DNA of 64,000 nt from Alphaproteobacteria bacterium. Its GTDB lineage: Bacteria; Pseudomonadota; Alphaproteobacteria; SP197. Below, one piece after another: positions 1-64,000 of the stretch (within the stretch, counting starts at the first letter, position 1; each line of letters begins with the position of its first letter). The notes beneath the pieces are model-generated. The model saw only the letters and a list, made by a program, of their open reading frames with translations, did no database searches and was not told the DNA's origin. Where the stretch lies: contig OZ219746.1 in NCBI GenBank assembly GCA_964291265.2, positions 96,001 to 160,000 of the forward strand, read 5' to 3'. The translations under genes were made by a program, and so were the position numbers.

Positions 1-1256
1 TGCCGAGGCCCGGGACGACGGTGCGCCCCGGATCGAACGGGACGGGCAGAACTGGTTCCGTGTGGCGCCGACGCCGAAGACGATCATGACCTCGCTCGGC
101 CCGGTGACCTTTCGGCGTGCGCGCTATCGCACCGGCGGGCACTGCCGGTCGCTGATGCCGGTGGACGAAAGCCTGGGCCTCGTCGACGACGACCTGACAC
201 GGCCGGCGGCTCAGCTTGGGCTGATGATGATGGTCCACTGCACGGCGCGGGAAGCGGAGGCGTTCTTCGGCAAGCTCGGCGCCATGACGCCGTCTGTGAG
301 CACCTTGCAGCGCTTGAGCCTGACCATGCAGGAGCGTTGGGAACGTCTCGGCCCGCAGGCCCTGGATGGCATCCGGGAAGCCGAGGACATTCCGCAGGAC
401 GCGGTCACCGCCTCGGTCTCGCTCGACGGCGTCATGGTGGCGCTGCGGGCCGGCGAGGACGGCCGTAGCGAGGCCTGCTGGCGCGAGGCGGCCTGTGGCA
501 CAGTCTCCTTCCACGACGCCGACGGTGAGCGCCTGAAGACCGTCTATCTCGGCCGCATGCCCGAGCGCGGCAAGTGCACGCTGAAGGCGCAGCTGGCAAG
601 CGAGGTCGCGCATATCAGGCGCAAGCGTCCCGAGATCAGGATCAGCGCCATCGCCGACGCCGCCGCCGACAACTGGACCTTCCTCTCTGGTCTTGATCCC
701 GAGACCGAGGTGATCGACTTCTGGCATGCCTGCGAGCATCTGCGCGTGGTGGCCGATCATGCAGCGGCGCCCCACTGGTTCGAGAAGTACCGCGAGATCC
801 TGCGTCACGACCCCCGCGGCATCGACAGGGTGATCCGGGCGCTGCGTCACCTTCGCGACACCGCCAAGCCGGCGGGCCGAGCCGACATCGACAGGGAACT
901 GGCCTTCTTCCGCAAGCATCGCCACCGCATGCGCTACCACGCGCTGAAGCAACAGGGGATCGCCATCGGCTCGGGACTTGTCGAGGCGGCCAACAAGACC
1001 CTCGTCACACAGCGCATGAAGCGCTCCGGCATGCGCTGGCGCATCGTCGGCGGACAAGCCGTTCTCACCTTCCGCGCCCTCATCAAATCCGGCCGCTTCG
1101 AAAGCGCGTGGACCGCCATGATCGAGGGCGACAACGCACCAGCCAACGACAACATCAGCCCACATCACACCCCGGCGCTGGCCGCATGAGATGAAACAAT
1201 GGAACTAAGTCCATAACTTAAGACCATAACATAACTGCCATACTAAACTCACACCC
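1..1256 (+). mobile_element. ISKra4/ISLre2-type insertion sequence, 5' end outside the window
   Basis: Transposase ORF is followed by an AT-rich tail ending ...CTAAACTCACACCC (~1256), which resembles a terminal inverted repeat. Confidence 0.7.
62..1189 (+). CDS. ISKra4-family (IS256-like DDE) transposase, probably 5'-partial
   Basis: Motifs SLDGVMV, IADAAADNW, IDFWHACEHL and IGSGLVEAANKTLVTQRMKRSGMRW. Confidence 0.85.
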   Translation: MAPTPKTIMTSLGPVTFRRARYRTGGHCRSLMPVDESLGLVDDDLTRPAAQLGLMMMVHCTAREAEAFFGKLGAMTPSVSTLQRLSLTMQERWERLGPQALDGIREAEDIPQDAVTASVSLDGVMVALRAGEDGRSEACWREAACGTVSFHDADGERLKTVYLGRMPERGKCTLKAQLASEVAHIRRKRPEIRISAIADAAADNWTFLSGLDPETEVIDFWHACEHLRVVADHAAAPHWFEKYREILRHDPRGIDRVIRALRHLRDTAKPAGRADIDRELAFFRKHRHRMRYHALKQQGIAIGSGLVEAANKTLVTQRMKRSGMRWRIVGGQAVLTFRALIKSGRFESAWTAMIEGDNAPANDNISPHHTPALAA

Positions 1257-1260
1257 CTGG

Positions 1261-1285
1261 AAAGCCGCCGTGACGTACCGGCGGC
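1261..1285 (-). terminator. Possible intrinsic terminator downstream of tRNA-Arg
   Basis: GCCGCCG-N8-CGGCGGC hairpin followed by only TTT on the minus strand. Confidence 0.4.
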
Positions 1286-1306
1286 GGGTGCGAATCCGAC
1301 GCCAGG

Positions 1307-1383
1307 TGGCGCACCCGGCAGGACTCGAACCTGCGACCCCAGGATTAGGAATCCTGTGCTCTATCCAGCTGAGCTACGGGTGC
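1307..1383 (-). tRNA. tRNA-Arg(CCT)
   Basis: Reverse complement GCACCCGTAGCTCAGCTGGATAGAGCACAGGATTCCTAATCCTGGGGTCGCAGGTTCGAGTCCTGCCGGGTGCGCCA folds as a cloverleaf with anticodon CCT and a CCA end. Confidence 0.97.
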
Positions 1384-1471
1384 CCATTGCAACATGGCCT
1401 GTCTACCAGAGAGATCGACAGGGTGCCACCGTCCGTGTTTTGCTGTGACATGGCGGACTGTAGGATGACCT

Positions 1472-4400
1472 GTGGAGGGGATCGTCATGCGGCAGCGGGA
1501 CCATCACCAGTTGACGGAACGCATCGACGAGGTGGTGCGTTTGGTGCGAAGCGGTTTCGTGGCCGAGGCCGATCACGTGGTCCGGTTCACGAAGAATTTC
1601 CTTGGCGGGGTCATTGCCGAGGACATCGACGGCGTGTCGACGGAGAACCTCTACGGAGAGGTGGCTTCCCTGTGGCAGTTCTTTCGCCACCGCCGCGTCG
1701 GCGGGGCGAAGGTCCGGGTGTTCGATCCGGACCCCGAGGAGGACGGCTGGCAGTCGACTCACACGGTGATCGAGATTGTCAACGACGACATGCCGTTCCT
1801 CGTGGACTCCGTGGTTGCCGCACTCAACGTACTCGGGGTCCCGGTGCTGCTGCTCATACACCCGGTGATTCATGTCACCCGTGACGGTGAGGGCGTCCTG
1901 ACCGGGATAGACAGCGGACCGGCAGAATCCGTTCTTCACGTCGAGATCACCCAGCAGCCCGTGGAACGTCATCGGGAGATTGCCGAACGGCTGCATCACG
2001 TCCTTGGCCAGGTCCGCGCCGCGGTCGAGGACTGGCATTCCATGGTGGCGTGTCTCGAACGCCACACGGCGGCACTCAAGGCGGCGCCGCCACGCGTGCC
2101 GGCAGGAGAACTTGAGGAAGGTCTTGCCTTCCTGAAGTGGCTGCTGGACGACCATTTTACCTTTCTCGGATACCGGGAGTACCGTTTCGAAAGACGTGAT
2201 GGCGAGGTGTTTGCCCATATCGTGGAGGAGGAGAACCGCGGCATCCTGCGTGAGGTCACCGAGGAAAGCCGCAAGCGTCACGAAGAGGCCTTGCCCCAAC
2301 ACTTCGTGCAGTACCTGGAACACCGGCAGCTCTTCATCATTTCCAAGGCATGGACCCGTTCGGACGTTCACCGGCCGGTCTTCATGGACTACATCGGGCT
2401 GCGCCGATTCAACGGCGCGGGCGAGGTCGTCGGCGAGTACCGCTTCCTCGGTCTGTTGACATCGACCGCCTACCACACCTCGCCATCCCAGATCCCCCTG
2501 TTGCGACGGAAGGTCGCGATGGTGATGGAGCGTTCGGGAGTCACCCCGGGCAGCCACAATGCCAAGGCGCTGGAACACATCCTCGACACGTTTCCGCGCG
2601 ACGAACTGTTCCAGATCGATATCGACACCCTCGAATCCTTCGCCCGCGGCATCCTGCACCTCGAACATCGCCAGCGCATCCGCCTCTTCCTGCGACGGGA
2701 TTCCTATGGCCAGTTCGTCTCCTGCCTCGTCTACATCCCCCGTGAACGTTATTCCACCGGTCTGCGCCACCGGATGGAGGCCATCCTTCTCGAGGAACTC
2801 AATGGCAGTTCAGTGGACGTTCAGACCCAGGTGTCCGATGCGCCGATGGCCCGGGCCCAGTTCATCGTTCACACCCCGGACAAGGACAAGGTCGAAGGCG
2901 AACCAGGCGCCATCGAAAAGCGACTCGCCGCAGCGTCACGGACCTGGGACGACAATCTCCAGGATGCACTGACCGAGGAGTTCGGCGAGGGCCGGGGAGC
3001 CGTCCTCTTTCATCGCTACCGACCGGCGATTCCCGGTGGCTACAAGGAGATGTTCAGCACCCGCCTCGCAGTCGCCGACATCCAGCGCATGGAAACCATG
3101 GGTGACGATGATATCGCGATGAACCTCTATCGCCGTGTCGACGCCGCCGAAGGAGACCTCAACTTCAAGGTCTATCACCGCGGATCAGCGGTGCCGTTGT
3201 CGGGAATCATGCCCATGCTCGAACACATGGGCATGGTGGTCATCGAGGAAGCGCCCTACGAGATCCGCCCTGACGACAGAACGGTGATCTGGATTCACGA
3301 CTTCCGGGTCCAGCTCGAACACGGTTGGCCGGTCGACGTTGCGGAGGTGCGTCAGCGCTTTCACGAGACCTTTGCGCGGGTGTGGTCCGGCGAGATCGAG
3401 GACGACAACTTCAACGATCTCGTCCTCGTCGGCCTCGAATGGCGCCAGGTGGTCATCCTGCGCGCCTATGCCAAGTACCTCATGCAGATCAACGCGCCCT
3501 TCAGCCAGGCCTATGTCGAGCAGACCATGGCGGCGAACCCTGTCATCGTGCGCCTTCTCGTCGATATCTTCGAGACGAAGTTCGATCCCGACAGGCAGGT
3601 CAGGGCTCACGTGCGCGAAACCACCCTGCGCGAGCGCATTCTCGAAGCGCTCGAAGGCGTCGAGTCCCTGGATCAGGACCGCATCCTGCGCCGCTATCTC
3701 AACCTGATCGAGTCGACGCTGCGCACCAACTTCTACCAGACGGATGCCACCGGCGCCCTGAGGTCCTCCGTTTCCTTCAAGTTCGACAGCCAGGCCGTTC
3801 ACGGCCTGCCGGAACCTCGGCCATGGCGGGAGATCTTTGTCTATTCGACCAGGGTCGAGGCCGTTCATCTGCGCGGTGGACCGGTGGCGAGGGGCGGTAT
3901 CCGCTGGTCCGATCGCCTCGAGGACTTCCGTACCGAGGTCCTGGGCCTGGTGAAGGCGCAGATGGTGAAGAATGCGGTGATCGTGCCCGTGGGCTCCAAG
4001 GGGGGCTTTGTCGTCAAGAGGCCACCCCCGGCCAGCGCCGGGCGCGATGCCCTGCAGGCCGAGGGCATCGCCTGCTACCGGACGTTCATGGCCGCCATGC
4101 TTGATGTCACCGACAACATCACCGGTGGCCACGTTGTCTCGAGGGAGCGGCTGATTCGCCATGACGACGACGACCCCTACCTCGTGGTTGCCGCCGACAA
4201 GGGCACGGCAACCTTCTCGGATATTGCCAATGACGTGGCTGCCAGCTACGGCCACTGGCTCGGTGACGCCTTCGCATCGGGAGGATCGGCCGGCTACGAC
4301 CACAAGGCGATGGCGATCACGGCAAAGGGGGCATGGGAGGCCGTTCGCCGCCATTTCCGCGAAATCGGCAAGGACGTCGAGCGCGAGGATTTCACGGTCA

Positions 4401-6280
4401 TCGGCATCGGTGACATGATGGGCGACGTGTTCGGCAACGGCATGCTGCTGTCCCGTCACATCCGCCTCATCGGCGCCTTCAATCACATGCACATCTTCAT
4501 CGATCCGGATCCGAACGCCGAAACCGGCTGGAAGGAACGCAAGCGTCTGTTCGATCTTCCCCGGTCAACCTGGGCCGACTATGACACCGGTTGCCTGAGC
4601 GAAGGCGGCGCCGTCTATGAGCGCAGCGCCAAGTCGGTCACCCTGTCGCCCCAGTGTCGCAAGGCGCTTGGTATTGCCGAGGAGACGCTGACGCCTGCGG
4701 AACTCATCCACGCCATGCTGAAGGCCGAGGTCGAGTTGCTGTGGAACGGCGGCATTGGCACCTATATCAAGGCAGCCCGCGAAAGCCACGCCAGTGTCGG
4801 CGACCGGACCAACGACAGCGTTCGCGTCAATGGTCGCGAGGTGGGTGCCCGGGTGGTGGGTGAGGGTGGCAATCTCGGCGCCACCCAGGCCGGGCGCATC
4901 GAGTACGCGCTCGCCGGCGGACGAATCAACACGGATGCCATCGACAACTCCGGCGGCGTCGACTGCTCGGACCACGAGGTCAACATCAAGATCCTGCTTG
5001 GCGATATCGTCGAGGCTGGCGACATGACGGTCAAGCAGCGTGACCGCCTTCTGGAAAGGATGACCGGCGAGGTGGCCGGACTCGTCCTGCGCAGCAACTA
5101 CCTGCAGACCCAGGCGTTGTCGGTGGCCGAGGCTCAGGGTCCGGCGCTGATCGAGGAACTGGTGCGTCTGATGCGGGCGCTGGAGCACAAGGGCCTTCTC
5201 GACCGCAGGATCGAGGGTCTGCCCGACGACGAGGAACTGGGCGAATGGCGCGCCAGGGGCCGGAACTTCACACGCCCCGAACTTTGCGTGTTGCTGGCCT
5301 GGGCCAAGATGGATCTCTACGCGGAACTTCTTGGTTCGAATCTGCCCGATGATCCGGACCTGCAGGATGATCTGGTCACCTATTTCCCGGTTCCTCTCAG
5401 AAAGGATCACCACGAGCGGATCCGCGATCACAGGCTGCGCCGCGAGATTGTCGCCACGCTCACCACCAATTCCATCATCAATCGCGCCGGCATCACCTTC
5501 GTGCGCCGCCTGGCGGAGGAAACGGGTCACGGTTTCGCCGACATCGCCCGTGCCTATACGGTGGCCCGTGATTCCTTCTCGCTGCGTGAGATCTGGATCG
5601 GCATCGAGGCGCTCGACAACCAGGTTCCCGCCCACGTTCAGTCGGCGATGCTGAACGAGACCATTCTCCTCATTGAGCGGGTCACGGTATGGATGCTCCA
5701 TCACCGTCAGCATCCGATGGCGATCGGAGAGACAACACGCGCCTTTCGCCCCCAGGTCATGGCGCTGAGGGACAATCTTCCCGACCTGGTCAGCAAGCGG
5801 CGCCGGAAATCGATCGGGAGGGCTTACAGGCGCTTTGCCAAGGAAGGTGTGCCCGACGACATCGCCGCGCCGGTGGCGAACCTGCGCACGCTCGCATCGG
5901 CATGCGACGTCATCGAGACGGCCAATGTCATGGAGATCGACGTGATCGACGCCGCCACGGTCTTCTTCGAGGTCGGCGAGACCTTTGGCGCCGACTGGAT
6001 GCGCGATGCGCTGGCGCGCCTGCCGGTGGACAACCGCTGGGATCGTCTCGCCAGGCAGGCTCTCGTCGAGGACAGCTACCTCAAGCAGCGCCGCATCAGC
6101 CTCGCTGTCCTGGCCACGGGCGAGCCCGCACCCGCAGCCACGGCCTGCTGGATCAGGGACAACCAGGCCCGCGTCGCCCGGGCGGGTGCGATCATGAGTG
6201 ATCTCAAGAGCGCTGATTCTCCCGGCAGCTTCGCCATGGCCTCGGTCGCCGCCCGCGCTCTCGCCTCCCTCGCGGAGTGA
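1472..6280 (+). CDS. gdhB: Large NAD-specific glutamate dehydrogenase
   Basis: ~1600 aa; HLRGGPVARGGIRWSDR, VKNAVIVPVGSKGGF, YLVVAADKGTATFSD, GDMMGDVFGNGML. Confidence 0.95.
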   Translation: MEGIVMRQRDHHQLTERIDEVVRLVRSGFVAEADHVVRFTKNFLGGVIAEDIDGVSTENLYGEVASLWQFFRHRRVGGAKVRVFDPDPEEDGWQSTHTVIEIVNDDMPFLVDSVVAALNVLGVPVLLLIHPVIHVTRDGEGVLTGIDSGPAESVLHVEITQQPVERHREIAERLHHVLGQVRAAVEDWHSMVACLERHTAALKAAPPRVPAGELEEGLAFLKWLLDDHFTFLGYREYRFERRDGEVFAHIVEEENRGILREVTEESRKRHEEALPQHFVQYLEHRQLFIISKAWTRSDVHRPVFMDYIGLRRFNGAGEVVGEYRFLGLLTSTAYHTSPSQIPLLRRKVAMVMERSGVTPGSHNAKALEHILDTFPRDELFQIDIDTLESFARGILHLEHRQRIRLFLRRDSYGQFVSCLVYIPRERYSTGLRHRMEAILLEELNGSSVDVQTQVSDAPMARAQFIVHTPDKDKVEGEPGAIEKRLAAASRTWDDNLQDALTEEFGEGRGAVLFHRYRPAIPGGYKEMFSTRLAVADIQRMETMGDDDIAMNLYRRVDAAEGDLNFKVYHRGSAVPLSGIMPMLEHMGMVVIEEAPYEIRPDDRTVIWIHDFRVQLEHGWPVDVAEVRQRFHETFARVWSGEIEDDNFNDLVLVGLEWRQVVILRAYAKYLMQINAPFSQAYVEQTMAANPVIVRLLVDIFETKFDPDRQVRAHVRETTLRERILEALEGVESLDQDRILRRYLNLIESTLRTNFYQTDATGALRSSVSFKFDSQAVHGLPEPRPWREIFVYSTRVEAVHLRGGPVARGGIRWSDRLEDFRTEVLGLVKAQMVKNAVIVPVGSKGGFVVKRPPPASAGRDALQAEGIACYRTFMAAMLDVTDNITGGHVVSRERLIRHDDDDPYLVVAADKGTATFSDIANDVAASYGHWLGDAFASGGSAGYDHKAMAITAKGAWEAVRRHFREIGKDVEREDFTVIGIGDMMGDVFGNGMLLSRHIRLIGAFNHMHIFIDPDPNAETGWKERKRLFDLPRSTWADYDTGCLSEGGAVYERSAKSVTLSPQCRKALGIAEETLTPAELIHAMLKAEVELLWNGGIGTYIKAARESHASVGDRTNDSVRVNGREVGARVVGEGGNLGATQAGRIEYALAGGRINTDAIDNSGGVDCSDHEVNIKILLGDIVEAGDMTVKQRDRLLERMTGEVAGLVLRSNYLQTQALSVAEAQGPALIEELVRLMRALEHKGLLDRRIEGLPDDEELGEWRARGRNFTRPELCVLLAWAKMDLYAELLGSNLPDDPDLQDDLVTYFPVPLRKDHHERIRDHRLRREIVATLTTNSIINRAGITFVRRLAEETGHGFADIARAYTVARDSFSLREIWIGIEALDNQVPAHVQSAMLNETILLIERVTVWMLHHRQHPMAIGETTRAFRPQVMALRDNLPDLVSKRRRKSIGRAYRRFAKEGVPDDIAAPVANLRTLASACDVIETANVMEIDVIDAATVFFEVGETFGADWMRDALARLPVDNRWDRLARQALVEDSYLKQRRISLAVLATGEPAPAATACWIRDNQARVARAGAIMSDLKSADSPGSFAMASVAARALASLAE

Positions 6281-7185
6281 GCCAGGCCTTCCTCCTGGTC
6301 AGCCATCATGAGGATGCCGGCGCCTGGCGGCGGGAACTCCTCGCCCTGGTGCCGGACACGGACTTTCGCGTCTGGCCTGATTCCGCCGATCCCGCAGACA
6401 TCTCCGGAGAACCTTTCGCCGGATTCCCCAACCTTCGCTGCATCGTCTTTCTCGGTCACGGCGCTGGCGACCTGCTCGACCATCCAGCCATGCCCGAAGG
6501 CGTCGACATCGTCCGCCTGCAGGATCCGGGCCTCATCGGAGCCATGGTGGAGTATGTCGTCCTCCACGTTCCGCGCGACCTCAGGATGGAACGGCTCTAC
6601 CGCCGGCAGTAGCGGTCGCGTATGTGTGGCACCAGCACCTTCCCCGCCTCTCAAGGTGAAGTGCATGTCGGTGTCATGGGCCTCGGCTCGACAGGCAGCG
6701 CCATTGCCCGGGCCCTCGCGGACCTGCGTTTCAGGGTGTCGGGCTGGGCGAGGAGCGCACATGACCCTGAAGGCGTGACGTGCCTCCACGGCAGGACGCC
6801 CTTGCCGATTTCCTGAGCGATCTCGACTGCTGCGTCTCGACGCTTCCGCTCACCCGGGAAACGAGAGACCTCATCGATGCCACCACCATCGCCGCCACGA
6901 AGAAGGGGCTCATTTCATCCACATCGGCCGCGGCGCCACCGTGTCGAGGAGGACCTTCTTGCCGCCCTGGAGAACGGTCATCGGTCGGGCGCCACCCCGG
7001 ACGTCTTTCGCGCCGAGCCCCTGCCCCCGGATCATCCCTTCTGGTCCCATCCGGGTGTCACGGTCACACCCCACGAATCCGCCGGCCGCCTCGACGGCTC
7101 GCTCCCGGACATCGCCGGGACCTGGCGACGCCTCCTCGAGGGCCGGCCCTTCATCAATCTCGCCGATCCCCGAAAGGGCTGCTGA
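6277..7185 (+). pseudogene. ghrA: Glyoxylate/hydroxypyruvate reductase A-like 2-hydroxyacid dehydrogenase, disrupted
   Basis: Fragments in different frames (VGVMGLGSTG; [12 protein letters not shown]; [25 protein letters not shown]), with a TAG at 6610-6612 and frameshifts. Confidence 0.8.
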
Positions 7186-7295
7186 GCAGGCACATGGGGT
7201 CGATTGCAAACTGTTCGGCTGCGGGGCAGGATTGGATGGCCGTCAACCGGGATTGTGCCCCATGCAGGCGGCGAGGGGAGGTCGAAGGGCACGGC

Positions 7296-8365
7296 ATGGC
7301 CAGGGGAACACCCAGGAAACAGCAAGGCGGCGCGTCAGCAGGGCGGGACAGCGGCGCGACGACCGGCCATGAGGCCGAGCTGCGGGCGATGGCCGATGCG
7401 CCGCGCGGCTCGACGGACGCGGCGGAATACAAGCATGTCGTTCCTGGCCTGATCTTCCTGAAATACATTTCCGACGCCTTCGAGGCGCGCCATGCGGCGG
7501 TGCTGGCCGAATGGGGCGTCGACGCCGCCGAGGACCGTGACGAAAACACGACCGAGAACATCTTCTGGGTGCCGCCGGACGCCCGCTCAGGGCATCTGAA
7601 GGAGCAGCGCGGCAGCCGACCGCGGGCCAGGCGGTGGACGAGGCGATGGCGGCGGTCGAGCGGGACCATCCCGCGCTCGAAGCCGTGCTGCCGAAGGACT
7701 ATGCCCGTCCGGCCCTCGACAAGCAGCGGCTCGGCCAGCTCATCGACATGATCGGCAACATCCGGGCAGGCGATGCGGAGGCCCGCTCGCGTGATGTGCT
7801 GGGCCGGATCTGCGAGTATCCTCTTCCGGTTCGCGAACGCCGAAGGCAAGAAGGGCGGCAAGTTCTACACTCCGCGCCGCGTCGTTCGGCTGCTGGTCGA
7901 GATGCTGGAGCCGTATCGGGGGCGGGTTTATGACCCGTGCTGCGGCTCGTCCGGCATGGTCGTGCAGTCGGTTGAATTCATCCGCGCCCATGCCACCGGC
8001 AACGGCAATGGCGGCAGGGCACACGGCGATATCTCCATCTGGGGTCAGGAATTCAACTACACGACATGGCGGCGAAGATGAACCTCGCCATCCGCGGCAT
8101 CGAAGGACGCATCGCCCATGGCGACGGCTTCCACAACGACCGCCACCCCGACCTCAAGGCCGACTTCATCCTCGCCAATCCGCCATTCAATGTGAAGGAC
8201 TGGGGCGGCGAACGTCTGGTCGACGACAGGCGCTGGCCATACGGGACCCTACCGCCGCGCAACGCCAACTTCGCCTGGGTGCAGAACATGGTCCACCATC
8301 TGGCGCCCGGCGGCACGGCGGGGATCGTGATCGCTGCTGAGAAGATAGTCGGAGAGGTTGCGTGA
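7296..8365 (+). pseudogene. hsdM: Type I RM modification subunit HsdM, frameshifted and truncated
   Basis: [34 protein letters not shown] and ILANPPFN are spread over several frames; C-terminal half missing. Confidence 0.88.
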
Positions 8366-8852
8366 CCGGCGGCTTGCTCACCGAACCAGATCGGAAGGAA
8401 GGACTGTCCCTGGTCTATGTCAAGGCACTGGCGGTGCGTGCGGGTTTTCTGACCACGGTGCCGGGGCCGGACCGCGACAGCGTCGACCTGCGGATTCAGG
8501 CGGGAGGTACATATCGCCCGGCCCTCGAGTTGCAGCTCAAGGCCACTGCCGGTTTCGACGGGCCGCGAAACGGCTTCTTGCCGTTTCGACTGCCTTTGAA
8601 GAACTACGGTAACTACTCACCCCCTACTGATGACGGATCGTTTTTCCTGACGGGTTCGGATTCGGCATTTTCTCTTGCCGCCTTCACTTGCTCGCTGCCG
8701 ATGATCGGATGTGCGTGTTCCGACTGACAAGAAGCGGATCGATCTTCGGCTTCAGCTCCACGTTCCGGCCTTACATAACCAGGTTTTGTCCCCGTGATGA
8801 TGCAATCATCCACAGCGGTTGGCTGCCTTTCCAATCCTCTGGAGATATGCGC

Positions 8853-8881
8853 TTGACATTGTAGGAGGGGCACTCTACATG
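8853..8881 (+). promoter_or_regulatory. Putative sigma70 promoter for the IS-borne methyltransferase-transposase operon
   Basis: TTGACA-N17-TACATG, conserved in the second copy (minus strand, ~12203-12231). Confidence 0.55.
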
Positions 8882-8912
8882 CAGGCCATCGGGGCGGTTT
8901 GCGTCGGAGATA

Positions 8913-9590
8913 TTGATGGCGGCATGGTACGGATCGAAGGCGACGACGGGTCTGAGCCAGGCGATCGTCGCGGCCATGCCGCCGCATGACGTGTACATCG
9001 AGGCGTTCCTTGGGGGCGGCGCGATCATGAAGCGCAAGCCACCGGCGCTGCGCAGCATCGGCATTGACCTCAACCGCCGGGCGATCGACAGCTTCCGCTG
9101 TGACTATCCGGTGGAGCTTCACCAAGGCTGCGCCCTGCGTTTTCTCGAGACCTTCGCCTTCCAGGGCCGCGAGCTGGTCTACTGCGACCCGCCTTACGTG
9201 CAGTCGACGCGCCGGTCGCAGCGCCGCTACCGCTTCGACTGCACGGACGATGACCATGTTGCGCTCCTCGACATCCTGACGTCGCTGCCCTGCCAGGTGA
9301 TGATCTCCGGCTATCCCTCGCGGCTCTACGACACGCACCTCACCGGCTGGCGCTCGGCCGAGGTCCAGGTCAACAACCAGGCCTGCGTTGTCACCGAGAA
9401 GCTGTGGTTCAACTTCGCACCGGGCCGACCGCACTGGCATACGTGTGCGGGCAGGAACTCGATCGACCGCCAGCGCATCAAGCGCCTCGCAGAGAGCTGG
9501 GCGCGGCGCTACCGGACGATGCCCGAAGGCGAGCGGCTCGCCGTGCTGGCGGCAGTCATGGCGGTGGAGGCGTCGTCATGGCGAGCGTGA
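8913..9590 (+). CDS. DNA adenine methyltransferase (D12/Dam-like), IS66 passenger
   Basis: Y-G-S-K N-terminus, YIEAFLGGGA SAM-binding motif, VYCDPPY catalytic motif. Confidence 0.88.
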   Translation: MMAAWYGSKATTGLSQAIVAAMPPHDVYIEAFLGGGAIMKRKPPALRSIGIDLNRRAIDSFRCDYPVELHQGCALRFLETFAFQGRELVYCDPPYVQSTRRSQRRYRFDCTDDDHVALLDILTSLPCQVMISGYPSRLYDTHLTGWRSAEVQVNNQACVVTEKLWFNFAPGRPHWHTCAGRNSIDRQRIKRLAESWARRYRTMPEGERLAVLAAVMAVEASSWRA

Positions 9591-10027
9591 ACGGCACGTC
9601 TGTGCGCCAGGAGGTCGACGTCTTCCAGAAGCAGTTCCAGGATCTCCGCAAGCAAGGCAAGGTCAACCAGGAGTGCGAGGAGCTCTTCCGCGGCCTGCTG
9701 ATGCTGATAAAGCTGTTGCTGACCGTGCTCATGGAGAAGATCACACGCAAGACGAGCCGGAACTCCGGTCTGCCGCCATCTCAGACTGACAAGGACGAGA
9801 GCGCGAGGCGCACCGGGAGCAACGGCAAGGGCCCGAAGCCGAACCAGCAGACGGGCGACAACCTGCGCACGACCACCGTCGAGGAGACGATCGTCGTTGA
9901 TGCCTGCGACGCCTGCGGCGCCGACCTCCACGACGTTGACCCCGTCGACCGGGAGTGCCGCGTCCTCTACGACATCGTGTTCGAAGTCGTCGAGCGCCGC
10001 GTCGAAGCCGAGATCAAGGGTAACTAC

Positions 10028-11506
10028 TCACCCCTTGTTAGGGTCTGGTTGTCCGTAGTGTTGGTTGAGGATGTCTACGGCCTTTCCGTCGAGGGCGATG
10101 TGGATGGCGACGTGAGGGTTGTAGCCGAGTGCGTCCATGGTGGTGAGGTAGCTTGAGCCGCGGCACCATGCTTTGGCGTGGGGCATGGTGCGGAAACATC
10201 CGGACACCTTGATCTTGACCTTTGTCATCCTGATCTTCTGCTCTCCGGTATTGTTGGTGAAACTGACGTTGGGGTCCTTCATGAAGCGCAGGACGGACTT
10301 CTCGTGTTTCACGAGACGTTCATGCAGGTTGTGCGCGTCGGACTTTGCGATGCGTCCACGTTTTCCTTTCGTCCGTGGCGGGATGTCGGGCAGTTCCTTG
10401 GCGCCCTGGGTGAGGATGGTGCGGTAGCGCTTGCGCACGGCCCGGCGGTCGGCCTCGTTCAAGGTCTTGGATGCGCTCTTGTTGACCCTGCGGGAGACCT
10501 CGCGCAGCAGGCTTTTCATCAGTCGCGCCCAGCGGTAGCCGTTGGACTCGACGACGAAGGTCAGTTCGCGCAGGAGATGGCTGCCGCACAGTTGGTGGCG
10601 GCATTGATCGTAGCCCATGTAGGCAGCCCAGCAGTCGTGGATCAGGACGCCCTTGTAGCGCGGGATGATGCCGATCTCTTCGATCGCCTCCCGGCCGCGC
10701 TTGGGGTGCGGGAACTTGCACGTCAGGGTGCCGTCGGTGACGACATGGAGCCATTGGGTCTTGCCGGCGACCCGGAAGCCGGTCTCGTCGACATGCAGGG
10801 CCGGTTGTTGCAGGAGATGGGCCACGGCGGCCTCCTCCCATGATGCGAGGGCATCGTGAAAGCGCCGGACATAGCCGAGGCAGGTCGCCTCGGAGAGCTT
10901 GATGCCGGAGATCGCGTGCACGAGCGAGACGGCACGACGCAGGGACAGCATCTGGGCGATCAGCAGGTTGATGACGAGGGCCTGGATGCTGACGCCGTAC
11001 TGCAGGGGGCCCGGCATGTTGTCTGGGAACCGGCCCTTGGTCCGGGCCCGGCACTTCGGGCATTCCTTGATCTCGGCTTCGACGCGGCGCTCGACGACTT
11101 CGAACACGATGTCGTAGAGGACGCGGCACTCCCGGTCGACGGGGTCGACATCGTGGAGGTCGGCGCCGCAGGCGTCGCAGGCATCGACGACGATCGTCTC
11201 CTCGATGGTGGTCGTGCGCAGGTTGTCGCCCGTCTGCTGGTTCGGTTTCGGGCCCTTGCCGTTGCTCCCGGTGCGCCTCGCGCTCTCGTCCTTGTCAGTC
11301 TGCGATGGCGGCAGACCGGAGTTCCGGCTTGTCTTACGTGTGATCTTCTCCATGAGCACGGTCAGCAACAGCTTTATCAGCATCAGCATGCCGCGGAAGA
11401 GCTCCTCGCACTCCTGGCTGACCTTGCCCTGCTTGCGGAGATCCTGGAACTGCTTCTGGAAGATGTCGGCCTCCTGGCGCACAGACGTGCCGTTCACGCT
11501 CGCCAT
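10028..11506 (-). CDS. IS66-family transposase (single-ORF type), intact, 492 aa
   Basis: Start MASVNG after a GGAGG RBS; SRNSGLPPS, CxxC...CxxC zinc finger, DDE motifs. Confidence 0.92.
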   Translation of the reverse strand: MASVNGTSVRQEADIFQKQFQDLRKQGKVSQECEELFRGMLMLIKLLLTVLMEKITRKTSRNSGLPPSQTDKDESARRTGSNGKGPKPNQQTGDNLRTTTIEETIVVDACDACGADLHDVDPVDRECRVLYDIVFEVVERRVEAEIKECPKCRARTKGRFPDNMPGPLQYGVSIQALVINLLIAQMLSLRRAVSLVHAISGIKLSEATCLGYVRRFHDALASWEEAAVAHLLQQPALHVDETGFRVAGKTQWLHVVTDGTLTCKFPHPKRGREAIEEIGIIPRYKGVLIHDCWAAYMGYDQCRHQLCGSHLLRELTFVVESNGYRWARLMKSLLREVSRRVNKSASKTLNEADRRAVRKRYRTILTQGAKELPDIPPRTKGKRGRIAKSDAHNLHERLVKHEKSVLRFMKDPNVSFTNNTGEQKIRMTKVKIKVSGCFRTMPHAKAWCRGSSYLTTMDALGYNPHVAIHIALDGKAVDILNQHYGQPDPNKG

Positions 11507-12171
11507 GACGACGCCTCCACCGCCATGACTGCCGCCAGCACGGCGAGCCGCTCGCCTTCGGGCATCGTCCGGTAGCGCCGCGCCCAGCTCTCTGCGAGGC
11601 GCTTGATGCGCTGGCGGTCGATCGAGTTCCTGCCCGCACACGTATGCCAGTGCGGTCGGCCCGGTGCGAAGTTGAACCACAGCTTCTCGGTGACAACGCA
11701 GGCCTGGTTGTTGACCTGGACCTCGGCCGAGCGCCAGCCGGCGAGGTGCGTGTCGTAGAGCCGCGAGGGATAGCCGGAGATCATCACCTGGCAGGGCAGC
11801 GACGTCAGGATGTCGAGGAGCGCAACATGGTCATCGTCCGTGCAGTCGAAGCGGTAGCGGCGCTGCGACCGGCGCGTCGACTGCACGTAAGGCGGGTCGC
11901 AGTAGACCAGCTCGCGGCCCTGGAAGGCGAAGGTCTCGAGAAAACGCAGGGCGCAGCCTTGGTGAAGCTCCACCGGATAGTCACAGCGGAAGGTGTCGAT
12001 CGCCCGGCGGTTGAGGTCAATGCCGATGCTGCGCAGCGCCGGTGGCTTGCGCTTCATGATCGCGCCGCCCCCAAGGAACGCCTCGATGTACACGTCATGC
12101 GGCGGCATGGCCGCGACGATCGCCTGGCTCAGACCCGTCGTCGCCTTCGATCCATACCATGCCGCCATCAA
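11494..12171 (-). CDS. DNA adenine methyltransferase, second copy
   Basis: Nearly identical to 8913-9590; DPPY motif. Confidence 0.88.
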   Translation of the reverse strand: MMAAWYGSKATTGLSQAIVAAMPPHDVYIEAFLGGGAIMKRKPPALRSIGIDLNRRAIDTFRCDYPVELHQGCALRFLETFAFQGRELVYCDPPYVQSTRRSQRRYRFDCTDDDHVALLDILTSLPCQVMISGYPSRLYDTHLAGWRSAEVQVNNQACVVTEKLWFNFAPGRPHWHTCAGRNSIDRQRIKRLAESWARRYRTMPEGERLAVLAAVMAVEASSWRA

Positions 12172-13789
12172 TATCTCCGACGCAAACCGCCCCGATGGCC
12201 AGCATGTAGAGTGCCCCTCCTACAATGTCAAGCGCATATCTCCAGAGGATTGGAAAGGCAGCCAACCGCTGTGGATGATTGCATCATCACGGGGACAAAA
12301 CCTGGCCATATAAGGCCGGAACGTGGAGCTGAAGACGAAGATCGATCCGCTTCTTGTCAGTCGGAACACGCACATCCGATCATCGGAAGCGAGCAAGTGA
12401 AGGCGGCAAGAGACAATGCCGGATTCGAACCCGTCAGGAAAAACGATCCGTCATCAGTAGGGGGTGAGTAGTTACGATCAAGGAATGTCCGAAGTGCCGG
12501 GCCCGGACCAAGGGCCGGTTCCCAGACAACATGCCGGGCCCCCTGCAGTACGGCGTCAGCATCCAGGCCCTCGTCATCAACCTGCTGATCGCCCAGATGC
12601 TGTCCCTGCGTCGTGCCGTCTCGCTCGTGCACGCGATCTCCGGCATCAAGCTCTCCGAGGCGACCTGCCTCGGCTATGTCCGGCGCTTTCACGATGCCCT
12701 CGCATCATGGGAGGAGGCCGCCGTGGCCCATCTCCTGCAACAACCGGCCCTGCATGTCGACGAGACCGGCTTCCGGGTCGCCGGCAAGACCCAATGGCTC
12801 CATGTCGTCACCGACGGCACCCTGACGTGCAAGTTCCCGCACCCCAAGCGCGGCCGGGAGGCGATCGAAGAGATCGGCATCATCCCGCGCTACAAGGGCG
12901 TCCTGATCCACGACTGCTGGGCTGCCTACATGGGCTACGATCAATGCCGCCACCAACTGTGCGGCAGCCATCTCCTGCGCGAACTGACCTTCGTCGTCGA
13001 GTCCAACGGCTACCGCTGGGCGCGACTGATGAAAAGCCTGCTGCGCGAGGTCTCCCGCAGGGTCAACAAGAGCGCATCCAAGACCTTGAACGAGGCCGAC
13101 CGCCGGGCCGTGCGCAAGCGCTACCGCACCATCCTCACCCAGGGCGCCAAGGAACTGCCCGACATCCCGCCACGGACGAAAGGAAAACGGGGACGCATCG
13201 CAAAGTCCGACGCGCACAACCTGCATGAACGTCTCGTGAAACACGAGAAGTCCGTCCTGCGCTTCATGAAGGACCCCAATGTCAGTTTCACAAATAATAC
13301 CGGAGAGCAGAAGATCAGGATGACAAAGGTCAAGATCAAGGTGTCCGGATGTTTCCGCACCATGCCCCACGCCAAAGCATGGTGCCGCGGCTCAAGCTAC
13401 CTCACCACCATGGACGCACTCGGCTACAACCCTCACGTCGCCATCCACATCGCCCTCGACGGAAAGGCCGTAGACATCCTCAACCAGCACTACGGACAAC
13501 CAGACCCTAACAAGGGGTGAGTAGTTACGAACTACGAGGATCTTCGTGTTGTTACGCAGACGCCACGGTTGCTCGTGGTGCTGGAGCTTCCCGAAGACGA
13601 AGCGCACTGGATGTCGGTGACTGAGGATGCTCTCATTCTGCGATATCGCGCGTACTGGCTGAGCTTGCAACGGGGCCATGATGACGTCACCGGTCGGAAG
13701 ACCGTCACGGTTCATGTCCCTGAACGCAACATACTCGATGTTGAGACCCTACAAGAGCTCATGGAGCAATCCAGGACGGGAGAACTCTG

Positions 13790-14935
13790 ATGCAGGTCAG
13801 CATTCAAGACCGTGACGCCTTGCTGGCGATTTCGCCGGCGGCGTTGTCCGCCTACGCTCGATGCGCGGGTTGGAGCCGCGGTGATTCGTACCGCGAGCAC
13901 TCGGAAATCTATGTTGGCGAAGCGCTGCCGGAAATCGTCTTGCCGCTCAACACGAGCCTCGGAGATTATGCGAGTGCGGTGGTGGCATTGATCGAGACCT
14001 TCGCGCAGGTCGCTGATCAGGACGCGTTGACCGTGTACCGTGCGCTGACGACAGCGGACCGGGATGCGATTCGTGTTCGGGCGGCGGAGAGCGATGAAGG
14101 CAGCCTGGGACTGAACGACGGCGTGGCCCTGATTGAAGGCGCCAGCGCCATGGTGCTGGCGGCGGCGTGCTCGCTTCAGGACCCGCGGCCGGTGTACCGC
14201 GCTGGCGCGAACCGGGAGGCGGCAGACATGCTGCAGCAGATGCGGCTTGGGCAGACGGAGCAAGGCAGCTTCGTTGTGACGTTGCTCACACCGCCTGTGC
14301 CACCCCCCATGTCGACGCTGTTCGACGATGAGGCCACGGGTGACCATAATGCGCCGATCTTTCGTCGGATGACGAAACGGCTTGTCGAGGCGCTGGCCGC
14401 GGTGCGGCGGGCGGCGGAGCGGGCGGGTTCCGGCGATGGCAGCGCCTTCGCAGAGTCAGTGGCCAGCGGGGTGAGCGCCAATCTGTGCGAGGCATTGATC
14501 AAGATCATCGCACCGTTCCCGAGGCTGGATATCAGCGTCTTGTGGGCGCGGACGCGGCCGGTGAAGAGGGCGTCACCACCGGTTTCCTGGTTCGGGCTGG
14601 CGGATGTCGCATTGCTGGACGAGGCCGCCCGATCCCTGCGGGAGCGTGCGCCGAAGCCCGACATGCATCTCCATGGCTTCATTCGCATCCTGGAACGCAC
14701 AGAGGAAGAGGCAGATGGGACAATCAGGTTCCGCGCCGAAGTAGACGGAAAATGGCAGTCGGTCGCGGCGGTTCTGGAACAGGCCGATTACGAGCGCGCG
14801 GTTCAGGCCCACAAGGACCGGGCACCGGTCATACTCAAGGGTGACCTCGAGCGCACAGGTCAGCGATGGAAGCTGCTGAACCCCCAACTGGAGAGTGTCC
14901 TGCGCGATGATGAAGAGGACCCGGAGTATGGTTGA
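13790..14935 (+). CDS. Hypothetical protein (381 aa) translationally coupled to the DUF4365-like gene
   Basis: TGATG stop/start overlap at 13788-13792; long ORF with no motif I can assign. Confidence 0.75.
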   Translation: MQVSIQDRDALLAISPAALSAYARCAGWSRGDSYREHSEIYVGEALPEIVLPLNTSLGDYASAVVALIETFAQVADQDALTVYRALTTADRDAIRVRAAESDEGSLGLNDGVALIEGASAMVLAAACSLQDPRPVYRAGANREAADMLQQMRLGQTEQGSFVVTLLTPPVPPPMSTLFDDEATGDHNAPIFRRMTKRLVEALAAVRRAAERAGSGDGSAFAESVASGVSANLCEALIKIIAPFPRLDISVLWARTRPVKRASPPVSWFGLADVALLDEAARSLRERAPKPDMHLHGFIRILERTEEEADGTIRFRAEVDGKWQSVAAVLEQADYERAVQAHKDRAPVILKGDLERTGQRWKLLNPQLESVLRDDEEDPEYG

Positions 14936-15291
14936 GCTCGCCGGCGATACTGACGCGGCCGTTTCCGAGAGGTGGTGCCTTCTCCGGGAATATGACGAGA
15001 ACCAACGGAAAGGCCGTCCGGCGTGAAACCGGCTTAGCGGTGCGATCGAGTATCTGAAACGCGCTCTCGTGGCGAGAAGCGAGGCATCGCCGCTATCCGG
15101 AAACCGGCGAGACGGTACCTTGGATGCTATCGTCGATAACATCGAGCAACCCATGGCCGGCGAACCGCTCTTTCACAGTTGTGAGGAGAAACCGTAACTG
15201 ATGCCCGCCCCAGCAGGGCCTATCTTTTGTCCGCTTTCGTCCGGCAAGGGGCGATGCAGGCAGATCTGGGTGCGCCAGGGATTGGACTGCG

Positions 15292-15834
15292 TTGTCGATA
15301 TGCCGGTTCCGACCTCGAGAAGGCGCCACCGACTTCAAGAACGGTCACTCTGCCGCGGTGGTCCGCCGCCGATCGCGACAAGAGAATGCTCCTGCCCGTC
15401 CCAGAAACAGAAGCAATTCTTGATGTACTCTGCGCGCCGGTCGAGCCGGACCGGCACGGACGCCGTTTCCGCTGCCGGACCGCCTTCCGCGAAGCGCGCG
15501 AACAACTCCCGGTAGTGGAGTACGGCGGGCCCGAGCGCCACGGCTGCCTCCGCGGCTTCCGACGGACCAGCCGGGGGCCGCACCGCCTCGGCTGCGATGA
15601 CGGCCTCGTCGCGCGGCCGCACCTCCATCGGATAAGTGCCGAGATGGAACGGCCGGTTCTTCGATGCGCGGTGGAACAGCATGGCCCCGCCGCCCGCCCG
15701 GCTGTCAACCGTAACGCTTGGCGGTCACGATGTCAGGACCATGCTGTTGTCGCGATCGGCGGTGGATTACCGGGTCAGAGGCCGTTCTTGAAGTGGGTGG
15801 CGCCTTCTCGAGGTCGGAACCGGCATATCGACAA
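15292..15834. repeat. ~100-bp imperfect inverted repeat pair (arms ~15292-15394 and ~15734-15834)
   Basis: TTGTCGATATGCCGGTTCCGACCTCGAGAAGGCGCCACC...TTCAAGAACGG...CCGCCGATCGCGACAA occurs once on each strand. Confidence 0.85.
15335..15682 (-). pseudogene. Truncated N-terminal fragment resembling a catabolic reductive dehalogenase
   Basis: N-terminus MLFHRASKNRPFHLGTYPME resembles the RPxHLGxxP start of catabolic RdhA-type proteins; ORF runs into the repeat arm. Confidence 0.45.
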
Positions 15835-15944
15835 TGAAAACCGGTCCCTTGTGCCTGATCGGCGCTGAAACTTCGGTTTGGTGCTCCGGCTGTCACCAAC
15901 CGGATTCTTGCCGGCAGGACCGCTTGGCGGTGTCATGCAGGCCT

Positions 15945-17096
15945 TCAGGCCTCGCGGCGGCAGCGGATGATGGCTTGCGCGAGGCGATCGTTGGCGAAGG
16001 CGATATCGTCAGACGTGGTGAAGCGGCCGATGCCGAGGCGGATGGACGAGGCGGCCTGTTCGGGCGTGAGGCCGATGGCGCGCAGCACGTAGGAGGGTTC
16101 GACCACGGCGGACGTGCAGGCCGAACCGGTGGAGAAGGCGAGTTCGGGAACACGTGTCATCAGCTCTCCGGCATCCACGCCCTCGATGGCGAGACTGAGG
16201 TTGCCGGGCAGGCGCCTGTCGAGCGGCGGTCCGTTGAGGGAAACGCCGGGGAGACCGTCCATGAGGGCGTGTGCGAAGGCTCTCAGTCTTGCCGCTTCCC
16301 TTTCCCGGCCGGCGGCGGCAAGGTCCGCGGCCTTGCCGAAGCCTATGGCCAGGGGTGCCGGCACGGTGCCCGAACGCAGGGTCCGTTCCTGGCCGCCACC
16401 GGAAAACAGAGGTTCGATGCGCGCCCGCGGCCGGCGGCGCACGTAGAGGATGCCGATGCCCTTCGGTCCGTAGACCTTGTGGCCGGAGAGACTCATCAGA
16501 TCGATGGCGGCAGCGTCGACATCGAGCGGAGTCCGTCCGGCGGCCTGGGTCGCATCGCAGTGAAAGAGGGCGCCGCAGGCGCGGGTCATGGCGCCGATGT
16601 CGGCGAGGGGCTGCAGGGTGCCGATTTCGTTGTTCGCCGCCATCACCGACACCAGGATGACGTCCTCGCCGAGTGCGCTCCGGAGGCGTTCGGTCTCCAC
16701 CGTGCCATCGGTTCCGACCGGCAGCACGTCCGCAGCGAACCCTTCTGCCGCAAGCACCTTCACGCTTTCGAGAACACACTTGTGCTCGCTTGCCACGGTG
16801 ACGATCCGGTTGCGGCGTCCCCTCATTCTCCTTTCGAACCGGGCTGCGCCCTTGATCGCCAGGTTGTTCGACTCCGTGGCGCCGGAGGTGAAGATGATCT
16901 CCCGCGCATCGGCGCCGACGAGACGGGCGATGGACCGGCGCGCCTCCTCGACGGCCGCAGCGGCATCCGTCCCGAACGTGTGGTTGACCGAGTGGGGATT
17001 GCCGAACTGCTCGCGGAACCAGGGCATCATGACATCGACGACCAGGGGGTCCACCGGGGTGGTGGCATTGCAGTCGAGGTAGAGCGGCGTCATCAC
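15945..17096 (-). CDS. iscS: Cysteine desulfurase
   Basis: YLDCNATTP, FTSGATESNN, SGHKVYGPKGIG, STGSACTS. Confidence 0.92.
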   Translation of the reverse strand: MMTPLYLDCNATTPVDPLVVDVMMPWFREQFGNPHSVNHTFGTDAAAAVEEARRSIARLVGADAREIIFTSGATESNNLAIKGAARFERRMRGRRNRIVTVASEHKCVLESVKVLAAEGFAADVLPVGTDGTVETERLRSALGEDVILVSVMAANNEIGTLQPLADIGAMTRACGALFHCDATQAAGRTPLDVDAAAIDLMSLSGHKVYGPKGIGILYVRRRPRARIEPLFSGGGQERTLRSGTVPAPLAIGFGKAADLAAAGREREAARLRAFAHALMDGLPGVSLNGPPLDRRLPGNLSLAIEGVDAGELMTRVPELAFSTGSACTSAVVEPSYVLRAIGLTPEQAASSIRLGIGRFTTSDDIAFANDRLAQAIIRCRREA

Positions 17097-18610
17097 ACCG
17101 TCTTCCGCTGCATCCGGTGGCGGGCATCCGCCGCCTTCCAGGCCCTCACCGCGGCATCGCAGTCTTCAGGCGTACTCGACCACCCGAGGCTGAGGCGCAC
17201 CGCGTGGCGGCTGAGCGATGGAAACCCCATGGCCTCGATGACGGACGAAGGTTCCATCCTGCCGGAGGAGCAGGCGGACCCGGCGCTGATCGCAACACGG
17301 TCCAGATCGAAGCTCATCACCATGGTCTCGGCATCGATGCAGGGGTGGGCGATGGCCAGTGTGTTGTCGAGGCGTCCGACTCCTGCCGAGAAGACCACGG
17401 CGTCTGGCACCGCGTCCAGCATGCGCGCCTCCATGTCGTCGCGAAGCAGCCGAAGGTGCGCCGTGTCGTCGCCGCAAGCGGCAGTCACGGCCGCACCGAA
17501 GGCGGCAATGGCAGCGAGCGACTCGGTGCCGGCGCGCAACCCATACTCCTGGCCACCACCCCGTGAACGGGCGGCAAGGGGAACGCCGTCCCGCACGATC
17601 AGCGCTCCGGCTCCGCTCATGCCACCGAACTTGTGCGCCGAAACACTGACCAGGTCCGCCTCCTGCCAGGCGCCGCAGTAACGCCCGGCGGCCTGTACGG
17701 CATCACAGTGAACCAGGGCGCCGTGCTGTCTGGCGAAATGCATGACGTCCGTCAGGGGCTGCACGACTCCGGTTTCGTTGTTGGCTGCCATCACCGAGAC
17801 CACGGCCGGACCGCCGCCACGGGCAAGCTCGGCCTCCAGGACTTCCAGGTCGACACGGCCATGGCGGTCGACGGGAATGGTGACGGCGCTCGGGACGGCC
17901 TTCACCACCGACGGGTGCTCGACGGCCGAGACCAGGACGCGCCTGCGGTCCGGGCCGAGGAGCGCCAGGTTGTTGGCTTCCGTTCCACCCGAGGTGAAGA
18001 CCACCTCGAGGGGACTGCATCCGACGCATGACGCCACGATCTCGCGGGCGTCCTCGATGAGCGATCGGGCCCGGCGGCCGTGGCGGTGAACCGATGAGGC
18101 GTTGCCGGCACACGCCATCGCCCGGGAAGCCGCCCTGCGTGCTTCCGTGCGCAAGGGTGAGGTGGCGTTGTGGTCGAGATAGTGGGTCGCGGCAGGCCGC
18201 GGCCCCCGGCACACGTCCTCGAGGGTGACGCCGTCAAGGTAGGCCTCGATGTGATCACCGAGTCCGGCCCACAGGCCGTGGGTGAGGCAGCGGGTGCGGT
18301 TCGCCATGCAGCCTCTTGAGGAGCCATCGCTGCGGCACCGCGTGACCTGCGTCGGTTCGTCCACTGCTGCCACGACATCCATGATCGAGATGCGATGGGC
18401 AGGACGGGCGAGCAGGTATCCTCCACCGGGTCCGCGGATGCTGCTGACAAGTCCGTGACGGCGCAGCGGGGCGAACAGCTGTTCGAGGTAGGAGAGCGGG
18501 ATTTCCTGCCGGTGCGAGACGTCCGCAAGACGAACGGGGCGCACCCCGTCATTGAGGCCGAGGTCGACCATGGCCATCACGGCATAGCGTCCCCGGGTCC
18601 CGAGCTTCAT
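17093..18610 (-). CDS. Rrf2/IscR regulator fused to a cysteine desulfurase (505 aa)
   Basis: [11 protein letters not shown]...SYLEQLF...RGPGGGY...C-C-C-H runs in frame into YLDHNATSP...SAHKFGG...SAGSACSS. Confidence 0.88.
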
Positions 18611-19350
18611 GCGGCGTCGGCCCCTGCGTTGCCGTCGTCGCCGGCTGCTTGCGGAGTTTCGCGAGGGAGGCGCTGCTCCCCGGTGCCGGCAGGGGCGCTC
18701 GGGTCCTCGATGCGGACAAGGCGGGACTCGAGGTCGTCGATGTGGTCGAGAACGCTGGTCAGCGCCTTGCTGACCGGGTCGGGCATGTCGGCCGAAGAGA
18801 CGCCGTAGGCGGCGAAGAACGAGTCGCGCTTCTGTGCGCCGGACTCGACGGCGCGCGCCGGAATGCCGACAACCGTGGTCCCTGGAGCGACGTCCTTGAC
18901 GACAACGGCATTGGAGCCGACCAGAGCGCCCTTGCCGATGATGACGGGTCCGAGAATCTTGGCGCCGGCGCCAACGACGACATGGTCGGCCAGGGTTGGG
19001 TGACGCTTGCCCTGGTTCCAGGTCGTCCCGCCGAGCGTCACGCCGTGGTAGAGCGTGACTTCGTCGCCGATTTCGGACGTCTCGCCGATCACCACGCCCA
19101 TGCCGTGGTCGATGAAGAATCCGCGCCCGATGGTGGCGCCCGGATGGATCTCGATACCGCTGAGGAATCGGCCGACATGGGAGATGAAGCGTCCGGGCAG
19201 CTTGAAGCCGCGGATCCACAGCCAGTGGCTGATCCTGTAGAACGCGAGAGCGTGGAAACCGGGATAGCACAGAACCACTTCCAGGAGAGTGCGCACGGCG
19301 GGGTCGCGCCCGAAGGGTGCGCGCATGTCCTGTCTGAGGGTCTTGAACAT
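18607..19350 (-). CDS. cysE: Serine O-acetyltransferase
   Basis: [32 protein letters not shown] hexapeptide repeats. Confidence 0.95.
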
Positions 19351-19408
19351 GATGCCTTCCAGCCATCCGTTTCGGTGACGGCGATTGATACCCGTCATTC
19401 AGACATAG

Positions 19409-19433
19409 ATATCCGACTTCAGGCGTCAAGTAT
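19409..19433 (-). promoter_or_regulatory. IscR type-1-like operator overlapping a -35 element upstream of cysE
   Basis: Minus strand ATACTTGACGCCTGAAGTCGGATAT resembles the 25-bp ATASYYGACT-n5-AGTCRRSTAT palindrome. Confidence 0.65.
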
Positions 19434-19464
19434 TGCCGTTTCGCCGCAACAGCAAGAGAACCTG

Positions 19465-20036
19465 ATGTCTGAACTCTTCATCTCCGGTCCCCGGGGGAGG
19501 CTGGAGGCACGTCATGCCGCCTTGGCCGATCCCTCCTCTCCGGTGGCCGTCGTCCTTCATCCCCGTCCGCTTCATGGCGGCACCATGAACAACAAGGTGG
19601 TCCTCATCCGCAGCCTCGTCGAGGCGGGATGCCACGCGGTTCGTTCCAGTTTCCGGGTGTCGGGCGCAGTTGCGGAGAGCACCTCGGTGGTGACGGAGAG
19701 GTCAAGGACGCACCGCCGGCATCCGCAATCGTCGACGACGCGGATCGCCGGACTTTCCCCTGGAGCCTGATGACGCGTTCCGACATCGACCGGTTCGTGC
19801 TGGCGGCTCCCGGCGCAACCACGCGTGACTGGTCGTTCCTCGATCAGACCCCCGCAGACGGTCTCGTCGTCCAGGTCGGTGCCGATTCCGGTGACGTGGC
19901 GACACTGACCGGGAACCAGGCTTCTCTCTCGCGGTCGCTGCATTTCGAGGTGATCGAAGGCGCAGGACACGTCTTCGAAAACGACCTGAAAACGGTGCGG
20001 GAACTCGACCGGAACTACGCCCGCCGGGCGCGATGA
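19465..20036 (+). pseudogene. Alpha/beta hydrolase divergent from cysE, frameshifted with internal deletion
   Basis: MSELFISGPRGRLEAR...LHPRPLHGGTMNNKVV, then a frame change to ...VIEGAGHVF. Confidence 0.7.
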
Positions 20037-21115
20037 CAGGCGCCTCCCGTGACCGGTTCGCGGCACCCGGTGGTCGAGGGCTGGCTGAGCGGCAGGCCGG
20101 CAAGGGAGCGCACGGCAAGGTAGGCGAAGGCCTCGGCTTCGAGGCTGTCTCCGTCCCAGCCGACATCTTCGGCCAGCACCACCTTCGCAGGCAGGCGGTG
20201 CTGCAGCGAGGCGACGAGATGCCGGTTGCGGCGGCCGCCGCCGCAGACGACCCACAATACCGGATCGCGCGGCATGAAGCGGCGGGCCCGCACCACGGCC
20301 TCGGCCGTGAGGTCAACGAGAGTGGCGGCGCCGTCAGCCGTCGTCAGGCCGGCAAGGTCTATGGCAACCGCGTCACGGTCCAGTGACCGGGGAGGCGGAC
20401 GATCGAACCACGGGTGATCGTCGAAGACGGCTGCCACGCGATCATGATGGGGTCGTCCCAGGGAAGCCAGGCTTCCGTCCCTGTCGAAGGGTGCCCCGGT
20501 CCGTGCCAGGACCCAGTCGTCAAGCAGCGCTCCGCCGGGTCCGGTATCGAAGGCGATAGGCTCCCCGTCGCCGATCCACGTCACGTTCGCCACGCCACCG
20601 ATGTTGAGGACGCAGACGGGAGAGGGGTCCAGGGCGGCGGCGAGGGCGGCATGATAGAGGGGCGCCAGCGGCGCTCCCTCGCCACCCGACGCCATGTCGC
20701 GGCTGCGAAAGTCGCAGACCACGTCGATGCCGGTGTTCTCGGCCAGGAGGGCGCCGTTGCCGATCTGCCAGGTCAGCCCTTCCGCGGGGCGGTGTGCGAT
20801 GGTCTGCCCGTGAAAGCCGATCACATCGATGTCGTCTGGCGCCGTGCCGGTTCTGTCGAGCAGGCAAGAGACGGCCTCTCCGGCCATCACCGTGAGATGG
20901 TGTGCCGTTGACGGGACATCTCCGCCTCCTCCGAGACACGCCTTGAGGTTGCTGCGAAGAACGGCATCGAAGGGAAGCGTCAGGGCGGCGCCACGGCGTA
21001 CGTCCGTCACGCCGTCTGTCTCGATGAGCGCCGCGTCGATCCCGTCGAGGGAGGTGCCGCTCATCAGTCCGATGGCTTTCTTCACCGGCCTCTGAGCTTC
21101 CCGGTCGACCTTCAT
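20015..21115 (-). CDS. anmK: Anhydro-N-acetylmuramic acid kinase
   Basis: [41 protein letters not shown]. Confidence 0.95.
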
Positions 21116-21195
21116 GGGCCAATCTAATCCCGTGCTCCCGTCATCCGCAAGGTGACGCTTGCCTGATCCGCCGAGCGGCGGCAGACTGCGCCATC

Positions 21196-22449
21196 ATGAG
21201 CGGCCCCGTTTCCGACTTCCTGCGGACGATCATCGACCGCGGGTTCATGCACCAGTGCACCGATCTGCAGGACCTCGACGCGAAGGTCGCGAACGGCCGG
21301 GTCGTCGGCTACATCGGTTTCGATTGCACGGCGCCCAGTCTCCACGTCGGCAGCATGGTCCCGATCATGCTGCTGCGGCACATGCAGCGGTGCGGTCACA
21401 AGCCGATCGTTCTCATGGGTGGCGGCACCACCAAGATCGGGGATCCCTCGTTTCGCGACGAGGCGCGGCCGCTGCTCGACGACGAGTCGATTGCCGCCAA
21501 CAAGGCGAGCATCAGGAAGGTGTTCTCGAGGTACCTTGCGTTCGGTGACGGAGCCACGGACGCCGTGATGGTTGACAACGACGAGTGGCTTTCGGAACTG
21601 CGCTACATTCCGTTCCTGCGCACTGTCGGGCGCCACTTTTCGGTCAACCGGATGCTGTCTCTGGATTCGGTCAGGTCCAGGCTGGAACGCGAACAACCCC
21701 TGTCGTTCCTTGAATTCAACTACATGATCGTCCAGGCCTACGACTTCGTGGAACTGCAGCGACGTTTCGGCTGTACGCTGCAGATGGGTGGATCGGACCA
21801 GTGGGGCAACATCGTCAACGGTGTTGAACTCGGGCGCCGTCTCGTGGATGCGCCGCTCTTCGGTCTGACGGCACCGCTCATCACGACGGCGTCCGGAGCC
21901 AAGATGGGCAAGACGGCGAGGGGCGCCGTGTGGCTCGACGCCGGCATGTGTTCGCCCTGGGACTTCTGGCAGTTCTGGAGAAACACCGAGGACGGTGATG
22001 TCGGTCGCTTTCTTCGCCTGTTCACCGATCTTTCCATCGACGACATCGTCCGCCTTGAAAGCCTCGAGGGAGCGGAGATCAACGAGGCCAAGAAGGTCCT
22101 TGCCAACGAGGCGACCCGCCTGTGCCACGGCGAGGTCGAGGCGAGTCGCTGTGCGGCGACCGCACGAAGCACCTTCGAGGAAGGGGCGGTATCGCGGGGC
22201 CTGCCCGTCACCACACTTCCCCAGGGCAGTTTCGATGACGGACTGGTGGCGTTCGAGGCATTGCACCTCGCCGGACTCGCCGCCACTCGCTCGGATGCCC
22301 GCCGGCTCATCCGGGGGGGCGGCGCCCGCCTCAACGGCACGGTCATTGCCGACGAGTTCCTGAAGATCACCCGTGCCGACCTCGAGAATGGTGCGGTCAA
22401 GCTCTCCGCCGGACGCAAGCGTCACGCCCTCATCGTGCCTGGCCCCTGA
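21196..22449 (+). CDS. tyrS: Tyrosine-tRNA ligase
   Basis: [13 protein letters not shown] (HIGH), [15 protein letters not shown]. Confidence 0.97.
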
Positions 22450-22503
22450 CGGTCTGCGCAGGATCGCGGGCCGGCCGCATCACGCGCGGTCCGGGTCTTC
22501 GGC

Positions 22504-25500
22504 CTATTCTCCTGCGGGCGAATCGGTGAAGAGCTTGCGCAGAATTCCGGGTGCGAGGATGGAGAGAGGGTTGACCCTGACATCCGGATCGTCGGCCGAT
22601 CCGTCAACGTTGAAGGTGAAGGCGAAGATGCCGCCGTCCTCTTCGGTTCCGGTGATGATGTCGCTCAGCAGGGGAATGTTCTCGAACACGGTGTTGAGCG
22701 GATTCGTCGGCACCATGGTGCCGGCGAAACTGACCCGGTCGTGAGCGGTGTCGATGCTGCCATCGAGGAGGATCCTGATCCCCTGCCCGTAGAGGCGCCC
22801 TTCGGCAACGGTGACGCGATCGCCTTCCTGGCGGAAGGGAAGCAGGGCAGAGTCGAAGACGAGGCCTTCGTTGTTCAGGATGTTGGCCAGGCCGGGCAGT
22901 GAAGCGGCGGCAAAGATGTGTGCCATGACAGGGGCGTCATGCACTGCGAAGCGGTCGGCCGTGACGGTGCCGATGACGACCGGGGGAGTCCGTGACTCGT
23001 CGAACCAGCCACTGACCGCGAGTTCGCCTCCATGGATGTTGTCCATTCCGGCAAACACCCGCACGGTATCGCCCATGTTCTCGGCGCGATAGTCGAACCG
23101 GCGTTCGTGCTGCGACACCCTGCGGATCTGCAGGGCCACCAGCGACCCGCCATCGATCTCCCCGGCGGCATTGAGGGTTTCGAACCTGTCGTCGTCAAGG
23201 TCGGCGTCAAAGACGAGATTGCGCACCAGCTGGTCGTCCTCGGTCCACAGGCGGTTGAGCGTACCCGCGACCTTCAGGCGGGGCAGTCGGGCAGTCGCGT
23301 CGTCACTGTCGCCCAGCGGGACCATGTCGATCGATCCCTCACGGATCGTGACGGAATGGAGACCGTCCGGTGAGACTTCGAGCCTTCCGGTGACATCGGT
23401 GCGGCCGAACGCCAGCCTTGCCACGTCCAGTTCTGCGAATTGCGGCCCGATGGTGCCGCTCGCGCGTGCCACGATGCTTCCTGCCTGAATGTCGAGAGCG
23501 CGGATGACGAGCGCATCGTCTTCCTCGATGACGAGAAGGTGGGCGAATCCGGGTTCTCCCGGGGACTTGGCGCCGAGAAGGGTGCCGGAAACGAAGGTGA
23601 GATCCCGAAGGTCCGCGTCCACGCGCCACGAGACTGCGCCGTGTCCCGACACGGTTCGCGACAAGGTAACGTCAACGTCTCCGCTGGAGGCGAGGGGATC
23701 GACCAGGCCCAGTGCGGCGCGATGGTCTGCGTCCATGCGGGCTGTGAGCTGCAGCCGCTCGCGCGCCTCTTCCTCGTCGCCGGCGAATGCCAGCCGCCAG
23801 CTGCCGGCAACAGGCACGCCGTTGATCTCCAGGTCGCCGTCGAGTTCGAGCAGGCCGGGCTGCGCAACGGAGAACGTCCCCTTGCCTCCCGTGACCTGGT
23901 AGCCGGAGACGGGAAGGCCGATACCGTCAAAACTGCCGGCAAGACGGTAGCCTACATCGTCTGTTGCGGGGTCAGTCAGGTCTGCGAGGGTGATGTGAAG
24001 GGCGCCGGAGAGCGAACCGGTGATCAGGTCGGGATCAAATCGTTCCGCTATCCCATAGGACAGGGGCGCCCGGGCAGCGACGGCCAGCACCTCCCCCGCC
24101 GGACCGGCAAGATCGACATGAATCTCCATCACGCCGTCGAATCCCTCCAGTGTCACGAGACCCCGACCGGCCGTGATCGCGCCCGTGCCGCCACCGGAGG
24201 TTTCGATCGAGACCCTGTCGTTGCCCACGGCGACATCACCGTCGACGTCCGCAAGGGGTGGCATGCCACGCAGGTAGTCGATCGTCACACCGTCAACATC
24301 GACCGTGACCTCGAGGCCGGACGTCTCGGGATCATCCGAGGCGAGGTTGCCGAGGGTCGAGTGCATTCCAAGGGCGCCTTCCCTGATGACACCGTTCGAG
24401 AGATTGTTGACGACCCAGTGTCGCGCCTGCGGTGCCGCGGTGGCGGGCCAGTAACGGGAGAGATGGTCGACCGGCAGGTCGCTGACGGCAATGGTCCAAT
24501 CGATGGTGGAATCATCGGTCCAGCCGTTCAGCGTCAGGTTCGCCTCGAAGCTTCCCTCTTCGATGCCTGCCACGAGATGGCTGATCTCCAGCCCCCCGAA
24601 GGCGGGCAGGAACCGTCCCGCCAGCGTGGTCGGACCGAGATCGAGTGGGTTTTCGAAGACACCCCCCATGGCGAGGCGCCCCCCCGCGGAGTCGAGAGTG
24701 AATGAGCCTTCGGTCAACTCAAGTTCATCGTCGAGAGTCAATTGGAACGACGTGTCGAGCAGCAGAGTCGAACCGGAGAAATCAACCGGCGTCGGCATGA
24801 TGTCCGGAAGCGATGCGGGGCCGAGGTTCAACAGCTCCCCCGACACATCGACTCGGGACGTCCCTCGATTATGAACAGCCGAAAGCTCGAGGGGAAGCGA
24901 CCGGGATTCGGAGATGAGAACGGTTTCGAGGTCGATGCGCAGCACATCGTCATCGCGGGCGATGACGAGAAGGGAATCCGGCGCATCCCAGGCAAGGCCG
25001 CTTCCCAGGTCCTCGAGGACGATGTCGGCCCCATCGAAGCGGACATGATGCAAGCGGTCCAGGGGTGGCATGGTGCCGGCGTGAAGCACCCGGTCGAGAA
25101 GCGGGCCGTCCGGCGATCCGTCCGTCGGCATGTCGGCCAGCGCATAGCCGAGGCTGCCACCGATTTCCCGAACGAGCCGGATCCTGGCTTCGGTGATCGT
25201 CATGCCGACGGGCCGCAACTCCGCCTCGATCAGTGCCGACAGGGACATGTCGAGTTCGATGTCCCGCGATTCGAAGATGGTGGCACCTTCCCTGTCGAGG
25301 ACACGAACGTCGGAAAGTCCGAGGCGGTAGGTTGTCCGCCAGTCGCCGCCGGAGAGAGCGGCATCGGACGCCTCGAATGAGAAGCCCGGGACGCTCCTTT
25401 CGATCATGCCCATCACCCAGGGCGTTGCCCCGCCGAGAAGGATCGGACCATCCTGGAGTCTCCAGGCGAGCCCCAGAAGCGCCAGAATGATCAGGCCGGC

Positions 25501-25575
25501 GAGGATTCCCAGACCGTGGATGAAGGTCCGCAGCAGGCGGCGGCCTACAATTCCGGCATACCGCACGGGAGCCAC
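22504..25575 (-). CDS. AsmA/YhdP-like (DUF3971) lipid-transfer protein; start uncertain
   Basis: N-terminal transmembrane helix, beta-rich body, C-terminal VNPLSILAPGILRKLF. Confidence 0.8.
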   Translation of the reverse strand: MAPVRYAGIVGRRLLRTFIHGLGILAGLIILALLGLAWRLQDGPILLGGATPWVMGMIERSVPGFSFEASDAALSGGDWRTTYRLGLSDVRVLDREGATIFESRDIELDMSLSALIEAELRPVGMTITEARIRLVREIGGSLGYALADMPTDGSPDGPLLDRVLHAGTMPPLDRLHHVRFDGADIVLEDLGSGLAWDAPDSLLVIARDDDVLRIDLETVLISESRSLPLELSAVHNRGTSRVDVSGELLNLGPASLPDIMPTPVDFSGSTLLLDTSFQLTLDDELELTEGSFTLDSAGGRLAMGGVFENPLDLGPTTLAGRFLPAFGGLEISHLVAGIEEGSFEANLTLNGWTDDSTIDWTIAVSDLPVDHLSRYWPATAAPQARHWVVNNLSNGVIREGALGMHSTLGNLASDDPETSGLEVTVDVDGVTIDYLRGMPPLADVDGDVAVGNDRVSIETSGGGTGAITAGRGLVTLEGFDGVMEIHVDLAGPAGEVLAVAARAPLSYGIAERFDPDLITGSLSGALHITLADLTDPATDDVGYRLAGSFDGIGLPVSGYQVTGGKGTFSVAQPGLLELDGDLEINGVPVAGSWRLAFAGDEEEARERLQLTARMDADHRAALGLVDPLASSGDVDVTLSRTVSGHGAVSWRVDADLRDLTFVSGTLLGAKSPGEPGFAHLLVIEEDDALVIRALDIQAGSIVARASGTIGPQFAELDVARLAFGRTDVTGRLEVSPDGLHSVTIREGSIDMVPLGDSDDATARLPRLKVAGTLNRLWTEDDQLVRNLVFDADLDDDRFETLNAAGEIDGGSLVALQIRRVSQHERRFDYRAENMGDTVRVFAGMDNIHGGELAVSGWFDESRTPPVVIGTVTADRFAVHDAPVMAHIFAAASLPGLANILNNEGLVFDSALLPFRQEGDRVTVAEGRLYGQGIRILLDGSIDTAHDRVSFAGTMVPTNPLNTVFENIPLLSDIITGTEEDGGIFAFTFNVDGSADDPDVRVNPLSILAPGILRKLFTDSPAGE

Positions 25576-25629
25576 TTGACCGCGACGGTCGGTCTGACCA
25601 CGGTTAACACAGTATGTCCTGGTGCCGAC

Positions 25630-28407
25630 ATGACCTTCCGGACCCTTGAAGAGATCGCCACCCTGCCGGAACCATACGACAGGGAACAGGCAATCGTGTG
25701 GCGGGAACGCTGGCTGGCTGCCTGCGATCTTCTGCCCGAAGTCAGGGAAGTGTCGCACGAGTTGGGCCGTGATGCCACCGGGAGTGCCCTGCTCGACGCC
25801 GTGTTCGGCAACAGCCCCTACCTGGCTCGCTGTCTTGTGCGGCATCCGGGACTCGTCTCGCTCTGGGCGACCGCGGGTCCGCAGGCCAGCGTGCGGTCCG
25901 CCCTGAATTACCTTGTCGGAGACGAGGCAGGACACGACCTCGCGCGCCGGTTGCGTCAGGCGCGAGCCATGATCGCCGTGGCGACGGCCCTCGGCGACAT
26001 CTCCGGGTTGTGGGACTGGCGGGAGGTGACCGGCGCCCTCTCCGACTACGCCGAAACCGCCTGCCGCGTTGCCACGTCCCACCTCCTCGCCGGAATTCCC
26101 GGGGGGGGCGGCCGGCGTGACGACCCGGCAAGGGAGAGCGGCTTCATCGTTCTTGCCCTGGGCAAGCTCGGGGGCCGCGAACTGAACTACTCGAGCGACA
26201 TCGATCTCATGGCGCTGTGGGACGATGAGCGGTTTGCCCGGTTTGGCCCGGATTCACGGGCGGTCGCGGTGCGTCTTGTCCGGAGCTTCATCAGGCTGCT
26301 CCAGGAGCCCACGGCCGACGGTTTCGCCCTGAGGACGGACTTCAGGCTGCGCCCCGACCCCAGGGCCACGCCACTCGTCATGTCGGTCGATTCCGCGGAA
26401 CTCTACTACGAGAGCCTGGGCCAGAACTGGGAACGTTCGGCCATGATCAAGGCGCGCCCGATCGCCGGCGATCTGGAGGCGGGCGAGGCCTACCTGGCAC
26501 GGCTCAGCCCCTTCGTGTGGCGCCGCCATCTGGATTTCGAGGCGATCAGGGACATTCACGCCATCCGGAGGAAGATTCATGCCGAAAGAGGTGGAGAGGT
26601 CATCCGGGTTCCCGGTCACAATCTCAAGCTGGGCCGCGGCGGCATACGGGAGATCGAGTTTTTGGCCCAGGCGCACCAGCTGATCTTCGGTGGCCGCAAC
26701 CCGGACCTGCGGCGCCGGGCGACCTGCGATGCCCTCGACGCGCTCCGCGACGCGTCGCTCATCGACCGCCGGGCATGCCTCGACCTCAAGGAAGCGTACG
26801 CTGAACTGCGCCGTGTCGAACACCGCCTGCAGATGATCGACAACGCGCAGACGCACGAGGTTCCCGTTGGCCCGGGACGACTCGACCACGTCGCGACCTT
26901 CCTTGCACAGCGAGACCGCAGGGCGTTCGCCGATCACCTCGAGGGTGTGCTGCGGTCGGTCGAATGTCACTACAGCCGCTTCTTCGAATCCGACGACGAG
27001 GCTCGGCCCGGGCCTGGGGCCCGGGAGGGGGACCTGGTGGTCGCATTGCAGGAGATGGGGTATGTCGATTGCGCCGGGATGGCAGCGCGCCTTGAGTCCT
27101 GGCGCGCCGGCGAGGTTCGGGCCCTGCGTCACGAACGGTCACGAGAACTCGTCGAATCGCTGCTTGCGCGCCTGCTGGCCGGGATGGCGGCGACCGGGGA
27201 TCCCGACAGGGCGCTGCGGGCCTTTCACGAGTTTCTCTGCCGCCTTCCGGCCGGCGTGCGGTTCCTTTCCCTGCTGGAGCGGCATCCGCGTCTCATCGAT
27301 CTCGTGGCCGGCATCATGGCAACGGCTCCGCGCCTCGCTGCCATGCTCGGTGCGTCCCCGGTTCTCCTTGACTATGCCCTCGCCGGCGAGTTCGGCGAAC
27401 CGTTGCCGGCGAAGCCCCTTCTCGACGACGACCTCGCCGCCAACCTCGAGATGGCGGAACACGAGGAAGATCTGCTCGACCGGGTGCGTCGCTGGTTCCA
27501 CGACCGCGAGTTCCGCCTCGCGGTCCGTCTCCTTGAAGGAGATGACGATCCCGCCGGAGCCCTCAACGACCTCGCCAACCTGCGTGATGTGGTCGTGGCG
27601 CAGCTCTTCCGCCGCTCGGTTGCCCGATTTGGTGAGCGGCACGGGTGTCTGCGGAGCGGCGAACTGGCCATTCTGGCGACGGGTCGCCATGGCAGACGCA
27701 CGTCTGCCTTCGAAGCGCCCATCGATCTTGCCATCATTCATCGCCACGACGACCCGGAGGCGCGTTCCGAAGGGCCGAGACCGCTGGATGCACGGACTTG
27801 GACCGACAGGCTGGTGCAACGCCTGCTGACGGCCTTGACGGTCACGACCAATGCCGGCCCTCTCTTCCAGGTCAGGCTCGATCTCGTTTCTCCTGACCGG
27901 GTCTCTTCGCGGACCTCGAGTCTCGAGAGTCTGTGCCGCTCGGATGCGCCTGCGGCGGACCGGTCAGTCCTCGCCGGCGCCAGGGTGGTCGCGGCAACGG
28001 GATCCCTTGGTGAGGACATCGACCGGGTCATCGCCCGTGCCCGATCCGGGGACGTGGCCGAACCTCTTCCAGTCAGTGGGGCGACGCTCGATCAGGCGGA
28101 GTGGCTCTGCCGCATGACGCCGCCTTCGCGCGATCTTGTCGCGGCGCGAGACCTGCTGCTCGGAGTGTGTGCGATGAGAGAGTGCGCCCTGGGGAAATCG
28201 TCGTCGGATCCTTCCGCGGCCTACATCGACCGTCTTGTCCGTCTTACGGGATCGAGAGATGCCGGTGAGCTGCAGGATCGTCTCGACCGCGCACGCCATG
28301 ACGTGGAATCCGCATTCTCCTGCATCCTCCGCACTCGTGATCAGACCGGGGTCAGGTCTGTCCCGATGCCTTCAGATCCTGCGCCCCGTGGTCCGTCATC
28401 GGGGTGA
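25630..28407 (+). CDS. glnE: Glutamine synthetase adenylyltransferase/removase
   Basis: ALGKLGGRELNYSSDIDL, DFRLRPDP, WERSAMIKAR, NLKLGRGGIREIEF; second nucleotidyltransferase domain degenerate. Confidence 0.9.
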   Translation: MTFRTLEEIATLPEPYDREQAIVWRERWLAACDLLPEVREVSHELGRDATGSALLDAVFGNSPYLARCLVRHPGLVSLWATAGPQASVRSALNYLVGDEAGHDLARRLRQARAMIAVATALGDISGLWDWREVTGALSDYAETACRVATSHLLAGIPGGGGRRDDPARESGFIVLALGKLGGRELNYSSDIDLMALWDDERFARFGPDSRAVAVRLVRSFIRLLQEPTADGFALRTDFRLRPDPRATPLVMSVDSAELYYESLGQNWERSAMIKARPIAGDLEAGEAYLARLSPFVWRRHLDFEAIRDIHAIRRKIHAERGGEVIRVPGHNLKLGRGGIREIEFLAQAHQLIFGGRNPDLRRRATCDALDALRDASLIDRRACLDLKEAYAELRRVEHRLQMIDNAQTHEVPVGPGRLDHVATFLAQRDRRAFADHLEGVLRSVECHYSRFFESDDEARPGPGAREGDLVVALQEMGYVDCAGMAARLESWRAGEVRALRHERSRELVESLLARLLAGMAATGDPDRALRAFHEFLCRLPAGVRFLSLLERHPRLIDLVAGIMATAPRLAAMLGASPVLLDYALAGEFGEPLPAKPLLDDDLAANLEMAEHEEDLLDRVRRWFHDREFRLAVRLLEGDDDPAGALNDLANLRDVVVAQLFRRSVARFGERHGCLRSGELAILATGRHGRRTSAFEAPIDLAIIHRHDDPEARSEGPRPLDARTWTDRLVQRLLTALTVTTNAGPLFQVRLDLVSPDRVSSRTSSLESLCRSDAPAADRSVLAGARVVAATGSLGEDIDRVIARARSGDVAEPLPVSGATLDQAEWLCRMTPPSRDLVAARDLLLGVCAMRECALGKSSSDPSAAYIDRLVRLTGSRDAGELQDRLDRARHDVESAFSCILRTRDQTGVRSVPMPSDPAPRGPSSG

Positions 28408-29029
28408 TCCGGTATCGGCAGCGGCCGCTCCCCGCCATCAGATGATCGATGCGTTCGACCTTCACCTTGCGGCCGAGAATGTTCTGGAACATCTGGAGTT
28501 CCGCCGTGCACAGTTCACTGCATGCGCGCGCGGCGGCGGCAATGGAACAGTGGTTCTCGATGAAGACGTGACTACCGTCCTCTTCCTGATGCCATTCCGC
28601 CATGTATCCCTCCACCGTGCGCTGGTCGGCGAGGACAGCGAGTCGGTCCTCCGTGGAACTGCCGGTCTCGATGAAGGAACGGTATCTCTCGGTTGTTTCA
28701 CGGCGATAGGCCGTGATCAGCTTTCTCACCCCCGATGTGCCGAAGACCTTGCGCACGCTTCGAAGGAGTGCCTCGGAGAGGTCGAGATGGTTGTCCGGAA
28801 ACTCGCCGTTCCCCCTCGACGTCAGGGCCCAGATCCGGGCCGGACGCCCGACGCCCGACCAGAATTCCCGGTAGTCGGTCAGGCGGTCCGCATGCAGGCG
28901 ATTCAGGTGCTGGCGCACGGCGACCGTGCTGATATCCAGGTGGGAAGCGAGGGTCGATGCCGACATCGGTCCCTGTGTCTTGAGCAGAAACAGGATCCTC
29001 TGCCGTGCATGTCTCCTGATCTGCGCCAT
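28352..29029 (-). CDS. SufR-like HTH metalloregulator
   Basis: HTH (ISTVAVRQHL), GRP motif, ENHC...ELC..EL...RCRY cysteines. Confidence 0.8.
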   Translation of the reverse strand: MAQIRRHARQRILFLLKTQGPMSASTLASHLDISTVAVRQHLNRLHADRLTDYREFWSGVGRPARIWALTSRGNGEFPDNHLDLSEALLRSVRKVFGTSGVRKLITAYRRETTERYRSFIETGSSTEDRLAVLADQRTVEGYMAEWHQEEDGSHVFIENHCSIAAAARACSELCTAELQMFQNILGRKVKVERIDHLMAGSGRCRYRITPMTDHGAQDLKASGQT

Positions 29030-29280
29030 GCAGCACAGTGATGCATGCGCCCGCCGCGGTCAAGGCGCCCGGACGGCAACGGCCGATCCCGACATCGCCG
29101 TGCAAGCGATTGGAGTACGGCGTTGTCTGTTCGCCTGCGCTGGCCGTGGACGGCCATGTCAAGGTCTGCCACGGCAAGGGCCAGGTGTCGAAGCACATCG
29201 TCGTGCGCCGGAAGCTCTGCCTTCCGGCCACGGCACGCTCCTGGATCAACGCCCTTTCGGGCACCCGCTGGTGTGTCAGG

Positions 29281-29330
29281 GAGTTCGCCGTTCTTCCCCG
29301 TCGCTGGGTTGTGGAGAGGACCTTTGCCTG
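29281..29330 (+). mobile_element. IS5-family transposase relic
   Basis: Encodes FAVLPRRWVVERTFA. Confidence 0.6.
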
Positions 29331-29349
29331 TTCTCACCGGGCGGCACGC

Positions 29350-29872
29350 ACGCGAAGGCGGGTGAGTTCGCAGGTATTGACGACTTCGAGACGGCAGCGT
29401 TTCTCGATCCGATGCTACTGATCGTTGTCGAAACGACGAGACCGAGCCTTCGCTGGCACACAAGCGTTGGTCTCGGCGCGAAGCTGGCAAGACCGTGATC
29501 GACGGTGAGATTGTCGCCGTGCGGCTCACGGGCGACTGCACGGACCAACCCATCGTCGCACTCCGCGATGCACCGGCCCTTGTCGGCCAGCCTCGAAGCT
29601 CGCTTCACGCCCTCCATCAAGGCTGGATCGACACGGTACAGGCGTAGGCGTTGCGTGCTGCGGGAATCACCGGTATCTTCTCGTTGCCGTCCTTGAGGGC
29701 CGTCGCGGCTGACCGGGCGGCAACGCTGCGAAAGCGTCGCCTGTTGGACGACAGGATCGTAGAGACTTGCGCGGCTGCGGATAAGGAGAGCGAGGTTTAC
29801 CGCCGCGTCGAGATGAATCTGGAGCTTGGGCGCCTTCGCACCGACCGCGAGGCCGCGCGAGCCAAGTCGTGA
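29350..29872 (+). pseudogene. Relics of an SNF2-helicase C-terminus and a DUF4391-like gene upstream of type III mod
   Basis: GEFAGIDDFETAAFL and ...KESEVYRRVEMNLELGRL; position just before mod. Confidence 0.45.
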
Positions 29873-29887
29873 ACGGAGCGGAACTCC

Positions 29888-31040
29888 ATGGACAAGATCG
29901 GCGGCGGCGATCCGGAAACCTGCTCGTCGGATGTCGTCACCGAGAAACTGCAGCACCTGAAGGCACATGTTCCCGGATGCGTTCACTGATGGCATGGTCG
30001 ATTTCGAGGTGCTCAAGCAGCTTCTCGGCGGTACGGTGGAGGAGCGCGAGGAAAAATACGGCCTTACCCGGCACGGCAAGCGACAGGCGAGACAGCACGC
30101 TCTGACGCCGTCTACCGGAACACTGCGCCCATGTCCGGAAGATAGCGTCGATTGGAATACGACCCGGAACCTGATGATCGAGGGCGACAACTTGGAGGTG
30201 CTGAAGCTTGTACAGAAAAGTTACGCAGGGAAAGTGAAGCTGATCCACATCGACCCACCCTACAATACGGGAAAGGACTTTGTCTACCCGGACGACTACA
30301 GGGACAGCATCCGAAGCGACCTGGAATCAACGGGACAGACGAACGGCGAGAGCCGAAAACTGTCGTCGAATACAGAGACATCCGGGCGGTATCACGCCGA
30401 TTGGATGAGCATGATCTATCCGCGACTGAAGGTCGCGCGAAATCTTCTGGGCAATGACGGCTTCACCCTGATGTCGATAGACGAAAACGAAGACTCCCAT
30501 TTGCGTATCTTGTGTGATGAGCTGTTTGGTTCGGAGAATTTTCTCTCGACGGTGACTTGGCGCCGCAAGAGAGAATCATCCAATGACGGAAAGGGGTTTG
30601 CCGTAAAAGGAGAGTTCCTATTGGCCTTTGGACGTGGTGAGGAAGGACAGCCGAATCGTCTTCCTCTTTCGGAATCATACTTGAATTCATCATATGGCAT
30701 CGACCATATCAGGCCCGACCGGAGCGAGCAGCACATCCTTTACGAGTTGCTGCTGAAGCTGGACCTCGATCTCTGCGGGCCCATCGAGAACCGGACCGTC
30801 GGTGGCAAATCCGTTCATTCGGTCGGGGCCGGCACGTTGATTTCCTGCTTGGACAAGAGGATTTCCCGTGAGGATGCCGAGACTTTGGCGCTCGGCATCG
30901 CCGAGTGGCGCGACGAGCTGGCGCCCGCCGGCGACACCGTCGCCATATTCCAGGACAGCGCCATCACAGACGACGTTGCCAAGACGAACCTCGCCGTGAT
31001 CCTTGAGCAGCGCGGTCTGGGGAATGTCCGAAGCCTGTGA
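29888..31040 (+). pseudogene. mod: Type III RM methyltransferase Mod, N-terminal frameshift and internal deletion
   Basis: IEGDNLEVLK, IHIDPPYNTG and WMSMIYPRL present; TRD and FxGSGTT motif absent; no res gene follows. Confidence 0.85.
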
Positions 31041-31065
31041 CGGGGCGAGATGAAGAAGATGGCCG

Positions 31066-31320
31066 ATGAACCGGCATGAGCGGCTGTTGCAGACCATTCT
31101 CGGTGGACGATCGGACGCGAACATCCGCTTCGCCGACCTTCGATCTCTGATGCAGCATCTGGGATTCGAGGAACGCATACGCGGAAGCCACCACTTTTTC
31201 GACAAGGTTGGGATTGTGGAGATTGTCAACCTGCAAAGCCGCAGCGGGCACGCCAAACCCTATCAGGTGAAGCAGGTCCGGCAGTTGATCCTGAAGTACG
31301 GACTGGGGAGAGATAACTGA
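31066..31320 (+). CDS. hicA: HicA-family toxin
   Basis: 84 aa; LGFEERIRGSHH, AKPYQVKQV. Confidence 0.88.
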   Translation: MNRHERLLQTILGGRSDANIRFADLRSLMQHLGFEERIRGSHHFFDKVGIVEIVNLQSRSGHAKPYQVKQVRQLILKYGLGRDN

Positions 31321-31532
31321 TGCACAAGTATGAGATAATTCTCTACTGGAGCAACGAAAACCAGGTGTTCATCGCCGAGGTGCCTGAATTGCCCGGGTGC
31401 ATGGCACACGGTGGCAGCCAGGAAGCCGCTCTCAGGAACGTAAACGACGCCATGAAGTTCTGGATCGAACGGGCGCAGGAATTGGGACGGCCCGTCCCTC
31501 AGCCGAAGGGCGAGCGCCTGATGCTTGCATGA
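31320..31532 (+). CDS. hicB: HicB-family antitoxin (short form)
   Basis: AEVPELPGCMAHG..QEAAL, coupled to hicA. Confidence 0.9.
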   Translation: MHKYEIILYWSNENQVFIAEVPELPGCMAHGGSQEAALRNVNDAMKFWIERAQELGRPVPQPKGERLMLA

Positions 31533-31569
31533 TCGCGAACGACGATGACCGCATCGAAATTGGCGCTTG

Positions 31570-31899
31570 TCAGTCATGAAGCTGCGCACCGGCAGCCCGT
31601 CGGGGGTGAGCCTGGTGTTGGCCCTGACCTTCGCACTCTTCGAGACCGTGGCCCACCTTTCCACCGACGAGTTCCACCGCGCCCGAGCACCTTCGCGGTC
31701 GTCGTCCTCGGACAGCATCGGCGCGAGGCGCTGAGCGCATGTGCCATTCGCCATGCCGGACCAGCATGCACAGGACCATGTGGGCACGGACGTGATCCGG
31801 CGAACAGACGTAGACCGGACGGATCCGGAGGTGGCTCCTGGCGTTCCGGAACGCGCGCTCCACGCCTGCGAGGCTCTTGGTGAACCTCCACCGCCTCAT
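31570..31899 (-). mobile_element. IS1634-family transposase remnant
   Basis: LAGVERAFR...LRIRPVY...HVRAHMVLCML. Confidence 0.7.
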
Positions 31900-32021
31900 C
31901 GCGGCCGATCGTCTCCGGACCGAGACTGAGCAGGAATGCGCATTGTCTCGATGACAGGCATACTCTGCGTTCGGACATGGAGACCGCCCGCCGGGTGGGG
32001 ACGGTCCAAGACAAGGGAGAT

Positions 32022-33191
32022 ATGAGAATGCGAGTGATGTTGATCGTCGGGGCGCTGACCCTCGCGACAGTGGCCGGCAGCACGGCCGCAGAGGCAGACG
32101 AGGCGTGGATCGATAGCTTCGCGTTCGCCTGCACGACGCCGGAGGGCGAGACCCTGAAGCCGAAGTTTGGAGACATCGACGGGATCTTCTACCCGGACCT
32201 CCCGGCGCAGCGGGAGCAGTGCCTGGAGACGATCCAGCGCAAGATTGTGCACTGTCGCGATAACGTGGACTTCGGATCCAACACGAAGAACGAGACGTAT
32301 GCGCCCTGCCTGCCGATCTTCGCCGAGCAGGCCGAGGCCTGCGTCGGGCACTTCATCTTCGAGCGGAGCAAGTGCGACGTCGGCGGGTACGGCACGGAGG
32401 CGGCGGGTCAGGCGGAGGACGAGGCGGCGCCGGAGGAGTCCCATTCGGTGGCGCCGCTGGATGAGACGATGGAAGTGACGACACGCGCCAACGTGCGTTC
32501 AGGTCCCGGCACTGGCTACGACGTGCTCGACACGCTGGATGCGGGCGTCGGCGTACGGGTGACGGGCGTTGTCGAGGGCGGCAAGTGGATGCGCGTGGAC
32601 TTGCGCGAGGACGGAGGGCCAGCCTTCATCCACGCCTCGCTGCTGAAGGAGGTGGCGGATCAGGCGGAGGACGAGGCGGCGCCGGAGGAGTCCTATTCGG
32701 AGGCGCCGCCAGATGCGACGATGGAGGAGATGGCGCCCGAGGCGCCGAACGCCCCGCCCGAGGTCTTCGGACCGAACTGGATTTTCGCGGAGAACCAGCC
32801 CTGCCAACTCATGTCAACTCACCCCGTCGAGCCTGACGACACCGTGACATGGTGGGGACCTTGCGTGGACGGCAAGGCTTCGGGTCAAGGGCGGTTTGTC
32901 TGGCGCATAGGCGGCAAGGATTACACGTACGAGGGCGGCATGCGCAACGGCAAGGTGCACGGCCACGGGATCATGACCTATTACGACGGCAATCGTTACG
33001 AGGGCGAATGGCGCGACAGCACTTTGCACGGCTGGGGGACCTTTACCTGGCCCACCGGCGAACGTTACGAGGGTGGATGGCGCGCCGGCAATCAGCACGG
33101 CCGGGGGACCTATACCTATGCCGACGGCGACGCCAAGACCTGTGAATGGCGCGATGGCGAGGCCGTCGACGGGACCTGCAAATGGCACTAG
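32022..33191 (+). CDS. Secreted protein: Cys-rich N-domain, SH3b domain, MORN repeats
   Basis: Signal peptide; ANVRSGPGTGY..W (SH3); three YEGxWxxGxxHGxG-type repeats. Confidence 0.85.
   Translation: MRMRVMLIVGALTLATVAGSTAAEADEAWIDSFAFACTTPEGETLKPKFGDIDGIFYPDLPAQREQCLETIQRKIVHCRDNVDFGSNTKNETYAPCLPIFAEQAEACVGHFIFERSKCDVGGYGTEAAGQAEDEAAPEESHSVAPLDETMEVTTRANVRSGPGTGYDVLDTLDAGVGVRVTGVVEGGKWMRVDLREDGGPAFIHASLLKEVADQAEDEAAPEESYSEAPPDATMEEMAPEAPNAPPEVFGPNWIFAENQPCQLMSTHPVEPDDTVTWWGPCVDGKASGQGRFVWRIGGKDYTYEGGMRNGKVHGHGIMTYYDGNRYEGEWRDSTLHGWGTFTWPTGERYEGGWRAGNQHGRGTYTYADGDAKTCEWRDGEAVDGTCKWH
32396..32725 (+). repeat. ~78-bp imperfect direct repeat, 252 bp apart, flanking the SH3 domain
   Basis: CAGGCGGAGGACGAGGCGGCGCCGGAGGAGTCC occurs at 32409 and 32661. 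Confidence 0.85.
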
Positions 33192-34437
33192 CCGCTGAAT
33201 GGCCGGGCTGCTGTTTGCCGAGCGACACGCCGCGCTTCCCGCTCGACATGTGACCTCTGCTGCAGGCTGCTCGGGCGGACGAGACAACGGCGGCTTCCTG
33301 CCGCTTGCCGCCTGCAAGGAGGCCTGGGATGGCCGCCGACATTGAAGATGGCGGCGGCATGGGCGCAGGGTTCGCGGAAGAGGATGGCATCATCCTGGTG
33401 GAGGCCGGTCGATCCCTCCCGCGAAGACACCGGCGTGTTCGTCGGCGAATGCGTTCAGCCGGACAGTACGCGCTGCACGTCCGTCGGCGCCGTCCTGGTC
33501 CGCTGTGTCCCCGACCCGCACGCGACCATGGCTGGAGCTCGTGGCGAGCCGGCAGCCGTCACCTCGACAGCCTCCACTGGGAGGAGAAGCCTGGCCCCGC
33601 AGGGACTTCGCCGCCTTCCGCGACCATGTCGTCCGCCTCGTCGAGGTCAAGCCCTCGAGGCTGGAACAACTCGAGGGGTACCACGCCAACGCCATGACTC
33701 ATCCAGGACACGCGGCAGGAGCAGGTCGACTCCGACTCGCAGGAGCATGCCGATCTGGCATACATGATTGCCGGTGTCACGGATATCGCCGCAGAGCTGC
33801 AGGAGGACATCAAGGCTCCGAAGGCCGCGCAGCCGGACGTGGCCACCGCCGCACGGTGACAGTCCGCCATTTGCCGGACCCAGCGCTCAAGTGGGATGAG
33901 CGGGGTCACCGCGGGGAGGATCGGTGCCTGGACGCGAAGCGCCTCTCCGCGGATTTTCATGGCGCTCTCACGCGCACAGAACGGGTAATGGCACGGCCTG
34001 CTGGCACTTCAGGCCGCTACAGGCGGCGGGGGACTATGGAACATCCGGCGGAAGCAGGCTCTCCCGCCCGGTCGCAAGCGAGGTGTCATGGCACTGACCG
34101 AGCGAGGGATGGTCCTGTCTCCCTGACACATAACGCTTGACGTTGCCTTGACCCAGGACATCCCGATTCGGCCTCCGTTCTTCAGCCTCCCGAAAGATCA
34201 TCCGCAGCGTGGGAAAGGCCTGCGACAAGAGCACTGCTGGCGCTGGTCGACGAACCCGACCGGACCGGCACCGTCCCTCCGGAAACAGGCCTCCGCCTCG
34301 TCTGCGACATCGACGGCGCAACACTCCACAATCGTCTCAGCCGACATCAGGACGTCTGAAACTCCGCTTTCAGGGACTGCCTCGATTCACCACATGGTGT
34401 AATGTGGGGAAGAGTGTGTGTCCGGAATCGCAGTGCC

Positions 34438-34629
34438 ATGAACGGACGCGAGGCAGACAGGCAAGGAACGAAACCCCAGGGGCGGCGCCCGTGTGTACCT
34501 CGATCAGTTTTCAACCGGATATCCACGAGGCTGTGGAACAGATCGCCAGGCAGAAGAAGGTGTGCATGGCCAGGGGTTGTGCGGAGCGCGGTCCGGCGAT
34601 ACGTCGCCGAACAATCGGAGCGGGAATGA
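34438..34629 (+). pseudogene. Frameshifted CopG/ribbon-helix-helix regulator remnant
   Basis: TSISFQPDIHEAVEQIARQKKV in one frame and VVRSAVRRYVAEQ in another. Confidence 0.5.
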
Positions 34630-34663
34630 GGTTCGACACGACAGGACTGACGGAGAACCGCAG

Positions 34664-37345
34664 ATGACCGCGGAAGCGACCTCGGATCGCATGCAGGCCG
34701 CATTGAACCTTCCGAACGGTGCACGGTTCTACCGCTGCGCCCTGCAGGTCAATCCGTTCGCCTATCTCAGGACGCACGGGAAGGCGACCGCCTTCATGGT
34801 GGAAGACGACTACAACAGGGCGATCATCGAAGCCTGCCTTGAAATCGGCATCGAGGTCATCGCCGTCACGGATCACTACCGCGTCGATCTTTCGGCAAAC
34901 CTCGTGTGCTCGGCGCGCCATGCCGGCCTCCACGTGTTCAGCGGTTTCGAAGCCGTGACCAAGGACGGCGTTCATTTCCTGTGCCTGTTCGATCCGGACA
35001 AGGACGGATTCCTGGAACGCTTCATCGGCGAGTGCGGCATTCACGACGCCGATCAGCCGTCACCGACGGGCAGCAAGGACTCCATCGAACTTCTGGAATG
35101 TGCGAAGACCTGGGGCGCCGCGTGCATCGCCGCCCATGCAGCCTCCCAGGGCGGATTGCTGAAGAAGCTCTCGGGGCAATCGAGAGTCAACGTCTGGCGC
35201 CATCCCGACCTGCTTGCCTGCGCGCTGCCAGGTCCGGTCAGCGACGCGCCGGACGGGATCAGGTCGATCCTCGAAAACAGGGATGCCCAGCATACGCGTG
35301 ACCGTTTGCCTGCGATTCTGAACGCTTCGGACGTCAGCGGTCCCGAGGACCTGAAGAGGGACAGCGCTTCCTGCTTCATCAAGATGTCCACCGTCTCTGT
35401 CGAGGCGCTCCGGCAGGCGTTTCTTGACCCGCACTCCCGGATCCGTCTGCACAGCGATGCGGCGCTCGAACCCCATGCCGAGTTTCGCACCATGACCTGG
35501 GAAGGCGGGTTCCTGCACGGCAACGCCGTGCATTTCAATGAAAATCTCAATGTGCTGGTCGGCGGACGAGGCACCGGGAAGTCGACGATCATCGAAAGCA
35601 TACGCTACGTGCTCGGTCTCGATCCTCTCGGCGAGGAGGCGCAGAGGGCCCATGAGGGCGTGGTTCGCCACGTCCTGCAGTCCGGCACGAAGGTCTCGTT
35701 GCGTGTGCGATCGCACAGACCGTCCAGGCGTTGTTACACGATCGAAAGATCGGTGCCCAATCCGCCCGTCGTGAAGGACGAAGCGGGGGAAGTCCTGACG
35801 TTGTCGCCGCGTGACGTGGTGCCGGGCGTGGAAGTTTTCGGCCAGCACGAGATATCCGAACTCACGAGAAGTCCCGAGAAACTGACGCTCCTGCTGGAAC
35901 GTTTCGTTGACCGGGATCCATCCCTGTCGGGACGCAAGTCGCAGGTACGCCTGGAATTGGCGCGCTCGCGCCGCCGGATCGTGGATGTGCGCCGCGAGAT
36001 GAAGCGACTTGGCGAGCGCCTGGAGGCGCTGCCGGGTCTCGAAGAGACGCAAAGGCAATTCCAGCGGGCCGGGCTCGAGGAACGGCTGAAGGAAAGGAGC
36101 CTGGTCATTCGCGAGGAACGTCTGTTCTCCAACCTGGAGGAGCGGCTCGAGCAGTACCGTACCCTTCACAATGAACTCACCGAAGAAGGGTTGCCTGTCG
36201 ATACGGCATTCGTTTCCTGCAAGGCCCTTGAAGGGTTGCCGAACGCTGACATCCTTTCCGAAATCGAGGGGATTCTTGGCCTGCTGGGCAGGAATCTGAA
36301 GACAGTCGGCGAACAGTTCGGCAACGCACTTGCCGACGCAGATCGTGCGATGGCGGAAACGACATCACGCTGGAACGAACGCAGGACCGCCATCGAGGAA
36401 ACCTACGAGAAGCTCCTGCGCGAACTCCAGAAGTCCAGGATCGATGGCGCGGAATTCATCCGGCTTCGCCGTCAAGTCGAGGACTTGCGCCCGCTGAAGG
36501 ACAAGGCGGAAGGCCTCGAGCGCGATCTGGAAGCGCACGAGGCCCAGCGCCGCAGCCTTCTGGCGGAGTGGGAAGACATCAAGGCAGCCGAATACAGGCA
36601 GGTCGAAACGGCGGCGGGGCGGGTATCGCAGAAGCTCCGTGACAGGGTGCGGGCCAGCGTTGCGATGGCCGGAAACCGGGCCCCGCTCGAACTGCTTCTG
36701 CGAGAGGTGGGGGGCAATCTTGCCGCCGCGCTCGATCGCCTGCGCGAACGGGACCAGCTGTCCCTGCCGGAATTCGCGCAGCGGTGCCGGGAAGGCAGGG
36801 AAGCGCTCATGAAGCACTACAACCTGCCGTCGGGAGCGGCCGAGCGGATCGCGCAAGCCGATGCGGACCTCTTCATGCGTATCGAGGAGCTGGAACTACC
36901 TGCGACAACAAAGATCGAGTTGAACACCGCTCCCTGCGGGGAACCGGCCCATTGGCAGACGCTGCAAGAGCTATCGACCGGACAGAAGGCAACCGCTGTC
37001 CTGCTCCTTGTGCTTCTTGAATCGGATGCGCCGCTTGTCGTCGATCAACCCGAAGACGATCTCGACAATCGCTTCATCACGGAGGGTGTAGTGCCGATCA
37101 TGCGCCAGGAAAAGCGCCGCCGCCAGTTCGTCTTCTCGACGCACAACGCCAACATCCCGGTTCTGAGCGACGCCGAACTCATCCTCGGCCTCGTTGCGAC
37201 GGGCGAGGCCGAGGGCGGCCAGGCACGGGTTGCGACGGAGCGCATGGGCTCCATCGAGTCGCAACCTGTACGGGAACTGGTCGAGGAAATCCTCGAAGGC
37301 GGCAGAGCCGCGTTCGAGATGCGTCGATCCAAGTACGGGTTCTGA
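34664..37345 (+). CDS. PHP-domain + coiled-coil ABC/SMC-type ATPase (TrlF/Ppl-like)
   Basis: AVTDH, H-F-LCLF, AAH (PHP); GGRGTGKS, LSTGQ, VVDQPED, STHN (ABC ATPase). Confidence 0.85.
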   Translation: MTAEATSDRMQAALNLPNGARFYRCALQVNPFAYLRTHGKATAFMVEDDYNRAIIEACLEIGIEVIAVTDHYRVDLSANLVCSARHAGLHVFSGFEAVTKDGVHFLCLFDPDKDGFLERFIGECGIHDADQPSPTGSKDSIELLECAKTWGAACIAAHAASQGGLLKKLSGQSRVNVWRHPDLLACALPGPVSDAPDGIRSILENRDAQHTRDRLPAILNASDVSGPEDLKRDSASCFIKMSTVSVEALRQAFLDPHSRIRLHSDAALEPHAEFRTMTWEGGFLHGNAVHFNENLNVLVGGRGTGKSTIIESIRYVLGLDPLGEEAQRAHEGVVRHVLQSGTKVSLRVRSHRPSRRCYTIERSVPNPPVVKDEAGEVLTLSPRDVVPGVEVFGQHEISELTRSPEKLTLLLERFVDRDPSLSGRKSQVRLELARSRRRIVDVRREMKRLGERLEALPGLEETQRQFQRAGLEERLKERSLVIREERLFSNLEERLEQYRTLHNELTEEGLPVDTAFVSCKALEGLPNADILSEIEGILGLLGRNLKTVGEQFGNALADADRAMAETTSRWNERRTAIEETYEKLLRELQKSRIDGAEFIRLRRQVEDLRPLKDKAEGLERDLEAHEAQRRSLLAEWEDIKAAEYRQVETAAGRVSQKLRDRVRASVAMAGNRAPLELLLREVGGNLAAALDRLRERDQLSLPEFAQRCREGREALMKHYNLPSGAAERIAQADADLFMRIEELELPATTKIELNTAPCGEPAHWQTLQELSTGQKATAVLLLVLLESDAPLVVDQPEDDLDNRFITEGVVPIMRQEKRRRQFVFSTHNANIPVLSDAELILGLVATGEAEGGQARVATERMGSIESQPVRELVEEILEGGRAAFEMRRSKYGF

Positions 37346-37348
37346 GGC

Positions 37349-38569
37349 ATGACGACGCGTACCGACCTGCTGGAAATCATGGCGAACGGCGAGAACTCGG
37401 GAGTTGAATTCAAGAGAGATGATGTGCAGAACCACGCACTCGCCAGGGAACTTGTCGCATTCGCCAATCTTGAAGGCGGGATGGTGCTGCTCGGAATCGC
37501 GGACGACGGTACTGTTTCAGGACTGACGCGGGATAAACTGGAAGAATGGGTCATGACGGCGTGCCGGGACAAGATCAGGCCCGGAATCATTCCCTTCTTC
37601 GAGATCATCAAGGACGTTGAACCGGGCAAGGATGTGGCGGTTGTTCGCGTGCCGCGCGGAGCCGATGTTCACAGCCACTGGCACAACAACAGAAACACCT
37701 ATTACATCCGGGTCGGCACACAGAGCCGCGAGTCCTCTCCCCAGGAACTGAGCCGTCTCTTCCAGCAACGGGGAATGTTCAGGGCTGAACTGCGGCCGGT
37801 TTCCGGAGCGACGGTCAGTGATCTCGATCGCCGCCGCCTCAAGGATTATTTCGGGCGTGTCCGCCAGCAGGAAGTTCCGGAGGATCGTGACGATGCAGGG
37901 TGGCAGACACTTCTCGTCAACACGGAGATCATGGTGGAAGACGGTGTATCCCTTTCGGGGATGCTGCTGTTCGGAAGGACGCCGAACAGGTTCCTGCCGC
38001 AGGCGGGGATTGATGCGGCAGCCTTTCCGGGGACGGAAAAGGACTATGCGGCAAGGGAGCGCACCACCCTGCGCGGGCCGATGACGCCGCTCATGGACCG
38101 GAACGGAGATATCGTCGAAGCCGGGCTGGTCGAACAGGCGCTTGACTTCGTCAGGCGCAACACTCCCGTGACCACTGTGCTCGAGGACGGTGCACGGCGG
38201 GTGGACAGGCCCGCATACCCTGTCGAAGTGATCCGGGAGGCTGTGGTCAATGCCCTGATCCACCGCGATTACCTTTTCGCCAACACTGATGTCGAACTGG
38301 TCATTTACGAAGATCGACTGGAAGTCGTCTCACCGGGCAGACTGCCAAATGGCATAACGCCCGAAAGGATGCGGGCGGGAACGAGAGCTGCCCGAAACCA
38401 GCTTCTGAAGGATGTCATGAAAGACTACGGCTATCTTGAACACATGGGGATGGGCGTTCCGCGGAAAATCATCCGCGGGATGAAGGAACACAACCAGACT
38501 GACCCTGATCTGATGGAGGACAATGAACGATTTCTTGTGCGCCTGTTCGTGCAGGCGCCGGGCGCATGA
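37349..38569 (+). CDS. Schlafen/AlbA_2 domain + HATPase_c_4 protein
   Basis: GENSGVEFK, ELVAFAN..GG...GIADDG, REAVVNALIHRDY, SPG, RN..L...E..G.G. Confidence 0.85.
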   Translation: MTTRTDLLEIMANGENSGVEFKRDDVQNHALARELVAFANLEGGMVLLGIADDGTVSGLTRDKLEEWVMTACRDKIRPGIIPFFEIIKDVEPGKDVAVVRVPRGADVHSHWHNNRNTYYIRVGTQSRESSPQELSRLFQQRGMFRAELRPVSGATVSDLDRRRLKDYFGRVRQQEVPEDRDDAGWQTLLVNTEIMVEDGVSLSGMLLFGRTPNRFLPQAGIDAAAFPGTEKDYAARERTTLRGPMTPLMDRNGDIVEAGLVEQALDFVRRNTPVTTVLEDGARRVDRPAYPVEVIREAVVNALIHRDYLFANTDVELVIYEDRLEVVSPGRLPNGITPERMRAGTRAARNQLLKDVMKDYGYLEHMGMGVPRKIIRGMKEHNQTDPDLMEDNERFLVRLFVQAPGA

Positions 38570-38745
38570 TGGATCGGTGCGGCGAGGGCGGGGATCCGAA
38601 CCATGATGGCAGGGTAACGCGGGCGATTGTCGCAGGCTGGCCCTGAGTACCTGCGGTCCCCCGCTCCCGGTCGCCACGCGCCATCGGGGACTGTCACATC
38701 GGGTTCATGGCCGCAACACAGGGGTGCGCCTTGCCTCCTGACAGG

Positions 38746-40062
38746 TCAGGAGGCAAGGCGGGGAAGCCAGAGCACGAGATCGGGAATGGCGAAGAGGAGA
38801 CCGATGCGCACCAGTTCGATGGCGATGAAGGGAATGAGTCCGCGAAACGTGTCGCCGAGCGCCACGTTTCGTGCCAGGCCGTGAACGACGTAGACGTTCA
38901 TGCCGACAGGGGGTGTGATCAGGCCGAGTTCGATGACCACGAGGGCGAGAATGCCGAACCAGATGGCGGTGTCGTCGGCCGTCATCCCGAGGTCGAGCGC
39001 CAGCAGGATGGGAAGGAACACGGGCATGGTCAGCAGGATGACGGAGAGCGAGTCCATGAAGCAGCCGGCGGCGAGATAGAAGAGCAGCATCAGGAAGACC
39101 ACCAGCCAGGGACCGGCGCCGGCGCTCGTCAGCCAGGCCCCCAGTTCCTGGGGCAACCGGGTGAAGGCCAGGCCGGCGCTGAAGAGATCGGCGCCCAGGA
39201 GAATGAGAAAGACCATGGCCGAGGTCTGCGCCGTGGCCAGCAGCGCAGTCCTGAGACCCTGCCACCGCATGCCGCGCGCCAGGGCCAGGGACAACGTCGC
39301 GCCAGCCCCCACGGACGCACCCTCGACGGGTGTGAACCAGCCGATGTAGATGCCGCCGATCACCACCAGGAAGACACCGACGACGACCCACACGCTGGCC
39401 AGGGCCCGCCGCCTGTCATGGCGGCCGGCACGGGCCTCGAGGGGTGCGATCGAAGGCCTGAGCCAGACCGACACCCGGATGGCGACGGCGAATCCCGACA
39501 CGGCGAGCAGACCCGGGAGGAGTGCTGCCAGGAACATGTCGCCGATCAGCTGCTCGCTGAGGATGGCGTAGATCACCAGCACGAAACTCGGCGGAATGAG
39601 GATGCCGAGGGTGCCGCCGGCCGCCAGTGTCGCGGTGGCGAAGGAGCCGGCGTAACCGGCGCGCCGCATTTCCGGCCAGGCTGCCTGGCCCATGGTGGCG
39701 GCCGTGGCAAGTGAGGAACCGCAGATGGCGCCAAATCCCGCCGCGCCGGTGATGGAGGCGAGAGCGAGGCCGCCGCGCCGGTGGCCCATCCAGGCCCGCG
39801 CCGCCGTGAAGAGGGCCCGGTTCATGCCCGACTGCGTGGCGAACTGGCCCATGAGGAGAAAGAGCGGGATCACGGCAAGGCTGTGGGTGGAGGCGAGAAA
39901 GAAGGGCGTCGTCTGCAGGTGAAAGAGCAGGGGATCGACACCGCGCACGACGGCATAGGCCGTGCCGCCGGTGACCAGCATGGCAAGTCCCACGGGGACT
40001 CTGAGAACGATCAGTCCGATGAGACCGGCGAGCATGACGAGGCCGGTCTCGACACCGCTCAC
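38746..40062 (-). CDS. TRAP transporter large permease (DctM)
   Basis: FGAICGSSLATAATM, GGTLGILIPPS, LGLITPPVGMN. Confidence 0.92.
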   Translation of the reverse strand: MSGVETGLVMLAGLIGLIVLRVPVGLAMLVTGGTAYAVVRGVDPLLFHLQTTPFFLASTHSLAVIPLFLLMGQFATQSGMNRALFTAARAWMGHRRGGLALASITGAAGFGAICGSSLATAATMGQAAWPEMRRAGYAGSFATATLAAGGTLGILIPPSFVLVIYAILSEQLIGDMFLAALLPGLLAVSGFAVAIRVSVWLRPSIAPLEARAGRHDRRRALASVWVVVGVFLVVIGGIYIGWFTPVEGASVGAGATLSLALARGMRWQGLRTALLATAQTSAMVFLILLGADLFSAGLAFTRLPQELGAWLTSAGAGPWLVVFLMLLFYLAAGCFMDSLSVILLTMPVFLPILLALDLGMTADDTAIWFGILALVVIELGLITPPVGMNVYVVHGLARNVALGDTFRGLIPFIAIELVRIGLLFAIPDLVLWLPRLAS

Positions 40063-40589
40063 GGGTGGCCTCGCCCGTCGTCCGGCATGGCCGGTGCCGG
40101 GTCCGGGTCCGGCGTGTGGTCTGTCAGCCGTTGAGGCCGCCAGGCGCCGGCCAGACTGACGGCGGCGAGCAGCGCCAGGGAGAAGACGATCGCCGGAAAC
40201 AGCCACCACAGGGCGAGTCCGAGAATCATGGTCGATTCCCGCCACGCCCTGAGGTCCTCGCCTCCCAGGTACATGCGCCAGGCGAGGAGCAGTGCCACCA
40301 CCGCCAGAAGGCACGATGCCCCGGCATCGAGCCCGTCGACAACACGCGGCGCCAACCAGCGCCGAGCCAAGGCCACGGTGACATGACCACGCTGCACCTG
40401 GCACCAGGGGAGGCCGGCGAAGAAGGCGAGCGCGCTTCCCAGCGCCACCAGTTCCGTGTCGCCGGGGACCGGTCCCCACCCGAGGTTTCTGCCGGCAATG
40501 GAAAGAACCGACACCAGGGCGACGACCGCCAGGGCTGCGGCTCCGACGAGGGCCCAGGCCGCGGCCAGGCGGTGGAGAGGGCGCGTCAA
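40059..40589 (-). CDS. TRAP transporter small permease (DctQ); start approximate
   Basis: Four hydrophobic segments, GHVTV, located between dctP and dctM. Confidence 0.85.
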   Translation of the reverse strand: MTRPLHRLAAAWALVGAAALAVVALVSVLSIAGRNLGWGPVPGDTELVALGSALAFFAGLPWCQVQRGHVTVALARRWLAPRVVDGLDAGASCLLAVVALLLAWRMYLGGEDLRAWRESTMILGLALWWLFPAIVFSLALLAAVSLAGAWRPQRLTDHTPDPDPAPAMPDDGRGHP

Positions 40590-40602
40590 GGGGAGGCCAG
40601 GG

Positions 40603-41619
40603 TCATTCCCGATAGTGATCGACGAGAGCTCTTGCCTCGTCAAGGAGCGTCTGGCCGTCAAGTCCCGCCTCGTCCATGGCCGCGATCCAGGCATCGATCA
40701 CCGGTTGCGTGGCCTGGCGCCAGCGATCCTCTTCGGCGTCATCGAGAACGATGATGTTGCCTCCGCCATCGGCCACGATCCCGCGCGCCTCGATCTCGTT
40801 CGCATCCCAGATGGCGCCCGCCTCGCGGGCCGCTTCCAGTCCCGAATTGTCATCGATCACCTGCCTCAGGTCATCCGGAAGGCCGTCGTAGATGTCCTGG
40901 TTCATCGCCAGGAGGAACACCGCGGTATAGAGTCCGCTTTCGGTGTGATGGCGGGTGAGTTCCGGCAGACGCAGGGCGAGAGTGACTTCGTATGGAACGA
41001 GGGCGCCCTCGACAACGCCCCGGGAGACGGCCTCCGGCACCTCCGGCACGGGCATGCCCACCGGAACCGCTCCCAGAGCTCCCAGAGCCGCGTTGATCTG
41101 GCGGGTCGGAGCGCGAAGCTTCAGTCCGGCGAGGTCCTCGATCGCCGTGACCGGAGTCGAACGCGTGTGGATGACGCCAGGCGCGTGGACATGAAGGATG
41201 AGGGGCTTCACACCCCTGAACTCCTCGACGAGGTGGTCGTCGTGGAAATCCATGACCGCCTGGCTCGTCGCTTCGGCGGAGCCGGTGACGAAGGGCAGTT
41301 CGAACACCTCGGCAATCGGAAAGCGGCCGGCGGTGTAGCCGGGCAGGGTCCAGATGATGTCGGCAATGCCCGTGCGCGCCTGATCGAAGAGTTGGGGCGG
41401 TTTCCCGCCCAGCGTCATCGAGGGGTAGATCTCGATGGCGATTCGCCCCCCCGACTGGTCCTCCACCCTCTTCGCCCAGGGTGCGAGAAACGTCTTGTGG
41501 GTGTTGGACTGGGGCGACAGGAAATGGTGCAGGGTGAGCGTGACATCCTGTGCCGGGGAGGGCTGCGCCCCGGCAGCGAGGAGGATGAGGCTGGCGAGGA
41601 GCGCCGGTCGCATGTCCAT
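40603..41619 (-). CDS. TRAP substrate-binding protein (DctP)
   Basis: Signal peptide, YPSMTLGG, FELPF, DLAGLKLR. Confidence 0.92.
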   Translation of the reverse strand: MDMRPALLASLILLAAGAQPSPAQDVTLTLHHFLSPQSNTHKTFLAPWAKRVEDQSGGRIAIEIYPSMTLGGKPPQLFDQARTGIADIIWTLPGYTAGRFPIAEVFELPFVTGSAEATSQAVMDFHDDHLVEEFRGVKPLILHVHAPGVIHTRSTPVTAIEDLAGLKLRAPTRQINAALGALGAVPVGMPVPEVPEAVSRGVVEGALVPYEVTLALRLPELTRHHTESGLYTAVFLLAMNQDIYDGLPDDLRQVIDDNSGLEAAREAGAIWDANEIEARGIVADGGGNIIVLDDAEEDRWRQATQPVIDAWIAAMDEAGLDGQTLLDEARALVDHYRE

Positions 41620-41735
41620 GGCGGATCTCCTGTCTCGAGCGGACCAATAGTGTGGAAAGGCGTCCGGTGCAACGCCGGATTTCTCCGGCAGCGGCGTGGA
41701 CGATGTGCCGGGGACCGGCTAGCTTGCGCGCCATC

Positions 41736-42545
41736 ATGACGCGTTTCACCATTGCCACCTGGAACATCAACTCGGTACGTCTGCGGCTCGCCCAGGTTCT
41801 GGCATTCCTGGATGATCACCGGCCCGACGTGCTGTGCCTCCAGGAAACCAAGACGGCCGACTCCACCTTTCCCCTCGGCGCGTTCCGGAATGCAGGCTGG
41901 CCGTATGCCATGATCGCCGGTTTCAAGGGCCGCAACGGCGTGGCGATCCTGAGCCGTCATCCCTTCGCCGGCAGTCACGAGCTGTCGTGGTGTGGCAAGG
42001 ATGACGGCCGCCACGTGCAGGTGACCTTTCCCGACGGCCTTCGGATCGACAACATCTACGTCCCGGCGGGCGGCGCCATCCCGGATCCCGGGATCAACGA
42101 CAAGTTCGCCCACAAACTCGATTTCCTGGAGGAGGTGACGGACTGGATCATCGACGAACGGGACCAGGGCGCACGGCGAGTCCTGGCCGGCGACCTCAAC
42201 ATCGCGCCGCTGGAACACGACGTGTGGTCGCACAGGAAGCTTCTGCGCGCCGTCTCCCACACTCCGGTGGAAGTGGAATCCCTGGGGCGTCTCTACGCCT
42301 CCCATGACTGGACCGACGTCGCCCGCCATTTCGTGCCGCCCTCCGAGAAACTCTATTCCTGGTGGCCCTACAGGAGCGGCCGGGACTGGTCCGCCAAGGA
42401 CTATGGCCGGCGCCTCGATCACATCTGGGTGACGCCGTCCCTCGTGTCGTCCCTTCGCGGCTGCCGGACGCTGCGTCACATGCGCGAACACGATCAGCCG
42501 AGCGACCACGTTCCGGTGCTCGCTACCCTGGAGTTCTCCGGATGA
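41736..42545 (+). CDS. xth: Exodeoxyribonuclease III
   Basis: TWNINSVR, LQETK, GDLNIAP, RLDH, SDHVP. Confidence 0.93.
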   Translation: MTRFTIATWNINSVRLRLAQVLAFLDDHRPDVLCLQETKTADSTFPLGAFRNAGWPYAMIAGFKGRNGVAILSRHPFAGSHELSWCGKDDGRHVQVTFPDGLRIDNIYVPAGGAIPDPGINDKFAHKLDFLEEVTDWIIDERDQGARRVLAGDLNIAPLEHDVWSHRKLLRAVSHTPVEVESLGRLYASHDWTDVARHFVPPSEKLYSWWPYRSGRDWSAKDYGRRLDHIWVTPSLVSSLRGCRTLRHMREHDQPSDHVPVLATLEFSG

Positions 42546-43306
42546 GCACGGACAAGGCCTGGCGCGTGTCCGGCGAGGGCGCCATCGCGACACTGACGCT
42601 CGATCGTCCGGACAAGCACAATCTCCTGAAGATGTCCGAGGTCGATGATCTGGTCGGCGACCTCGACGCCCTTGATGCCGACACCTCGCTCAGGGTGATC
42701 GTGGTGACCGGCACGGGCGCCAGGACCTTTTCGGCCGGAGTCGACCTCGGCGACATCCTGACCCGGGACTGGACCGACAATCCCGTGGAGCGCCTTGCCG
42801 ACCGCATCGAGGCGCTGCGCCCGGTGACCGTCGCGGCGCTGAACGGCCATGTCTACGGTGCGGCTGCCGATCTTGCCCTGGCCTGCGATTTCCGCATCGG
42901 CGTCGAGGACATGAAACTGGTCATGCCTCCGGCGCGCTACGGACTCGTCTTCCATGAATCGGGCCTTCGCCGCTTCATCGAGAAACTGGGTCCCGGCACC
43001 GCCCGTCAGCTCTTCCTCGCGTCGCGGGACATGGGTGACCGACGCCTCCTCGAAACCGGCTACCTCGACCAGCTGTGCACGAGGGAGGATTTCTCCGACA
43101 CGGTGAAGGCCTTCGCCGAACACCTTGCCTCCCTCTCCCCGCTGTCTCTTGCCATCACCTCGAAGGCGATCACGGACATTTCGCGTGGCACGCTCGATTC
43201 CGCGCGACTCAAGCGCGAGACGGTGGCGTGTTTTGCGACCGACGACGCCCGCGAAGGCATGGCCGCGGCACGCCGGAAGAGACTTCCCCGATTCGTCGGC
43301 CGCTGA
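42542..43306 (+). CDS. Enoyl-CoA hydratase/isomerase family protein
   Basis: TLDRPDKHN, FSAGVDL, AALNG...LALACDFRI. Confidence 0.88.
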   Translation: MSTDKAWRVSGEGAIATLTLDRPDKHNLLKMSEVDDLVGDLDALDADTSLRVIVVTGTGARTFSAGVDLGDILTRDWTDNPVERLADRIEALRPVTVAALNGHVYGAAADLALACDFRIGVEDMKLVMPPARYGLVFHESGLRRFIEKLGPGTARQLFLASRDMGDRRLLETGYLDQLCTREDFSDTVKAFAEHLASLSPLSLAITSKAITDISRGTLDSARLKRETVACFATDDAREGMAAARRKRLPRFVGR

Positions 43307-43494
43307 CGGAGCGTGGCACGGCGTTCGGTGTACCGCACAGATCATGCCGGAGTCGGTGTCATCGGGGAGTCGATCTCCCGGGAGAACGAGTTGCCAAACG
43401 GAAGCCTCCTCTCCCTGCGGACCTGACCGACCAGTCAAGTGACATCCGGCGGCTCGTGGCGACATCGCGGGAGGAGGGGGGCGGTTTCTCCGGT

Positions 43495-44364
43495 TCAGCC
43501 GTGTGCGGCGACGAGGGAAGCGAGAAAGGCGTTGACGGTCCTGGGAGCATGGCGGTTGAGCGAGACGTGCCCGAGACCGGGCAGTTCGTGGTAGTGGCCG
43601 TGGCGCGCCGCTTCGGCCACACGCCTGACCACGCGCGGCGGCGTCTGGATGTCTTCCGAGAAGGCGACCGCATGGATGGGCACGGGACAGTCGGCGAGGG
43701 CGGCCGTCACGTCGTAGTCAAGGCACGCCTGCCACTGCGCGATCAGCATCTGCGGGTCGCGGTCGGCGAAGCGGGGCGTGTAGGCAGCCTTGATCCGTTC
43801 CCACAGGGCTTCGTCCTCCAGGGCATTGGCGGGATGGGCAAAGGCGGCGTAGTGACATGCGGCAAAGTCCGGCGGCATGGCGAGGCCGCCATCCAACCGG
43901 GCCTGGACTTCCGCTGTCATCCAGTCGCGCGTGAAACCGGTGATCCTGGCCGACGTTCCCATGACGATGGCGAGGCGAACGAGATGGGGGTGATCGATGG
44001 CGACCTGCTGGGTGATGAGCGATCCCATGGACAGCCCGGCGAGAATGACGGGCGGCGAACAGAAGGCTTCGATGATGCCGGCGCAGTCATCGCCAAACTG
44101 CTTCATCGACCAGGGCGGCGGCGTGCCGGTGGTTTCACCCGCACCCCGGGGGTCGTAGGCCGTCGATCTGAGGTCGTTGTGGAAGAACTCGAACTGCTCG
44201 GCCCAGTAATGCGCCGGACTGTCTCCTCCGGGAACCCAGACAATGTCGGGTCCGCTGCCTCCCTGCAGCACCCGGAACCGCGCATTCGCCGTCTCGTGGA
44301 ACTGCACACGGACCATGTCGGCAAACGTCGTCATCCGGAGCGCCTCCGCCGCGATGATCGCCAA
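43495..44364 (-). CDS. Alpha/beta hydrolase
   Basis: YDPRGAG, GLSMGS nucleophile elbow, C-terminal GH. Confidence 0.85.
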   Translation of the reverse strand: MAIIAAEALRMTTFADMVRVQFHETANARFRVLQGGSGPDIVWVPGGDSPAHYWAEQFEFFHNDLRSTAYDPRGAGETTGTPPPWSMKQFGDDCAGIIEAFCSPPVILAGLSMGSLITQQVAIDHPHLVRLAIVMGTSARITGFTRDWMTAEVQARLDGGLAMPPDFAACHYAAFAHPANALEDEALWERIKAAYTPRFADRDPQMLIAQWQACLDYDVTAALADCPVPIHAVAFSEDIQTPPRVVRRVAEAARHGHYHELPGLGHVSLNRHAPRTVNAFLASLVAAHG

Positions 44365-44462
44365 CGGTAGAAGGCACGCGGCTTCTCGGCAACCGCTTGG
44401 ACTTCCACCGAGCCCGGGGATAGAGTGCCGCTCCGCGACACATCCCGGGAGGACCGAGTACC

Positions 44463-45767
44463 ATGGTTGCCGTATCGAAGATCGCCCGCGAGAAGGGTAT
44501 CAGGTATTTCCTGATCAGCTTTTCGGACCTTGCCGGCGTGGCCCGCTCCAAGCTGGTGCCGGCTGCCGCGATCGATGACATGGTGGCTGACGGTGCCGGG
44601 TTCGCCGGGTTTGCCACCCACCTCGACATGACGCCGGCCCATCCGGACATGTTTGCCGTGCCCGATCCCGAATCTCTCATCCAGCTTCCCTGGAAACCGG
44701 AGGTCGGCTGGATGGCCGGCAACCTCGTGATGGCCGGAAGAGAGGTCGACCATGGTCCGCGCAACGTGCTGCGGCGCATGATCGTGCGCGCCGGGGACGA
44801 AGGCATGCGTTTCCGGACCGGTGTGGAGTGCGAGTTCCACCTGATCAACGCCGACGGCAGCGACATTCACGATTCCCGCGACATCATGGACAAGCCGTGC
44901 TATGACCAGCAGGCTCTCATGCGTCGCTATGACGTCATCGCCGAGATCTGCGATGCCATGCTGACCCTGGGCTGGGGGCCCTACCAGAACGACCACGAAG
45001 ACGCCAACGGCCAGTTCGAGATGAACTGGGACTACGCCGATGTCCTCGTGACCGCTGACCGCCACACCTTCTTCAAGTTCATGGTGAAATCGATCGCCGA
45101 GAACCACGGGCTGCGGGCCACGTTCATGCCCAAGCCTTTCACGCACATCACTGGAAACGGCTGCCATACCCATGCCAGCATGTGGAATTCGGCAGGTGAC
45201 ACCAACCTGTTCCACGATCCGGACGGGGAGCTCGGCATTTCCCGGATGGGCTACCACTTCCTCGGTGGCGTGCTCAGGCATGCCCGGGCGCTGACTGCGA
45301 TCTTCAATCCGGTGATCAACAGCTACAAGAGGATCAACGCCCAGGTCACGGCGTCGGGCGCGACATGGTCGCCCAACACGGTCTCCTACACGGGCAACAA
45401 CCGCACGCACATGGTGCGGATTCCCGACGAGGGGCGCTTTGAGTTCCGCCTGATGGACGGGGCCACCAACCCCTACCTGGCCCAGGCCGCCCTGCTCGCC
45501 GCCGGACTTGACGGAATTGCCGGCGAGGTCGATCCAGGCGAGCGTCTTGACGTCAACATGTACGAAACCGATGCCGAAGCGTTGAATGTCGAGCGCCTGC
45601 CGCTCAATCTCCTCGACGCGGTTCGCGTGGCTGAGTCCAACACGATGCTGCGTGACTATCTCGGCGACGAGACCGTCAACGCCTTCCTTTCCATGAAGAA
45701 GCGCGAGTGGCTCGATTACACGCGTCACCTGACCCAGTGGGAGCGTGTCAACACTCTCGATTGCTGA
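44463..45767 (+). CDS. glnT: Type III glutamine synthetase / gamma-glutamylmethylamide synthetase-like
   Basis: GAGFAGFA, KPCYDQQALMRRYD, DHEDANGQFEMNW, ATFMPKPF, NNRTHMVR. Confidence 0.88.
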   Translation: MVAVSKIAREKGIRYFLISFSDLAGVARSKLVPAAAIDDMVADGAGFAGFATHLDMTPAHPDMFAVPDPESLIQLPWKPEVGWMAGNLVMAGREVDHGPRNVLRRMIVRAGDEGMRFRTGVECEFHLINADGSDIHDSRDIMDKPCYDQQALMRRYDVIAEICDAMLTLGWGPYQNDHEDANGQFEMNWDYADVLVTADRHTFFKFMVKSIAENHGLRATFMPKPFTHITGNGCHTHASMWNSAGDTNLFHDPDGELGISRMGYHFLGGVLRHARALTAIFNPVINSYKRINAQVTASGATWSPNTVSYTGNNRTHMVRIPDEGRFEFRLMDGATNPYLAQAALLAAGLDGIAGEVDPGERLDVNMYETDAEALNVERLPLNLLDAVRVAESNTMLRDYLGDETVNAFLSMKKREWLDYTRHLTQWERVNTLDC

Positions 45768-45809
45768 ACGTGCGGCCCACCCGTCTCGCTGGCGAGGGAG
45801 CGTGAAACG

Positions 45810-46721
45810 GTGATCCTCGTCTTCGGCTCGCTCAACATGGACTTCATCCTTCAGGTGGAGCGCCTGCCGGCGCCGGGGGAGACGGTGCTCACTCCGGAGC
45901 ACGCCACGGCGCCCGGCGGCAAGGGAGCGAACCAGGCGGTTGCCTCCGCCCGCGCCGGGGCAAATGTGAGCATGGCGGGTTGTGTCGGGCCGGACGACTT
46001 TGGCCGCGAACTGACTGCCATCATGACCGGCGAAGGCATCGACATGACCCATGTCGCCACGGCGACCCTGCCGACGGCGCTGGCTGTCGTCACGGTCGAT
46101 TGCGAGGGCGCCAACCAGATCGTCGTGTCGAGCGGAGCCAATCGAGAGGCCCGGCAGGCATATGTCGGGGATGACATGCTGAACGCGGCGACGACCCTGC
46201 TGCTGCAACGCGAAGTGCCTGTCGGCGAGTGCGCGGTCCTGGCCCGCCGGGCCCGGAACGCCGGCGTGCGTGTCATTCTCAATGCCGCACCGGCGGGTCC
46301 GGTTGATGGCGATGCGCTTGACCTCCTGATCGTCAACGAGGTTGAGGCACAAGCCGTCGCCAGGGAGTCGGGCCTGGACGGGCTTGCTCCAATCGATCTT
46401 GCACACCACCTGGCGCGCCACGATGGCGTGACAACCGTGGTGACACTGGGCGAGCGCGGTGCAGTCGCCGTCGGTCCCGGTGAGACCTGGAGCATTGGCA
46501 GCCTTGCGATCCGGCCGATTGACACCGTGGGGGCCGGCGACGCCTTTTGCGGCACCCTCGCCGCGGCTCTTGACATGGACATGCCGCTTCCTCGGGCCCT
46601 GCACCGTGCCTGCGTTGCCGGCGCCCTTGCCTGCCTTGAGCCGGGCGCCATGCCGGCCCTGCCGCGTTCCGAGGCCGTTGATGCCCGCCTCGAGGAACTG
46701 GCGCCGGCGGTTGCCGTGTGA
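45810..46721 (+). CDS. rbsK: Ribokinase (PfkB family)
   Basis: GSLNMD, PGGKGANQA, DTVGAGDAF. Confidence 0.88.
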   Translation: MILVFGSLNMDFILQVERLPAPGETVLTPEHATAPGGKGANQAVASARAGANVSMAGCVGPDDFGRELTAIMTGEGIDMTHVATATLPTALAVVTVDCEGANQIVVSSGANREARQAYVGDDMLNAATTLLLQREVPVGECAVLARRARNAGVRVILNAAPAGPVDGDALDLLIVNEVEAQAVARESGLDGLAPIDLAHHLARHDGVTTVVTLGERGAVAVGPGETWSIGSLAIRPIDTVGAGDAFCGTLAAALDMDMPLPRALHRACVAGALACLEPGAMPALPRSEAVDARLEELAPAVAV

Positions 46722-48031
46722 TGACTGACCGGCGGCGTGCCGGTCTGCCGCGGCTGGTGGCCCTCGATGCCCTCGTGGCGTGCCTCGAGGACCGGCGCCC
46801 GCTCGATCATGTGCTGGAACGGGACAAGCGGTTCAACAGCCTTGACTCCCGCGACCGGGCGCTCATTCATGCCGTGACCGCGGGGACCTGCCGCCGGCTG
46901 GGCCAGATCGACGCGCTGATCGCCGCCAGCCTCGAACGACCGTTGCCGGTGCGAGCGCGCACTGTGCGCGCCATCCTGCGCCTCGGCATCGCCCAGCTGC
47001 TGTTTCTCGGATTTGCGCCCCATGCCGCCATCGACAGTTCGGTACGCCTTGCCCATGCCCGTGCAAGGGGCATGGCCCCCTTCGTCAATGCCGTTCTGCG
47101 GAGGCTGCAAAGGGAGGGAAGGTCGCTGATGGCCTCCCAGGATCCGACGGTGCTGAACACGCCCGCCTGGCTCTATCGGTCATGGCGGGACGCCTGGGGC
47201 GGCGCTTCCGCGTCCGCCATCGCGAACGTGAACCTCGCCCGTCCGGAACTTGACATCACCGTGGTGGACGACGCGCAAGCCTGGGCGACACGGCTGGGGG
47301 GCCGCGTCCTTTCGACCGGCAGTCTCAGGGTACCTTCAGCCAGCCCTGTCAGGGATCTCCCGGGGTATGAATGCGGACGCTGGTGGGTTCAGGATACGGC
47401 CGCCTCGTTTCCGGCCCGTCTGCTCGGCGACATTGCCGGACGGCGGGTTCTTGATCTGTGTGCGGCACCGGGTGGCAAGACGGCGCAGCTTGCCGTTGCC
47501 GGGGCCCGCGTCACGGCGGTCGACGTGTCCGGACAACGCATGGCGAGACTGCAGGCCAACATGGAGCGCCTCGGTTGCACGATCGAGACATGCATCGCGG
47601 ATGCGGCCACCTGGCGTTCGTCAACGCCGTTCGACGCCGTGCTGCTCGATGCGCCGTGCAGCGGCACCGGCACCATACGCCGACATCCCGACATACCGTG
47701 GATCAGGGACCGGACGGACGTTTGCCGTCTCGCGTCCCTGCAGCGGCGGATGATTGCCAATGCTCTTGCCAACCTCTCTCGCCGGGGAGTTCTCGTCTAC
47801 GCGGCGTGCTCCCTGGAGCTGGAAGAAGGAGAAGCGCACCTCGGCCACCTGGGGCATGGCTGCCACGTCGATGCCATTCGTCCAGACGAGGTTCCTGGAC
47901 TCACCGAGGCGGTGACAGAGGAGGGATGCCTGAGGATACTGCCCACGCACCTTGCCCGGGAGGGAGGTCTGGACGGCTTTTTCGTCGTGCGCTTGCGACA
48001 GTCGGGTGAAGCTGGTACCTCAGTCGTGTGA
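46718..48031 (+). CDS. rsmB: RsmB/NOP 16S rRNA m5C methyltransferase
   Basis: NusB-like N-terminus, DLCAAPGGKT, LDAPCSGTG. Confidence 0.88.
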   Translation: MMTDRRRAGLPRLVALDALVACLEDRRPLDHVLERDKRFNSLDSRDRALIHAVTAGTCRRLGQIDALIAASLERPLPVRARTVRAILRLGIAQLLFLGFAPHAAIDSSVRLAHARARGMAPFVNAVLRRLQREGRSLMASQDPTVLNTPAWLYRSWRDAWGGASASAIANVNLARPELDITVVDDAQAWATRLGGRVLSTGSLRVPSASPVRDLPGYECGRWWVQDTAASFPARLLGDIAGRRVLDLCAAPGGKTAQLAVAGARVTAVDVSGQRMARLQANMERLGCTIETCIADAATWRSSTPFDAVLLDAPCSGTGTIRRHPDIPWIRDRTDVCRLASLQRRMIANALANLSRRGVLVYAACSLELEEGEAHLGHLGHGCHVDAIRPDEVPGLTEAVTEEGCLRILPTHLAREGGLDGFFVVRLRQSGEAGTSVV

Positions 48032-48687
48032 AGCAGTCCCTGCGCATTGCTCCTTCCATCCTGTCGGCCGACTTTTCCAGGCTCGGTCAGGAAGTCCGCG
48101 CCATCGACAGTGCCGGGTGTGACCGCATCCATATCGACGTGATGGATGGTCACTTCGTGCCCAACCTGACACTGGGCGCTCCGATCGTCGCGGCGCTGAG
48201 GGACTGCAGCACGAAGCCCTTCGACGTTCACCTGATGGTAAGTGCTCCCGATCATCTCATCGGGGACTTCATCAGCGCTGGCAGCGACATGGTGACTGTG
48301 CATGTCGAGGCAACACCGCATGTCCATCGCACCCTGCAGGTCATCCGTGAGTCAGGCGCCGGAGCCGGCGTTTCCCTCAATCCCCAGACCCCCGCCGTTG
48401 CCGTCGCCGCACTGCTTGAGCAGGTCGATCTCATCCTTGTCATGACCGTCAATCCGGGGTACGCGGGACAGACGTTCATCAAGGGTGTCCTGCCGAAGAT
48501 CGCGGAACTGAGGGCGATGATTGACGCCGGGGGACATGATATCGATCTCGGGGTCGACGGCGGCATCACACCCGCCACCGCGCACCTCGCGGCGACGGCC
48601 GGCGCCGATGTGCTGGTGGCGGGCACGGCCGTGTTCGCCGGCGGCCCTGGGCACTATGCCGACAACATCCAGGCGCTCCGGGTTTAG
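48028..48687 (+). CDS. rpe: Ribulose-phosphate 3-epimerase
   Basis: IAPSILSADF, HIDVMDGHFVPN, MTVNPG, VDGG. Confidence 0.96.
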   Translation: MKQSLRIAPSILSADFSRLGQEVRAIDSAGCDRIHIDVMDGHFVPNLTLGAPIVAALRDCSTKPFDVHLMVSAPDHLIGDFISAGSDMVTVHVEATPHVHRTLQVIRESGAGAGVSLNPQTPAVAVAALLEQVDLILVMTVNPGYAGQTFIKGVLPKIAELRAMIDAGGHDIDLGVDGGITPATAHLAATAGADVLVAGTAVFAGGPGHYADNIQALRV

Positions 48688-48689
48688 CG

Positions 48690-50387
48690 GTGGTGCACCA
48701 GGCAAGCGAACCGGGTTTCGTGTCCGATCCGCTGGAAGGACTCCGGTCGGTACTCTTTACAAGCCGGATCTATCGTTTCTTCCTGGCGCGGGAAGTACCG
48801 GACAATCTCCTGCAGAGTCTCAACGATCCGTGGCCAGGAGATGCAGCCCGGGGTCACGCCATCAGCGAGGGGCACTGGAAGCTGGCGAACCAGACATTCG
48901 TCTTCGATCATCGGCTGGGTCCGCCCGACTGGTATCCTCCGGGGGCCTGGAACGGCTGGCTCGAGGAGTTGCACGGCTTTACATGGTTGCGTGATCTTCA
49001 GGAAGCGGGAGGACACGCCCGCCAGATTGCCCAGACGGCCCTCACCGGATGGATTGCCGATTGCGGATCCTGGAACCGCTTTGCCTGGCGACCCGACGTT
49101 CTGGGACGGCGCCTTGCCTCGTGGCTGACGCATCACGGATTTCTCATCGGCGATGCCGATCCCCGTTTTCGTCAGCAGTTCTTCAGGAGCCTCACGGAAC
49201 AGACGCGGCATCTGGCTCGCGTGGCGACGCGGGGATCCTCGGGTCTCGGCAGGATCGCCGCCCTGCGGGCCCTGATCTTCGCCGGAATCACCCTGCCGGG
49301 GTCGGTGCGGCGCCTGCCGCAGGTCATGCGCCTCCTCAAGCAGGAACTGGATCACCAGATGTTGCCGGATGGCGGACAGCGCGAACGCAATCCCAGCGTC
49401 CAGTATCTTCTGTTGCGTGATCTCGTGGACATTCGCCTGGCCCTGATCCAGGGCCGCCATCCCGTTCCCGGCTGGCTCCAGCAGACCATCGACCGTGCCG
49501 CGCCCATGCTCCGCTTCTATCGACACGGTGATGGCGGACTGGCGCTCTTCAACGGGTCGCGGGAGGAATCGTCCCACCTGATCGACAATGTGCTGGCCAT
49601 CGGCCAGGCCACGGGACGGCCGCTGCGGCGCACACCGTACACGGGTTTCGAACGTCTCGAGGCGGGCAGTACCGTCGTTCTCGTGGATGCCGCCTGGCCT
49701 CCGGCAGCCGAGTGGACCGCGCGGGCCCATGCAGCCCCTCTTGCCTTCGAGGTGAGCTGTGGCAGGGAACGGCTGATTGTCTCCATGGGCGCCTGGCATG
49801 GCCCGGACAGCGACTGGCAACAGGCTGCCCGAGAGACCGCGGCGCACTCGACCATGACGGTGGACGATCGAAGCCTGGCGGAGTTCAGAAAGGATGGGCT
49901 CCTCGGCCGGGGACCACGCGAGGTGGAGGTGGAACGGCGCGAACGGCAGGGCAATGTGAGTCTTGTCATGAGACATGATGGATACCAATCGCCGTTCCGC
50001 CTGATCCACCACCGCACGCTTGCCCTCGCTGCAGATGGCCATGTGCTGAGAGGCGAGGACGTTCTCGACGGTCCTGGCGGCGAACGCTTCTCGCTGCGCT
50101 TCCATCTTCACCCCGATGTCCGGGCAGCGGTTGTGCACGACAGCCAGAGTGTTCTCCTCAGCCCGAGGTCCGGCAAGGGATGGCGGTTGAGCGTCAAGGG
50201 GGGTGTTCTGGAACTGGTGGGCAGTGTCTATCTGGGCGCGGGCACCATGCGCACGTCCCAGCAGGTGGTCGTGTCCCGGGGGCTGAACGGGGTCAGGAAC
50301 GTCGTCACGTGGGAGCTCGAACGCATCGAGTCGAGACCGAGAAGGAAACGGAAGCGTTCACACGGTGAAGAACTGGCTCTCGTCTGA
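48690..50387 (+). CDS. Heparinase II/III-like protein
   Basis: LHGFTWLRDL, HGDGGLALFNG, AHAAPLAFE, RFHLHP; synteny with rsmB-rpe. Confidence 0.8.
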   Translation: MVHQASEPGFVSDPLEGLRSVLFTSRIYRFFLAREVPDNLLQSLNDPWPGDAARGHAISEGHWKLANQTFVFDHRLGPPDWYPPGAWNGWLEELHGFTWLRDLQEAGGHARQIAQTALTGWIADCGSWNRFAWRPDVLGRRLASWLTHHGFLIGDADPRFRQQFFRSLTEQTRHLARVATRGSSGLGRIAALRALIFAGITLPGSVRRLPQVMRLLKQELDHQMLPDGGQRERNPSVQYLLLRDLVDIRLALIQGRHPVPGWLQQTIDRAAPMLRFYRHGDGGLALFNGSREESSHLIDNVLAIGQATGRPLRRTPYTGFERLEAGSTVVLVDAAWPPAAEWTARAHAAPLAFEVSCGRERLIVSMGAWHGPDSDWQQAARETAAHSTMTVDDRSLAEFRKDGLLGRGPREVEVERRERQGNVSLVMRHDGYQSPFRLIHHRTLALAADGHVLRGEDVLDGPGGERFSLRFHLHPDVRAAVVHDSQSVLLSPRSGKGWRLSVKGGVLELVGSVYLGAGTMRTSQQVVVSRGLNGVRNVVTWELERIESRPRRKRKRSHGEELALV

Positions 50388-50424
50388 CAACGGCGCCTTG
50401 CCGCGAATCGCCAGGTGGATACAT

Positions 50425-50519
50425 GGAGGGGGATCGGTTCCGGTGGACCGCCCGGTCTTCAAAACCGGTGAGGGGCGCAAGGCGTGCCTGGTGGGTTCGA
50501 CTCCTGCCCCCTTCCGCCA
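50425..50519 (+). tRNA. selC: tRNA-Sec(TCA)
   Basis: 95 nt; 8-bp acceptor stem GGAGGGGG/CCCCTTCC, anticodon arm CCGGT-CTTCAAA-ACCGG, long variable arm, GGTTCGACT, G-CCA end. Confidence 0.95.
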
Positions 50520-50531
50520 TCGCGGGGATTC

Positions 50532-52721
50532 ATGGATATCGTTCTGATCGGCGGTGGTCATGCCCACGTCGAGGTTCTGCGAAGCGCTCTCATGACACCC
50601 ATCTCCGGCGCGCGCTTCACCCTGGTCACGCGGGATGTCGCGACACCCTATTCGGGGATGATTCCCGGGTATCTCGCGGGACATTATTCCCGGGCGGAGG
50701 CGCACATCGATCTTGTGCCCCTTGCAGCGCGGGCCGGAGCCCGGCTGATCCATGCTGCCGCCACCGGCCTGGACCCCGAAGCGCGCCAGGTGCAATTCGA
50801 GAACCGTCCCCCCCTGCGTTTCGATGTCGCCTCGCTGAACATCGGTTCCCGACCGGCAAGCGACGGAATCGCCGGAGCCGGGGTGCACGGTCTGCCGGTC
50901 AAGCCAATCGACCGCTTTCTTGAACGCTGGACGGACGTGGAAGCGGTGGCGTGCAGGACCACAGGGCGCTACCGCGTGACGATGGTTGGTGGGGGTGCGG
51001 CCGGCGTCGAGGTCGCCATGGCTCTCCATCGCCGCCTCGCGGACCACATGGACGAGGCCGGGCGTGATTCGGCATCGCTCGTCTTCACCGTCGTGAGCGC
51101 CGATTCGGCCTTGCTGGCGGATCACACGTCCCGCGTGGGCAAGATGCTTGCCCGGGCCCTTGCCGGTGCCGGCATCGGCATCTGCCTGAATGCGCCTGTC
51201 GTGGCACTTGAGCATGGTCATGTCCGCCTGGATGACGGTTCCGCGTTGGAGAGTGATGTCACAGTCCTTGCCACCGGAGCTGCCGCGCCGGACTGGATCC
51301 GCCACACCGGACTCGCCGTTGACAGCAGGGGATTCGTCGCCGTCGATGGCTTCCTGCGTTCGATATCCCACCCGTACGTGTTCGCTGCCGGCGACATCGC
51401 CGGCTTCACACCAGGTGAGCTGCCCAAGAATGGCGTCCACGCCGTGCGCCAGGGGCCGTTTCTGAACAGCACCTTGAGGCGCCTTGCACACGGGCGGGAA
51501 CCAGTGGCCTACAGACCCCAGCGGCACACCCTGGCGCTTGTCTCGACCGGAAGGGCGCGCGCGGTGGCCTCACGGGGACCGGTCGCGGTGTCAGGGCGCT
51601 GGGTGTGGCGGTGGAAGGATCGCATCGACCGGCGGTGGATGCACCGCTATCGGGATCTGCCGATGATGGACGAGGTCCTTCCCATGCGGTGCGGCGGATG
51701 CGGCGCCAAGGTGCCGTCGCGCGTGCTCGAACGGGCGCTGAGCCGTCTGGCTGTTCCCGCCATGCCCGGTGTCCTGGTAGGCCTCGACGCGGCCGACGAC
51801 GCGGCGGTTCTCGCGCCGGTCCCGGGCAAGGTGATGGTGCAGACGGTCGACCAATTCCCGGCCTTCGTTGACGATCCCTGGCTGTTTGGCCGCATCGCGG
51901 CGGTTCACGCACTCTCCGATGTCCACGCCATGGGAGCCGAACCCCATGCCGCCATGGCACTCGTTGGTCTGGTTCCCGGCGAGGCAGACACCATGGAAGA
52001 CGATCTCGTGCACATGCTCGAAGGAGTCCTTTCGATCCTTCGCGAGGAGGGTTGCGCCCTGGTGGGCGGCCATACCGGGGAATCGGACCGCGCCGCCCTG
52101 GGGCTGGCCGTCACCGGTCATGTCGACGAGTCGGCGCTCATTCGTGCTTCGGGCCTCGAACGGGGTGACGTCCTTCTTCTGACAAGACCACTCGGCACCG
52201 GGACACTGCTCGCCGCCAACATGCGCGGCGAGGCCGAGGGTGCGTGGGTCGGGAGCATTCTCGCTGCCATGCAGCGCAGCAATGGACCGGCGGCGCGCCT
52301 TCTCGCCGGTGCCGGCGTCCGTTCGATGACGGACGTGACCGGTTTCGGGCTTGCCGGACACCTGTGGGACATGGCGCGGGCCTCGGGCGTCGCCATCGAG
52401 ATCGGCAGGGTCCCCGCCTATGCCGGGGCGCTCGAACTCCTCGCCCGGGGCCGGGCCAGCACGCTACATCCCGGCAATGTTGCGGCGCTGAAAGGCATCC
52501 TCGATGCCGATGTGGCCGACCCGATCCTGTTTGATCCGCAGACGGCCGGAGGACTCGTTGCCGGACTTCCGGAGGAAAGGGCAGATGAGGCGTTGGCCCT
52601 CCTCCATGAAGCAGGCGAGCTCGGCGCCGCGCTGATCGGACGGGTGACCGGTTCGGAGGCCGCAGCTCTCTCGCTCGGGCCGGGCGCTCAGCCGTTCACG
52701 TATTCCGGCACGAACATGTAG
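50532..52721 (+). CDS. selD: Selenophosphate synthetase fused to an N-terminal FAD/NAD-dependent oxidoreductase
   Basis: GGGHAH and GGGAAGVE (Rossmann), FAAGD; then MRCGGCGAKV, DDAAV, GGHT, TDVTGFGLAGH, DPQTAGGL. Confidence 0.93.
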   Translation: MDIVLIGGGHAHVEVLRSALMTPISGARFTLVTRDVATPYSGMIPGYLAGHYSRAEAHIDLVPLAARAGARLIHAAATGLDPEARQVQFENRPPLRFDVASLNIGSRPASDGIAGAGVHGLPVKPIDRFLERWTDVEAVACRTTGRYRVTMVGGGAAGVEVAMALHRRLADHMDEAGRDSASLVFTVVSADSALLADHTSRVGKMLARALAGAGIGICLNAPVVALEHGHVRLDDGSALESDVTVLATGAAAPDWIRHTGLAVDSRGFVAVDGFLRSISHPYVFAAGDIAGFTPGELPKNGVHAVRQGPFLNSTLRRLAHGREPVAYRPQRHTLALVSTGRARAVASRGPVAVSGRWVWRWKDRIDRRWMHRYRDLPMMDEVLPMRCGGCGAKVPSRVLERALSRLAVPAMPGVLVGLDAADDAAVLAPVPGKVMVQTVDQFPAFVDDPWLFGRIAAVHALSDVHAMGAEPHAAMALVGLVPGEADTMEDDLVHMLEGVLSILREEGCALVGGHTGESDRAALGLAVTGHVDESALIRASGLERGDVLLLTRPLGTGTLLAANMRGEAEGAWVGSILAAMQRSNGPAARLLAGAGVRSMTDVTGFGLAGHLWDMARASGVAIEIGRVPAYAGALELLARGRASTLHPGNVAALKGILDADVADPILFDPQTAGGLVAGLPEERADEALALLHEAGELGAALIGRVTGSEAAALSLGPGAQPFTYSGTNM

Positions 52722-53845
52722 GCTCCCGCGTCGCGGAGCGCCGGGTCGTCGCTCGAGAGACACGTCGAGCGCACATCCTGAATGATCCGGCCGGCCGCAG
52801 TCCGGGTCCAGAACCAGGCGATCACGGCTCCGGTATCGATGGCACCGGTGTAGGCTGCGGCAGACTCCATGTAGTAGGCCTTCAGGTCTTCCGAAGCGAG
52901 GCGCAACTGGTCGATTCCGGCCCCCCGAGCCTGCGTTTCGCCATCGAGCCAGGCGGTGAGCAGCCGGGCGGCGCCGGGCGCGTCCTTGCCCGATCCACCC
53001 AGGGCGGTGCGGCCGCGCCTTGCGACGCTCATCTCATACCAGGGACGCAGGCTGTCGACTTCCTGGAGCAACGGGCCGTCGCGGTTGACGGCCAGGAGGT
53101 CAAGGACATCCCGGTCCTCCCCGTCAGGCGGCGCCTCTTCGGTGAAGTCCTCGAGAACGGACCCGGCTGGTCTGTCGAAGAGGTCGAGGAGGGCCATGAG
53201 GACGCGCCGCTGGAACGGCGCATTGTCTGCCGTACCGAAGGGTCGACCCAGCGGAAACGGCACCCAGAGAGCGCGCGGCGGCCTCACATCCTCGGCCTGA
53301 CCGCGTACCAGAGCGATGAGTGCCGTCGCCAGTCCCTCGTCCTCCATGAATTTTGCCAGTCCGCTCACGGCGCACGTGCAAAGAGGTCAGACGGGGGCGA
53401 GGATGACCGTGTTGACGCCCTCCGCCTTCATCTCGCCGGCAAGGTGGCGCGCCGCGCTTTCCATGGCGAGGGGATCGGTCGCGCCCATGAACGAATAGTG
53501 TGTCTTCGCCACGGAACCGATTGCACCGGTGCCGGCGACCTCCAGGAGCCGCTGCAGTGGGAAGACGACATTGATGTCTTCCTGGAAACCCGTCCGATCG
53601 TGGGATGTCGAAACATGATCCTGAACGACATCCGCCGCATCCTCGACAGGAATGCTCCGGTAGTCTGCCGAGCCCTCGCTGAATGCCTGATCGCCACGCA
53701 GCCGCAGTCCGGCCGAGGACACGAGTGCGACCCGCCGCATGGCCGGCGGCGCCGGTTCGATCCAGGGCGAGCCCGGGATATCGGGACAGGAGAACTCGGT
53801 CAGGAATTCCGCCATGTCCGGGTTGAGGTCAGTCATGCGTACCAA
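52688..53845 (-). CDS. Selenoprotein, PrdB/GrdB (reductase selenoprotein B)-like with C-terminal extension; 385 aa, Sec153
   Basis: ORFs 53387-53845 and 52688-53368 are in frame across TGA 53387-53389, reading ILAPV-U-PLC; VALVSSAG, DINVVFP, HYSFMG, PPRALWVPFPLGRPFG; adjacent selC/selD. Confidence 0.88.
53352..53382 (-). promoter_or_regulatory. Putative bacterial SECIS hairpin
   Basis: UGA CCUC UUUGC AC GUGCGC [CGUGA] GCGGAC UG GCAAA; apical loop 17 nt after UGA with G at its second position. Confidence 0.65.
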
Positions 53846-53861
53846 GGGCGCCTCCTCACGG

Positions 53862-55307
53862 TCAATTGACGCTGTCGACGGTTTCGAGCATCATCGGTGC
53901 GAGAGTATCGACCGTGCGTTCTGCCCAGTCCATCCGTGGCACCGCGTCCATCATGGCCTTCTGGCCGGCTTCCAGGCGATCCAGTTCGGCCGCCAGATCA
54001 ACGGTCACGATCTCTCCATCGGCGACCACGCGCTCGCCATCCACCCAGACATCCTTGACGGCACGTTCGGCAGCGACCACGATGAGTGTGCGCAGGGGCT
54101 CTCGGACTGGCCGCATCGCCGGGTGAGCGAGATCGATCGCCACGAGATCGGCCCTGGCTCCGACGTTGATCTTCCCGAGATCATTGCGCCCCAGGGCCGT
54201 CGCGCCGCCGACCGTGGCGGCATGAAAGATGTCCTGGTAGTCAAGATCGGAGACACTGCCGGCCACGAGGCGGGCGGCAACGGCCGCCGTGCGCATCTCG
54301 TCCAGCATGTTGTGCGGATAGGTGTCGGTGCCCAGGCCCATGACGATCCCGTGCCTCCGGTAACCGCCAAAGGTGTCAAGTGCGATTCCGCGGCGCGAGA
54401 ACACGGTCGGACAATGGGCAACGCCGGCGCCGCAGTCACGCATGAGATCAAGATCGCGACGTGCAGTCCAGTGCAGCCACGGATGATGATCAAGGAAGAT
54501 GCAATGGGCAATCGTGCTTCGTTCATCGAGCACCCCGATGTCGTGCATCCACTGGATCGGCGAGGCACCGTGACGCCTTTGCATCTCGTGGAACTCGGTC
54601 ACGGATTGCGCGGCATGGATCGTCCACGGGAGCTTGCGTTCCCTCGCCGCTGCGTGGCTGTCGCGCAGGGTCTCCTCGCTGCAGGTGTCGACCTGGGAGG
54701 GGGCAACCATGCCCGAAAGGCGGCCTGAGGGATGCTGGCGTGCCAGCTCGATGACGGCCAGCGCCCGCTCCAGCCCCCGGGCGCCGGCGCCTGGCAGCCA
54801 GTCGTAGTCGAGGCTGTGCCCGTCCGTCGTCAACCAGCGTGCATCGCGGAACATCGGTGCGGCGACGGCACGGATGCCGCTCGCAGCAAGGGCGTCGACC
54901 CAGCCGTCGTAGGGCATGGAAAGATCGACCGCCGTGGTGACTCCCGATAGCAGCAATTCGGCGAGCGTCACCTTGAGACAGGCCTCGCGTCCGTCATCGT
55001 CCGTCGGGTTGAAGACCGGCAGGTGTTCATAGAGCGAGCTGTGCCAGAAGCCCGGGGACCGTGTTTCGTCGGTGATCCCCTTGCGCATCGCCTCGCTCTG
55101 GGCGTGGGTGTGGATGTTGACGAGGCCGGGCATGACGAGGAGGCCCGAGCCGTCAATGCGCCGGCTGGCCGGAACGTCCAGGCCCTTGCCGACACGGGTG
55201 ATGGCGCCGTTGGCGAAGGCGAGGTCGGCATGCCGCAGGTAGACATGCCTTGTTCCGTCCCAGGCCACGAGCCAGGCAATATCGTGGATGAGGGTTGTGT
55301 CATGCAT
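53862..55307 (-). CDS. Metal-dependent amidohydrolase (AtzA/SsnA/deaminase-like)
   Basis: PGLVNIHTH, SGVTT, IHAAQ, IAHC, GLGTD, GARADL. Confidence 0.88.
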   Translation of the reverse strand: MHDTTLIHDIAWLVAWDGTRHVYLRHADLAFANGAITRVGKGLDVPASRRIDGSGLLVMPGLVNIHTHAQSEAMRKGITDETRSPGFWHSSLYEHLPVFNPTDDDGREACLKVTLAELLLSGVTTAVDLSMPYDGWVDALAASGIRAVAAPMFRDARWLTTDGHSLDYDWLPGAGARGLERALAVIELARQHPSGRLSGMVAPSQVDTCSEETLRDSHAAARERKLPWTIHAAQSVTEFHEMQRRHGASPIQWMHDIGVLDERSTIAHCIFLDHHPWLHWTARRDLDLMRDCGAGVAHCPTVFSRRGIALDTFGGYRRHGIVMGLGTDTYPHNMLDEMRTAAVAARLVAGSVSDLDYQDIFHAATVGGATALGRNDLGKINVGARADLVAIDLAHPAMRPVREPLRTLIVVAAERAVKDVWVDGERVVADGEIVTVDLAAELDRLEAGQKAMMDAVPRMDWAERTVDTLAPMMLETVDSVN

Positions 55308-55649
55308 GGTTTGGCACCGCCATCATAAGGGCAAGCGCGACAGGGGACCACCCGACAGACATGCGCACGCTTGAAGAAGACGACATCATGCCGCTGGCCG
55401 CCACCGCCTGGACCCTGGGACCCGGCGGTCCGCATGACGGCTGGCTCGGACTGGATGCGCTCTGTCGCTTGGCGTCACGATCGATCTCCTGGCTCTCGAA
55501 GAACTCGGCGACGACTTCGACATGGCTTCGCGCCCGGCGTCCACAGGATCGGCAGAACGATGAACCCGCAGCGGTTCCGGGTCTCGTCAGGCCGTTGCCC
55601 GACCGGGCGCTCTGTGACCTGAGCGGTTCGGCACGGGAAGAATGCTAAG

Positions 55650-56035
55650 CCGAAGTTCCAGCACCGTTCAGAGGTATCGTTATGAATGTATTGACGATTG
55701 AGAGAATCGCGTGTGTCGCTACTGGGAACGCTAGAGGCGCACGCCGAGGTGGTTCAGGGCTTTTTTATGGAGCGTCGTGGGCCGCGTGGTGACCTGGAAG
55801 GGCCGCAGGGTTTCGACGTTCTCCATGGGCCAGGAGGAGAGACTGGTGGCGGGGGGCTCATGCGGTTGGGGACGATGTCCACGTACATGGCAACGTACAT
55901 GGGGGCAACAGCTGCCTGTGTCAACATGGTGTTTCACCGTTACATGGGAACTCTTGCATGTTGTCTCTGTGCGATTTTATCAGTAAGATCAACTAGTTGG
56001 TGTGGTTGTATTGCTAAAGTCGTCCGGAACTTCGG
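55650..56035. mobile_element. 386-bp MITE / non-autonomous element
   Basis: 10-bp TIRs CCGAAGTTCC / GGAACTTCGG, 6-bp TSD GCTAAG (55644-55649 and 56036-56041), lower GC than flanks, no transposase. Confidence 0.75.
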
Positions 56036-56129
56036 GCTAAGTTGAGGACGCGCGAGACAGCCCAACGTGCCGCTGTCTTCTGCAACCACCGCTGCAGCCG
56101 CTGATCCATGCGGCGGCGAACGCCGGTTG

Positions 56130-57164
56130 CTAGACCTTGACCGTGCCACCGGCCTCGCGCCATGCGGCAATGCCGCCGATCATGTGGCAGACATTGCGCA
56201 CGCCGCACTGGCGCGAACTCTCTACCGCCATCGCCGAACGCTCGCCGAAGGCGCAGTAGTAGACAAGTCGATGGCCAGGACGCCCGGCGAGGGCGCGCAG
56301 CGCCCCGCCGGGTTCGATCATCTCCGCGAGGCGATCGTATGGCGCATGCACCGAGCCGGGGATCGTTCCTTCGCGGGCCCGTTCACCGGCCTCACGCAGG
56401 TCGACGAGGATGTCGTCGGGCCGGCGGTCGTGCATCACATCGCGCGCGTGCATCGCGCACTCGGGATGCGCTTCGTCCTCTTGATCTCGGCCGACGCTGA
56501 GATTCGCCGGAACAGCCACGTCCATCATCCTGGGGTCGCTGAGATCGAGGCTGTCCATCAGTTCCGCGTATTCGGCGGGCGAGGCAACCTGGAGGCGAGG
56601 GTTGAAGCGCCTCTCCTCGCCGATGGTGCTCACCGTGTCACCCTTATAGTCGTGGCCGGGATAGACCAGGGTCTCGTCGGGCAGCGTCAGCAACTTGCCG
56701 AAGAGCGAGTCGTACTGCTGCAACGCGTCGCCGTTCTGGAAGTCTGTGCGGCCGGTGCCGCGGATCAGCAGCGTGTCGCCGGTGAAGACCCGGTCCGCCA
56801 TCACGAAGCTGTAGGAATCGGCGGTGTGCCCCGGCGTGTGGAGTGCGCGCAGGCTCACGCCCTCGACCTCGATCGGGTCGCCATCGTCAACGCGCATCGA
56901 GACCACGTTCACCGGCGCCTCGCGGCCCATCACGGTGATGCAACGGGTGCGGTCGCGCAGTGCCGCCATGCCGCTGATGTGGTCAGCGTGGACATGGGTA
57001 TCGAGCACCTTGGCAAGCGTGAGGTCAAGTTCGTCCAGCAGTGTGAGGTAGCGCTCCACCCGCTCCTCTACAGGGTCGATGATGAGCGCCTCGCCCCCGG
57101 CTTGCCCGCCCAGCAGGTAGGTGTAGGTGCCCGAATCCTGATGATGGAGTTGGCGAAAGATCAT
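56130..57164 (-). CDS. Persulfide dioxygenase (ETHE1-like MBL) - rhodanese fusion
   Basis: THVHADHISG, TPGHT, FTGDTLL..G.GRTDF, YPGHDY; C-terminal YCAFGERS. Confidence 0.9.
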   Translation of the reverse strand: MIFRQLHHQDSGTYTYLLGGQAGGEALIIDPVEERVERYLTLLDELDLTLAKVLDTHVHADHISGMAALRDRTRCITVMGREAPVNVVSMRVDDGDPIEVEGVSLRALHTPGHTADSYSFVMADRVFTGDTLLIRGTGRTDFQNGDALQQYDSLFGKLLTLPDETLVYPGHDYKGDTVSTIGEERRFNPRLQVASPAEYAELMDSLDLSDPRMMDVAVPANLSVGRDQEDEAHPECAMHARDVMHDRRPDDILVDLREAGERAREGTIPGSVHAPYDRLAEMIEPGGALRALAGRPGHRLVYYCAFGERSAMAVESSRQCGVRNVCHMIGGIAAWREAGGTVKV

Positions 57165-57583
57165 CGACGGTTGTCCGCTGTGCGATTTGTCACGGCGTCA
57201 TTGTAAGGCTTCGCCGCCGCCTCGGGCCAGCGCAACGGCCCCGGGAGGAGTGACATTCCTTGCCCAACATCCAACGACACTCCGGCCGTCACTCGCCAGA
57301 ATCTCAGCGATTGCCGTGCCACGCGGTTCGTGCCCGGATGGCGCTGACGGGCGAGGAGCAGCTCGTACGTCACCGCCTTGCCGCTCCGCCAAGCCCGGCC
57401 TCGGCGATGAGCTTGCCGGTCCCAGCCCGGCAGCGGGGTGACGCTTGCCGAGGCGCTCGCGTCTTCTGGGCACGCGTTTCGGTCCAGGCAAGCAGGAGGA
57501 CCGGTCGCCAGGCGGCCGGCATCAACCGTCGGATTCGGGGTCACTGGACTTGAGAGCCAGGCCAGAGGGTTTTCGGAAACGCA

Positions 57584-60130
57584 TCATCGGACCTCCGGCG
57601 GGGAGAGGCGGCTCAGCAGGTCATGGCTGTCTGTCTCGGGGGACGCGGCGTCCGGCCTTTCGACGGTGTAGCCAAGGCTCTCATACCCTCGGACGCGCTT
57701 GTCGCTCATGCGCATGAGTGTCGGCACGGAGAGGTCGACATAATCGTGGACCAGCACTTCGTGCTTCGCCGCATGCAGGCGGTGGAGACGGCCGACATAT
57801 TGTGCCAGCGTGCCTCTCCATGAGATCGGCATCGTCAGGAACAGCGTGTCGAGGCGGGCGTCGTCGAAGCCCTCGCCGACATAGCGCCCCGTTGCGATGA
57901 TCACCCGCTCTTGCGTCTCGGGGATGCCTTCGAGACGCTGCATGATCTCGTGGCGCTGCCTGATCCCCATGCCACCACGGAGAACGAGCACGTTCCGGGC
58001 AAAGCGGCCGAGCCGCTCCGCAAGATGGTGGGCATGGTCCCTGCGCTCGGTGAGCAGGATTGGCGACCGGCCCGACTCCAGCGCCTGCAACACGTCGTCG
58101 AAGATGATGTCGTTGCGATCCTCGTCGGCGGCCAGAGCGGCGTAGACATGCTGGATCGGCGGGCGCTCCGCGTCCATGCGGGCCGGCAGCCTGAATCCCG
58201 TCGGGCGCAGGATCGCCCGGTGTCCGAAGGGTCGCTGTCGGGCCTGCGCCTTCGCGCTGGTCCGGAACCGGACGGGACCGCACTGCATGAAGACAATCGG
58301 ATGGTGACCATCCCGGCGCGTGACCGTTGCGGACAGGCCGAGGACGTATGTCGCCTTGGCCCGGCGGGCGACCGCCTCGAAGCTGACGGCGGAGACATGG
58401 TGGCACTCGTCGACCACGAGATGCCCGTAGTCGGCGATGATGTCGTTGACTTCACCCTTGCGCACCAGACTCTGGATGACGCTGACATCGACAATGCCGC
58501 CCGGCTTGCGCCTGCCGCCGCCGATTTGTCCGATCGCGGTGGCAGGGAGATCGAGGAACGCCGCAAGCCGCGCGATCCACTGTTCCATGAGCTGGCGGCG
58601 GTGAACGAGCACCAGCGTGTTGGTCTTGCGGGCGGCGATGACAGACGCGGCGACAACCGTCTTGCCGAACCCGGTTGCAGCCGAAAGCACGCCGGTCTCG
58701 TACGGCAGCAGTGCATCGGCGGCGGATTGCTGTTCCGCTGTCAGGCTTCCGAGAAAGGTCGTTTCAATCGGCCGGCCGGGATTGCGCTCGTCGCGCATGT
58801 CCAGGGAGACGCCCAGTTCATCCAGCAACCCTTTCAACGCCTCGCCGCAGCCGCGAGGCAGGCCGATGTGGTGAGAAAGCAACTCGGCGCAGGCGACGAT
58901 GCGCGGGATTCCGAAGGTGGAGAGCCGCATCGCCTGGGCGCTGTAGAAGGCCGGGTTCTGGAATGCCGCGAGACGCATGAGTCGGTTGACAAGACCGGGC
59001 GGCAGACTGGCGCGCGGAACGTAAATCTGGTCGCTCAGAACCGCGTCGATCCGCTTTGGCAGCGGTCCGGCAATCCGGGGCAGCGGCCGCTGCCGCGACG
59101 GCGCCGCACGCCAGGGCTCGTCATCCTCGTCGCCGAGTGGCAGACGCAGCCCGACAACCCGGCCCTGCCGGCCGGCCTCGTCGGCGATGGCGGCCGCCTC
59201 GGCCGGGGCGAGGCGGCGCATGGACGAAAGAAATGCCCACTGGTCGGCATGGGGCTCGAAGCTGTCGTCCAGAAAGACGCTGTTGCCGTCCTCCCGCGGA
59301 GCGCCCTGCAACGGCAGCGCGATGAGATTGCCGAAGCCGCCGGCGGGCACGGTGTCCTGGCTGGGAAAGAACCGGTCGTAGGACGCGAACCCGATATCCG
59401 GGTTGCGTTCCATCGTCTCGGTGATCAGATGGGCGCCGAGACGGCGTGCGAGGACGGCGGGAACCGGTTCGGCGAAGAAGATCCAGACATGCCCGCCATT
59501 GCCCGAACGCGAGCGTTCGAGGGCCGCCGGTACATCCTTCGAGCGGCAGGCTTCAAGAAAGGCGCCTGCGTCCCGCCGCCAGCTCGCCTTGTCGAAGTCG
59601 GCGGCGAGAAACCGACAGGTGTCGTCCGCAAGCATGGGATAGACGCCGATCGTGTGACGGCCGCGCAGATGCCCGTCGATCGCCTCGTCCGTCACCTCCC
59701 GGAATGCCTGGTTGGGACAGGCACCGCACTTGACGCGCGGCTTGTCGCAGATGCGGGGCACCCACTCGTTGGCGCAGACCGGCGCGTAGCCTGCCTTGCT
59801 CTTCGCGGCATTTTCCCAGCGCTTCGAATAGACATCCTCGCGACCACGAAACAGGGATCTGAACAGTGCGATCTTTTCGCCCGTCGGCGAACGGTTGGTG
59901 ATCGGTCCCGCGGACGGCAGGACGTCCTTCAACGCCGTGGAGCGGCCCCCGATCTCGACGAGACGGACCTCGAGGGCCGCCTTCTCGACCTCAAGGCGCG
60001 CAAGCCGCCTGCGAATGAGCGCGGCTTCCCCGTGGTGACATGAAGCGTGCGCCAACGTGTCCCCGTTTCGTGGATCGACCCGTGCATGGGGGCAAGCAAG
60101 CAGGATAGGACTCCTCGAAAGGCCCGGCAA
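57584..60130 (-). CDS. TOTE-type archaeo-eukaryotic primase domain + DEAD/DEAH (ResIII-like) helicase; start uncertain
   Basis: ERSRSGNGGHVWIFF, GNLIALPLQG, AATGFGKT, VVDECHH, GLSAT, QYVGRLHR. Confidence 0.82.
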   Translation of the reverse strand: MPGLSRSPILLACPHARVDPRNGDTLAHASCHHGEAALIRRRLARLEVEKAALEVRLVEIGGRSTALKDVLPSAGPITNRSPTGEKIALFRSLFRGREDVYSKRWENAAKSKAGYAPVCANEWVPRICDKPRVKCGACPNQAFREVTDEAIDGHLRGRHTIGVYPMLADDTCRFLAADFDKASWRRDAGAFLEACRSKDVPAALERSRSGNGGHVWIFFAEPVPAVLARRLGAHLITETMERNPDIGFASYDRFFPSQDTVPAGGFGNLIALPLQGAPREDGNSVFLDDSFEPHADQWAFLSSMRRLAPAEAAAIADEAGRQGRVVGLRLPLGDEDDEPWRAAPSRQRPLPRIAGPLPKRIDAVLSDQIYVPRASLPPGLVNRLMRLAAFQNPAFYSAQAMRLSTFGIPRIVACAELLSHHIGLPRGCGEALKGLLDELGVSLDMRDERNPGRPIETTFLGSLTAEQQSAADALLPYETGVLSAATGFGKTVVAASVIAARKTNTLVLVHRRQLMEQWIARLAAFLDLPATAIGQIGGGRRKPGGIVDVSVIQSLVRKGEVNDIIADYGHLVVDECHHVSAVSFEAVARRAKATYVLGLSATVTRRDGHHPIVFMQCGPVRFRTSAKAQARQRPFGHRAILRPTGFRLPARMDAERPPIQHVYAALAADEDRNDIIFDDVLQALESGRSPILLTERRDHAHHLAERLGRFARNVLVLRGGMGIRQRHEIMQRLEGIPETQERVIIATGRYVGEGFDDARLDTLFLTMPISWRGTLAQYVGRLHRLHAAKHEVLVHDYVDLSVPTLMRMSDKRVRGYESLGYTVERPDAASPETDSHDLLSRLSPPEVR

Positions 60131-60686
60131 ACATCGCCGACGCCGCTTGCGCTTCGGCTTGACCGCTGCATGGGGACAATGCCGTCGAGAAATCGGTCGC
60201 GTGTACTCAGCGTGGTCATTCGGGCGCCACGGTGCACCGTGGCGTCACCGAGGCGTGGCGCCGGGACGGCAAGGCCCGGTCCTCGTCGGTGCGGTGCTTG
60301 CGGTGGAAGGCATGCCCATGCCGGTCGACCGGTTCGCCCAGGATTTCACTCTCGTATCGTCCTGACCGGGGCTGCCTTCAACTCGGGTGTAGTTCTCGTA
60401 TGGCGAAGCCAAGTCATTGAATTATCACGGTTGTGCGGTCGTGATGGAGCGGCGAATACGGGGTTTCGTGACAATTGTCCGTTTCAGGACCGGATCTTGT
60501 CACGACAGCAGGGCTTGGCGGTGGATGCGGGAACGCTCCGCGGCGCAAGATGCGATATGATGCTCCCAAGCTCGGGCCTCACCCAGCGATCGAAGCGGAA
60601 TGGCCTGCTACAACCCGGCGCATGGTTCGCCGGGCACGGCTTGTCGGCCTCGACCTGGCAGACTGCCCTGGAGCACGAGACCACGC

Positions 60687-61199
60687 TCATCGACGGGGTT
60701 CCGCCAGATCCTCAAGCCGCGCACTGACTTCGTGTGAGGGCAAGAACACCGTCTCATCTGATTGCCACGCCTCGAGCGCCCGACCGAGAATCGATCTGCT
60801 GCAGACTGCCGCAGCCTTGAGCTCGTCGACCACCCAGAGCACGCCGTGGACCCGCAGCCCGTTCGCCTCAGCAACTCTGCGCAGCAGGGCATCGCCCGTG
60901 AGCAGAATGCCTGGATAGGCTTGAGCAGTGGCCAGGCAGAAGCAGTCGTTGGCGGAGATGCCCGCATGACGTTCCTTCACGGCGAGCGCCAGGCCGACTT
61001 CTTCCGATGTCAGGTCGTGCGTGATCATGCCGGCCTCGTCGAGCGCCCGCCAGTCGGCTTCCGAAAGGCCGAGTACTTCTGACGCCCGCACGGACAATGA
61101 AATCACGAATTGACAGGGCAGATCGCAAACGACGCCCAGCAGACCTCCCTTGCGGAGGTCGATCAGGCAGGAGGCGTCGTTGACGATGACGCAGGTCAA
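60687..61199 (-). CDS. PIN-domain protein (putative toxin)
   Basis: VNDASCLIDL, SANDCFCL, LLTGD..LR, HGVLWV. Confidence 0.8.
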   Translation of the reverse strand: MTCVIVNDASCLIDLRKGGLLGVVCDLPCQFVISLSVRASEVLGLSEADWRALDEAGMITHDLTSEEVGLALAVKERHAGISANDCFCLATAQAYPGILLTGDALLRRVAEANGLRVHGVLWVVDELKAAAVCSRSILGRALEAWQSDETVFLPSHEVSARLEDLAEPRR

Positions 61200-62275
61200 T
61201 GGATATCAGGGCCGCTGATCTGCCGCTCGACGGACTCGAGGGACTGGTTGAGCAGTGCGGCCGCACGCACCGGCGAGATCAGCTTCTCGCCCATCGCGCG
61301 GGAGACGAGTCGCTTGAAGCGACAAGGCTTCTCGAAAGCCGCGAACCCATGCTCGGCCTGGATCGGGTCCGGTTCCGACTTCCGCCAGGTCCGGGCAAAC
61401 GTCGCGAACGCGCGCTGCACGGAGCCCTCGGACAGCACGCCCACCTGCCCCAGACGCATCAGCAGGGCCGCCGCCGACACGCCGTAGATGTGCTTCAGAC
61501 GGACGATCTCGTAGTAGGTAACCCTGCGGCGACCGGCCCCGACCTTGTCCCGAAGGCTCTGGCCAGGAACCAGAAACGCGCCGGCGAAGCGGTTCATCGC
61601 TCGCTCGAGGTTGATCGCGGGATGGCCGGTGGAACGGATGATCCGGTGCGCGAGCTCATGGGCCAACGTGAACCTCCTGCGCTCGACATTGACCCGGCTG
61701 GACACCACGACGGCCTCAGCGACGATCTCTCCGCCTCGCAGAACGTGGCACGAGAGCCCATTGATACTCTCCGGGAGGTCGGCTTCCACCACCTTGATTC
61801 CCTTGTCTTCAAGCAACTCGCACAAACTGGGAATCGGGTCGAGGCCAAGAGCCCAGACTCCGCGGAGTTCATCGGCCCGCTCGTCGATCCGGGTTTCGCT
61901 CGCGACGCAGTCGTGTGGCCGCGTCTCCACCCAGTCGACGCCAGCCTCGATGTCGAGGATGTGCTCGATGGCGAGGTAACGCTCCAGGCTGTCGATCACA
62001 ACCGCCTCGGCCCTTGCGCGATCGCGGGCCGAAGCGCCGGACTGCTTGCGGAACTCGACTGCTTCGAGCACCTCGACCTGCGCGCTCATCAGGAAATCCA
62101 GCGAGACGCCAAGAGTCTTCCCGAGGCCGACCAGCACGGCCGAGGAAGGCAGCATCTTGCCCGCCTCGTACTTGCTGACCGCCTGAGCGGTCACTTTCGG
62201 ATTCGTCGCGTCCGCGAGCGCCCGCATCGACAGACCTGCCCGTTTCCGGGCGAGACGGAGCCGTTGCCCAAACAT
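61196..62275 (-). CDS. XRE HTH + ImmA/IrrE Zn-metallopeptidase
   Basis: RLRLARKRAGLS...SKYEAG; RFTLAHELAH; E..MNRFAGAFL. Confidence 0.9.
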   Translation of the reverse strand: MFGQRLRLARKRAGLSMRALADATNPKVTAQAVSKYEAGKMLPSSAVLVGLGKTLGVSLDFLMSAQVEVLEAVEFRKQSGASARDRARAEAVVIDSLERYLAIEHILDIEAGVDWVETRPHDCVASETRIDERADELRGVWALGLDPIPSLCELLEDKGIKVVEADLPESINGLSCHVLRGGEIVAEAVVVSSRVNVERRRFTLAHELAHRIIRSTGHPAINLERAMNRFAGAFLVPGQSLRDKVGAGRRRVTYYEIVRLKHIYGVSAAALLMRLGQVGVLSEGSVQRAFATFARTWRKSEPDPIQAEHGFAAFEKPCRFKRLVSRAMGEKLISPVRAAALLNQSLESVERQISGPDIH

Positions 62276-62701
62276 TTATCCCTTCCTTCGTTAACCCAAG
62301 GTTTATATATGGGATGTTCCTGCATTTTTGTAAACCAACAACCGGCCCTTCACATCTCGACTCGGCATCAACCTCGATATGGTCTGAAAGACGGTACGGG
62401 GAGACGTGCCCGAACCGGTCACTCCGCTTGAGCGTGTCTTGAGCCTCCCGCGCCACCCGCTACACACCGCGTCGAACCGCACGCCCTGCGCATAGAGGGT
62501 CGCGCACACGCTGATCGCACAATTCGGCGATCTCGAACTTGTTCCTGTTTCCGGCGGCATCTCTTGCGCGTCCCGCTGGTCGAAACCCTTCAACTCCGCC
62601 ATCCCGGCGATCTTGTGAGCGCTCCCCTCTCTCATATATGATATGTCAGGTTTCTCGAAGGACCTTCCGAGGTCAGGAGAGGTGCACCGGCAGGGCAGGT
62701 C

Positions 62702-63526
62702 ATGAGTCATTGGGATCTTGACGATATCGATTGGCAAGCCTTCGATCGGCCCAGTGTCGTTCCCGACATGGTTCGCATCGTCAAGGCTGCTTCGCTGGTC
62801 GAGTACAACGGCGATCTCTATGGCCGGTATCTGGCGAACATCTTTGCGGGCGACGATGCCTTCGTCGCAGCCGCGGAAACCTGGGCCACGGAAGAGGTGC
62901 GCCATGGCGTCGCCCTGGGGCGTTGGGCCACCATGGCTGACCCTGCCTGGGATTTCGAAACGGCGCGGGAGCGATTCAGGTCCGAATGCAACCAGGTCGA
63001 TCTCAGCCTCGAGCACTCGGTGCGTGGTTCGCGTTTCAGCGAACTGGTCGCCCGCTGCATCGTCGAGGTGGGAACGTCGTCCTACTACACCGCCCTTGCC
63101 GATGCGACGAAGGAGCCCGTCCTGAGGCAGATCTTCAGGAAGATCGCGGCCGACGAGTTCCGTCACTACAAGCTGTTCTACGACCACATGAAGCGGTATC
63201 GGGCGATCGACAATCCCAATCTCCTGACACGGGTCCGTGTCGCCGTGACCCGCCTTGCCGAATCGGAGGATGACGAACTCGCCTTCGCCTACTACATCGC
63301 CAACAACGTTCCGGAGGCCTACGACCGGAAGGCCTGCGCCGCTGCCTACGGCAGCCGGGCCCTGCCGCACTACCGGCGAAACCACATCCGCCTGGCCGTC
63401 AACATGACGACGAAGGCCATGGGTCTGGAACCGAGGAGCCGCCTGGCCTCCCTGATTGCATGGGTTGTCTGCCGCCTCTTCGAATGGCGCCGCCAGCGCC
63501 TTCTGCAACAGGCTCCCGCCTATTGA
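62702..63526 (+). CDS. Ferritin-like diiron protein
   Basis: WATEEVRHG and IAADEFRH ExxH motifs. Confidence 0.85.
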   Translation: MSHWDLDDIDWQAFDRPSVVPDMVRIVKAASLVEYNGDLYGRYLANIFAGDDAFVAAAETWATEEVRHGVALGRWATMADPAWDFETARERFRSECNQVDLSLEHSVRGSRFSELVARCIVEVGTSSYYTALADATKEPVLRQIFRKIAADEFRHYKLFYDHMKRYRAIDNPNLLTRVRVAVTRLAESEDDELAFAYYIANNVPEAYDRKACAAAYGSRALPHYRRNHIRLAVNMTTKAMGLEPRSRLASLIAWVVCRLFEWRRQRLLQQAPAY

Positions 63527-64000
63527 CATCCTCGCGCCGAGAGGCTTGAGGTGTCGTCTCGGTCGAGGAGGTCGGCGAACGCGGTGAAGATGTCACGGTA
63601 CATCTGACGCTTGAACGCGACGATGCCGGCCTCGATGGCGTCGGCATGCATCCAGCGCCATGCGCCGAATTCGGGATGGTCGGTGCCGCGAACGTCGATG
63701 GCATCGTCCGTTCCCTCGAAGCGCATGGCGAACCACACCTGTCTTTGGCCGCGGTACCGGCCATTCCAGGTTCGGCTGACGAGCTCCGGGGGGAGATCGT
63801 AGGTGAGCGCCTCGCGGGTCGCACGAAGCACCGTGACAGAACGGATTCCGGTTTCCTCGGCGAGTTCACGCAAGGCTGCCTCGAGGGGTTTCTCTCCCTT
63901 GTCGATTCCGCCCTGGGGCATCTGCCAGACACCGGGCAGGTCAAGTCTCTCGCCGACAAGGACCCGGCCTGCGTCGTTGAGCAGAACGATGCCCACGCCT
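63520..64000 (-). CDS. rppH: RNA pyrophosphohydrolase (Nudix), 5' end outside the window
   Basis: WQMPQGGID...ALRELAEETG, GQRQVWF, HPEF, FKRQMY. Confidence 0.92.
   Translation of the reverse strand, partial: GVGIVLLNDAGRVLVGERLDLPGVWQMPQGGIDKGEKPLEAALRELAEETGIRSVTVLRATREALTYDLPPELVSRTWNGRYRGQRQVWFAMRFEGTDDAIDVRGTDHPEFGAWRWMHADAIEAGIVAFKRQMYRDIFTAFADLLDRDDTSSLSARGCQ

Follow-up and report, generated by a model that had tools for sequence, protein, structure and literature searches.

Classical IS66 insertion sequences carry tnpA and tnpB upstream of tnpC. In the window analysed here, a 64,000-nucleotide stretch of an alphaproteobacterial contig, an IS66-type element instead carries a gene resembling a DNA adenine methyltransferase in that position, which raises the question of whether this gene is a passenger or a working part of the element, and what its product does. 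To our knowledge, few insertion sequences have a dedicated repressor and the regulation of IS66 elements has been little studied.

Two nested copies of an IS66 element

The first-pass annotation had described two 2456-bp copies with terminal inverted repeats (TIRs), perfect 8-bp target duplications (TSDs) and an intact methylase-like ORF in each, all of which was confirmed (Table 1). Not remarked on at that stage was the nesting of the copies. The inner copy lies within the transposase gene of the outer copy, which is thereby split, its ORF stopping after 192 aa. The outer copy also totals 2456 bp and differs from the inner at 31 positions, while the 15-bp TIRs are perfect and the inner copy is identical to one copy on the other contig of the genome. 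The empty site was represented by one contig of a public run, which joins position 8600 to 13529 with the 8-bp target present once.

A genome-wide count, called for when the locus was first annotated, gave 16 end-to-end copies. The methylase-like gene is present in 16/16 (whole in 12, interrupted in 4 by insertions that came later), bearing out the claim that it moves with the element, and the TSD is exact over 8 bp in 15 copies and matches at 7 of 8 positions in one. The element is a real and recently multiplied IS66 jumping gene. The gene was present in three of 401 genomes of a phylum-wide sample, its own genome included, and in seven of 41 genomes of relatives, a patchy distribution such as mobile elements have. 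A second element family in the same genome has spread with a frameshifted methylase-like gene, and the gene is therefore dispensable in cis, with intact protein supplied in trans by other copies as a possible support for that spread.

The transposase matched the TnpC DDE profiles PF03050 (145 bits, cut-off 23.1) and NF033517 (250.9 bits, cut-off 180) and, together with TIRs starting GTAA and the 8-bp target duplication, places the element in the IS66 family. No tnpA or tnpB was found upstream of tnpC, the coding strand holding two long ORFs only, the first of them PF02086-like. The contrast drawn in the first-pass annotation with classical elements was overstated, given that one gene-bearing lineage retains tnpB and that single-ORF IS66 elements are known as the ISBst12 group, for example ISDge4 (PMC12898284). 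Placement in the ISBst12 group rests on gene content (tnpC without tnpA/tnpB) and a TIR like that of ISDge4, and the single-ORF trait of that group is violated by the second conserved ORF in all 16 copies.

Table 1. Features of the nested IS66 copies and their insertion site (window positions)
Feature	Start	End	Strand	Details
Target gene, 5' part	8362	8608	+	PDC-M02A / DUF4365-like ORF broken by insertion
Outer TSD, left copy	8601	8608	+	GAACTACG
Outer IS66 copy, left part	8609	10019	+	left TIR, promoter, methylase-like gene, first 147 tnpC codons
Outer left TIR	8609	8623	+	15 bp, perfect
Predicted sigma70 promoter, outer copy	8853	8881	+	-35 TTGACA 8853-8858, 17-bp spacer, -10 TACATG 8876-8881
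Predicted operator, outer copy	8860	8879		TGTAG-N10-CTACA palindrome; left half beside -35, right half on -10
Upf31-like Dam-fold gene, outer copy	8916	9590	+	224 aa; motif I at residue 29, DPPY 91-94, no target-recognition domain, helical C-terminal domain
Outer tnpC, 5' part	9578	10019	+	split by inner copy; 3' part 12484-13520
Inner TSD, left copy	10012	10019	+	GATCAAGG
Inner IS66 copy, complete	10020	12475	-	2456 bp
Inner right TIR	10020	10034	+	
Inner tnpC, intact	10028	11506	-	492 aa; PF03050, NF033517; start overlaps upstream gene by 13 bp
Upf31-like Dam-fold gene, inner copy	11494	12168	-	224 aa
Predicted promoter and operator, inner copy	12203	12231	-	operator 12205-12224
Inner left TIR	12461	12475	-	
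Inner TSD, right copy	12476	12483	+	GATCAAGG
Outer IS66 copy, right part	12484	13528	+	remaining tnpC and right TIR
Outer right TIR	13514	13528	-	
Outer TSD, right copy	13529	13536	+	GAACTACG
Target gene, 3' part	13537	13790	+	PDC-M02A-like

A Dam-like protein and its plasmid relative Upf31

The designation of the upstream product as a DNA adenine methyltransferase held for the fold and the DPPY motif, but not for an ordinary active enzyme, given the lack of a target-recognition domain (TRD) and the absence of a methylation signal from a tested relative, Upf31. SAM-binding motifs and DPPY are present on a Rossmann-type, Dam-like fold, with Dam among the top matches of a fold search (13–15% identity to E. 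coli Dam), whereas a sequence search of solved structures returned two spurious TPR matches only. PADLOC type II methylase models match the protein. Pfam PF02086 reaches 34.6 bits (cut-off 22) through a match limited to residues 82–123, and the NCBIfam model for Dam scores 38, far under its cut-off of 115. Between motifs III and IV a TRD is absent, motif I and DPPY being 62 residues apart with core elements filling the whole interval. Of 122 distant relatives in which this distance could be measured, 83 have about 60 residues, which leaves no space for a TRD. Among distant representatives covering DPPY, 141/146 have it intact, as do 110 of 120 close homologues, and conservation of the SAM-binding motifs is equally good across the family, so the protein may methylate an operator. 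Such retention of catalytic motifs is odd for a purely DNA-binding protein. The dN/dS of the gene was 0.17–0.41 in eight of eight comparisons and lower than that of the transposase in four of four paired cases. The 13-bp overlap with tnpC described in the first-pass annotation was confirmed, the transposase ATG lying at 9578, and overlaps of -4 or -13 point to translational coupling of the two genes.

The homology search matched 3237 clusters, with homologues also in conjugative plasmids and P2-like phages. Upf31 aligned over its full length, including the C-terminal domain, with 92 of 220 residues identical (42% over 220 aa, E 2e-60). In the published work on this protein, Upf31 lowered the output of its own promoter from 4.76 to 0.09 XylE units, and the DpnI/MboI and SMRT tests reported there, the latter on the expression plasmid in methylase-free E. 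coli under IPTG induction, detected no methylation (PMC11997246). Repression required the aromatic residues Y180, F185 and W198 and was abolished in C-terminal mutants, with no catalytic mutant described in the sections consulted (PMC11997246). The window protein has C177, S182 and W195 at the positions of Tyr180, Phe185 and W198. Among 117 scored close homologues the F185 position holds Phe in 89 and Ser in none, and the Trp at the W198 position is kept in 115. With a Ser182 unmatched in these homologues, the window lineage may repress only weakly.

A promoter palindrome shared among transposase lineages

The TTGACA-N17-TACATG sequence proposed as a promoter in the first-pass annotation was confirmed at 8853–8881. 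A promoter scan omitted it because its -10 element lacks the final (-7) T. A palindromic predicted operator overlaps this predicted promoter in both copies. In all 16 end-to-end genome copies the gene sits within the TIRs immediately ahead of tnpC and downstream of a conserved -35 and this palindrome, which extends over the spacer and the -10. Anchoring of 162 of 169 loci yielded 97 distinct promoters, in a set that favours the IS clade since loci were chosen by similarity to the query, and the arrangement of -35, 2 bp and RTAG-N10-CTAY was found in 74 of these, with 23 missing the strict motif. The five dyad pairs were 83% complementary, against 10–34% at shifted centres, and both half-sites switch jointly between clades, with TAG/CTA in some and TCG/CGA in others. 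The outer pair was A-T in 55 promoters, G-C in 15 and unpaired in 27, a covariation that is not independent of kinship. Because the right half-site shares its TA with the -10 element, the conservation is partly promoter-driven. Of the 97 promoters, 96 have A at position -11 and 93 have T at the mirror position. Of nine plasmid or phage loci, five have at least two palindrome sites closely preceding the gene and four lack a clear one; the site of one phage homologue, CACGG-N10-CCGTG, has no adenine at the position equivalent to -11. The promoter tested for Upf31 contains, 2 bp from its -35, ATCG-N10-CGAT, the proposed operator (PMC11997246, supplement Fig. S7).

The first-pass annotation had proposed checking whether the methylated motif lies in the IS ends; TAG-N10-CTA occurs once per element, at the promoter, and is absent from the TIRs. 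A host regulon was considered and rejected: the genome has 38 RTAG-N10-CTAY sites, and their excess over other spacings (1–18) consists mostly of IS copies. Five genomic sites resembling a second promoter were also rejected as lying inside a repeated coding region.

The unit of promoter, operator and gene precedes IS66 transposases of lineages sharing at most 35% identity and is also found within the TIRs of one IS4-like element. The partners of the gene include unrelated transposases as well as genes other than transposases (Ogg-HhH). Automatic TIR detection placed a boundary flanked by a target duplication of at least 7 bp in only part of 167 loci, many contigs being short, and the protein tree was a quick version. 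Confirmed enclosing TIRs were not found for the IS701-like neighbours (loci L105 and L138) or for lineages T5 and T6 (L155 and L112), which may therefore be later insertions. The conserved promoter and predicted operator, common to several transposase lineages, indicate that the gene is not one-off cargo.

Possible functions and related systems

On balance, the gene probably constitutes an exchangeable Upf31-type autorepressor module that throttles transposase expression, by analogy with the tested relative and given the conserved promoter palindrome. The element is an active single-transposase IS66 whose first gene would encode an autorepressor built on a Dam methyltransferase fold. A single transcript would yield both proteins, as the overlap of stop and start suggests. 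Dimerisation would involve the C-terminal helices of the protein, and the dimer would bind both half-sites and block RNA polymerase, shutting the promoter common to its own gene and the transposase. In a new host devoid of repressor a burst of transposase could follow, after which repressor from any copy would damp all copies and provide copy-number feedback. The SAM and DPPY sites might serve catalysis or binding alone. Among the roles put forward in the first-pass annotation, control of transposition is thus the likeliest, while restriction protection and change of the host methylome lost ground with the absent TRD and with a relative that represses its own promoter without detected methylation.

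A catalytically active enzyme, methylating as a dimer its own bipartite operator (for example at the -11 adenine), seems unlikely. The mark would silence the promoter, which would reopen briefly once the DNA had been replicated or transferred, in the manner of host Dam at IS10. The near-invariant catalytic motifs and the conserved -11 A and mirror T would suit such an enzyme, control of the IS10 transposase promoter by Dam is established (PMC4659465), and the SMRT test of Upf31 used an expression plasmid in E. coli, where a long operator may be nearly absent. However, the -11 A is required by the promoter anyway, the phage site has no adenine there, and it was C-terminal mutants that lost repression. 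E. coli K-12 MG1655 also has 151 ATCG-N10-CGAT and 21 CATCG-N10-CGATG sites, enough that a methylated short bipartite core should probably have shown up, and only a longer site would escape. It is likewise doubtful that the promoter, bipartite operator and TRD-less Dam-fold protein form a widely distributed, swappable cassette, recruited by several IS lineages, plasmids and phages, whose protein methylates its own operator only and acts as a private heritable epigenetic switch with clade-specific operators. If true, this switch would tie transposase output to replication, new-host entry and copy number.

There is little to recommend the cargo reading, in which an adenine methylase of ordinary or relaxed specificity protects the element or host DNA from restriction or changes the host methylome. 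The profile and fold matches, the intact motifs and the homologues on conjugative plasmids and P2-like phages are what such an enzyme would show, yet the Pfam match is confined to a short segment, the Dam model falls below its cut-off, no TRD is present, Upf31 gave no genome-wide methylation under induction in the reported assay (PMC11997246), and the conserved predicted operator is left unexplained. It is similarly improbable that the main target of the protein is the transposase or transpososome, where it would be an accessory factor substituting for TnpA/TnpB, or that the module is a strong self-limiting promoter whose protein has no real effect on jumping. Translational coupling to tnpC would fit, as would the predicted binding of the Upf31 C-terminal domain to a partner protein, KorB, but the pairing with unrelated transposases and non-transposase genes, the lineage retaining tnpB and the absence of the motif from the TIRs argue against it, as does the spread of broken-gene copies, although other copies could supply intact protein.

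If the autorepressor reading is correct, the genes with a DNA adenine methylase annotation in the matched clusters, thousands in number, include a family of operator-binding regulators, which would be a source of orthogonal repressor–operator pairs and might explain the dozens of active IS copies found in symbiont-type genomes. A small two-gene IS offers a clean system in which to ask whether proteins of the Upf31 family mark DNA or do no more than bind it. No prior description of such an element type was found in a search by title and beginning of abstract, which left subscription literature mostly outside its range.

Among known systems, the ISBst12 group (ISDge4, PMC12898284) shares the TnpC-type DDE transposase, the lack of tnpA/tnpB, the TIR start GTAACT and the 8-bp duplication, but is described as single-ORF, whereas here an upstream conserved gene with its own predicted operator is added. 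Transporter IS (tIS) of the IS1595 and IS66 families (TnCentral preprint, 10.1101/2021.05.26.445724) also hold an extra gene inside the TIRs, and the label given in the first-pass annotation is apt to the extent that the gene travels with the IS. In contrast to tIS, the gene here is upstream, coupled to the transposase, selected as strongly as the transposase and common to many lineages, and therefore looks like part of the transposition module. The shared promoter, predicted operator and coupling point against a passenger, while spread with a broken gene marks it as dispensable in cis. Dam/DpnM alpha-class N6-adenine methyltransferases (PF02086) have the same fold, motif order, SAM-binding motifs and DPPY, but the protein here lacks the TRD between motifs III and IV and has an added C-terminal helical domain.

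Upf31 (upf31.0) of IncP-1β plasmids such as pBP136 and R751 shares the length of 224 aa, the Dam-like core and the helical C-terminal domain, and its promoter palindrome has the same offset from the -35 and the same 10-bp spacer (PMC11997246). It differs in being a gene of the plasmid backbone that stands alone and acts on the KorB circuit, with half-sites TCG/CGA rather than TAG/CTA and with two aromatic residues needed for repression that the window protein lacks; the word 'transposase' does not occur in the main text of that paper. M.SsoII and M.Ecl18kI, as reported in PMC2760811, are methyltransferases that likewise block RNA polymerase at their own promoter from an operator, but they belong to restriction systems, modify cytosine at C5, carry a separate domain for DNA binding and are proven to act genome-wide. 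At the transposase promoters of IS10 and Tn5, control is also exerted by an adenine-methylase-type protein, Dam (PMC4659465); there the enzyme comes from the host, whereas here the protein is encoded by the element and its predicted site is a long bipartite palindrome.

An IS66 element with a methylase-like gene

The window holds two nested copies of one insertion sequence, differing at 31 positions. The first-pass annotation had claimed an IS in which the stop of a methyltransferase gene overlaps the transposase start, and this was confirmed: both copies are 2456 bp long, with perfect 15-bp terminal inverted repeats (TIRs), their own exact 8-bp target duplications and a 13-bp overlap between the genes. 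The first gene encodes 224 aa with DPPY at residue 91, and the second an IS66 TnpC whose Pfam and NCBIfam scores exceed the cut-offs. The element with its methylase-like gene is real. The outer copy split a PDC-M02A/DUF4365-like ORF, and one contig from a public run shows the site unoccupied, with the target sequence present once. The broken HsdM-like gene beside the PDC-M02 pair suggests a decaying defence island.

Features located in the window, the element's own genome (G000) and one related transposase lineage
Feature	Position	Strand	Remark
Inner element copy	window 10020-12475	minus	within tnpC of the outer copy
Outer element copy	window 8609-10019 + 12484-13528		split by the inner copy
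PDC-M02 pair	window 8362-14935		PDC-M02A-like gene disrupted by the nested IS pair, intact PDC-M02B-like gene directly after; PADLOC candidate anti-phage system
HsdM-like type I methyltransferase gene	window 7204-8365		several pieces, broken up by frameshifts; lies shortly before the PDC-M02 pair
Long imperfect inverted repeats	window 15272-15854		arms 78 and 47 nt, centre 340-430 bp
Element leader fragment (element positions 160-218)	G000:C2 2591490, 2596610, 2670788, 3034829, 4177121		45-59 bp, 97% identity, outside full copies
Repeated coding stretch, ~1 kb, six loci	G000:C2 745223, 2410348, 3116271, 3327732, 3490780, 3927461		internal 270-bp repeats, by eye fibronectin-III-like
IS66 elements of lineage T3, 3.2 kb	L025:7318-7994 and other T3 loci		tnpB = PF05717; rearranged classical IS66 layout

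A TIR scan of the same genome, counting end-to-end copies and leaving out partial and decayed ones, returned 16 copies, 15 with an exact 8-bp duplication and one matching at 7 of 8 bp. Promoter and methylase-like gene are present in all 16 and absent from none, which bears out the proposal that the gene moves with the IS. The gene is intact in 12 copies and split by later insertions in four; both genes are intact in 10. A second family of about 2442 bp has the identical layout (protein 62% and transposase 33% identical to the window element), and in five of its six end-to-end copies the methylase-like gene carries the same frameshift. Of these five, four are flanked by duplications of their own (8-9 bp), three retain a transposase of 513 aa and two are mutually identical. 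The frameshifted copies have thus spread, and an intact gene in cis is therefore unnecessary for spread; intact protein could be supplied by other copies.

Distribution of the module

With neighbours sorted against reference proteins drawn from the loci themselves, an IS66 transposase is the next gene in 76 of the best 80 of 442 genome matches (17 genomes). Among the best 80 of 548 metagenome matches the next gene is IS66 in 65, IS4-like in two, IS701-like in two and an Ogg-type glycosylase in one; of the other 10, three had unassigned neighbours, six were too short and one was unassigned. The IS66 transposases fall into six lineages (T1-T6) of 35% or less mutual identity, two of them interleaved on a quick protein tree. 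TIRs with target duplications flank the gene in T1, T3 and T4, and likewise in L117, an IS4-like element; T3 elements carry a convergent tnpB and a tnpA-like ORF opposite the gene and tnpC.

Stand-alone homologues occur in plasmids (189 records) and in P2-like phages, including L176, L177 and L178 (Klebsiella phage 3LV2017), where the homologue follows the replication gene; that of L178 is without the C-terminal domain, and a CACGG-N10-CCGTG dyad precedes it. At three loci (L087, L088, L147) the module of promoter, predicted operator and gene directly precedes an Ogg-HhH glycosylase gene, with no transposase and, in L087, a nitroreductase-like neighbour; the module may control other cargo operons there. 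Three distant protein representatives (P0175, P0217, P0247) have the Upf31-like domain fused to longer proteins, and in two the fused domains resemble, by eye, C5-cytosine methyltransferase domains.

Upf31, the promoter and its predicted operator

Full-length Upf31 of an IncP-1β plasmid (L081) is 42% identical to the window protein over 220 aa, and its residue numbering agrees with that in PMC11997246. There, Upf31 represses its own promoter from 4.76 to 0.09 XylE units, repression is abolished by Y180A, F185A or W198A, and the protein gave neither Dam-type nor SMRT-detectable methylation; the promoter inverted repeat as operator and dimerization via the C-terminal domain are both the authors' proposals.

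Anchoring on TTGAC, with the palindrome left out of account, was applied to the upstream regions of 169 loci; it succeeded for 162, which gave 97 distinct 36-mers. Starting two bases past the -35 hexamer, 74 of these 97 carry RTAG-N10-CTAY, and the five dyad pairs are 83% complementary, compared with 10-34% at shifted centres. The window copy has a perfect TGTAG-N10-CTACA palindrome. At precisely the same place the tested Upf31 promoter has ATCG-N10-CGAT, as do two distant genome matches. Two cautions apply: the -10 is overlapped by the right half-site, and the covariation at the outer pair (A-T in 55, G-C in 15, unpaired in 27) comes from sequences that are related. Acinetobacter and Shewanella plasmid homologues have two to four tandem ATAG-N10-CTAT-type sites; across nine plasmid and phage loci, 20 dyads occur at spacer 10 against 3-12 at other spacers, with at least two sites in five loci and nothing clear in four.

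The window promoter lacks the -7 T of the -10, as do 18 of 22 promoters taken from genomes (most of them alphaproteobacterial) against 4 of 72 from metagenomes. A -10 without it fits an alphaproteobacterial promoter type reported in PMC7703639, a fit suggesting that the element promoter works despite the missing base.

The protein, its probable role and known systems

The Pfam PF02086 match is confined to residues 82-123, and the score against the Dam NCBIfam model is far under the cut-off. An AlphaFold2 model (mean pLDDT 84.5) places two helices after a methyltransferase core, with RlmLK and E. coli Dam as top Foldseek matches (13-18% identity). Only 62 residues separate motif I from DPPY, a spacing shared by 83 of 122 measurable distant relatives; the target-recognition domain of Dam is therefore missing, and on that point the protein falls outside Dam. 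DPPY is kept in 110 of 120 close homologues and in 141 of the 146 distant representatives (best 150 of 8926 matches) covering the position. The dN/dS of the gene against eight relatives is 0.17-0.41, below that of the transposase in all four paired cases, and nine genome copies hold 12 synonymous and five non-synonymous variants.

The gene product is probably a dimeric autorepressor acting at the promoter palindrome, by analogy with Upf31, from which binding, dimer and repression are all taken. Gene and tnpC would share a single transcript, and a dimer on the palindrome would block polymerase, limiting both the protein itself and the transposase. Two observations count against autorepression: the active site is conserved, and of the three positions that Upf31 requires the window lineage deviates at two (Cys177 and Ser182). 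Ser at the F185 position occurs in none of 117 scored close homologues and in 15 of 15 matched genome copies, as well as at loci L001 and L002. The lineage may therefore repress weakly, which could relate to its expansion.

That the protein instead methylates its operator is unlikely, and is weakened by site counts: E. coli K-12, of which we take the SMRT-tested strain to be a close derivative, contains the 8-bp Upf31 core 151 times and the 10-bp core 21 times, so that only a longer site could escape the test. A general methylase is improbable, and equally so a transpososome accessory or neutral promoter module; both readings explain less than autorepression does.

Among openly accessible papers, judged by title and the beginning of the abstract, none described a Upf31-type gene in an IS. 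The present analysis adds an operator match that is exact in position, with half-sites that differ by clade; the finding that copies with a broken gene have spread; counts of sites that set limits to the negative SMRT result; and the deviation at Ser182. Transporter IS are known within IS66 (TnCentral preprint), and the window element is an IS66 of the ISBst12 type (PMC12898284) and recalls the control of IS10 by Dam (PMC4659465). In mode of action its gene product would resemble Upf31, as well as M.Ecl18kI and other autorepressing methyltransferases (PMC2760811).

Follow-up and report, generated by a model that had tools for sequence, protein, structure and literature searches.

Separate rearrangements in one alphaproteobacterial family as the likely source of the amidohydrolase and persulfide dioxygenase neighbours of a PrdB-like selenoprotein gene

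The genes for an amidohydrolase and a persulfide dioxygenase-rhodanese fusion (PDO-rhodanese) that stand beside a predicted selenoprotein gene in an alphaproteobacterial genome (GCA_964291265.2, contig OZ219746.1) most likely arrived there by separate rearrangements within one bacterial family, and not as parts of one selenium pathway. Specifically, we hold it probable, at roughly 0.6, that two unrelated clusters were joined once in the family ancestor, namely the selenocysteine (Sec) machinery with a PrdB-like client and the tail of a dpp-type catabolic operon. The sulfur/selenium module of amidohydrolase, selenoprotein, PDO-rhodanese and selD that a first-pass annotation had envisaged does not recur in independent lineages and is not a conserved system. 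The window analysed here is the whole stretch of 64,000 nucleotides (positions 96,001 to 160,000 of the contig); its relevant features are collected in Table 1.

Table 1. Features of the selenoprotein locus (positions in the window)
Feature	Position	Strand	Remarks
selC, tRNA-Sec, anticodon UCA	50425..50515	+	Rfam RF01852 73.2 bits, gathering 47; ARAGORN
NADH-dehydrogenase-like/SelD fusion, 729 aa	50532..52721	+	TIGR03169, TIGR00476; genome tblastn
Long-form PrdB-like selenoprotein (predicted), 385 aa from TTG	52688..53845	-	start TTG at 53845
In-frame UGA (U150) of selenoprotein	53387..53389	-	single in-frame TGA of the gene
SECIS-like hairpin, apical loop CGUGA ~20 nt from UGA	53352..53382	-	
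GAGGAGG ribosome-binding site	53851..53857	-	inside 16-bp gap, 5 nt before TTG
Amidohydrolase, mononuclear-type, PRK06151 (chlorohydrolase/deaminase-like) clade, 481 aa	53862..55307	-	
DUF917 / S-Me-THD-like gene, frameshifted 5' remnant	55361..55551	+	
386-bp MITE	55650..56035		
PDO-rhodanese fusion (PRF type), 344 aa	56130..57164	-	Pfam; PDB matches

The gene order read earlier from the letters alone holds: exactly 16 bases, with GAGGAGG among them, separate the amidohydrolase stop from the TTG of the selenoprotein gene, the pair converges on selC and the oxidoreductase-SelD fusion gene (overlapping the latter by 34 bp at the 3' ends), and the PDO-rhodanese gene, placed ~0.8 kb upstream on the same strand, lies at a measured distance of 822 bp. 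This gap, however, contains two features absent from the first-pass annotation, an opposite-strand DUF917 remnant and an IS1634-type MITE, which part the PDO-rhodanese from the amidohydrolase. No terminator-like site was found in the 16-bp gap, the promoter/terminator scan giving chance-level results. In the main texts of the open-access literature we found no description of the amidohydrolase-selenoprotein pairing or of the long form of the selenoprotein, although BSepDB (PMC13326102) may include the family.

When considering a gene with an in-frame TGA, one has to ask: is the codon a real stop, the gene being two ORFs or a pseudogene? Databases mostly store the protein as two separate halves, gene callers mostly splitting the long form, and the folding energy of the hairpin 3' of the UGA is no better than that of shuffled sequences (z -0.3 to -0.6). 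Nevertheless, we regard a real stop as having hardly any chance of being correct. The TGA is aligned with a Cys of uninterrupted homologs, and a Cys codon replaces it in three genome homologs. It is conserved beyond chance, since it is kept in 22/22 genomes of the same genus and in 79 of the best 80 genome homologs, the remaining one lacking a motif match. The hairpin is supported by its position, by the loop G and by synonymous constraint: a G-led loop at 17-23 nt folds in 100/101 UGA windows as against 0/3 Cys windows, and codons 152-160 hardly vary at their synonymous positions (0.95 vs 0.66, a value reached by 0/91 other windows; residues of the selenoprotein are numbered from ATG 53836, not from TTG). 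The loop G also begins a Val codon. The genome encodes selA, selB, selC and selD, with selA-selB on another contig (C2), so that the sequence hallmarks of a bacterial selenoprotein, namely a UGA aligned with Cys, a 3' SECIS hairpin and the full selA-selD set, are present. The gene at 53845-52688 thus likely encodes a selenium-containing enzyme, as predicted from its sequence. When the genome was scanned de novo for UGA codons, this known selenoprotein was missing from the hairpin-passing rows; the scan is therefore insensitive and yields no count of the selenoproteome.

The N-terminal part of the predicted protein is a GrdB/PrdB-type alpha/beta domain with the motif U-P-L-C-T-C (UxxCxC); the C-terminal part, of ~145 residues, is helical and, as a Pfam search of its ORF also found, matches no family. 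Could this be a true selenoprotein B of D-proline (or glycine, sarcosine or betaine) reductase, its pyruvoyl subunit being encoded elsewhere? The Pfam GRDB model (PF07355) scores 36.8 bits over a gathering threshold of 22, the UxxC is present, and PrdB (TIGR04483) is the best NCBIfam match, yet the latter yields 76 bits against an equivalog cut-off of 300 (one Cys homolog reaches 129), and the C-terminal domain is additional. The pyruvoyl proprotein PrdA/GrdE (PF09338) had no match in 61 genomes, nor in a set of 5, and GrdA had none in the own genome, the search controls being silent in both cases; prdA, prdC and grdA are all absent from the vicinity of the gene. We therefore consider this alternative very improbable. 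With clostridial PrdB/GrdB (PMC13188914), the protein shares a homologous catalytic domain and a Sec with Cys three residues on, but it differs in falling far below the family cut-offs, in its ~145 extra residues and in having none of the partner genes nearby and no PrdA/GrdA match in the genome (controls silent).

The protein also resembles, in the PF07355 match and the UxxC, the marine 'PrdB' proteins of the Sargasso Sea and GOS, which are among the most abundant selenoproteins of ocean surveys and whose function was assigned by homology alone; in the passages on these proteins (PMC1088965, PMC2398784), neither a long form with two domains nor any gene neighbourhood is described. The long form is widespread, with at least 598 confirmed stretches, in Alpha- and Gammaproteobacteria, Desulfobacterota and Dehalococcoidia, and has no solved relative by sequence: PDB searches with the protein and its profile gave nothing usable, and Foldseek no match at E <= 0.001. 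A VIA-align match of residues 34-237 to LacI-type sugar-binding domains (best Z 9.4, rmsd 3.2, 135 aligned) reflects a common alpha/beta arrangement; a single-sequence structure model (pLDDT 35) was unusable. No relative was found in viral contigs. Glutathione S-transferase genes surround two Cys homologs and one Sec homolog sits after yghU, these cases coming from few lineages with one Cys clade counted twice.

Only the Sec machinery recurs as a partner of the selenoprotein on many branches, adjoining it in 17/85 homolog rows outside the family; several relatives carry selA-selB-selC-selD at this very place. That the machinery can cluster with a client, for instance fdhA beside selA-selB-selC, is described (PMC1794560); here, the client is PrdB-like and selA-selB lie apart. 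None of the five molybdopterin-family matches in the genome has an internal stop. The SelD fusion, the sole selD match in the genome by tblastn, passes both TIGR00476 (272 bits, cut-off 125) and TIGR03169 (426, cut-off 310), falls below the fusion_not_SelD model TIGR04369 (469 < 700) and is of the Cys form (CGGCGAK). It is an ordinary member of the NADH dehydrogenase-like/SelD fusions, the commonest SelD fusion type, with the same N-terminal fusion and no difference found relative to those described (PMC4561486).

The link to the amidohydrolase is of a different kind. The probable operon facing selC-selD stands within one family, where the amidohydrolase lies directly upstream of the selenoprotein in 26/29 genomes, but does not extend beyond it: in the tree this neighbour is confined to one clade of 26 rows (SH-aLRT 100; 23/26 rows), as against 0/85 rows outside, and a selenoprotein accompanies none of 72 distant metagenome amidohydrolase loci. 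Likewise, no amidohydrolase match of any kind occurs in the 64 outside genome loci, of which 52 extend 2 kb or more upstream, and in a 301-genome sample of the class the long form occurs in 19 genomes outside the family, five of which also carry the amidohydrolase clade, never adjacent. As judged from these sequences, the link likely arose once, in one clade. Within the family, two genomes (G008, G020) have the amidohydrolase parted from the selenoprotein and remaining with DUF917 and dpp, and a third (G006) has no amidohydrolase match while keeping UGA and hairpin.

Elsewhere, the amidohydrolase clade resides in dpp-type ABC or hydantoinase operons. Among 70 metagenome loci of <66% identity, a dppD-type ATPase is found in 43, a family-5 binding protein in 32 and the selenoprotein in none; 0/20 genome loci elsewhere have the selenoprotein, selD or DUF917, several having dihydropyrimidinase or carbamoylase. 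The protein scores 352 bits, below 416, on the PRK06151 model NF004801, still the best of 52 models. Its H66, H68, H231, H268 and D328, invariant in 18 sequences, make up the COG0402-type metal/active-site set. The Glu of HxxE, catalytic in COG0402-type nucleobase deaminases and visible in PDB alignments of relatives, is however Gln234 in 18/18 sequences where deaminases and AtzA have Glu; an invariant Glu238 follows downstream. SsnA, of selenium-dependent molybdenum hydroxylase loci, offers a precedent for such proximity of an amidohydrolase to genes of selenium metabolism; it belongs to the same superfamily, but the protein here scores 99.5 bits against 455.5 on TIGR03314, is nearer to PRK06151 and accompanies dpp ABC genes.

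The PDO-rhodanese, proposed earlier as a partner in the module, turned out to be a recent neighbour, adjacent in only 8/29 family genomes that form one terminal branch. It matches PDB 4ysb (E 2.5e-75) and, over its full length, BpPRF (PDB 5ve3, residues 1-342, E 6.9e-59), and has no conserved link to selenium genes. The first-pass annotation had named a lack of conservation beside selenoprotein homologs as its refutation; this lack is seen for the amidohydrolase outside the family and for the PDO-rhodanese within the family as well. Most relatives have an intact DUF917 gene (Pfam S-Me-THD) here, and DUF917 lies within ~3 kb of the amidohydrolase in 23/29 family genomes, two of these copies being broken. 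The MITE, with 10-bp terminal inverted repeats, a 6-bp target duplication and 20 full-length copies, has its ends in common with IS1634-family elements (NF033559, 343 > 100) and is missing from two conspecific contig sets (392-bp skips).

Against this background, two ways of coupling the neighbours functionally have to be weighed. In one, the amidohydrolase, after the join, would make a substrate that the selenoenzyme reduces, in a two-step pathway confined to the family; one candidate substrate is an amino-acid derivative, ring-opened or deaminated, whose C-N bond would be cleaved by Sec. Besides the 26/29 junctions, this is favoured by 8/8 metagenome amidohydrolases of >=72% identity with the selenoprotein directly downstream, by two genomes (G017, G022) in which the junction is kept after the loss of DUF917 and nearby dpp genes, by Cys155, present in all family orthologs where most homologs carry Arg, and by four family genomes that lack both a true selC or selD and an amidohydrolase ortholog. 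However, the link has a single origin, three family genomes break or lose it with the UGA kept, Cys155 also occurs in G006 and in three outside rows without amidohydrolase (L103, L117, L120), and each protein is widespread without the other, so that such coupling appears unlikely. Clearly less likely still is a salvage route in which dpp would import a thio- or seleno-heterocycle, amidohydrolase and DUF917 would free H2S/H2Se, SelD would take the selenide and PDO-rhodanese would clear persulfide. The frequent DUF917 neighbours, an outside locus (L254) pairing dpp-amidohydrolase with hydantoinase A and DUF917, and the convergent DUF917 and PDO of the terminal branch speak for it; against it, intact DUF917 of the family scores 90 and 116 bits on the thiohydantoin desulfurase models NF058529 and NF058532 (cut-offs 440 and 450), this genome has only the remnant and no second copy, PDO is restricted as described, and no selD lies beside outside amidohydrolases.

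Thus, the single join of two unrelated clusters remains the preferred explanation, and the selenoprotein is best read as an orphan two-domain PrdB-like redox selenoenzyme (predicted) in a Sec-machinery cluster. Some observations run against the single join: the junction outlived every other neighbour except selD, the four family genomes devoid of true selC or selD are also devoid of the amidohydrolase ortholog, Cys155 is family-wide, the controls of the PrdA search were silent, and the cases with GST neighbours represent few lineages. The junction was likely kept because the selenoprotein gene would be expressed from the amidohydrolase transcript. SelB would read the UGA via the hairpin, the Sec being made with SelD and selC of this locus and with selA-selB of the other contig. 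The enzyme would act as a stand-alone thiol/selenol oxidoreductase with no pyruvoyl PrdA partner: a disulfide, a persulfide or some other electrophile would be attacked by Sec150, and Cys153 would then resolve the resulting adduct. An N-heterocycle or amide taken up from outside is the likely substrate of the amidohydrolase, within a dpp-type uptake and catabolism operon, and the PDO-rhodanese likely oxidises persulfides independently.

The reaction of the marine PrdB-like proteins has been assigned only from the clostridial enzyme, whose partner had no match here (search controls silent). We tentatively envisage, as a doubtful proposition, that one alphaproteobacterial family recruited a widespread two-domain PrdB-like selenoenzyme with UxxCxC into dpp-fed heterocycle catabolism, where it would carry out the reductive step on a substrate made by an HxxQ amidohydrolase. 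If true, the marine PrdB-like selenoproteins that are abundant and lack a pyruvoyl partner would thereby gain their first substrate lead; the amidohydrolase link is a testable lead, limited to one family.

The layout proposed in the first-pass annotation, in which an amidohydrolase stops 16 bp before a PrdB-like selenoprotein, this pair faces selC and a SelD fusion, and a persulfide dioxygenase (PDO)-rhodanese fusion lies upstream, is indeed that of the sequence of the 4.8-Mb source genome (G000; the window is G000:C1:96001-160000). GAGGAGG stands in the 16-base gap, the M-V-R motif at the start of the selenoprotein is the same in relatives, and the selenoprotein 3' end overlaps that of selD by 34 bp; contig C2 carries selA and selB. 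The selenoprotein family and both fusions are of known kinds: NADH-dehydrogenase-like/SelD is reported as the commonest SelD fusion type (PMC4561486), and the abundance of marine PrdB-like UxxC selenoproteins has long been documented (PMC1088965, PMC2398784). Searches of the open-access literature did not find the long two-domain form or the operon that it shares with an HxxQ amidohydrolase across the family; neither is mentioned in the selenoprotein-operon section of a review (PMC13188914, section 9) or in passages of a preprint (bioRxiv 10.1101/2022.07.06.499078). Long-form sequences may be listed in the supplements of papers.

Features of the locus and its flanks (window positions)
Feature	Position	Strand	Remarks
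Type III glutamine synthetase-like, ribokinase, rsmB, rpe, heparinase II/III-like genes	44463-50387		ahead of selC in part of the genus only
selC	50425-50515	+	
NADH-dehydrogenase-like/SelD fusion (selD)	50532-52721	+	directly after selC; above both NCBIfam cut-offs
Selenoprotein	TTG start 53845, end 52688	-	one frame if TGA is read as Sec
Amidohydrolase	55307-53862	-	stop 16 bases ahead of selenoprotein TTG
DUF917 (S-Me-THD-like)	55361-55551	+	frameshifted remnant
IS1634-type MITE	55650-56035		386 bp, in front of PDO
PDO-rhodanese fusion	57164-56130	-	end 822 bp upstream of amidohydrolase
TOTE AEP-primase/helicase, PIN-domain protein, HTH-IrrE protein	57584-62275		likely a mobile or defence cassette

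Judged by sequence criteria, the selenoprotein is real. It carries a single TGA in all 22 genomes of the genus; this TGA falls inside P-V/I-U-P-x-C in 79 of 80 loci (the best 80 of at least 598 confirmed stretches in GTDB), and uninterrupted homologs have Cys at its position. Among 25 family sequences, which are kin and not independent, the majority codon share of conserved residues 152-160 is 0.95 as compared to 0.66 elsewhere, a value attained by none of 91 other windows. A G-led loop, the G of which also opens a Val codon, folds 17-23 nt downstream in 100 of 101 distinct UGA windows as against none of three Cys windows (again kin); the folding energy of the hairpin is no better than that of shuffled sequences. 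That the TGA is a genuine stop is very unlikely. In one relative (G003, 91% complete; G003:C31:38504-39336 and G003:C11:61090-62265) the selenoprotein retains UGA and hairpin, while the sole selD matches are broken and on another contig. A UGSC family match with one in-frame TGA (L175, G000:C2:3712487-3712915; NF041046, 113.5 bits vs a cut-off of 125) is likely a second selenoprotein of G000, which also has another PrdB-like copy, degraded by stops and frameshifts (G000:C2:1242830-1243105). Many genomes of the genus possess one or two extra long-form paralogs in unrelated contexts (L156-L160; rows at 38-47%), of which L158 adjoins soxY-soxZ and flavocytochrome c sulfide dehydrogenase.

The selenoprotein exceeds the Pfam GRDB cut-off, as a true proline reductase might; this identity is nevertheless most improbable, the score against the PrdB model being 76 vs a cut-off of 300, with GrdB-type models lower still. 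PrdA and GrdE had no matches in 61 relatives and five other PrdB-like-rich genomes, nor GrdA in G000, the controls being silent as well. The predicted structure (11-sequence model, pLDDT 82.6) comprises an alpha/beta domain that ends near residue 237 and, after it, a helical domain; structure searches with it returned generic alpha/beta matches only, and the ORF downstream of the TGA matched no Pfam family. At E <= 0.001 the profile matches 3,849 clusters (50% identity), of which the top-ranking ones are mostly split halves. As to the amidohydrolase, assignment to SsnA was set aside, PRK06151 being the best model (352 vs a cut-off of 416). Its solved relatives, AtzA and the 8-oxoguanine and MTA/SAH deaminases, are distant. 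The metal set is invariant in its clade, which has Gln234 in place of their Glu, so that standard deamination appears doubtful; its gene neighbourhood suggests that the substrate is a heterocycle or amide taken up from outside.

Within the family, 29 of 33 genomes have a selenoprotein ortholog and a true selC, the remaining four lacking both together with selD and the amidohydrolase ortholog. selD faces the selenoprotein in 28 of the 29, and in 26 the gene immediately upstream of the selenoprotein is the amidohydrolase. The wider order is dppB-dppC-dppD/F, DUF917 (opposite strand), amidohydrolase, selenoprotein, selD, selC and, often, selB-selA; in G000 the dpp genes are ~128 kb away. In two genomes the amidohydrolase and selenoprotein are parted, by ~8 kb including a restriction endonuclease gene (G020) and by ~25 kb (G008), and in both the amidohydrolase remains with DUF917 and dpp; a third (G006) is devoid of amidohydrolase and DUF917 and has dppD/F ahead of the selenoprotein.

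An ortholog of the PDO-rhodanese lies 5 kb or less from the amidohydrolase in only 8 of the 29 genomes, one further genome being cut by a contig end; the ortholog (91%) is 1.6 Mb off in G013, and G012 yielded no match at E <= 1e-50. Since a whole opposite-strand DUF917 gene intervenes in close relatives, a single PDO-amidohydrolase transcript is unlikely. No second DUF917 copy was found in G000 (the control matched in 2 of 14). The MITE insertion is polymorphic, being missing from conspecific contigs of two other runs; G000 contains 20 full-length copies (83-100%) and several autonomous elements of ~1.95 kb with the same ends. Ten ARAGORN calls of a 101-nt tRNA-Arg(acg) (G000:C2, e.g. 454367, 2554974, 3649778, 3659657) are likely false calls on IS1634 or a structured element within it, because most are ~1.6 kb from left ends of IS1634 copies. 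DUF917 is tandemly duplicated beside the amidohydrolase in four close relatives (L022, L044, L045, G005) and broken in G000, G009 and G018.

The adjacency of amidohydrolase and selenoprotein holds in most of the family but not beyond it: none of 64 outside loci (52 with at least 2 kb upstream) has an amidohydrolase hit within 7 kb, while 12 have Sec machinery nearby. An additional set of 20 loci includes one with a 26% amidohydrolase ~3.5 kb away and four with Sec machinery. All eight metagenome amidohydrolases at >=72% identity precede the selenoprotein, as compared to none of 72 at 51-68%. In an even sample of the class (301 genomes), 19 outside-family genomes have the long form, 23 the amidohydrolase clade and five both, an overlap above sample background; all five are large (4.9-5.9 Mb), and in none are the two adjacent. 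Of the 70 metagenome amidohydrolases below 66% identity, 43 have a dppD-type ATPase and 32 a family-5 binding protein close by; selenoprotein, selD and DUF917 are absent near 20 genome amidohydrolase loci (18 outside, two in-family paralogs), where neighbours include dihydropyrimidinase and carbamoylases. In the selenoprotein tree (111 rows from 114 loci, two duplicates and one frameshifted locus left out; midpoint root, SH-aLRT only), all 23 amidohydrolase-linked rows fall inside one 26-row clade and all six PDO-linked rows inside one 7-row tip; Sec machinery adjoins 17 of 85 outside rows, scattered over many branches. A DinB-family gene adjoins the selenoprotein in five outside loci (L092:8398-9060, L038, L065, L083, L100), four of them near Sec machinery.

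Two family genomes (G017, G022) retain the amidohydrolase-selenoprotein pair despite loss of DUF917 and nearby dpp genes, which counts against the explanation that we favor. A family-specific substrate coupling of the amidohydrolase to the selenoenzyme is a less probable but viable alternative. Salvage of S/Se via DUF917, a regular member of the wider gene order, is a good deal less plausible, because the DUF917 protein scores far under desulfurase cut-offs and the gene is broken in G000.

Our preferred explanation, with a probability of about 0.62, is that a Sec-machinery cluster with its selenoprotein client, an arrangement of the kind described in PMC1794560, became linked, a single time, to the tail end of a dpp-type catabolic operon. 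The resulting amidohydrolase-selenoprotein junction would be maintained in the family through shared transcription. GST and yghU genes adjoin three selenoprotein homologs, a weak hint of glutathione chemistry; the selenoenzyme itself would employ Sec150/Cys153 as a stand-alone redox pair.

Follow-up and report, generated by a model that had tools for sequence, protein, structure and literature searches.

Two apparent minus-strand genes in an alphaproteobacterial genome almost certainly form a single gene whose in-frame TGA is likely read as selenocysteine (Sec). They lie in a 64,000-nucleotide stretch (contig OZ219746.1 of assembly GCA_964291265.2, positions 96,001–160,000), referred to below as the window. 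The predicted product is a long-form relative of PrdB, and it is very probably a stand-alone, thiol-recycled redox enzyme rather than a D-proline reductase. Our leading reading, to which we assign a probability of roughly 0.4, is that its selenolate would cleave a pre-activated C–X bond of a small organic molecule with no need for PrdA, by analogy with the chemistry proposed for PrdB. As a sequence, the source protein adds to a family that surveys had already catalogued in 2005 and 2008, and it would hold no surprise for specialists.

The gene and its in-frame TGA

The frame translates continuously over 385 amino acids (Table 1) with one internal TGA only, in the context ...VILAPV-U-PLCTCAVSGLA..., as the first-pass annotation had proposed in joining two ORFs across a single TGA and in giving the protein this length. 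Gene calling with table 11 splits it into ORFs of 152 aa (53845–53387) and 226 aa (53368–52688), and a 219-aa C-terminal half is present at 100% identity in the protein collection; because gene callers split the gene, both halves are mis-annotated. The TTG start is backed by the upstream GAGGAGG and by the N-termini of homologs (MVRL or MVKL). The TGA is unvaried in all three sequencing runs compared (from one study, the best run possibly having the same DNA source) and is intact even in a strain with 23 other differences; being free of variants in 3/3 runs, it is not a read error.

Table 1. Features around the predicted selenoprotein gene (positions in the window)
Feature	Position	Strand	Details
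tRNA-Sec (anticodon UCA)	50425..50515	+	RF01852, 73.2 bits (gathering 47)
FAD-oxidoreductase–SelD fusion	50532..52721	+	729 aa; convergent, 34-bp overlap with selenoprotein gene
Long-form PrdB-like selenoprotein gene	52688..53845	-	385 aa; TTG start, TGA stop
C-terminal all-helical domain (predicted)	52691..53134	-	residues 238–385, 148 aa; family-specific
PrdB/GrdB-like catalytic domain	53126..53749	-	residues ~33–240
SECIS-like stem-loop	53354..53380	-	apical stem 53375–53359; loop CGUGA 53369–53365; invariant G 53368
In-frame TGA, predicted Sec153	53387..53389	-	opens U-P-L-C-T-C (Cys156, Cys158)
Shine-Dalgarno GAGGAGG	53851..53857	-	5 nt ahead of TTG
Amidohydrolase (chlorohydrolase/TRZ-ATZ-like)	53862..55307	-	upstream of selenoprotein gene; below cut-offs

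Whether homologs carry Cys at the TGA and align across it had been raised as a check on the Sec reading; full-length Cys homologs do both, spanning 84%–99% of the query with CPxC opposite the TGA. Among the best 80 of 363 loci, taken by similarity to the 385-aa protein, position 153 is TGA in 73 and a Cys codon in seven, a ratio that is no census of the family, given how the loci were picked. In 110/110 loci the Sec site is followed by Pro at +1 and by Cys at +3. All 22 same-genus genomes contain a match, the best match having an in-frame TGA in each, and there are two to three diverged paralogs per genome. In six close relatives, dN/dS within the PrdB-like part is ~0.10–0.18 both before and after the TGA; in the C-terminal domain it is 0.23–0.53, indicating weaker constraint there.

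The hairpin that the first-pass annotation described is present on comparative evidence; its placement 4 nt after the TGA did not hold, as the predicted stem begins at the base directly after UGA. The conserved part of the stem covers nt 10–36 counted from the U, with the apical loop CGUGA at nt 21–25. Energy alone does not set the hairpin apart from shuffled sequence (z = -1.19, with 25 of 200 shuffles folding equally well), and it is solely cross-species conservation that argues for a real SECIS stem. Across 149 fourfold sites compared in 38 dereplicated TGA genes, third-position entropy is lowest at codons +4, +5, +6, and +8 (0.0–0.35 bits; lowest elsewhere 0.63, mean 1.45), and pair 16–30 is Watson-Crick in 36/36 distinct sequences, with compensatory changes (CG 20, UA 15, AU 1). 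A home-made genome-wide TGA/SECIS scan missed the 385-aa selenoprotein gene, returned mostly noise, and was discarded. That gene callers split the gene, and that the hairpin energy is unremarkable, would fit a TGA that is a true stop between two separate genes or within a pseudogene, but this is extremely improbable: a stop would halve the predicted domain at residues 33–240 and leave U-P-L-C-T-C untranslated, the site is TGA or a Cys codon and never TAA or TAG in 110/110 loci, and the stem is both constrained and covarying.

selA, selB, selD, and tRNA-Sec were all found in the genome. The first two had been named as genes to look for, their lack counting against the Sec reading, and their presence adds to the Cys homologs and the SECIS-type constraint in favor of read-through. 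The overlapping convergent gene does follow tRNA-Sec, starting 13 nt after it, but it is not the plain selD first described: it encodes an oxidoreductase–SelD fusion (TIGR03169, 426/310 bits; TIGR00476, 272/125 bits) that is the sole selD match in the genome. In the 50 of the 80 genomes that were searched, a selA match was found in 42 of 43 TGA-type hosts versus three of seven Cys-type hosts.

Domains, cysteines and known relatives

The GrdB/PrdB kinship suggested by the UxxC motif is borne out by a match to PF07355 above its gathering cut-off (E = 3.5e-9, 36.9 bits versus 22; profile positions 201–345). The source protein also aligns to bona fide GrdB (E = 1e-21, profile 25–223) with core residues kept. 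The closest NCBIfam model, TIGR04483, is matched at 76.3 bits versus an equivalog cut-off of 300 (E = 2.3e-21, residues 36–219), and four Cys homologs score 98–141 bits against it; TIGR01918 is matched at 40 bits versus a cut-off of 65, over the C-terminal half only. A Rossmann-like α/β fold is predicted for the catalytic domain, placing Sec at the head of the helix at residues 154–169, and the 50 best structural matches to it are domains of the LacI/periplasmic-binding and SDR types (VIA Z 7.2–9.3, the best of LacI type at 9.3). A PDB sequence search with the 385-aa protein gave no match, a profile search gave only chance matches (E 0.7–2.3), and Foldseek with the whole-protein model returned nothing at E ≤ 0.001.

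The C-terminal domain, put at ~140 aa and left without assignment by the first-pass annotation, is 148 aa long and matches nothing in Pfam or the PDB; with 63 sequences no Pfam family was found, two single matches at E ~0.035 being ignored. Structure prediction, which that annotation had suggested, yields an all-helical model for which Foldseek finds nothing at E ≤ 0.001 and VIA-align gives at best Z 5.2 (rmsd 4.4, 91 aligned), a level typical of common helical arrangements that establishes neither kinship nor a novel fold. This domain is carried by 975 clusters at 50% identity. Fourteen of the best 150 of these 975 matches were examined; they comprise family halves, fragments, and one full-length Cys protein, plus two apparent chimeric or frameshifted calls, and no other domain architecture was established among them.

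A third cysteine is kept in all 80 loci, a feature that is new in this analysis. It lies in the linker only in 48 loci, in UxxCxC only in nine, in both places in 23, and in neither place in none. In the source protein it is Cys158, and in most relatives it is the Cys of a linker WxCPV. A quick, unfinished tree has the linker Cys lost twice, each time inside a UxxCxC clade.

The long form is already known, as far as its motifs tell, from the 2008 GOS supplement, where it stands under '#Proline reductase' with the C-terminal domain included. Marine surveys have listed 'Proline reductase PrdB' with 42 sequences (PMC1088965) and with 235 Sec and 110 Cys sequences under pfam07355 (PMC2398784). Reads in supplement file 3 of the latter carry PV-U-P-x-C, the WxCP linker, RRGRTTVG, and DLKAFY..E, as in the long form, and its '#Proline reductase' section also mixes in several shorter subfamilies. 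The source protein was placed in the long-form group by motif match to these supplement passages, and differs from the group in having UxxCxC with the linker cysteine lost. The survey passages on this set call it D-proline reductase, the C-terminal domain and the missing PrdA being undiscussed there. Our literature search, outside which subscription journals largely lay, found nothing on a partnerless or long form, only general selenoproteome papers.

Clostridial PrdB (242 aa, with Sec152 in C. sticklandii; PMC3091704) shares with the source protein a homologous catalytic domain, UxxC, and a Sec at nearly the same position. Unlike it, the source protein is 385 aa long and carries an additional helical domain; its genome shows neither prdA nor prdC nor a linked prdF, and its host has cytochrome c oxidase. 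The C-terminal catalytic half of GrdB, GrdF, and GrdH (glycine, sarcosine, and betaine reductases) is likewise homologous, but the source protein is without their N-terminal 200 positions; TIGR01918 selenoprotein B has ~430 aa and UxxCxxC, versus 385 aa and UxxCxC here, and the S/T-T-U-G-T-C of GrdB differs from U-P-x-C.

Gene neighborhood and candidate functions

Given an extra domain and none of PrdB's partners, the protein likely works alone. PrdB is proposed to resolve its own selenoether with a Cys (PMC3091704). By analogy, Sec153 would attack a carbon bearing a good leaving group (an onium N or S, a thioether, or a halide, next to a carbonyl), and Cys156 would then cleave the selenoether, so that the reduced product is set free and a Se–S bond remains. 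Shuttling or protecting the oxidized center might fall to the third cysteine (here Cys158, in most relatives the WxCPV Cys of the linker), and glutathione or thioredoxin would re-reduce that center; the source genome encodes gshB, trxB, and four YfcG/YghU-like GSTs. The helical C-terminal domain, we would guess, may replace PrdA as a lid, specificity, or oligomerization module. Pyruvoyl processing is described as lacking in GrdI (betaine) and FarE (fluoroacetate) (PMC10838667), but those systems still use a partner subunit. It is possible, if unlikely, that the long form is a single-chain, PrdA-free selenoenzyme bringing Stickland-type reductive C–X cleavage to oxygen-respiring bacteria. If so, an abundant onium or thioether metabolite (of betaine or sulfonium type) would be cut by a three-chalcogen relay plus a helical lid domain, in an undescribed aerobic Sec-dependent catabolic reaction that goes under a wrong database name. 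Since the natural Cys homologs are easy to express and assay, the question of the substrate is directly testable.

The amidohydrolase gene, 16 bp from the selenoprotein gene, is probably co-transcribed with it and adjoins the PrdB-like gene in 13 of the 80 loci, all close kin of the source genome. No family-wide conserved neighbor emerged from a Pfam scan of 118 of 167 listed proteins, with two more included, which is a sample because the coding filter skipped some real genes. That distant relatives adjoin AhpD-like, GST, and TauD genes is new in this analysis. TauD-family genes directly adjoin the gene in seven of the 80 loci, in two separate clades. In betaproteobacteria, homologs belong to TetR-led clusters that also contain AhpD/YciW-like CxxU selenoproteins (39–48 bp upstream in three loci, ~270 bp downstream in two) and GSTs (47–102 bp downstream in three loci). 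These neighbors occur in a few kin groups only and are absent beside the source-genome gene.

Such betaproteobacterial clusters, together with the cytochrome c oxidase of the host and a peroxidase activity of GrdB announced in a paper title (Grobe 2007), would fit a reductase of peroxides, sulfoxides, or N-oxides for oxidant defense, in which the selenolate would accept an oxygen atom, Cys156 would form the Se–S bond, and recycling would fall to thiols or an AhpD-like partner. We regard this as conceivable but doubtful: selenoprotein genes cluster mutually and with selA, selB, and selD whatever their function, AhpD-like queries found no match in the source genome at E ≤ 1e-4, and the paralogs, two to three per genome and diverged, suggest substrate specialization. 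Somewhat less likely again is a thiol-disulfide oxidoreductase or deglutathionylase acting on protein or small-molecule disulfides or GSH conjugates, with U-P-x-C, which we take to resemble the glutaredoxin-type CPxC, attacking sulfur in glutaredoxin-like fashion on a non-thioredoxin fold. The invariant Pro and Cys at the N-terminus of a modeled helix speak for it, as do neighboring GSTs similar to GSH-dependent disulfide oxidoreductases (one of them scoring above cut-off) and the 2005 survey, which counts PrdB among thiol-dependent redox selenoproteins; but the predicted fold, going by its 50 best structural matches, appears Rossmann-like rather than thioredoxin-like, and the GrdB/PrdB core residues are kept, their known role there being small-molecule C–N cleavage. 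The U-P-x-C motif fits the rival readings no less well than C–X cleavage.

The overlap with selD could point to a selenium-handling protein that acts alongside the neighboring fusion as a carrier or as a reductase of Se intermediates, and within the 80 loci selD lies <8 kb away in 16, selA in nine, and selB in ~10, in several lineages. We consider this improbable, as the gene is convergent with selD and therefore not co-transcribed with it, most loci have no nearby sel gene, and Cys-type homologs occur in four genomes without a selA match.

Slightly more improbable still is what the database label says, a true D-proline reductase B subunit, here with an unrecognized pyruvoyl partner. TIGR04483 is the closest model and the genome has a proline-racemase-family gene at another locus, but the former match falls far short of its cut-off, and the latter gene is unlinked and scores best, below all cut-offs, as trans-3-hydroxy-L-proline dehydratase. 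The absence of a PrdA/GrdE-type partner, first seen in the window, holds across the entire genome and 60 related ones: PF09338 (PrdA/GrdE) was found in none of these 61 genomes, versus three of 50 other hosts serving as positive control, where it adjoins its own full-length GrdB-type gene. In the source genome TIGR04480 (a model without positive control) found no PrdA, PrdC reached at best 34 bits versus a cut-off of 490, and neither a prd operon with prdC and prdF nor a linked prdF was found. Unlike glycine, sarcosine, and betaine reductases, the system gave no GrdE, GrdG, or GrdI match; GrdA (PF04723) had no match either, nor did it match any positive control. One of the most abundant marine selenoprotein groups (235 GOS sequences) carries a name unsupported by gene context. 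The source protein has no match at E ≤ 0.1 to NF041046, the UGSC family, an uncharacterized UxxC selenoprotein that is likewise abundant in the marine surveys; a second UxxC selenoprotein, encoded elsewhere in the source genome, belongs to that family.

The in-frame TGA and its downstream hairpin

The first-pass annotation proposed that the ORF caller had split a UxxC selenoprotein gene in two, and the reading frame bears this out: 385 codons run through one internal TGA, reading ...VILAPV-U-PLCTCAVSGLA..., and homologs align across the site, where table 11 translation yields ORFs of 152 and 226 aa. The TTG start is preceded, 5 nt away, by GAGGAGG, and the N-termini of homologs are MVRL or MVKL. 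As described, the stop end overlaps a convergent selD by 34 bp, and this selD follows tRNA-Sec, starting 13 nt beyond its end. It encodes a 729-aa FAD-oxidoreductase–SelD fusion that exceeds the TIGR00476 and TIGR03169 cut-offs, does not reach that of TIGR04369 ("fusion_not_SelD"), and is the sole selD match in the genome.

Comparative sequence evidence makes it very likely that the TGA codes for Sec, and we infer insertion at this site. Of 8000 candidates in a protein search, 728 proved to be relatives, and the 120 matches listed include full-length proteins of 369–436 aa (query coverage 84%–99%), and 25 of 25 aligned protein relatives read P-V-C-P-x-C at the TGA site. In the best 80 of 363 genome loci, the codon is TGA in 73 and TGC or TGT in seven. 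Across these 80 loci and 30 loci from relatives (overlapping sets that count our own locus), neither TAA nor TAG occurs at the site, and Pro +1 and Cys +3 are found throughout. Matches are present in 22/22 same-genus and 29/32 same-family genomes. Against six close relatives, dN/dS is ~0.10–0.18 within the PrdB-like part, both before and after the TGA, and 0.23–0.53 in the C-terminal helical domain (C-domain, residues 238–385). The selA and selB genes, which the annotation wanted sought elsewhere, are neighbors on contig C2, both above cut-off; among 50 host genomes surveyed out of 80, selA is present in 42 of 43 TGA-type hosts and three of seven Cys-type hosts (one of the three a fragment). 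Contigs from 3/3 sequencing runs of one study carry zero variants of the TGA. A true stop at this position is very improbable.

The SECIS-like hairpin stands on its conserved features, whereas its folding energy is by itself not significant (z −1.19, matched by 25/200 shuffles). Dereplication at 80% identity left 38 TGA genes, and among their 149 fourfold sites the lowest four third-position entropies fall at codons +4, +5, +6 and +8 after the TGA (+5 based on 22 sequences, +8 on 21). Three apical stem pairs are invariant, pair 16-30 is Watson–Crick in 36/36 sequences with three pair types, and outer pairs 10-36, 11-35 and 17-29 are frequently broken. None of 500 shuffles attained the covariation score, a measure that shared ancestry can inflate. 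The loop G is invariant, a feature named for bacterial SECIS elements in PMC1088965.

Family, C-domain and third cysteine

Kinship with GrdB/PrdB holds: the protein exceeds the PF07355 cut-off, and its closest NCBIfam model is PrdB TIGR04483, although at 76 bits it lies far under the 300 required and so differs from clostridial PrdB; TIGR01918 gives 40 bits (cut-off 65). It is a further member of a known, misnamed family. PMC1088965 lists 42 Sargasso "PrdB" UXXC selenoproteins and PMC2398784 lists 235. The "#Proline reductase" section of the latter's supplement file 3 spans parts 21–27; "RGRTT" occurs 13 times in this file, and reads in parts 21–22 carry PV-U-P-x-C and WxCP plus the C-domain. 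Because these long-form reads stand under that heading, the long form has been on record since 2008, and the selenoprotein is not new. In the text available, PMC5029168 and PMC1794560 give only counts for the family, and a 2026 review (PMC13188914) still describes PrdB solely as a clostridial enzyme. No paper on the partnerless form was found in the literature searched, which lies mostly outside subscription journals.

The AlphaFold model (pLDDT 83, pTM 0.80) has an alpha/beta domain followed by helices, with U153 opening helix 154–169. Residues 33–240 resemble LacI/periplasmic-binding and SDR-type domains (Z ≤9.3; rmsd 3.1, 135 aligned), as modeled a generic Rossmann-like arrangement. The C-domain, which could not be assigned at first pass, is confidently predicted to fold when modeled by itself (pLDDT 87); it matches no Pfam family in a Pfam search and nothing in structure searches of its model. 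Its profile matches 975 clusters at E ≤0.001; 14 matches inspected were family pieces or apparent mis-calls.

Most family members have a WxCPV Cys in the linker before the C-domain; our protein lacks it and has UxxCxC. Among the 80 loci, the third Cys lies in the linker only in 48, in UxxCxC only in nine, and in both in 23. On a quick tree (85 rows, careful search unfinished, omitting four odd-length loci and 21/29 relatives' loci), UxxCxC is characteristic of two distinct clades, there are two losses of the linker Cys, and the five Cys-type rows group into a single clade on a long branch. That 0/80 loci lack a third Cys, and that both losses fall inside a UxxCxC clade, weakly suggests that a third thiol is needed. 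UxxCxxC is cited in PMC6778437 as guarding against oxidation.

Partners, neighbors and candidate chemistry

The absence of a PrdA/GrdE-type pyruvoyl partner extends beyond the window: PF09338 (PrdA/GrdE/G/I) matches 0/61 own and related genomes. The profile found matches in 3/50 more distant hosts, a positive control; in all three a proprotein adjoins a full-length GrdB-type gene of its own (3/5 loci). GrdA and PrdA searches gave no match, and no positive control registered for either. Overall, the earlier picture of a PrdB-like selenoprotein without partners is upheld. No family-wide conserved neighbor was found among the loci compared. Neighbors among the 80 loci include amidohydrolase (13, close kin only), TetR (9), TauD (8, seven adjacent; in the Cys clade and in one Sec clade of betaproteobacteria), GST (8, three adjacent), AhpD/YciW-like CxxU selenoproteins (7) and tandem paralogs (7); as these groups are kin, they represent few independent events. 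AhpD-like and TetR neighbor queries had zero matches in our genome.

Our best guess, with a probability of roughly 0.4, is a single-chain enzyme whose selenolate would reductively cleave a pre-activated C–X bond, with GSH or thioredoxin recycling the oxidised enzyme and the C-domain in the role of the partner subunit. It draws on two precedents. PMC3091704 proposes that the PrdB selenolate attacks a substrate carbon activated by the PrdA pyruvoyl group, after which a cysteine of PrdB cleaves the selenoether, so that a PrdB-type core could complete the cycle without GrdA/C. PMC10838667 reports betaine GrdI and fluoroacetate FarE without pyruvoyl processing; good-leaving-group substrates would therefore need none, although both of those systems retain a partner subunit. 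The host genome, 100% complete, encodes cytochrome c oxidase, gshB and trxB.

A putative peroxide/sulfoxide reductase is less likely; in its favor, AhpD-like and GST genes adjoin some family loci, and GrdB peroxidase activity is reportedly the subject of one paper's title. We give a putative disulfide reductase/deglutathionylase somewhat less credence still. A role in Se handling is improbable; sel genes lie near the gene in some of the 80 loci (selD 16, selA 9, selB ~10, one cluster member resembling a different GTPase). Slightly poorer again are the prospects of a true D-proline reductase: PrdC's best match reaches just 34 bits vs a cut-off of 490, and a racemase-family gene is unlinked, its nearest model being trans-3-hydroxy-L-proline dehydratase, below cut-off.

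Paralogs and other features

Coordinates of features in the window and in the genome (contig C2)
Feature	Location	Strand	Remarks
PrdB-like gene	window 53845-52688	-	385 codons
Its TGA	window 53387-53389	-	
Type III glutamate-ammonia ligase	window 44463-45767	+	TIGR03105 above cut-off; presumably of the gamma-glutamylmethylamide synthetase type, a hint of growth on or use of methylamine
MBL-fold plus rhodanese fusion	window 56130-57164	-	presumably persulfide-dioxygenase-like
TOTE-type primase plus helicase (848 aa), PIN-domain gene, HTH-IrrE/M78 peptidase	window 57584-62275	-	resembles an inserted module of the conflict or toxin-antitoxin type
Ferritin-like/desaturase-fold protein	window 62702-63526	+	
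Decayed second-paralog remnant	G000:C2:1242543-1243142		~100 N-terminal codons, disrupted by stops and frameshifts
UGSC-family selenoprotein (L116)	G000:C2:3712487-3712915		D-U-G-S-C-T-S-C, one TGA; 113.5 vs 125 bits; directly after a ~470-aa gene
101-nt "tRNA-Arg(acg)" ARAGORN calls	G000:C2, eight places (e.g. 454367-454467, 2529506-2529606)		probably dispersed copies of a repeat or the end of a mobile element; plus one normal 77-nt call

Several close relatives keep two to three intact PrdB-like paralogs. The remnant in our genome shares 83.5% identity with the intact Sec-type copy of a relative (G004) and lies ~7.4 kb from the upstream syntenic block. At six loci (L018, L020, L023, L030, L036, L039) the gene is duplicated in tandem, the second copy a few bases downstream. 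AhpD/YciW-like CxxU selenoproteins (GCHY-U, GCAY-U, DCNY-U) flank it at L058, L063, L065, L067, L074, L076 and L081, forming multi-selenoprotein clusters that gene callers also split. In three relatives (L126–L128 in G003, G018 and G014), a diverged paralog lies 2–3 kb upstream of sarcosine-oxidase-family soxB/D/A on the same strand, an arrangement confined to one genus and hence one event.
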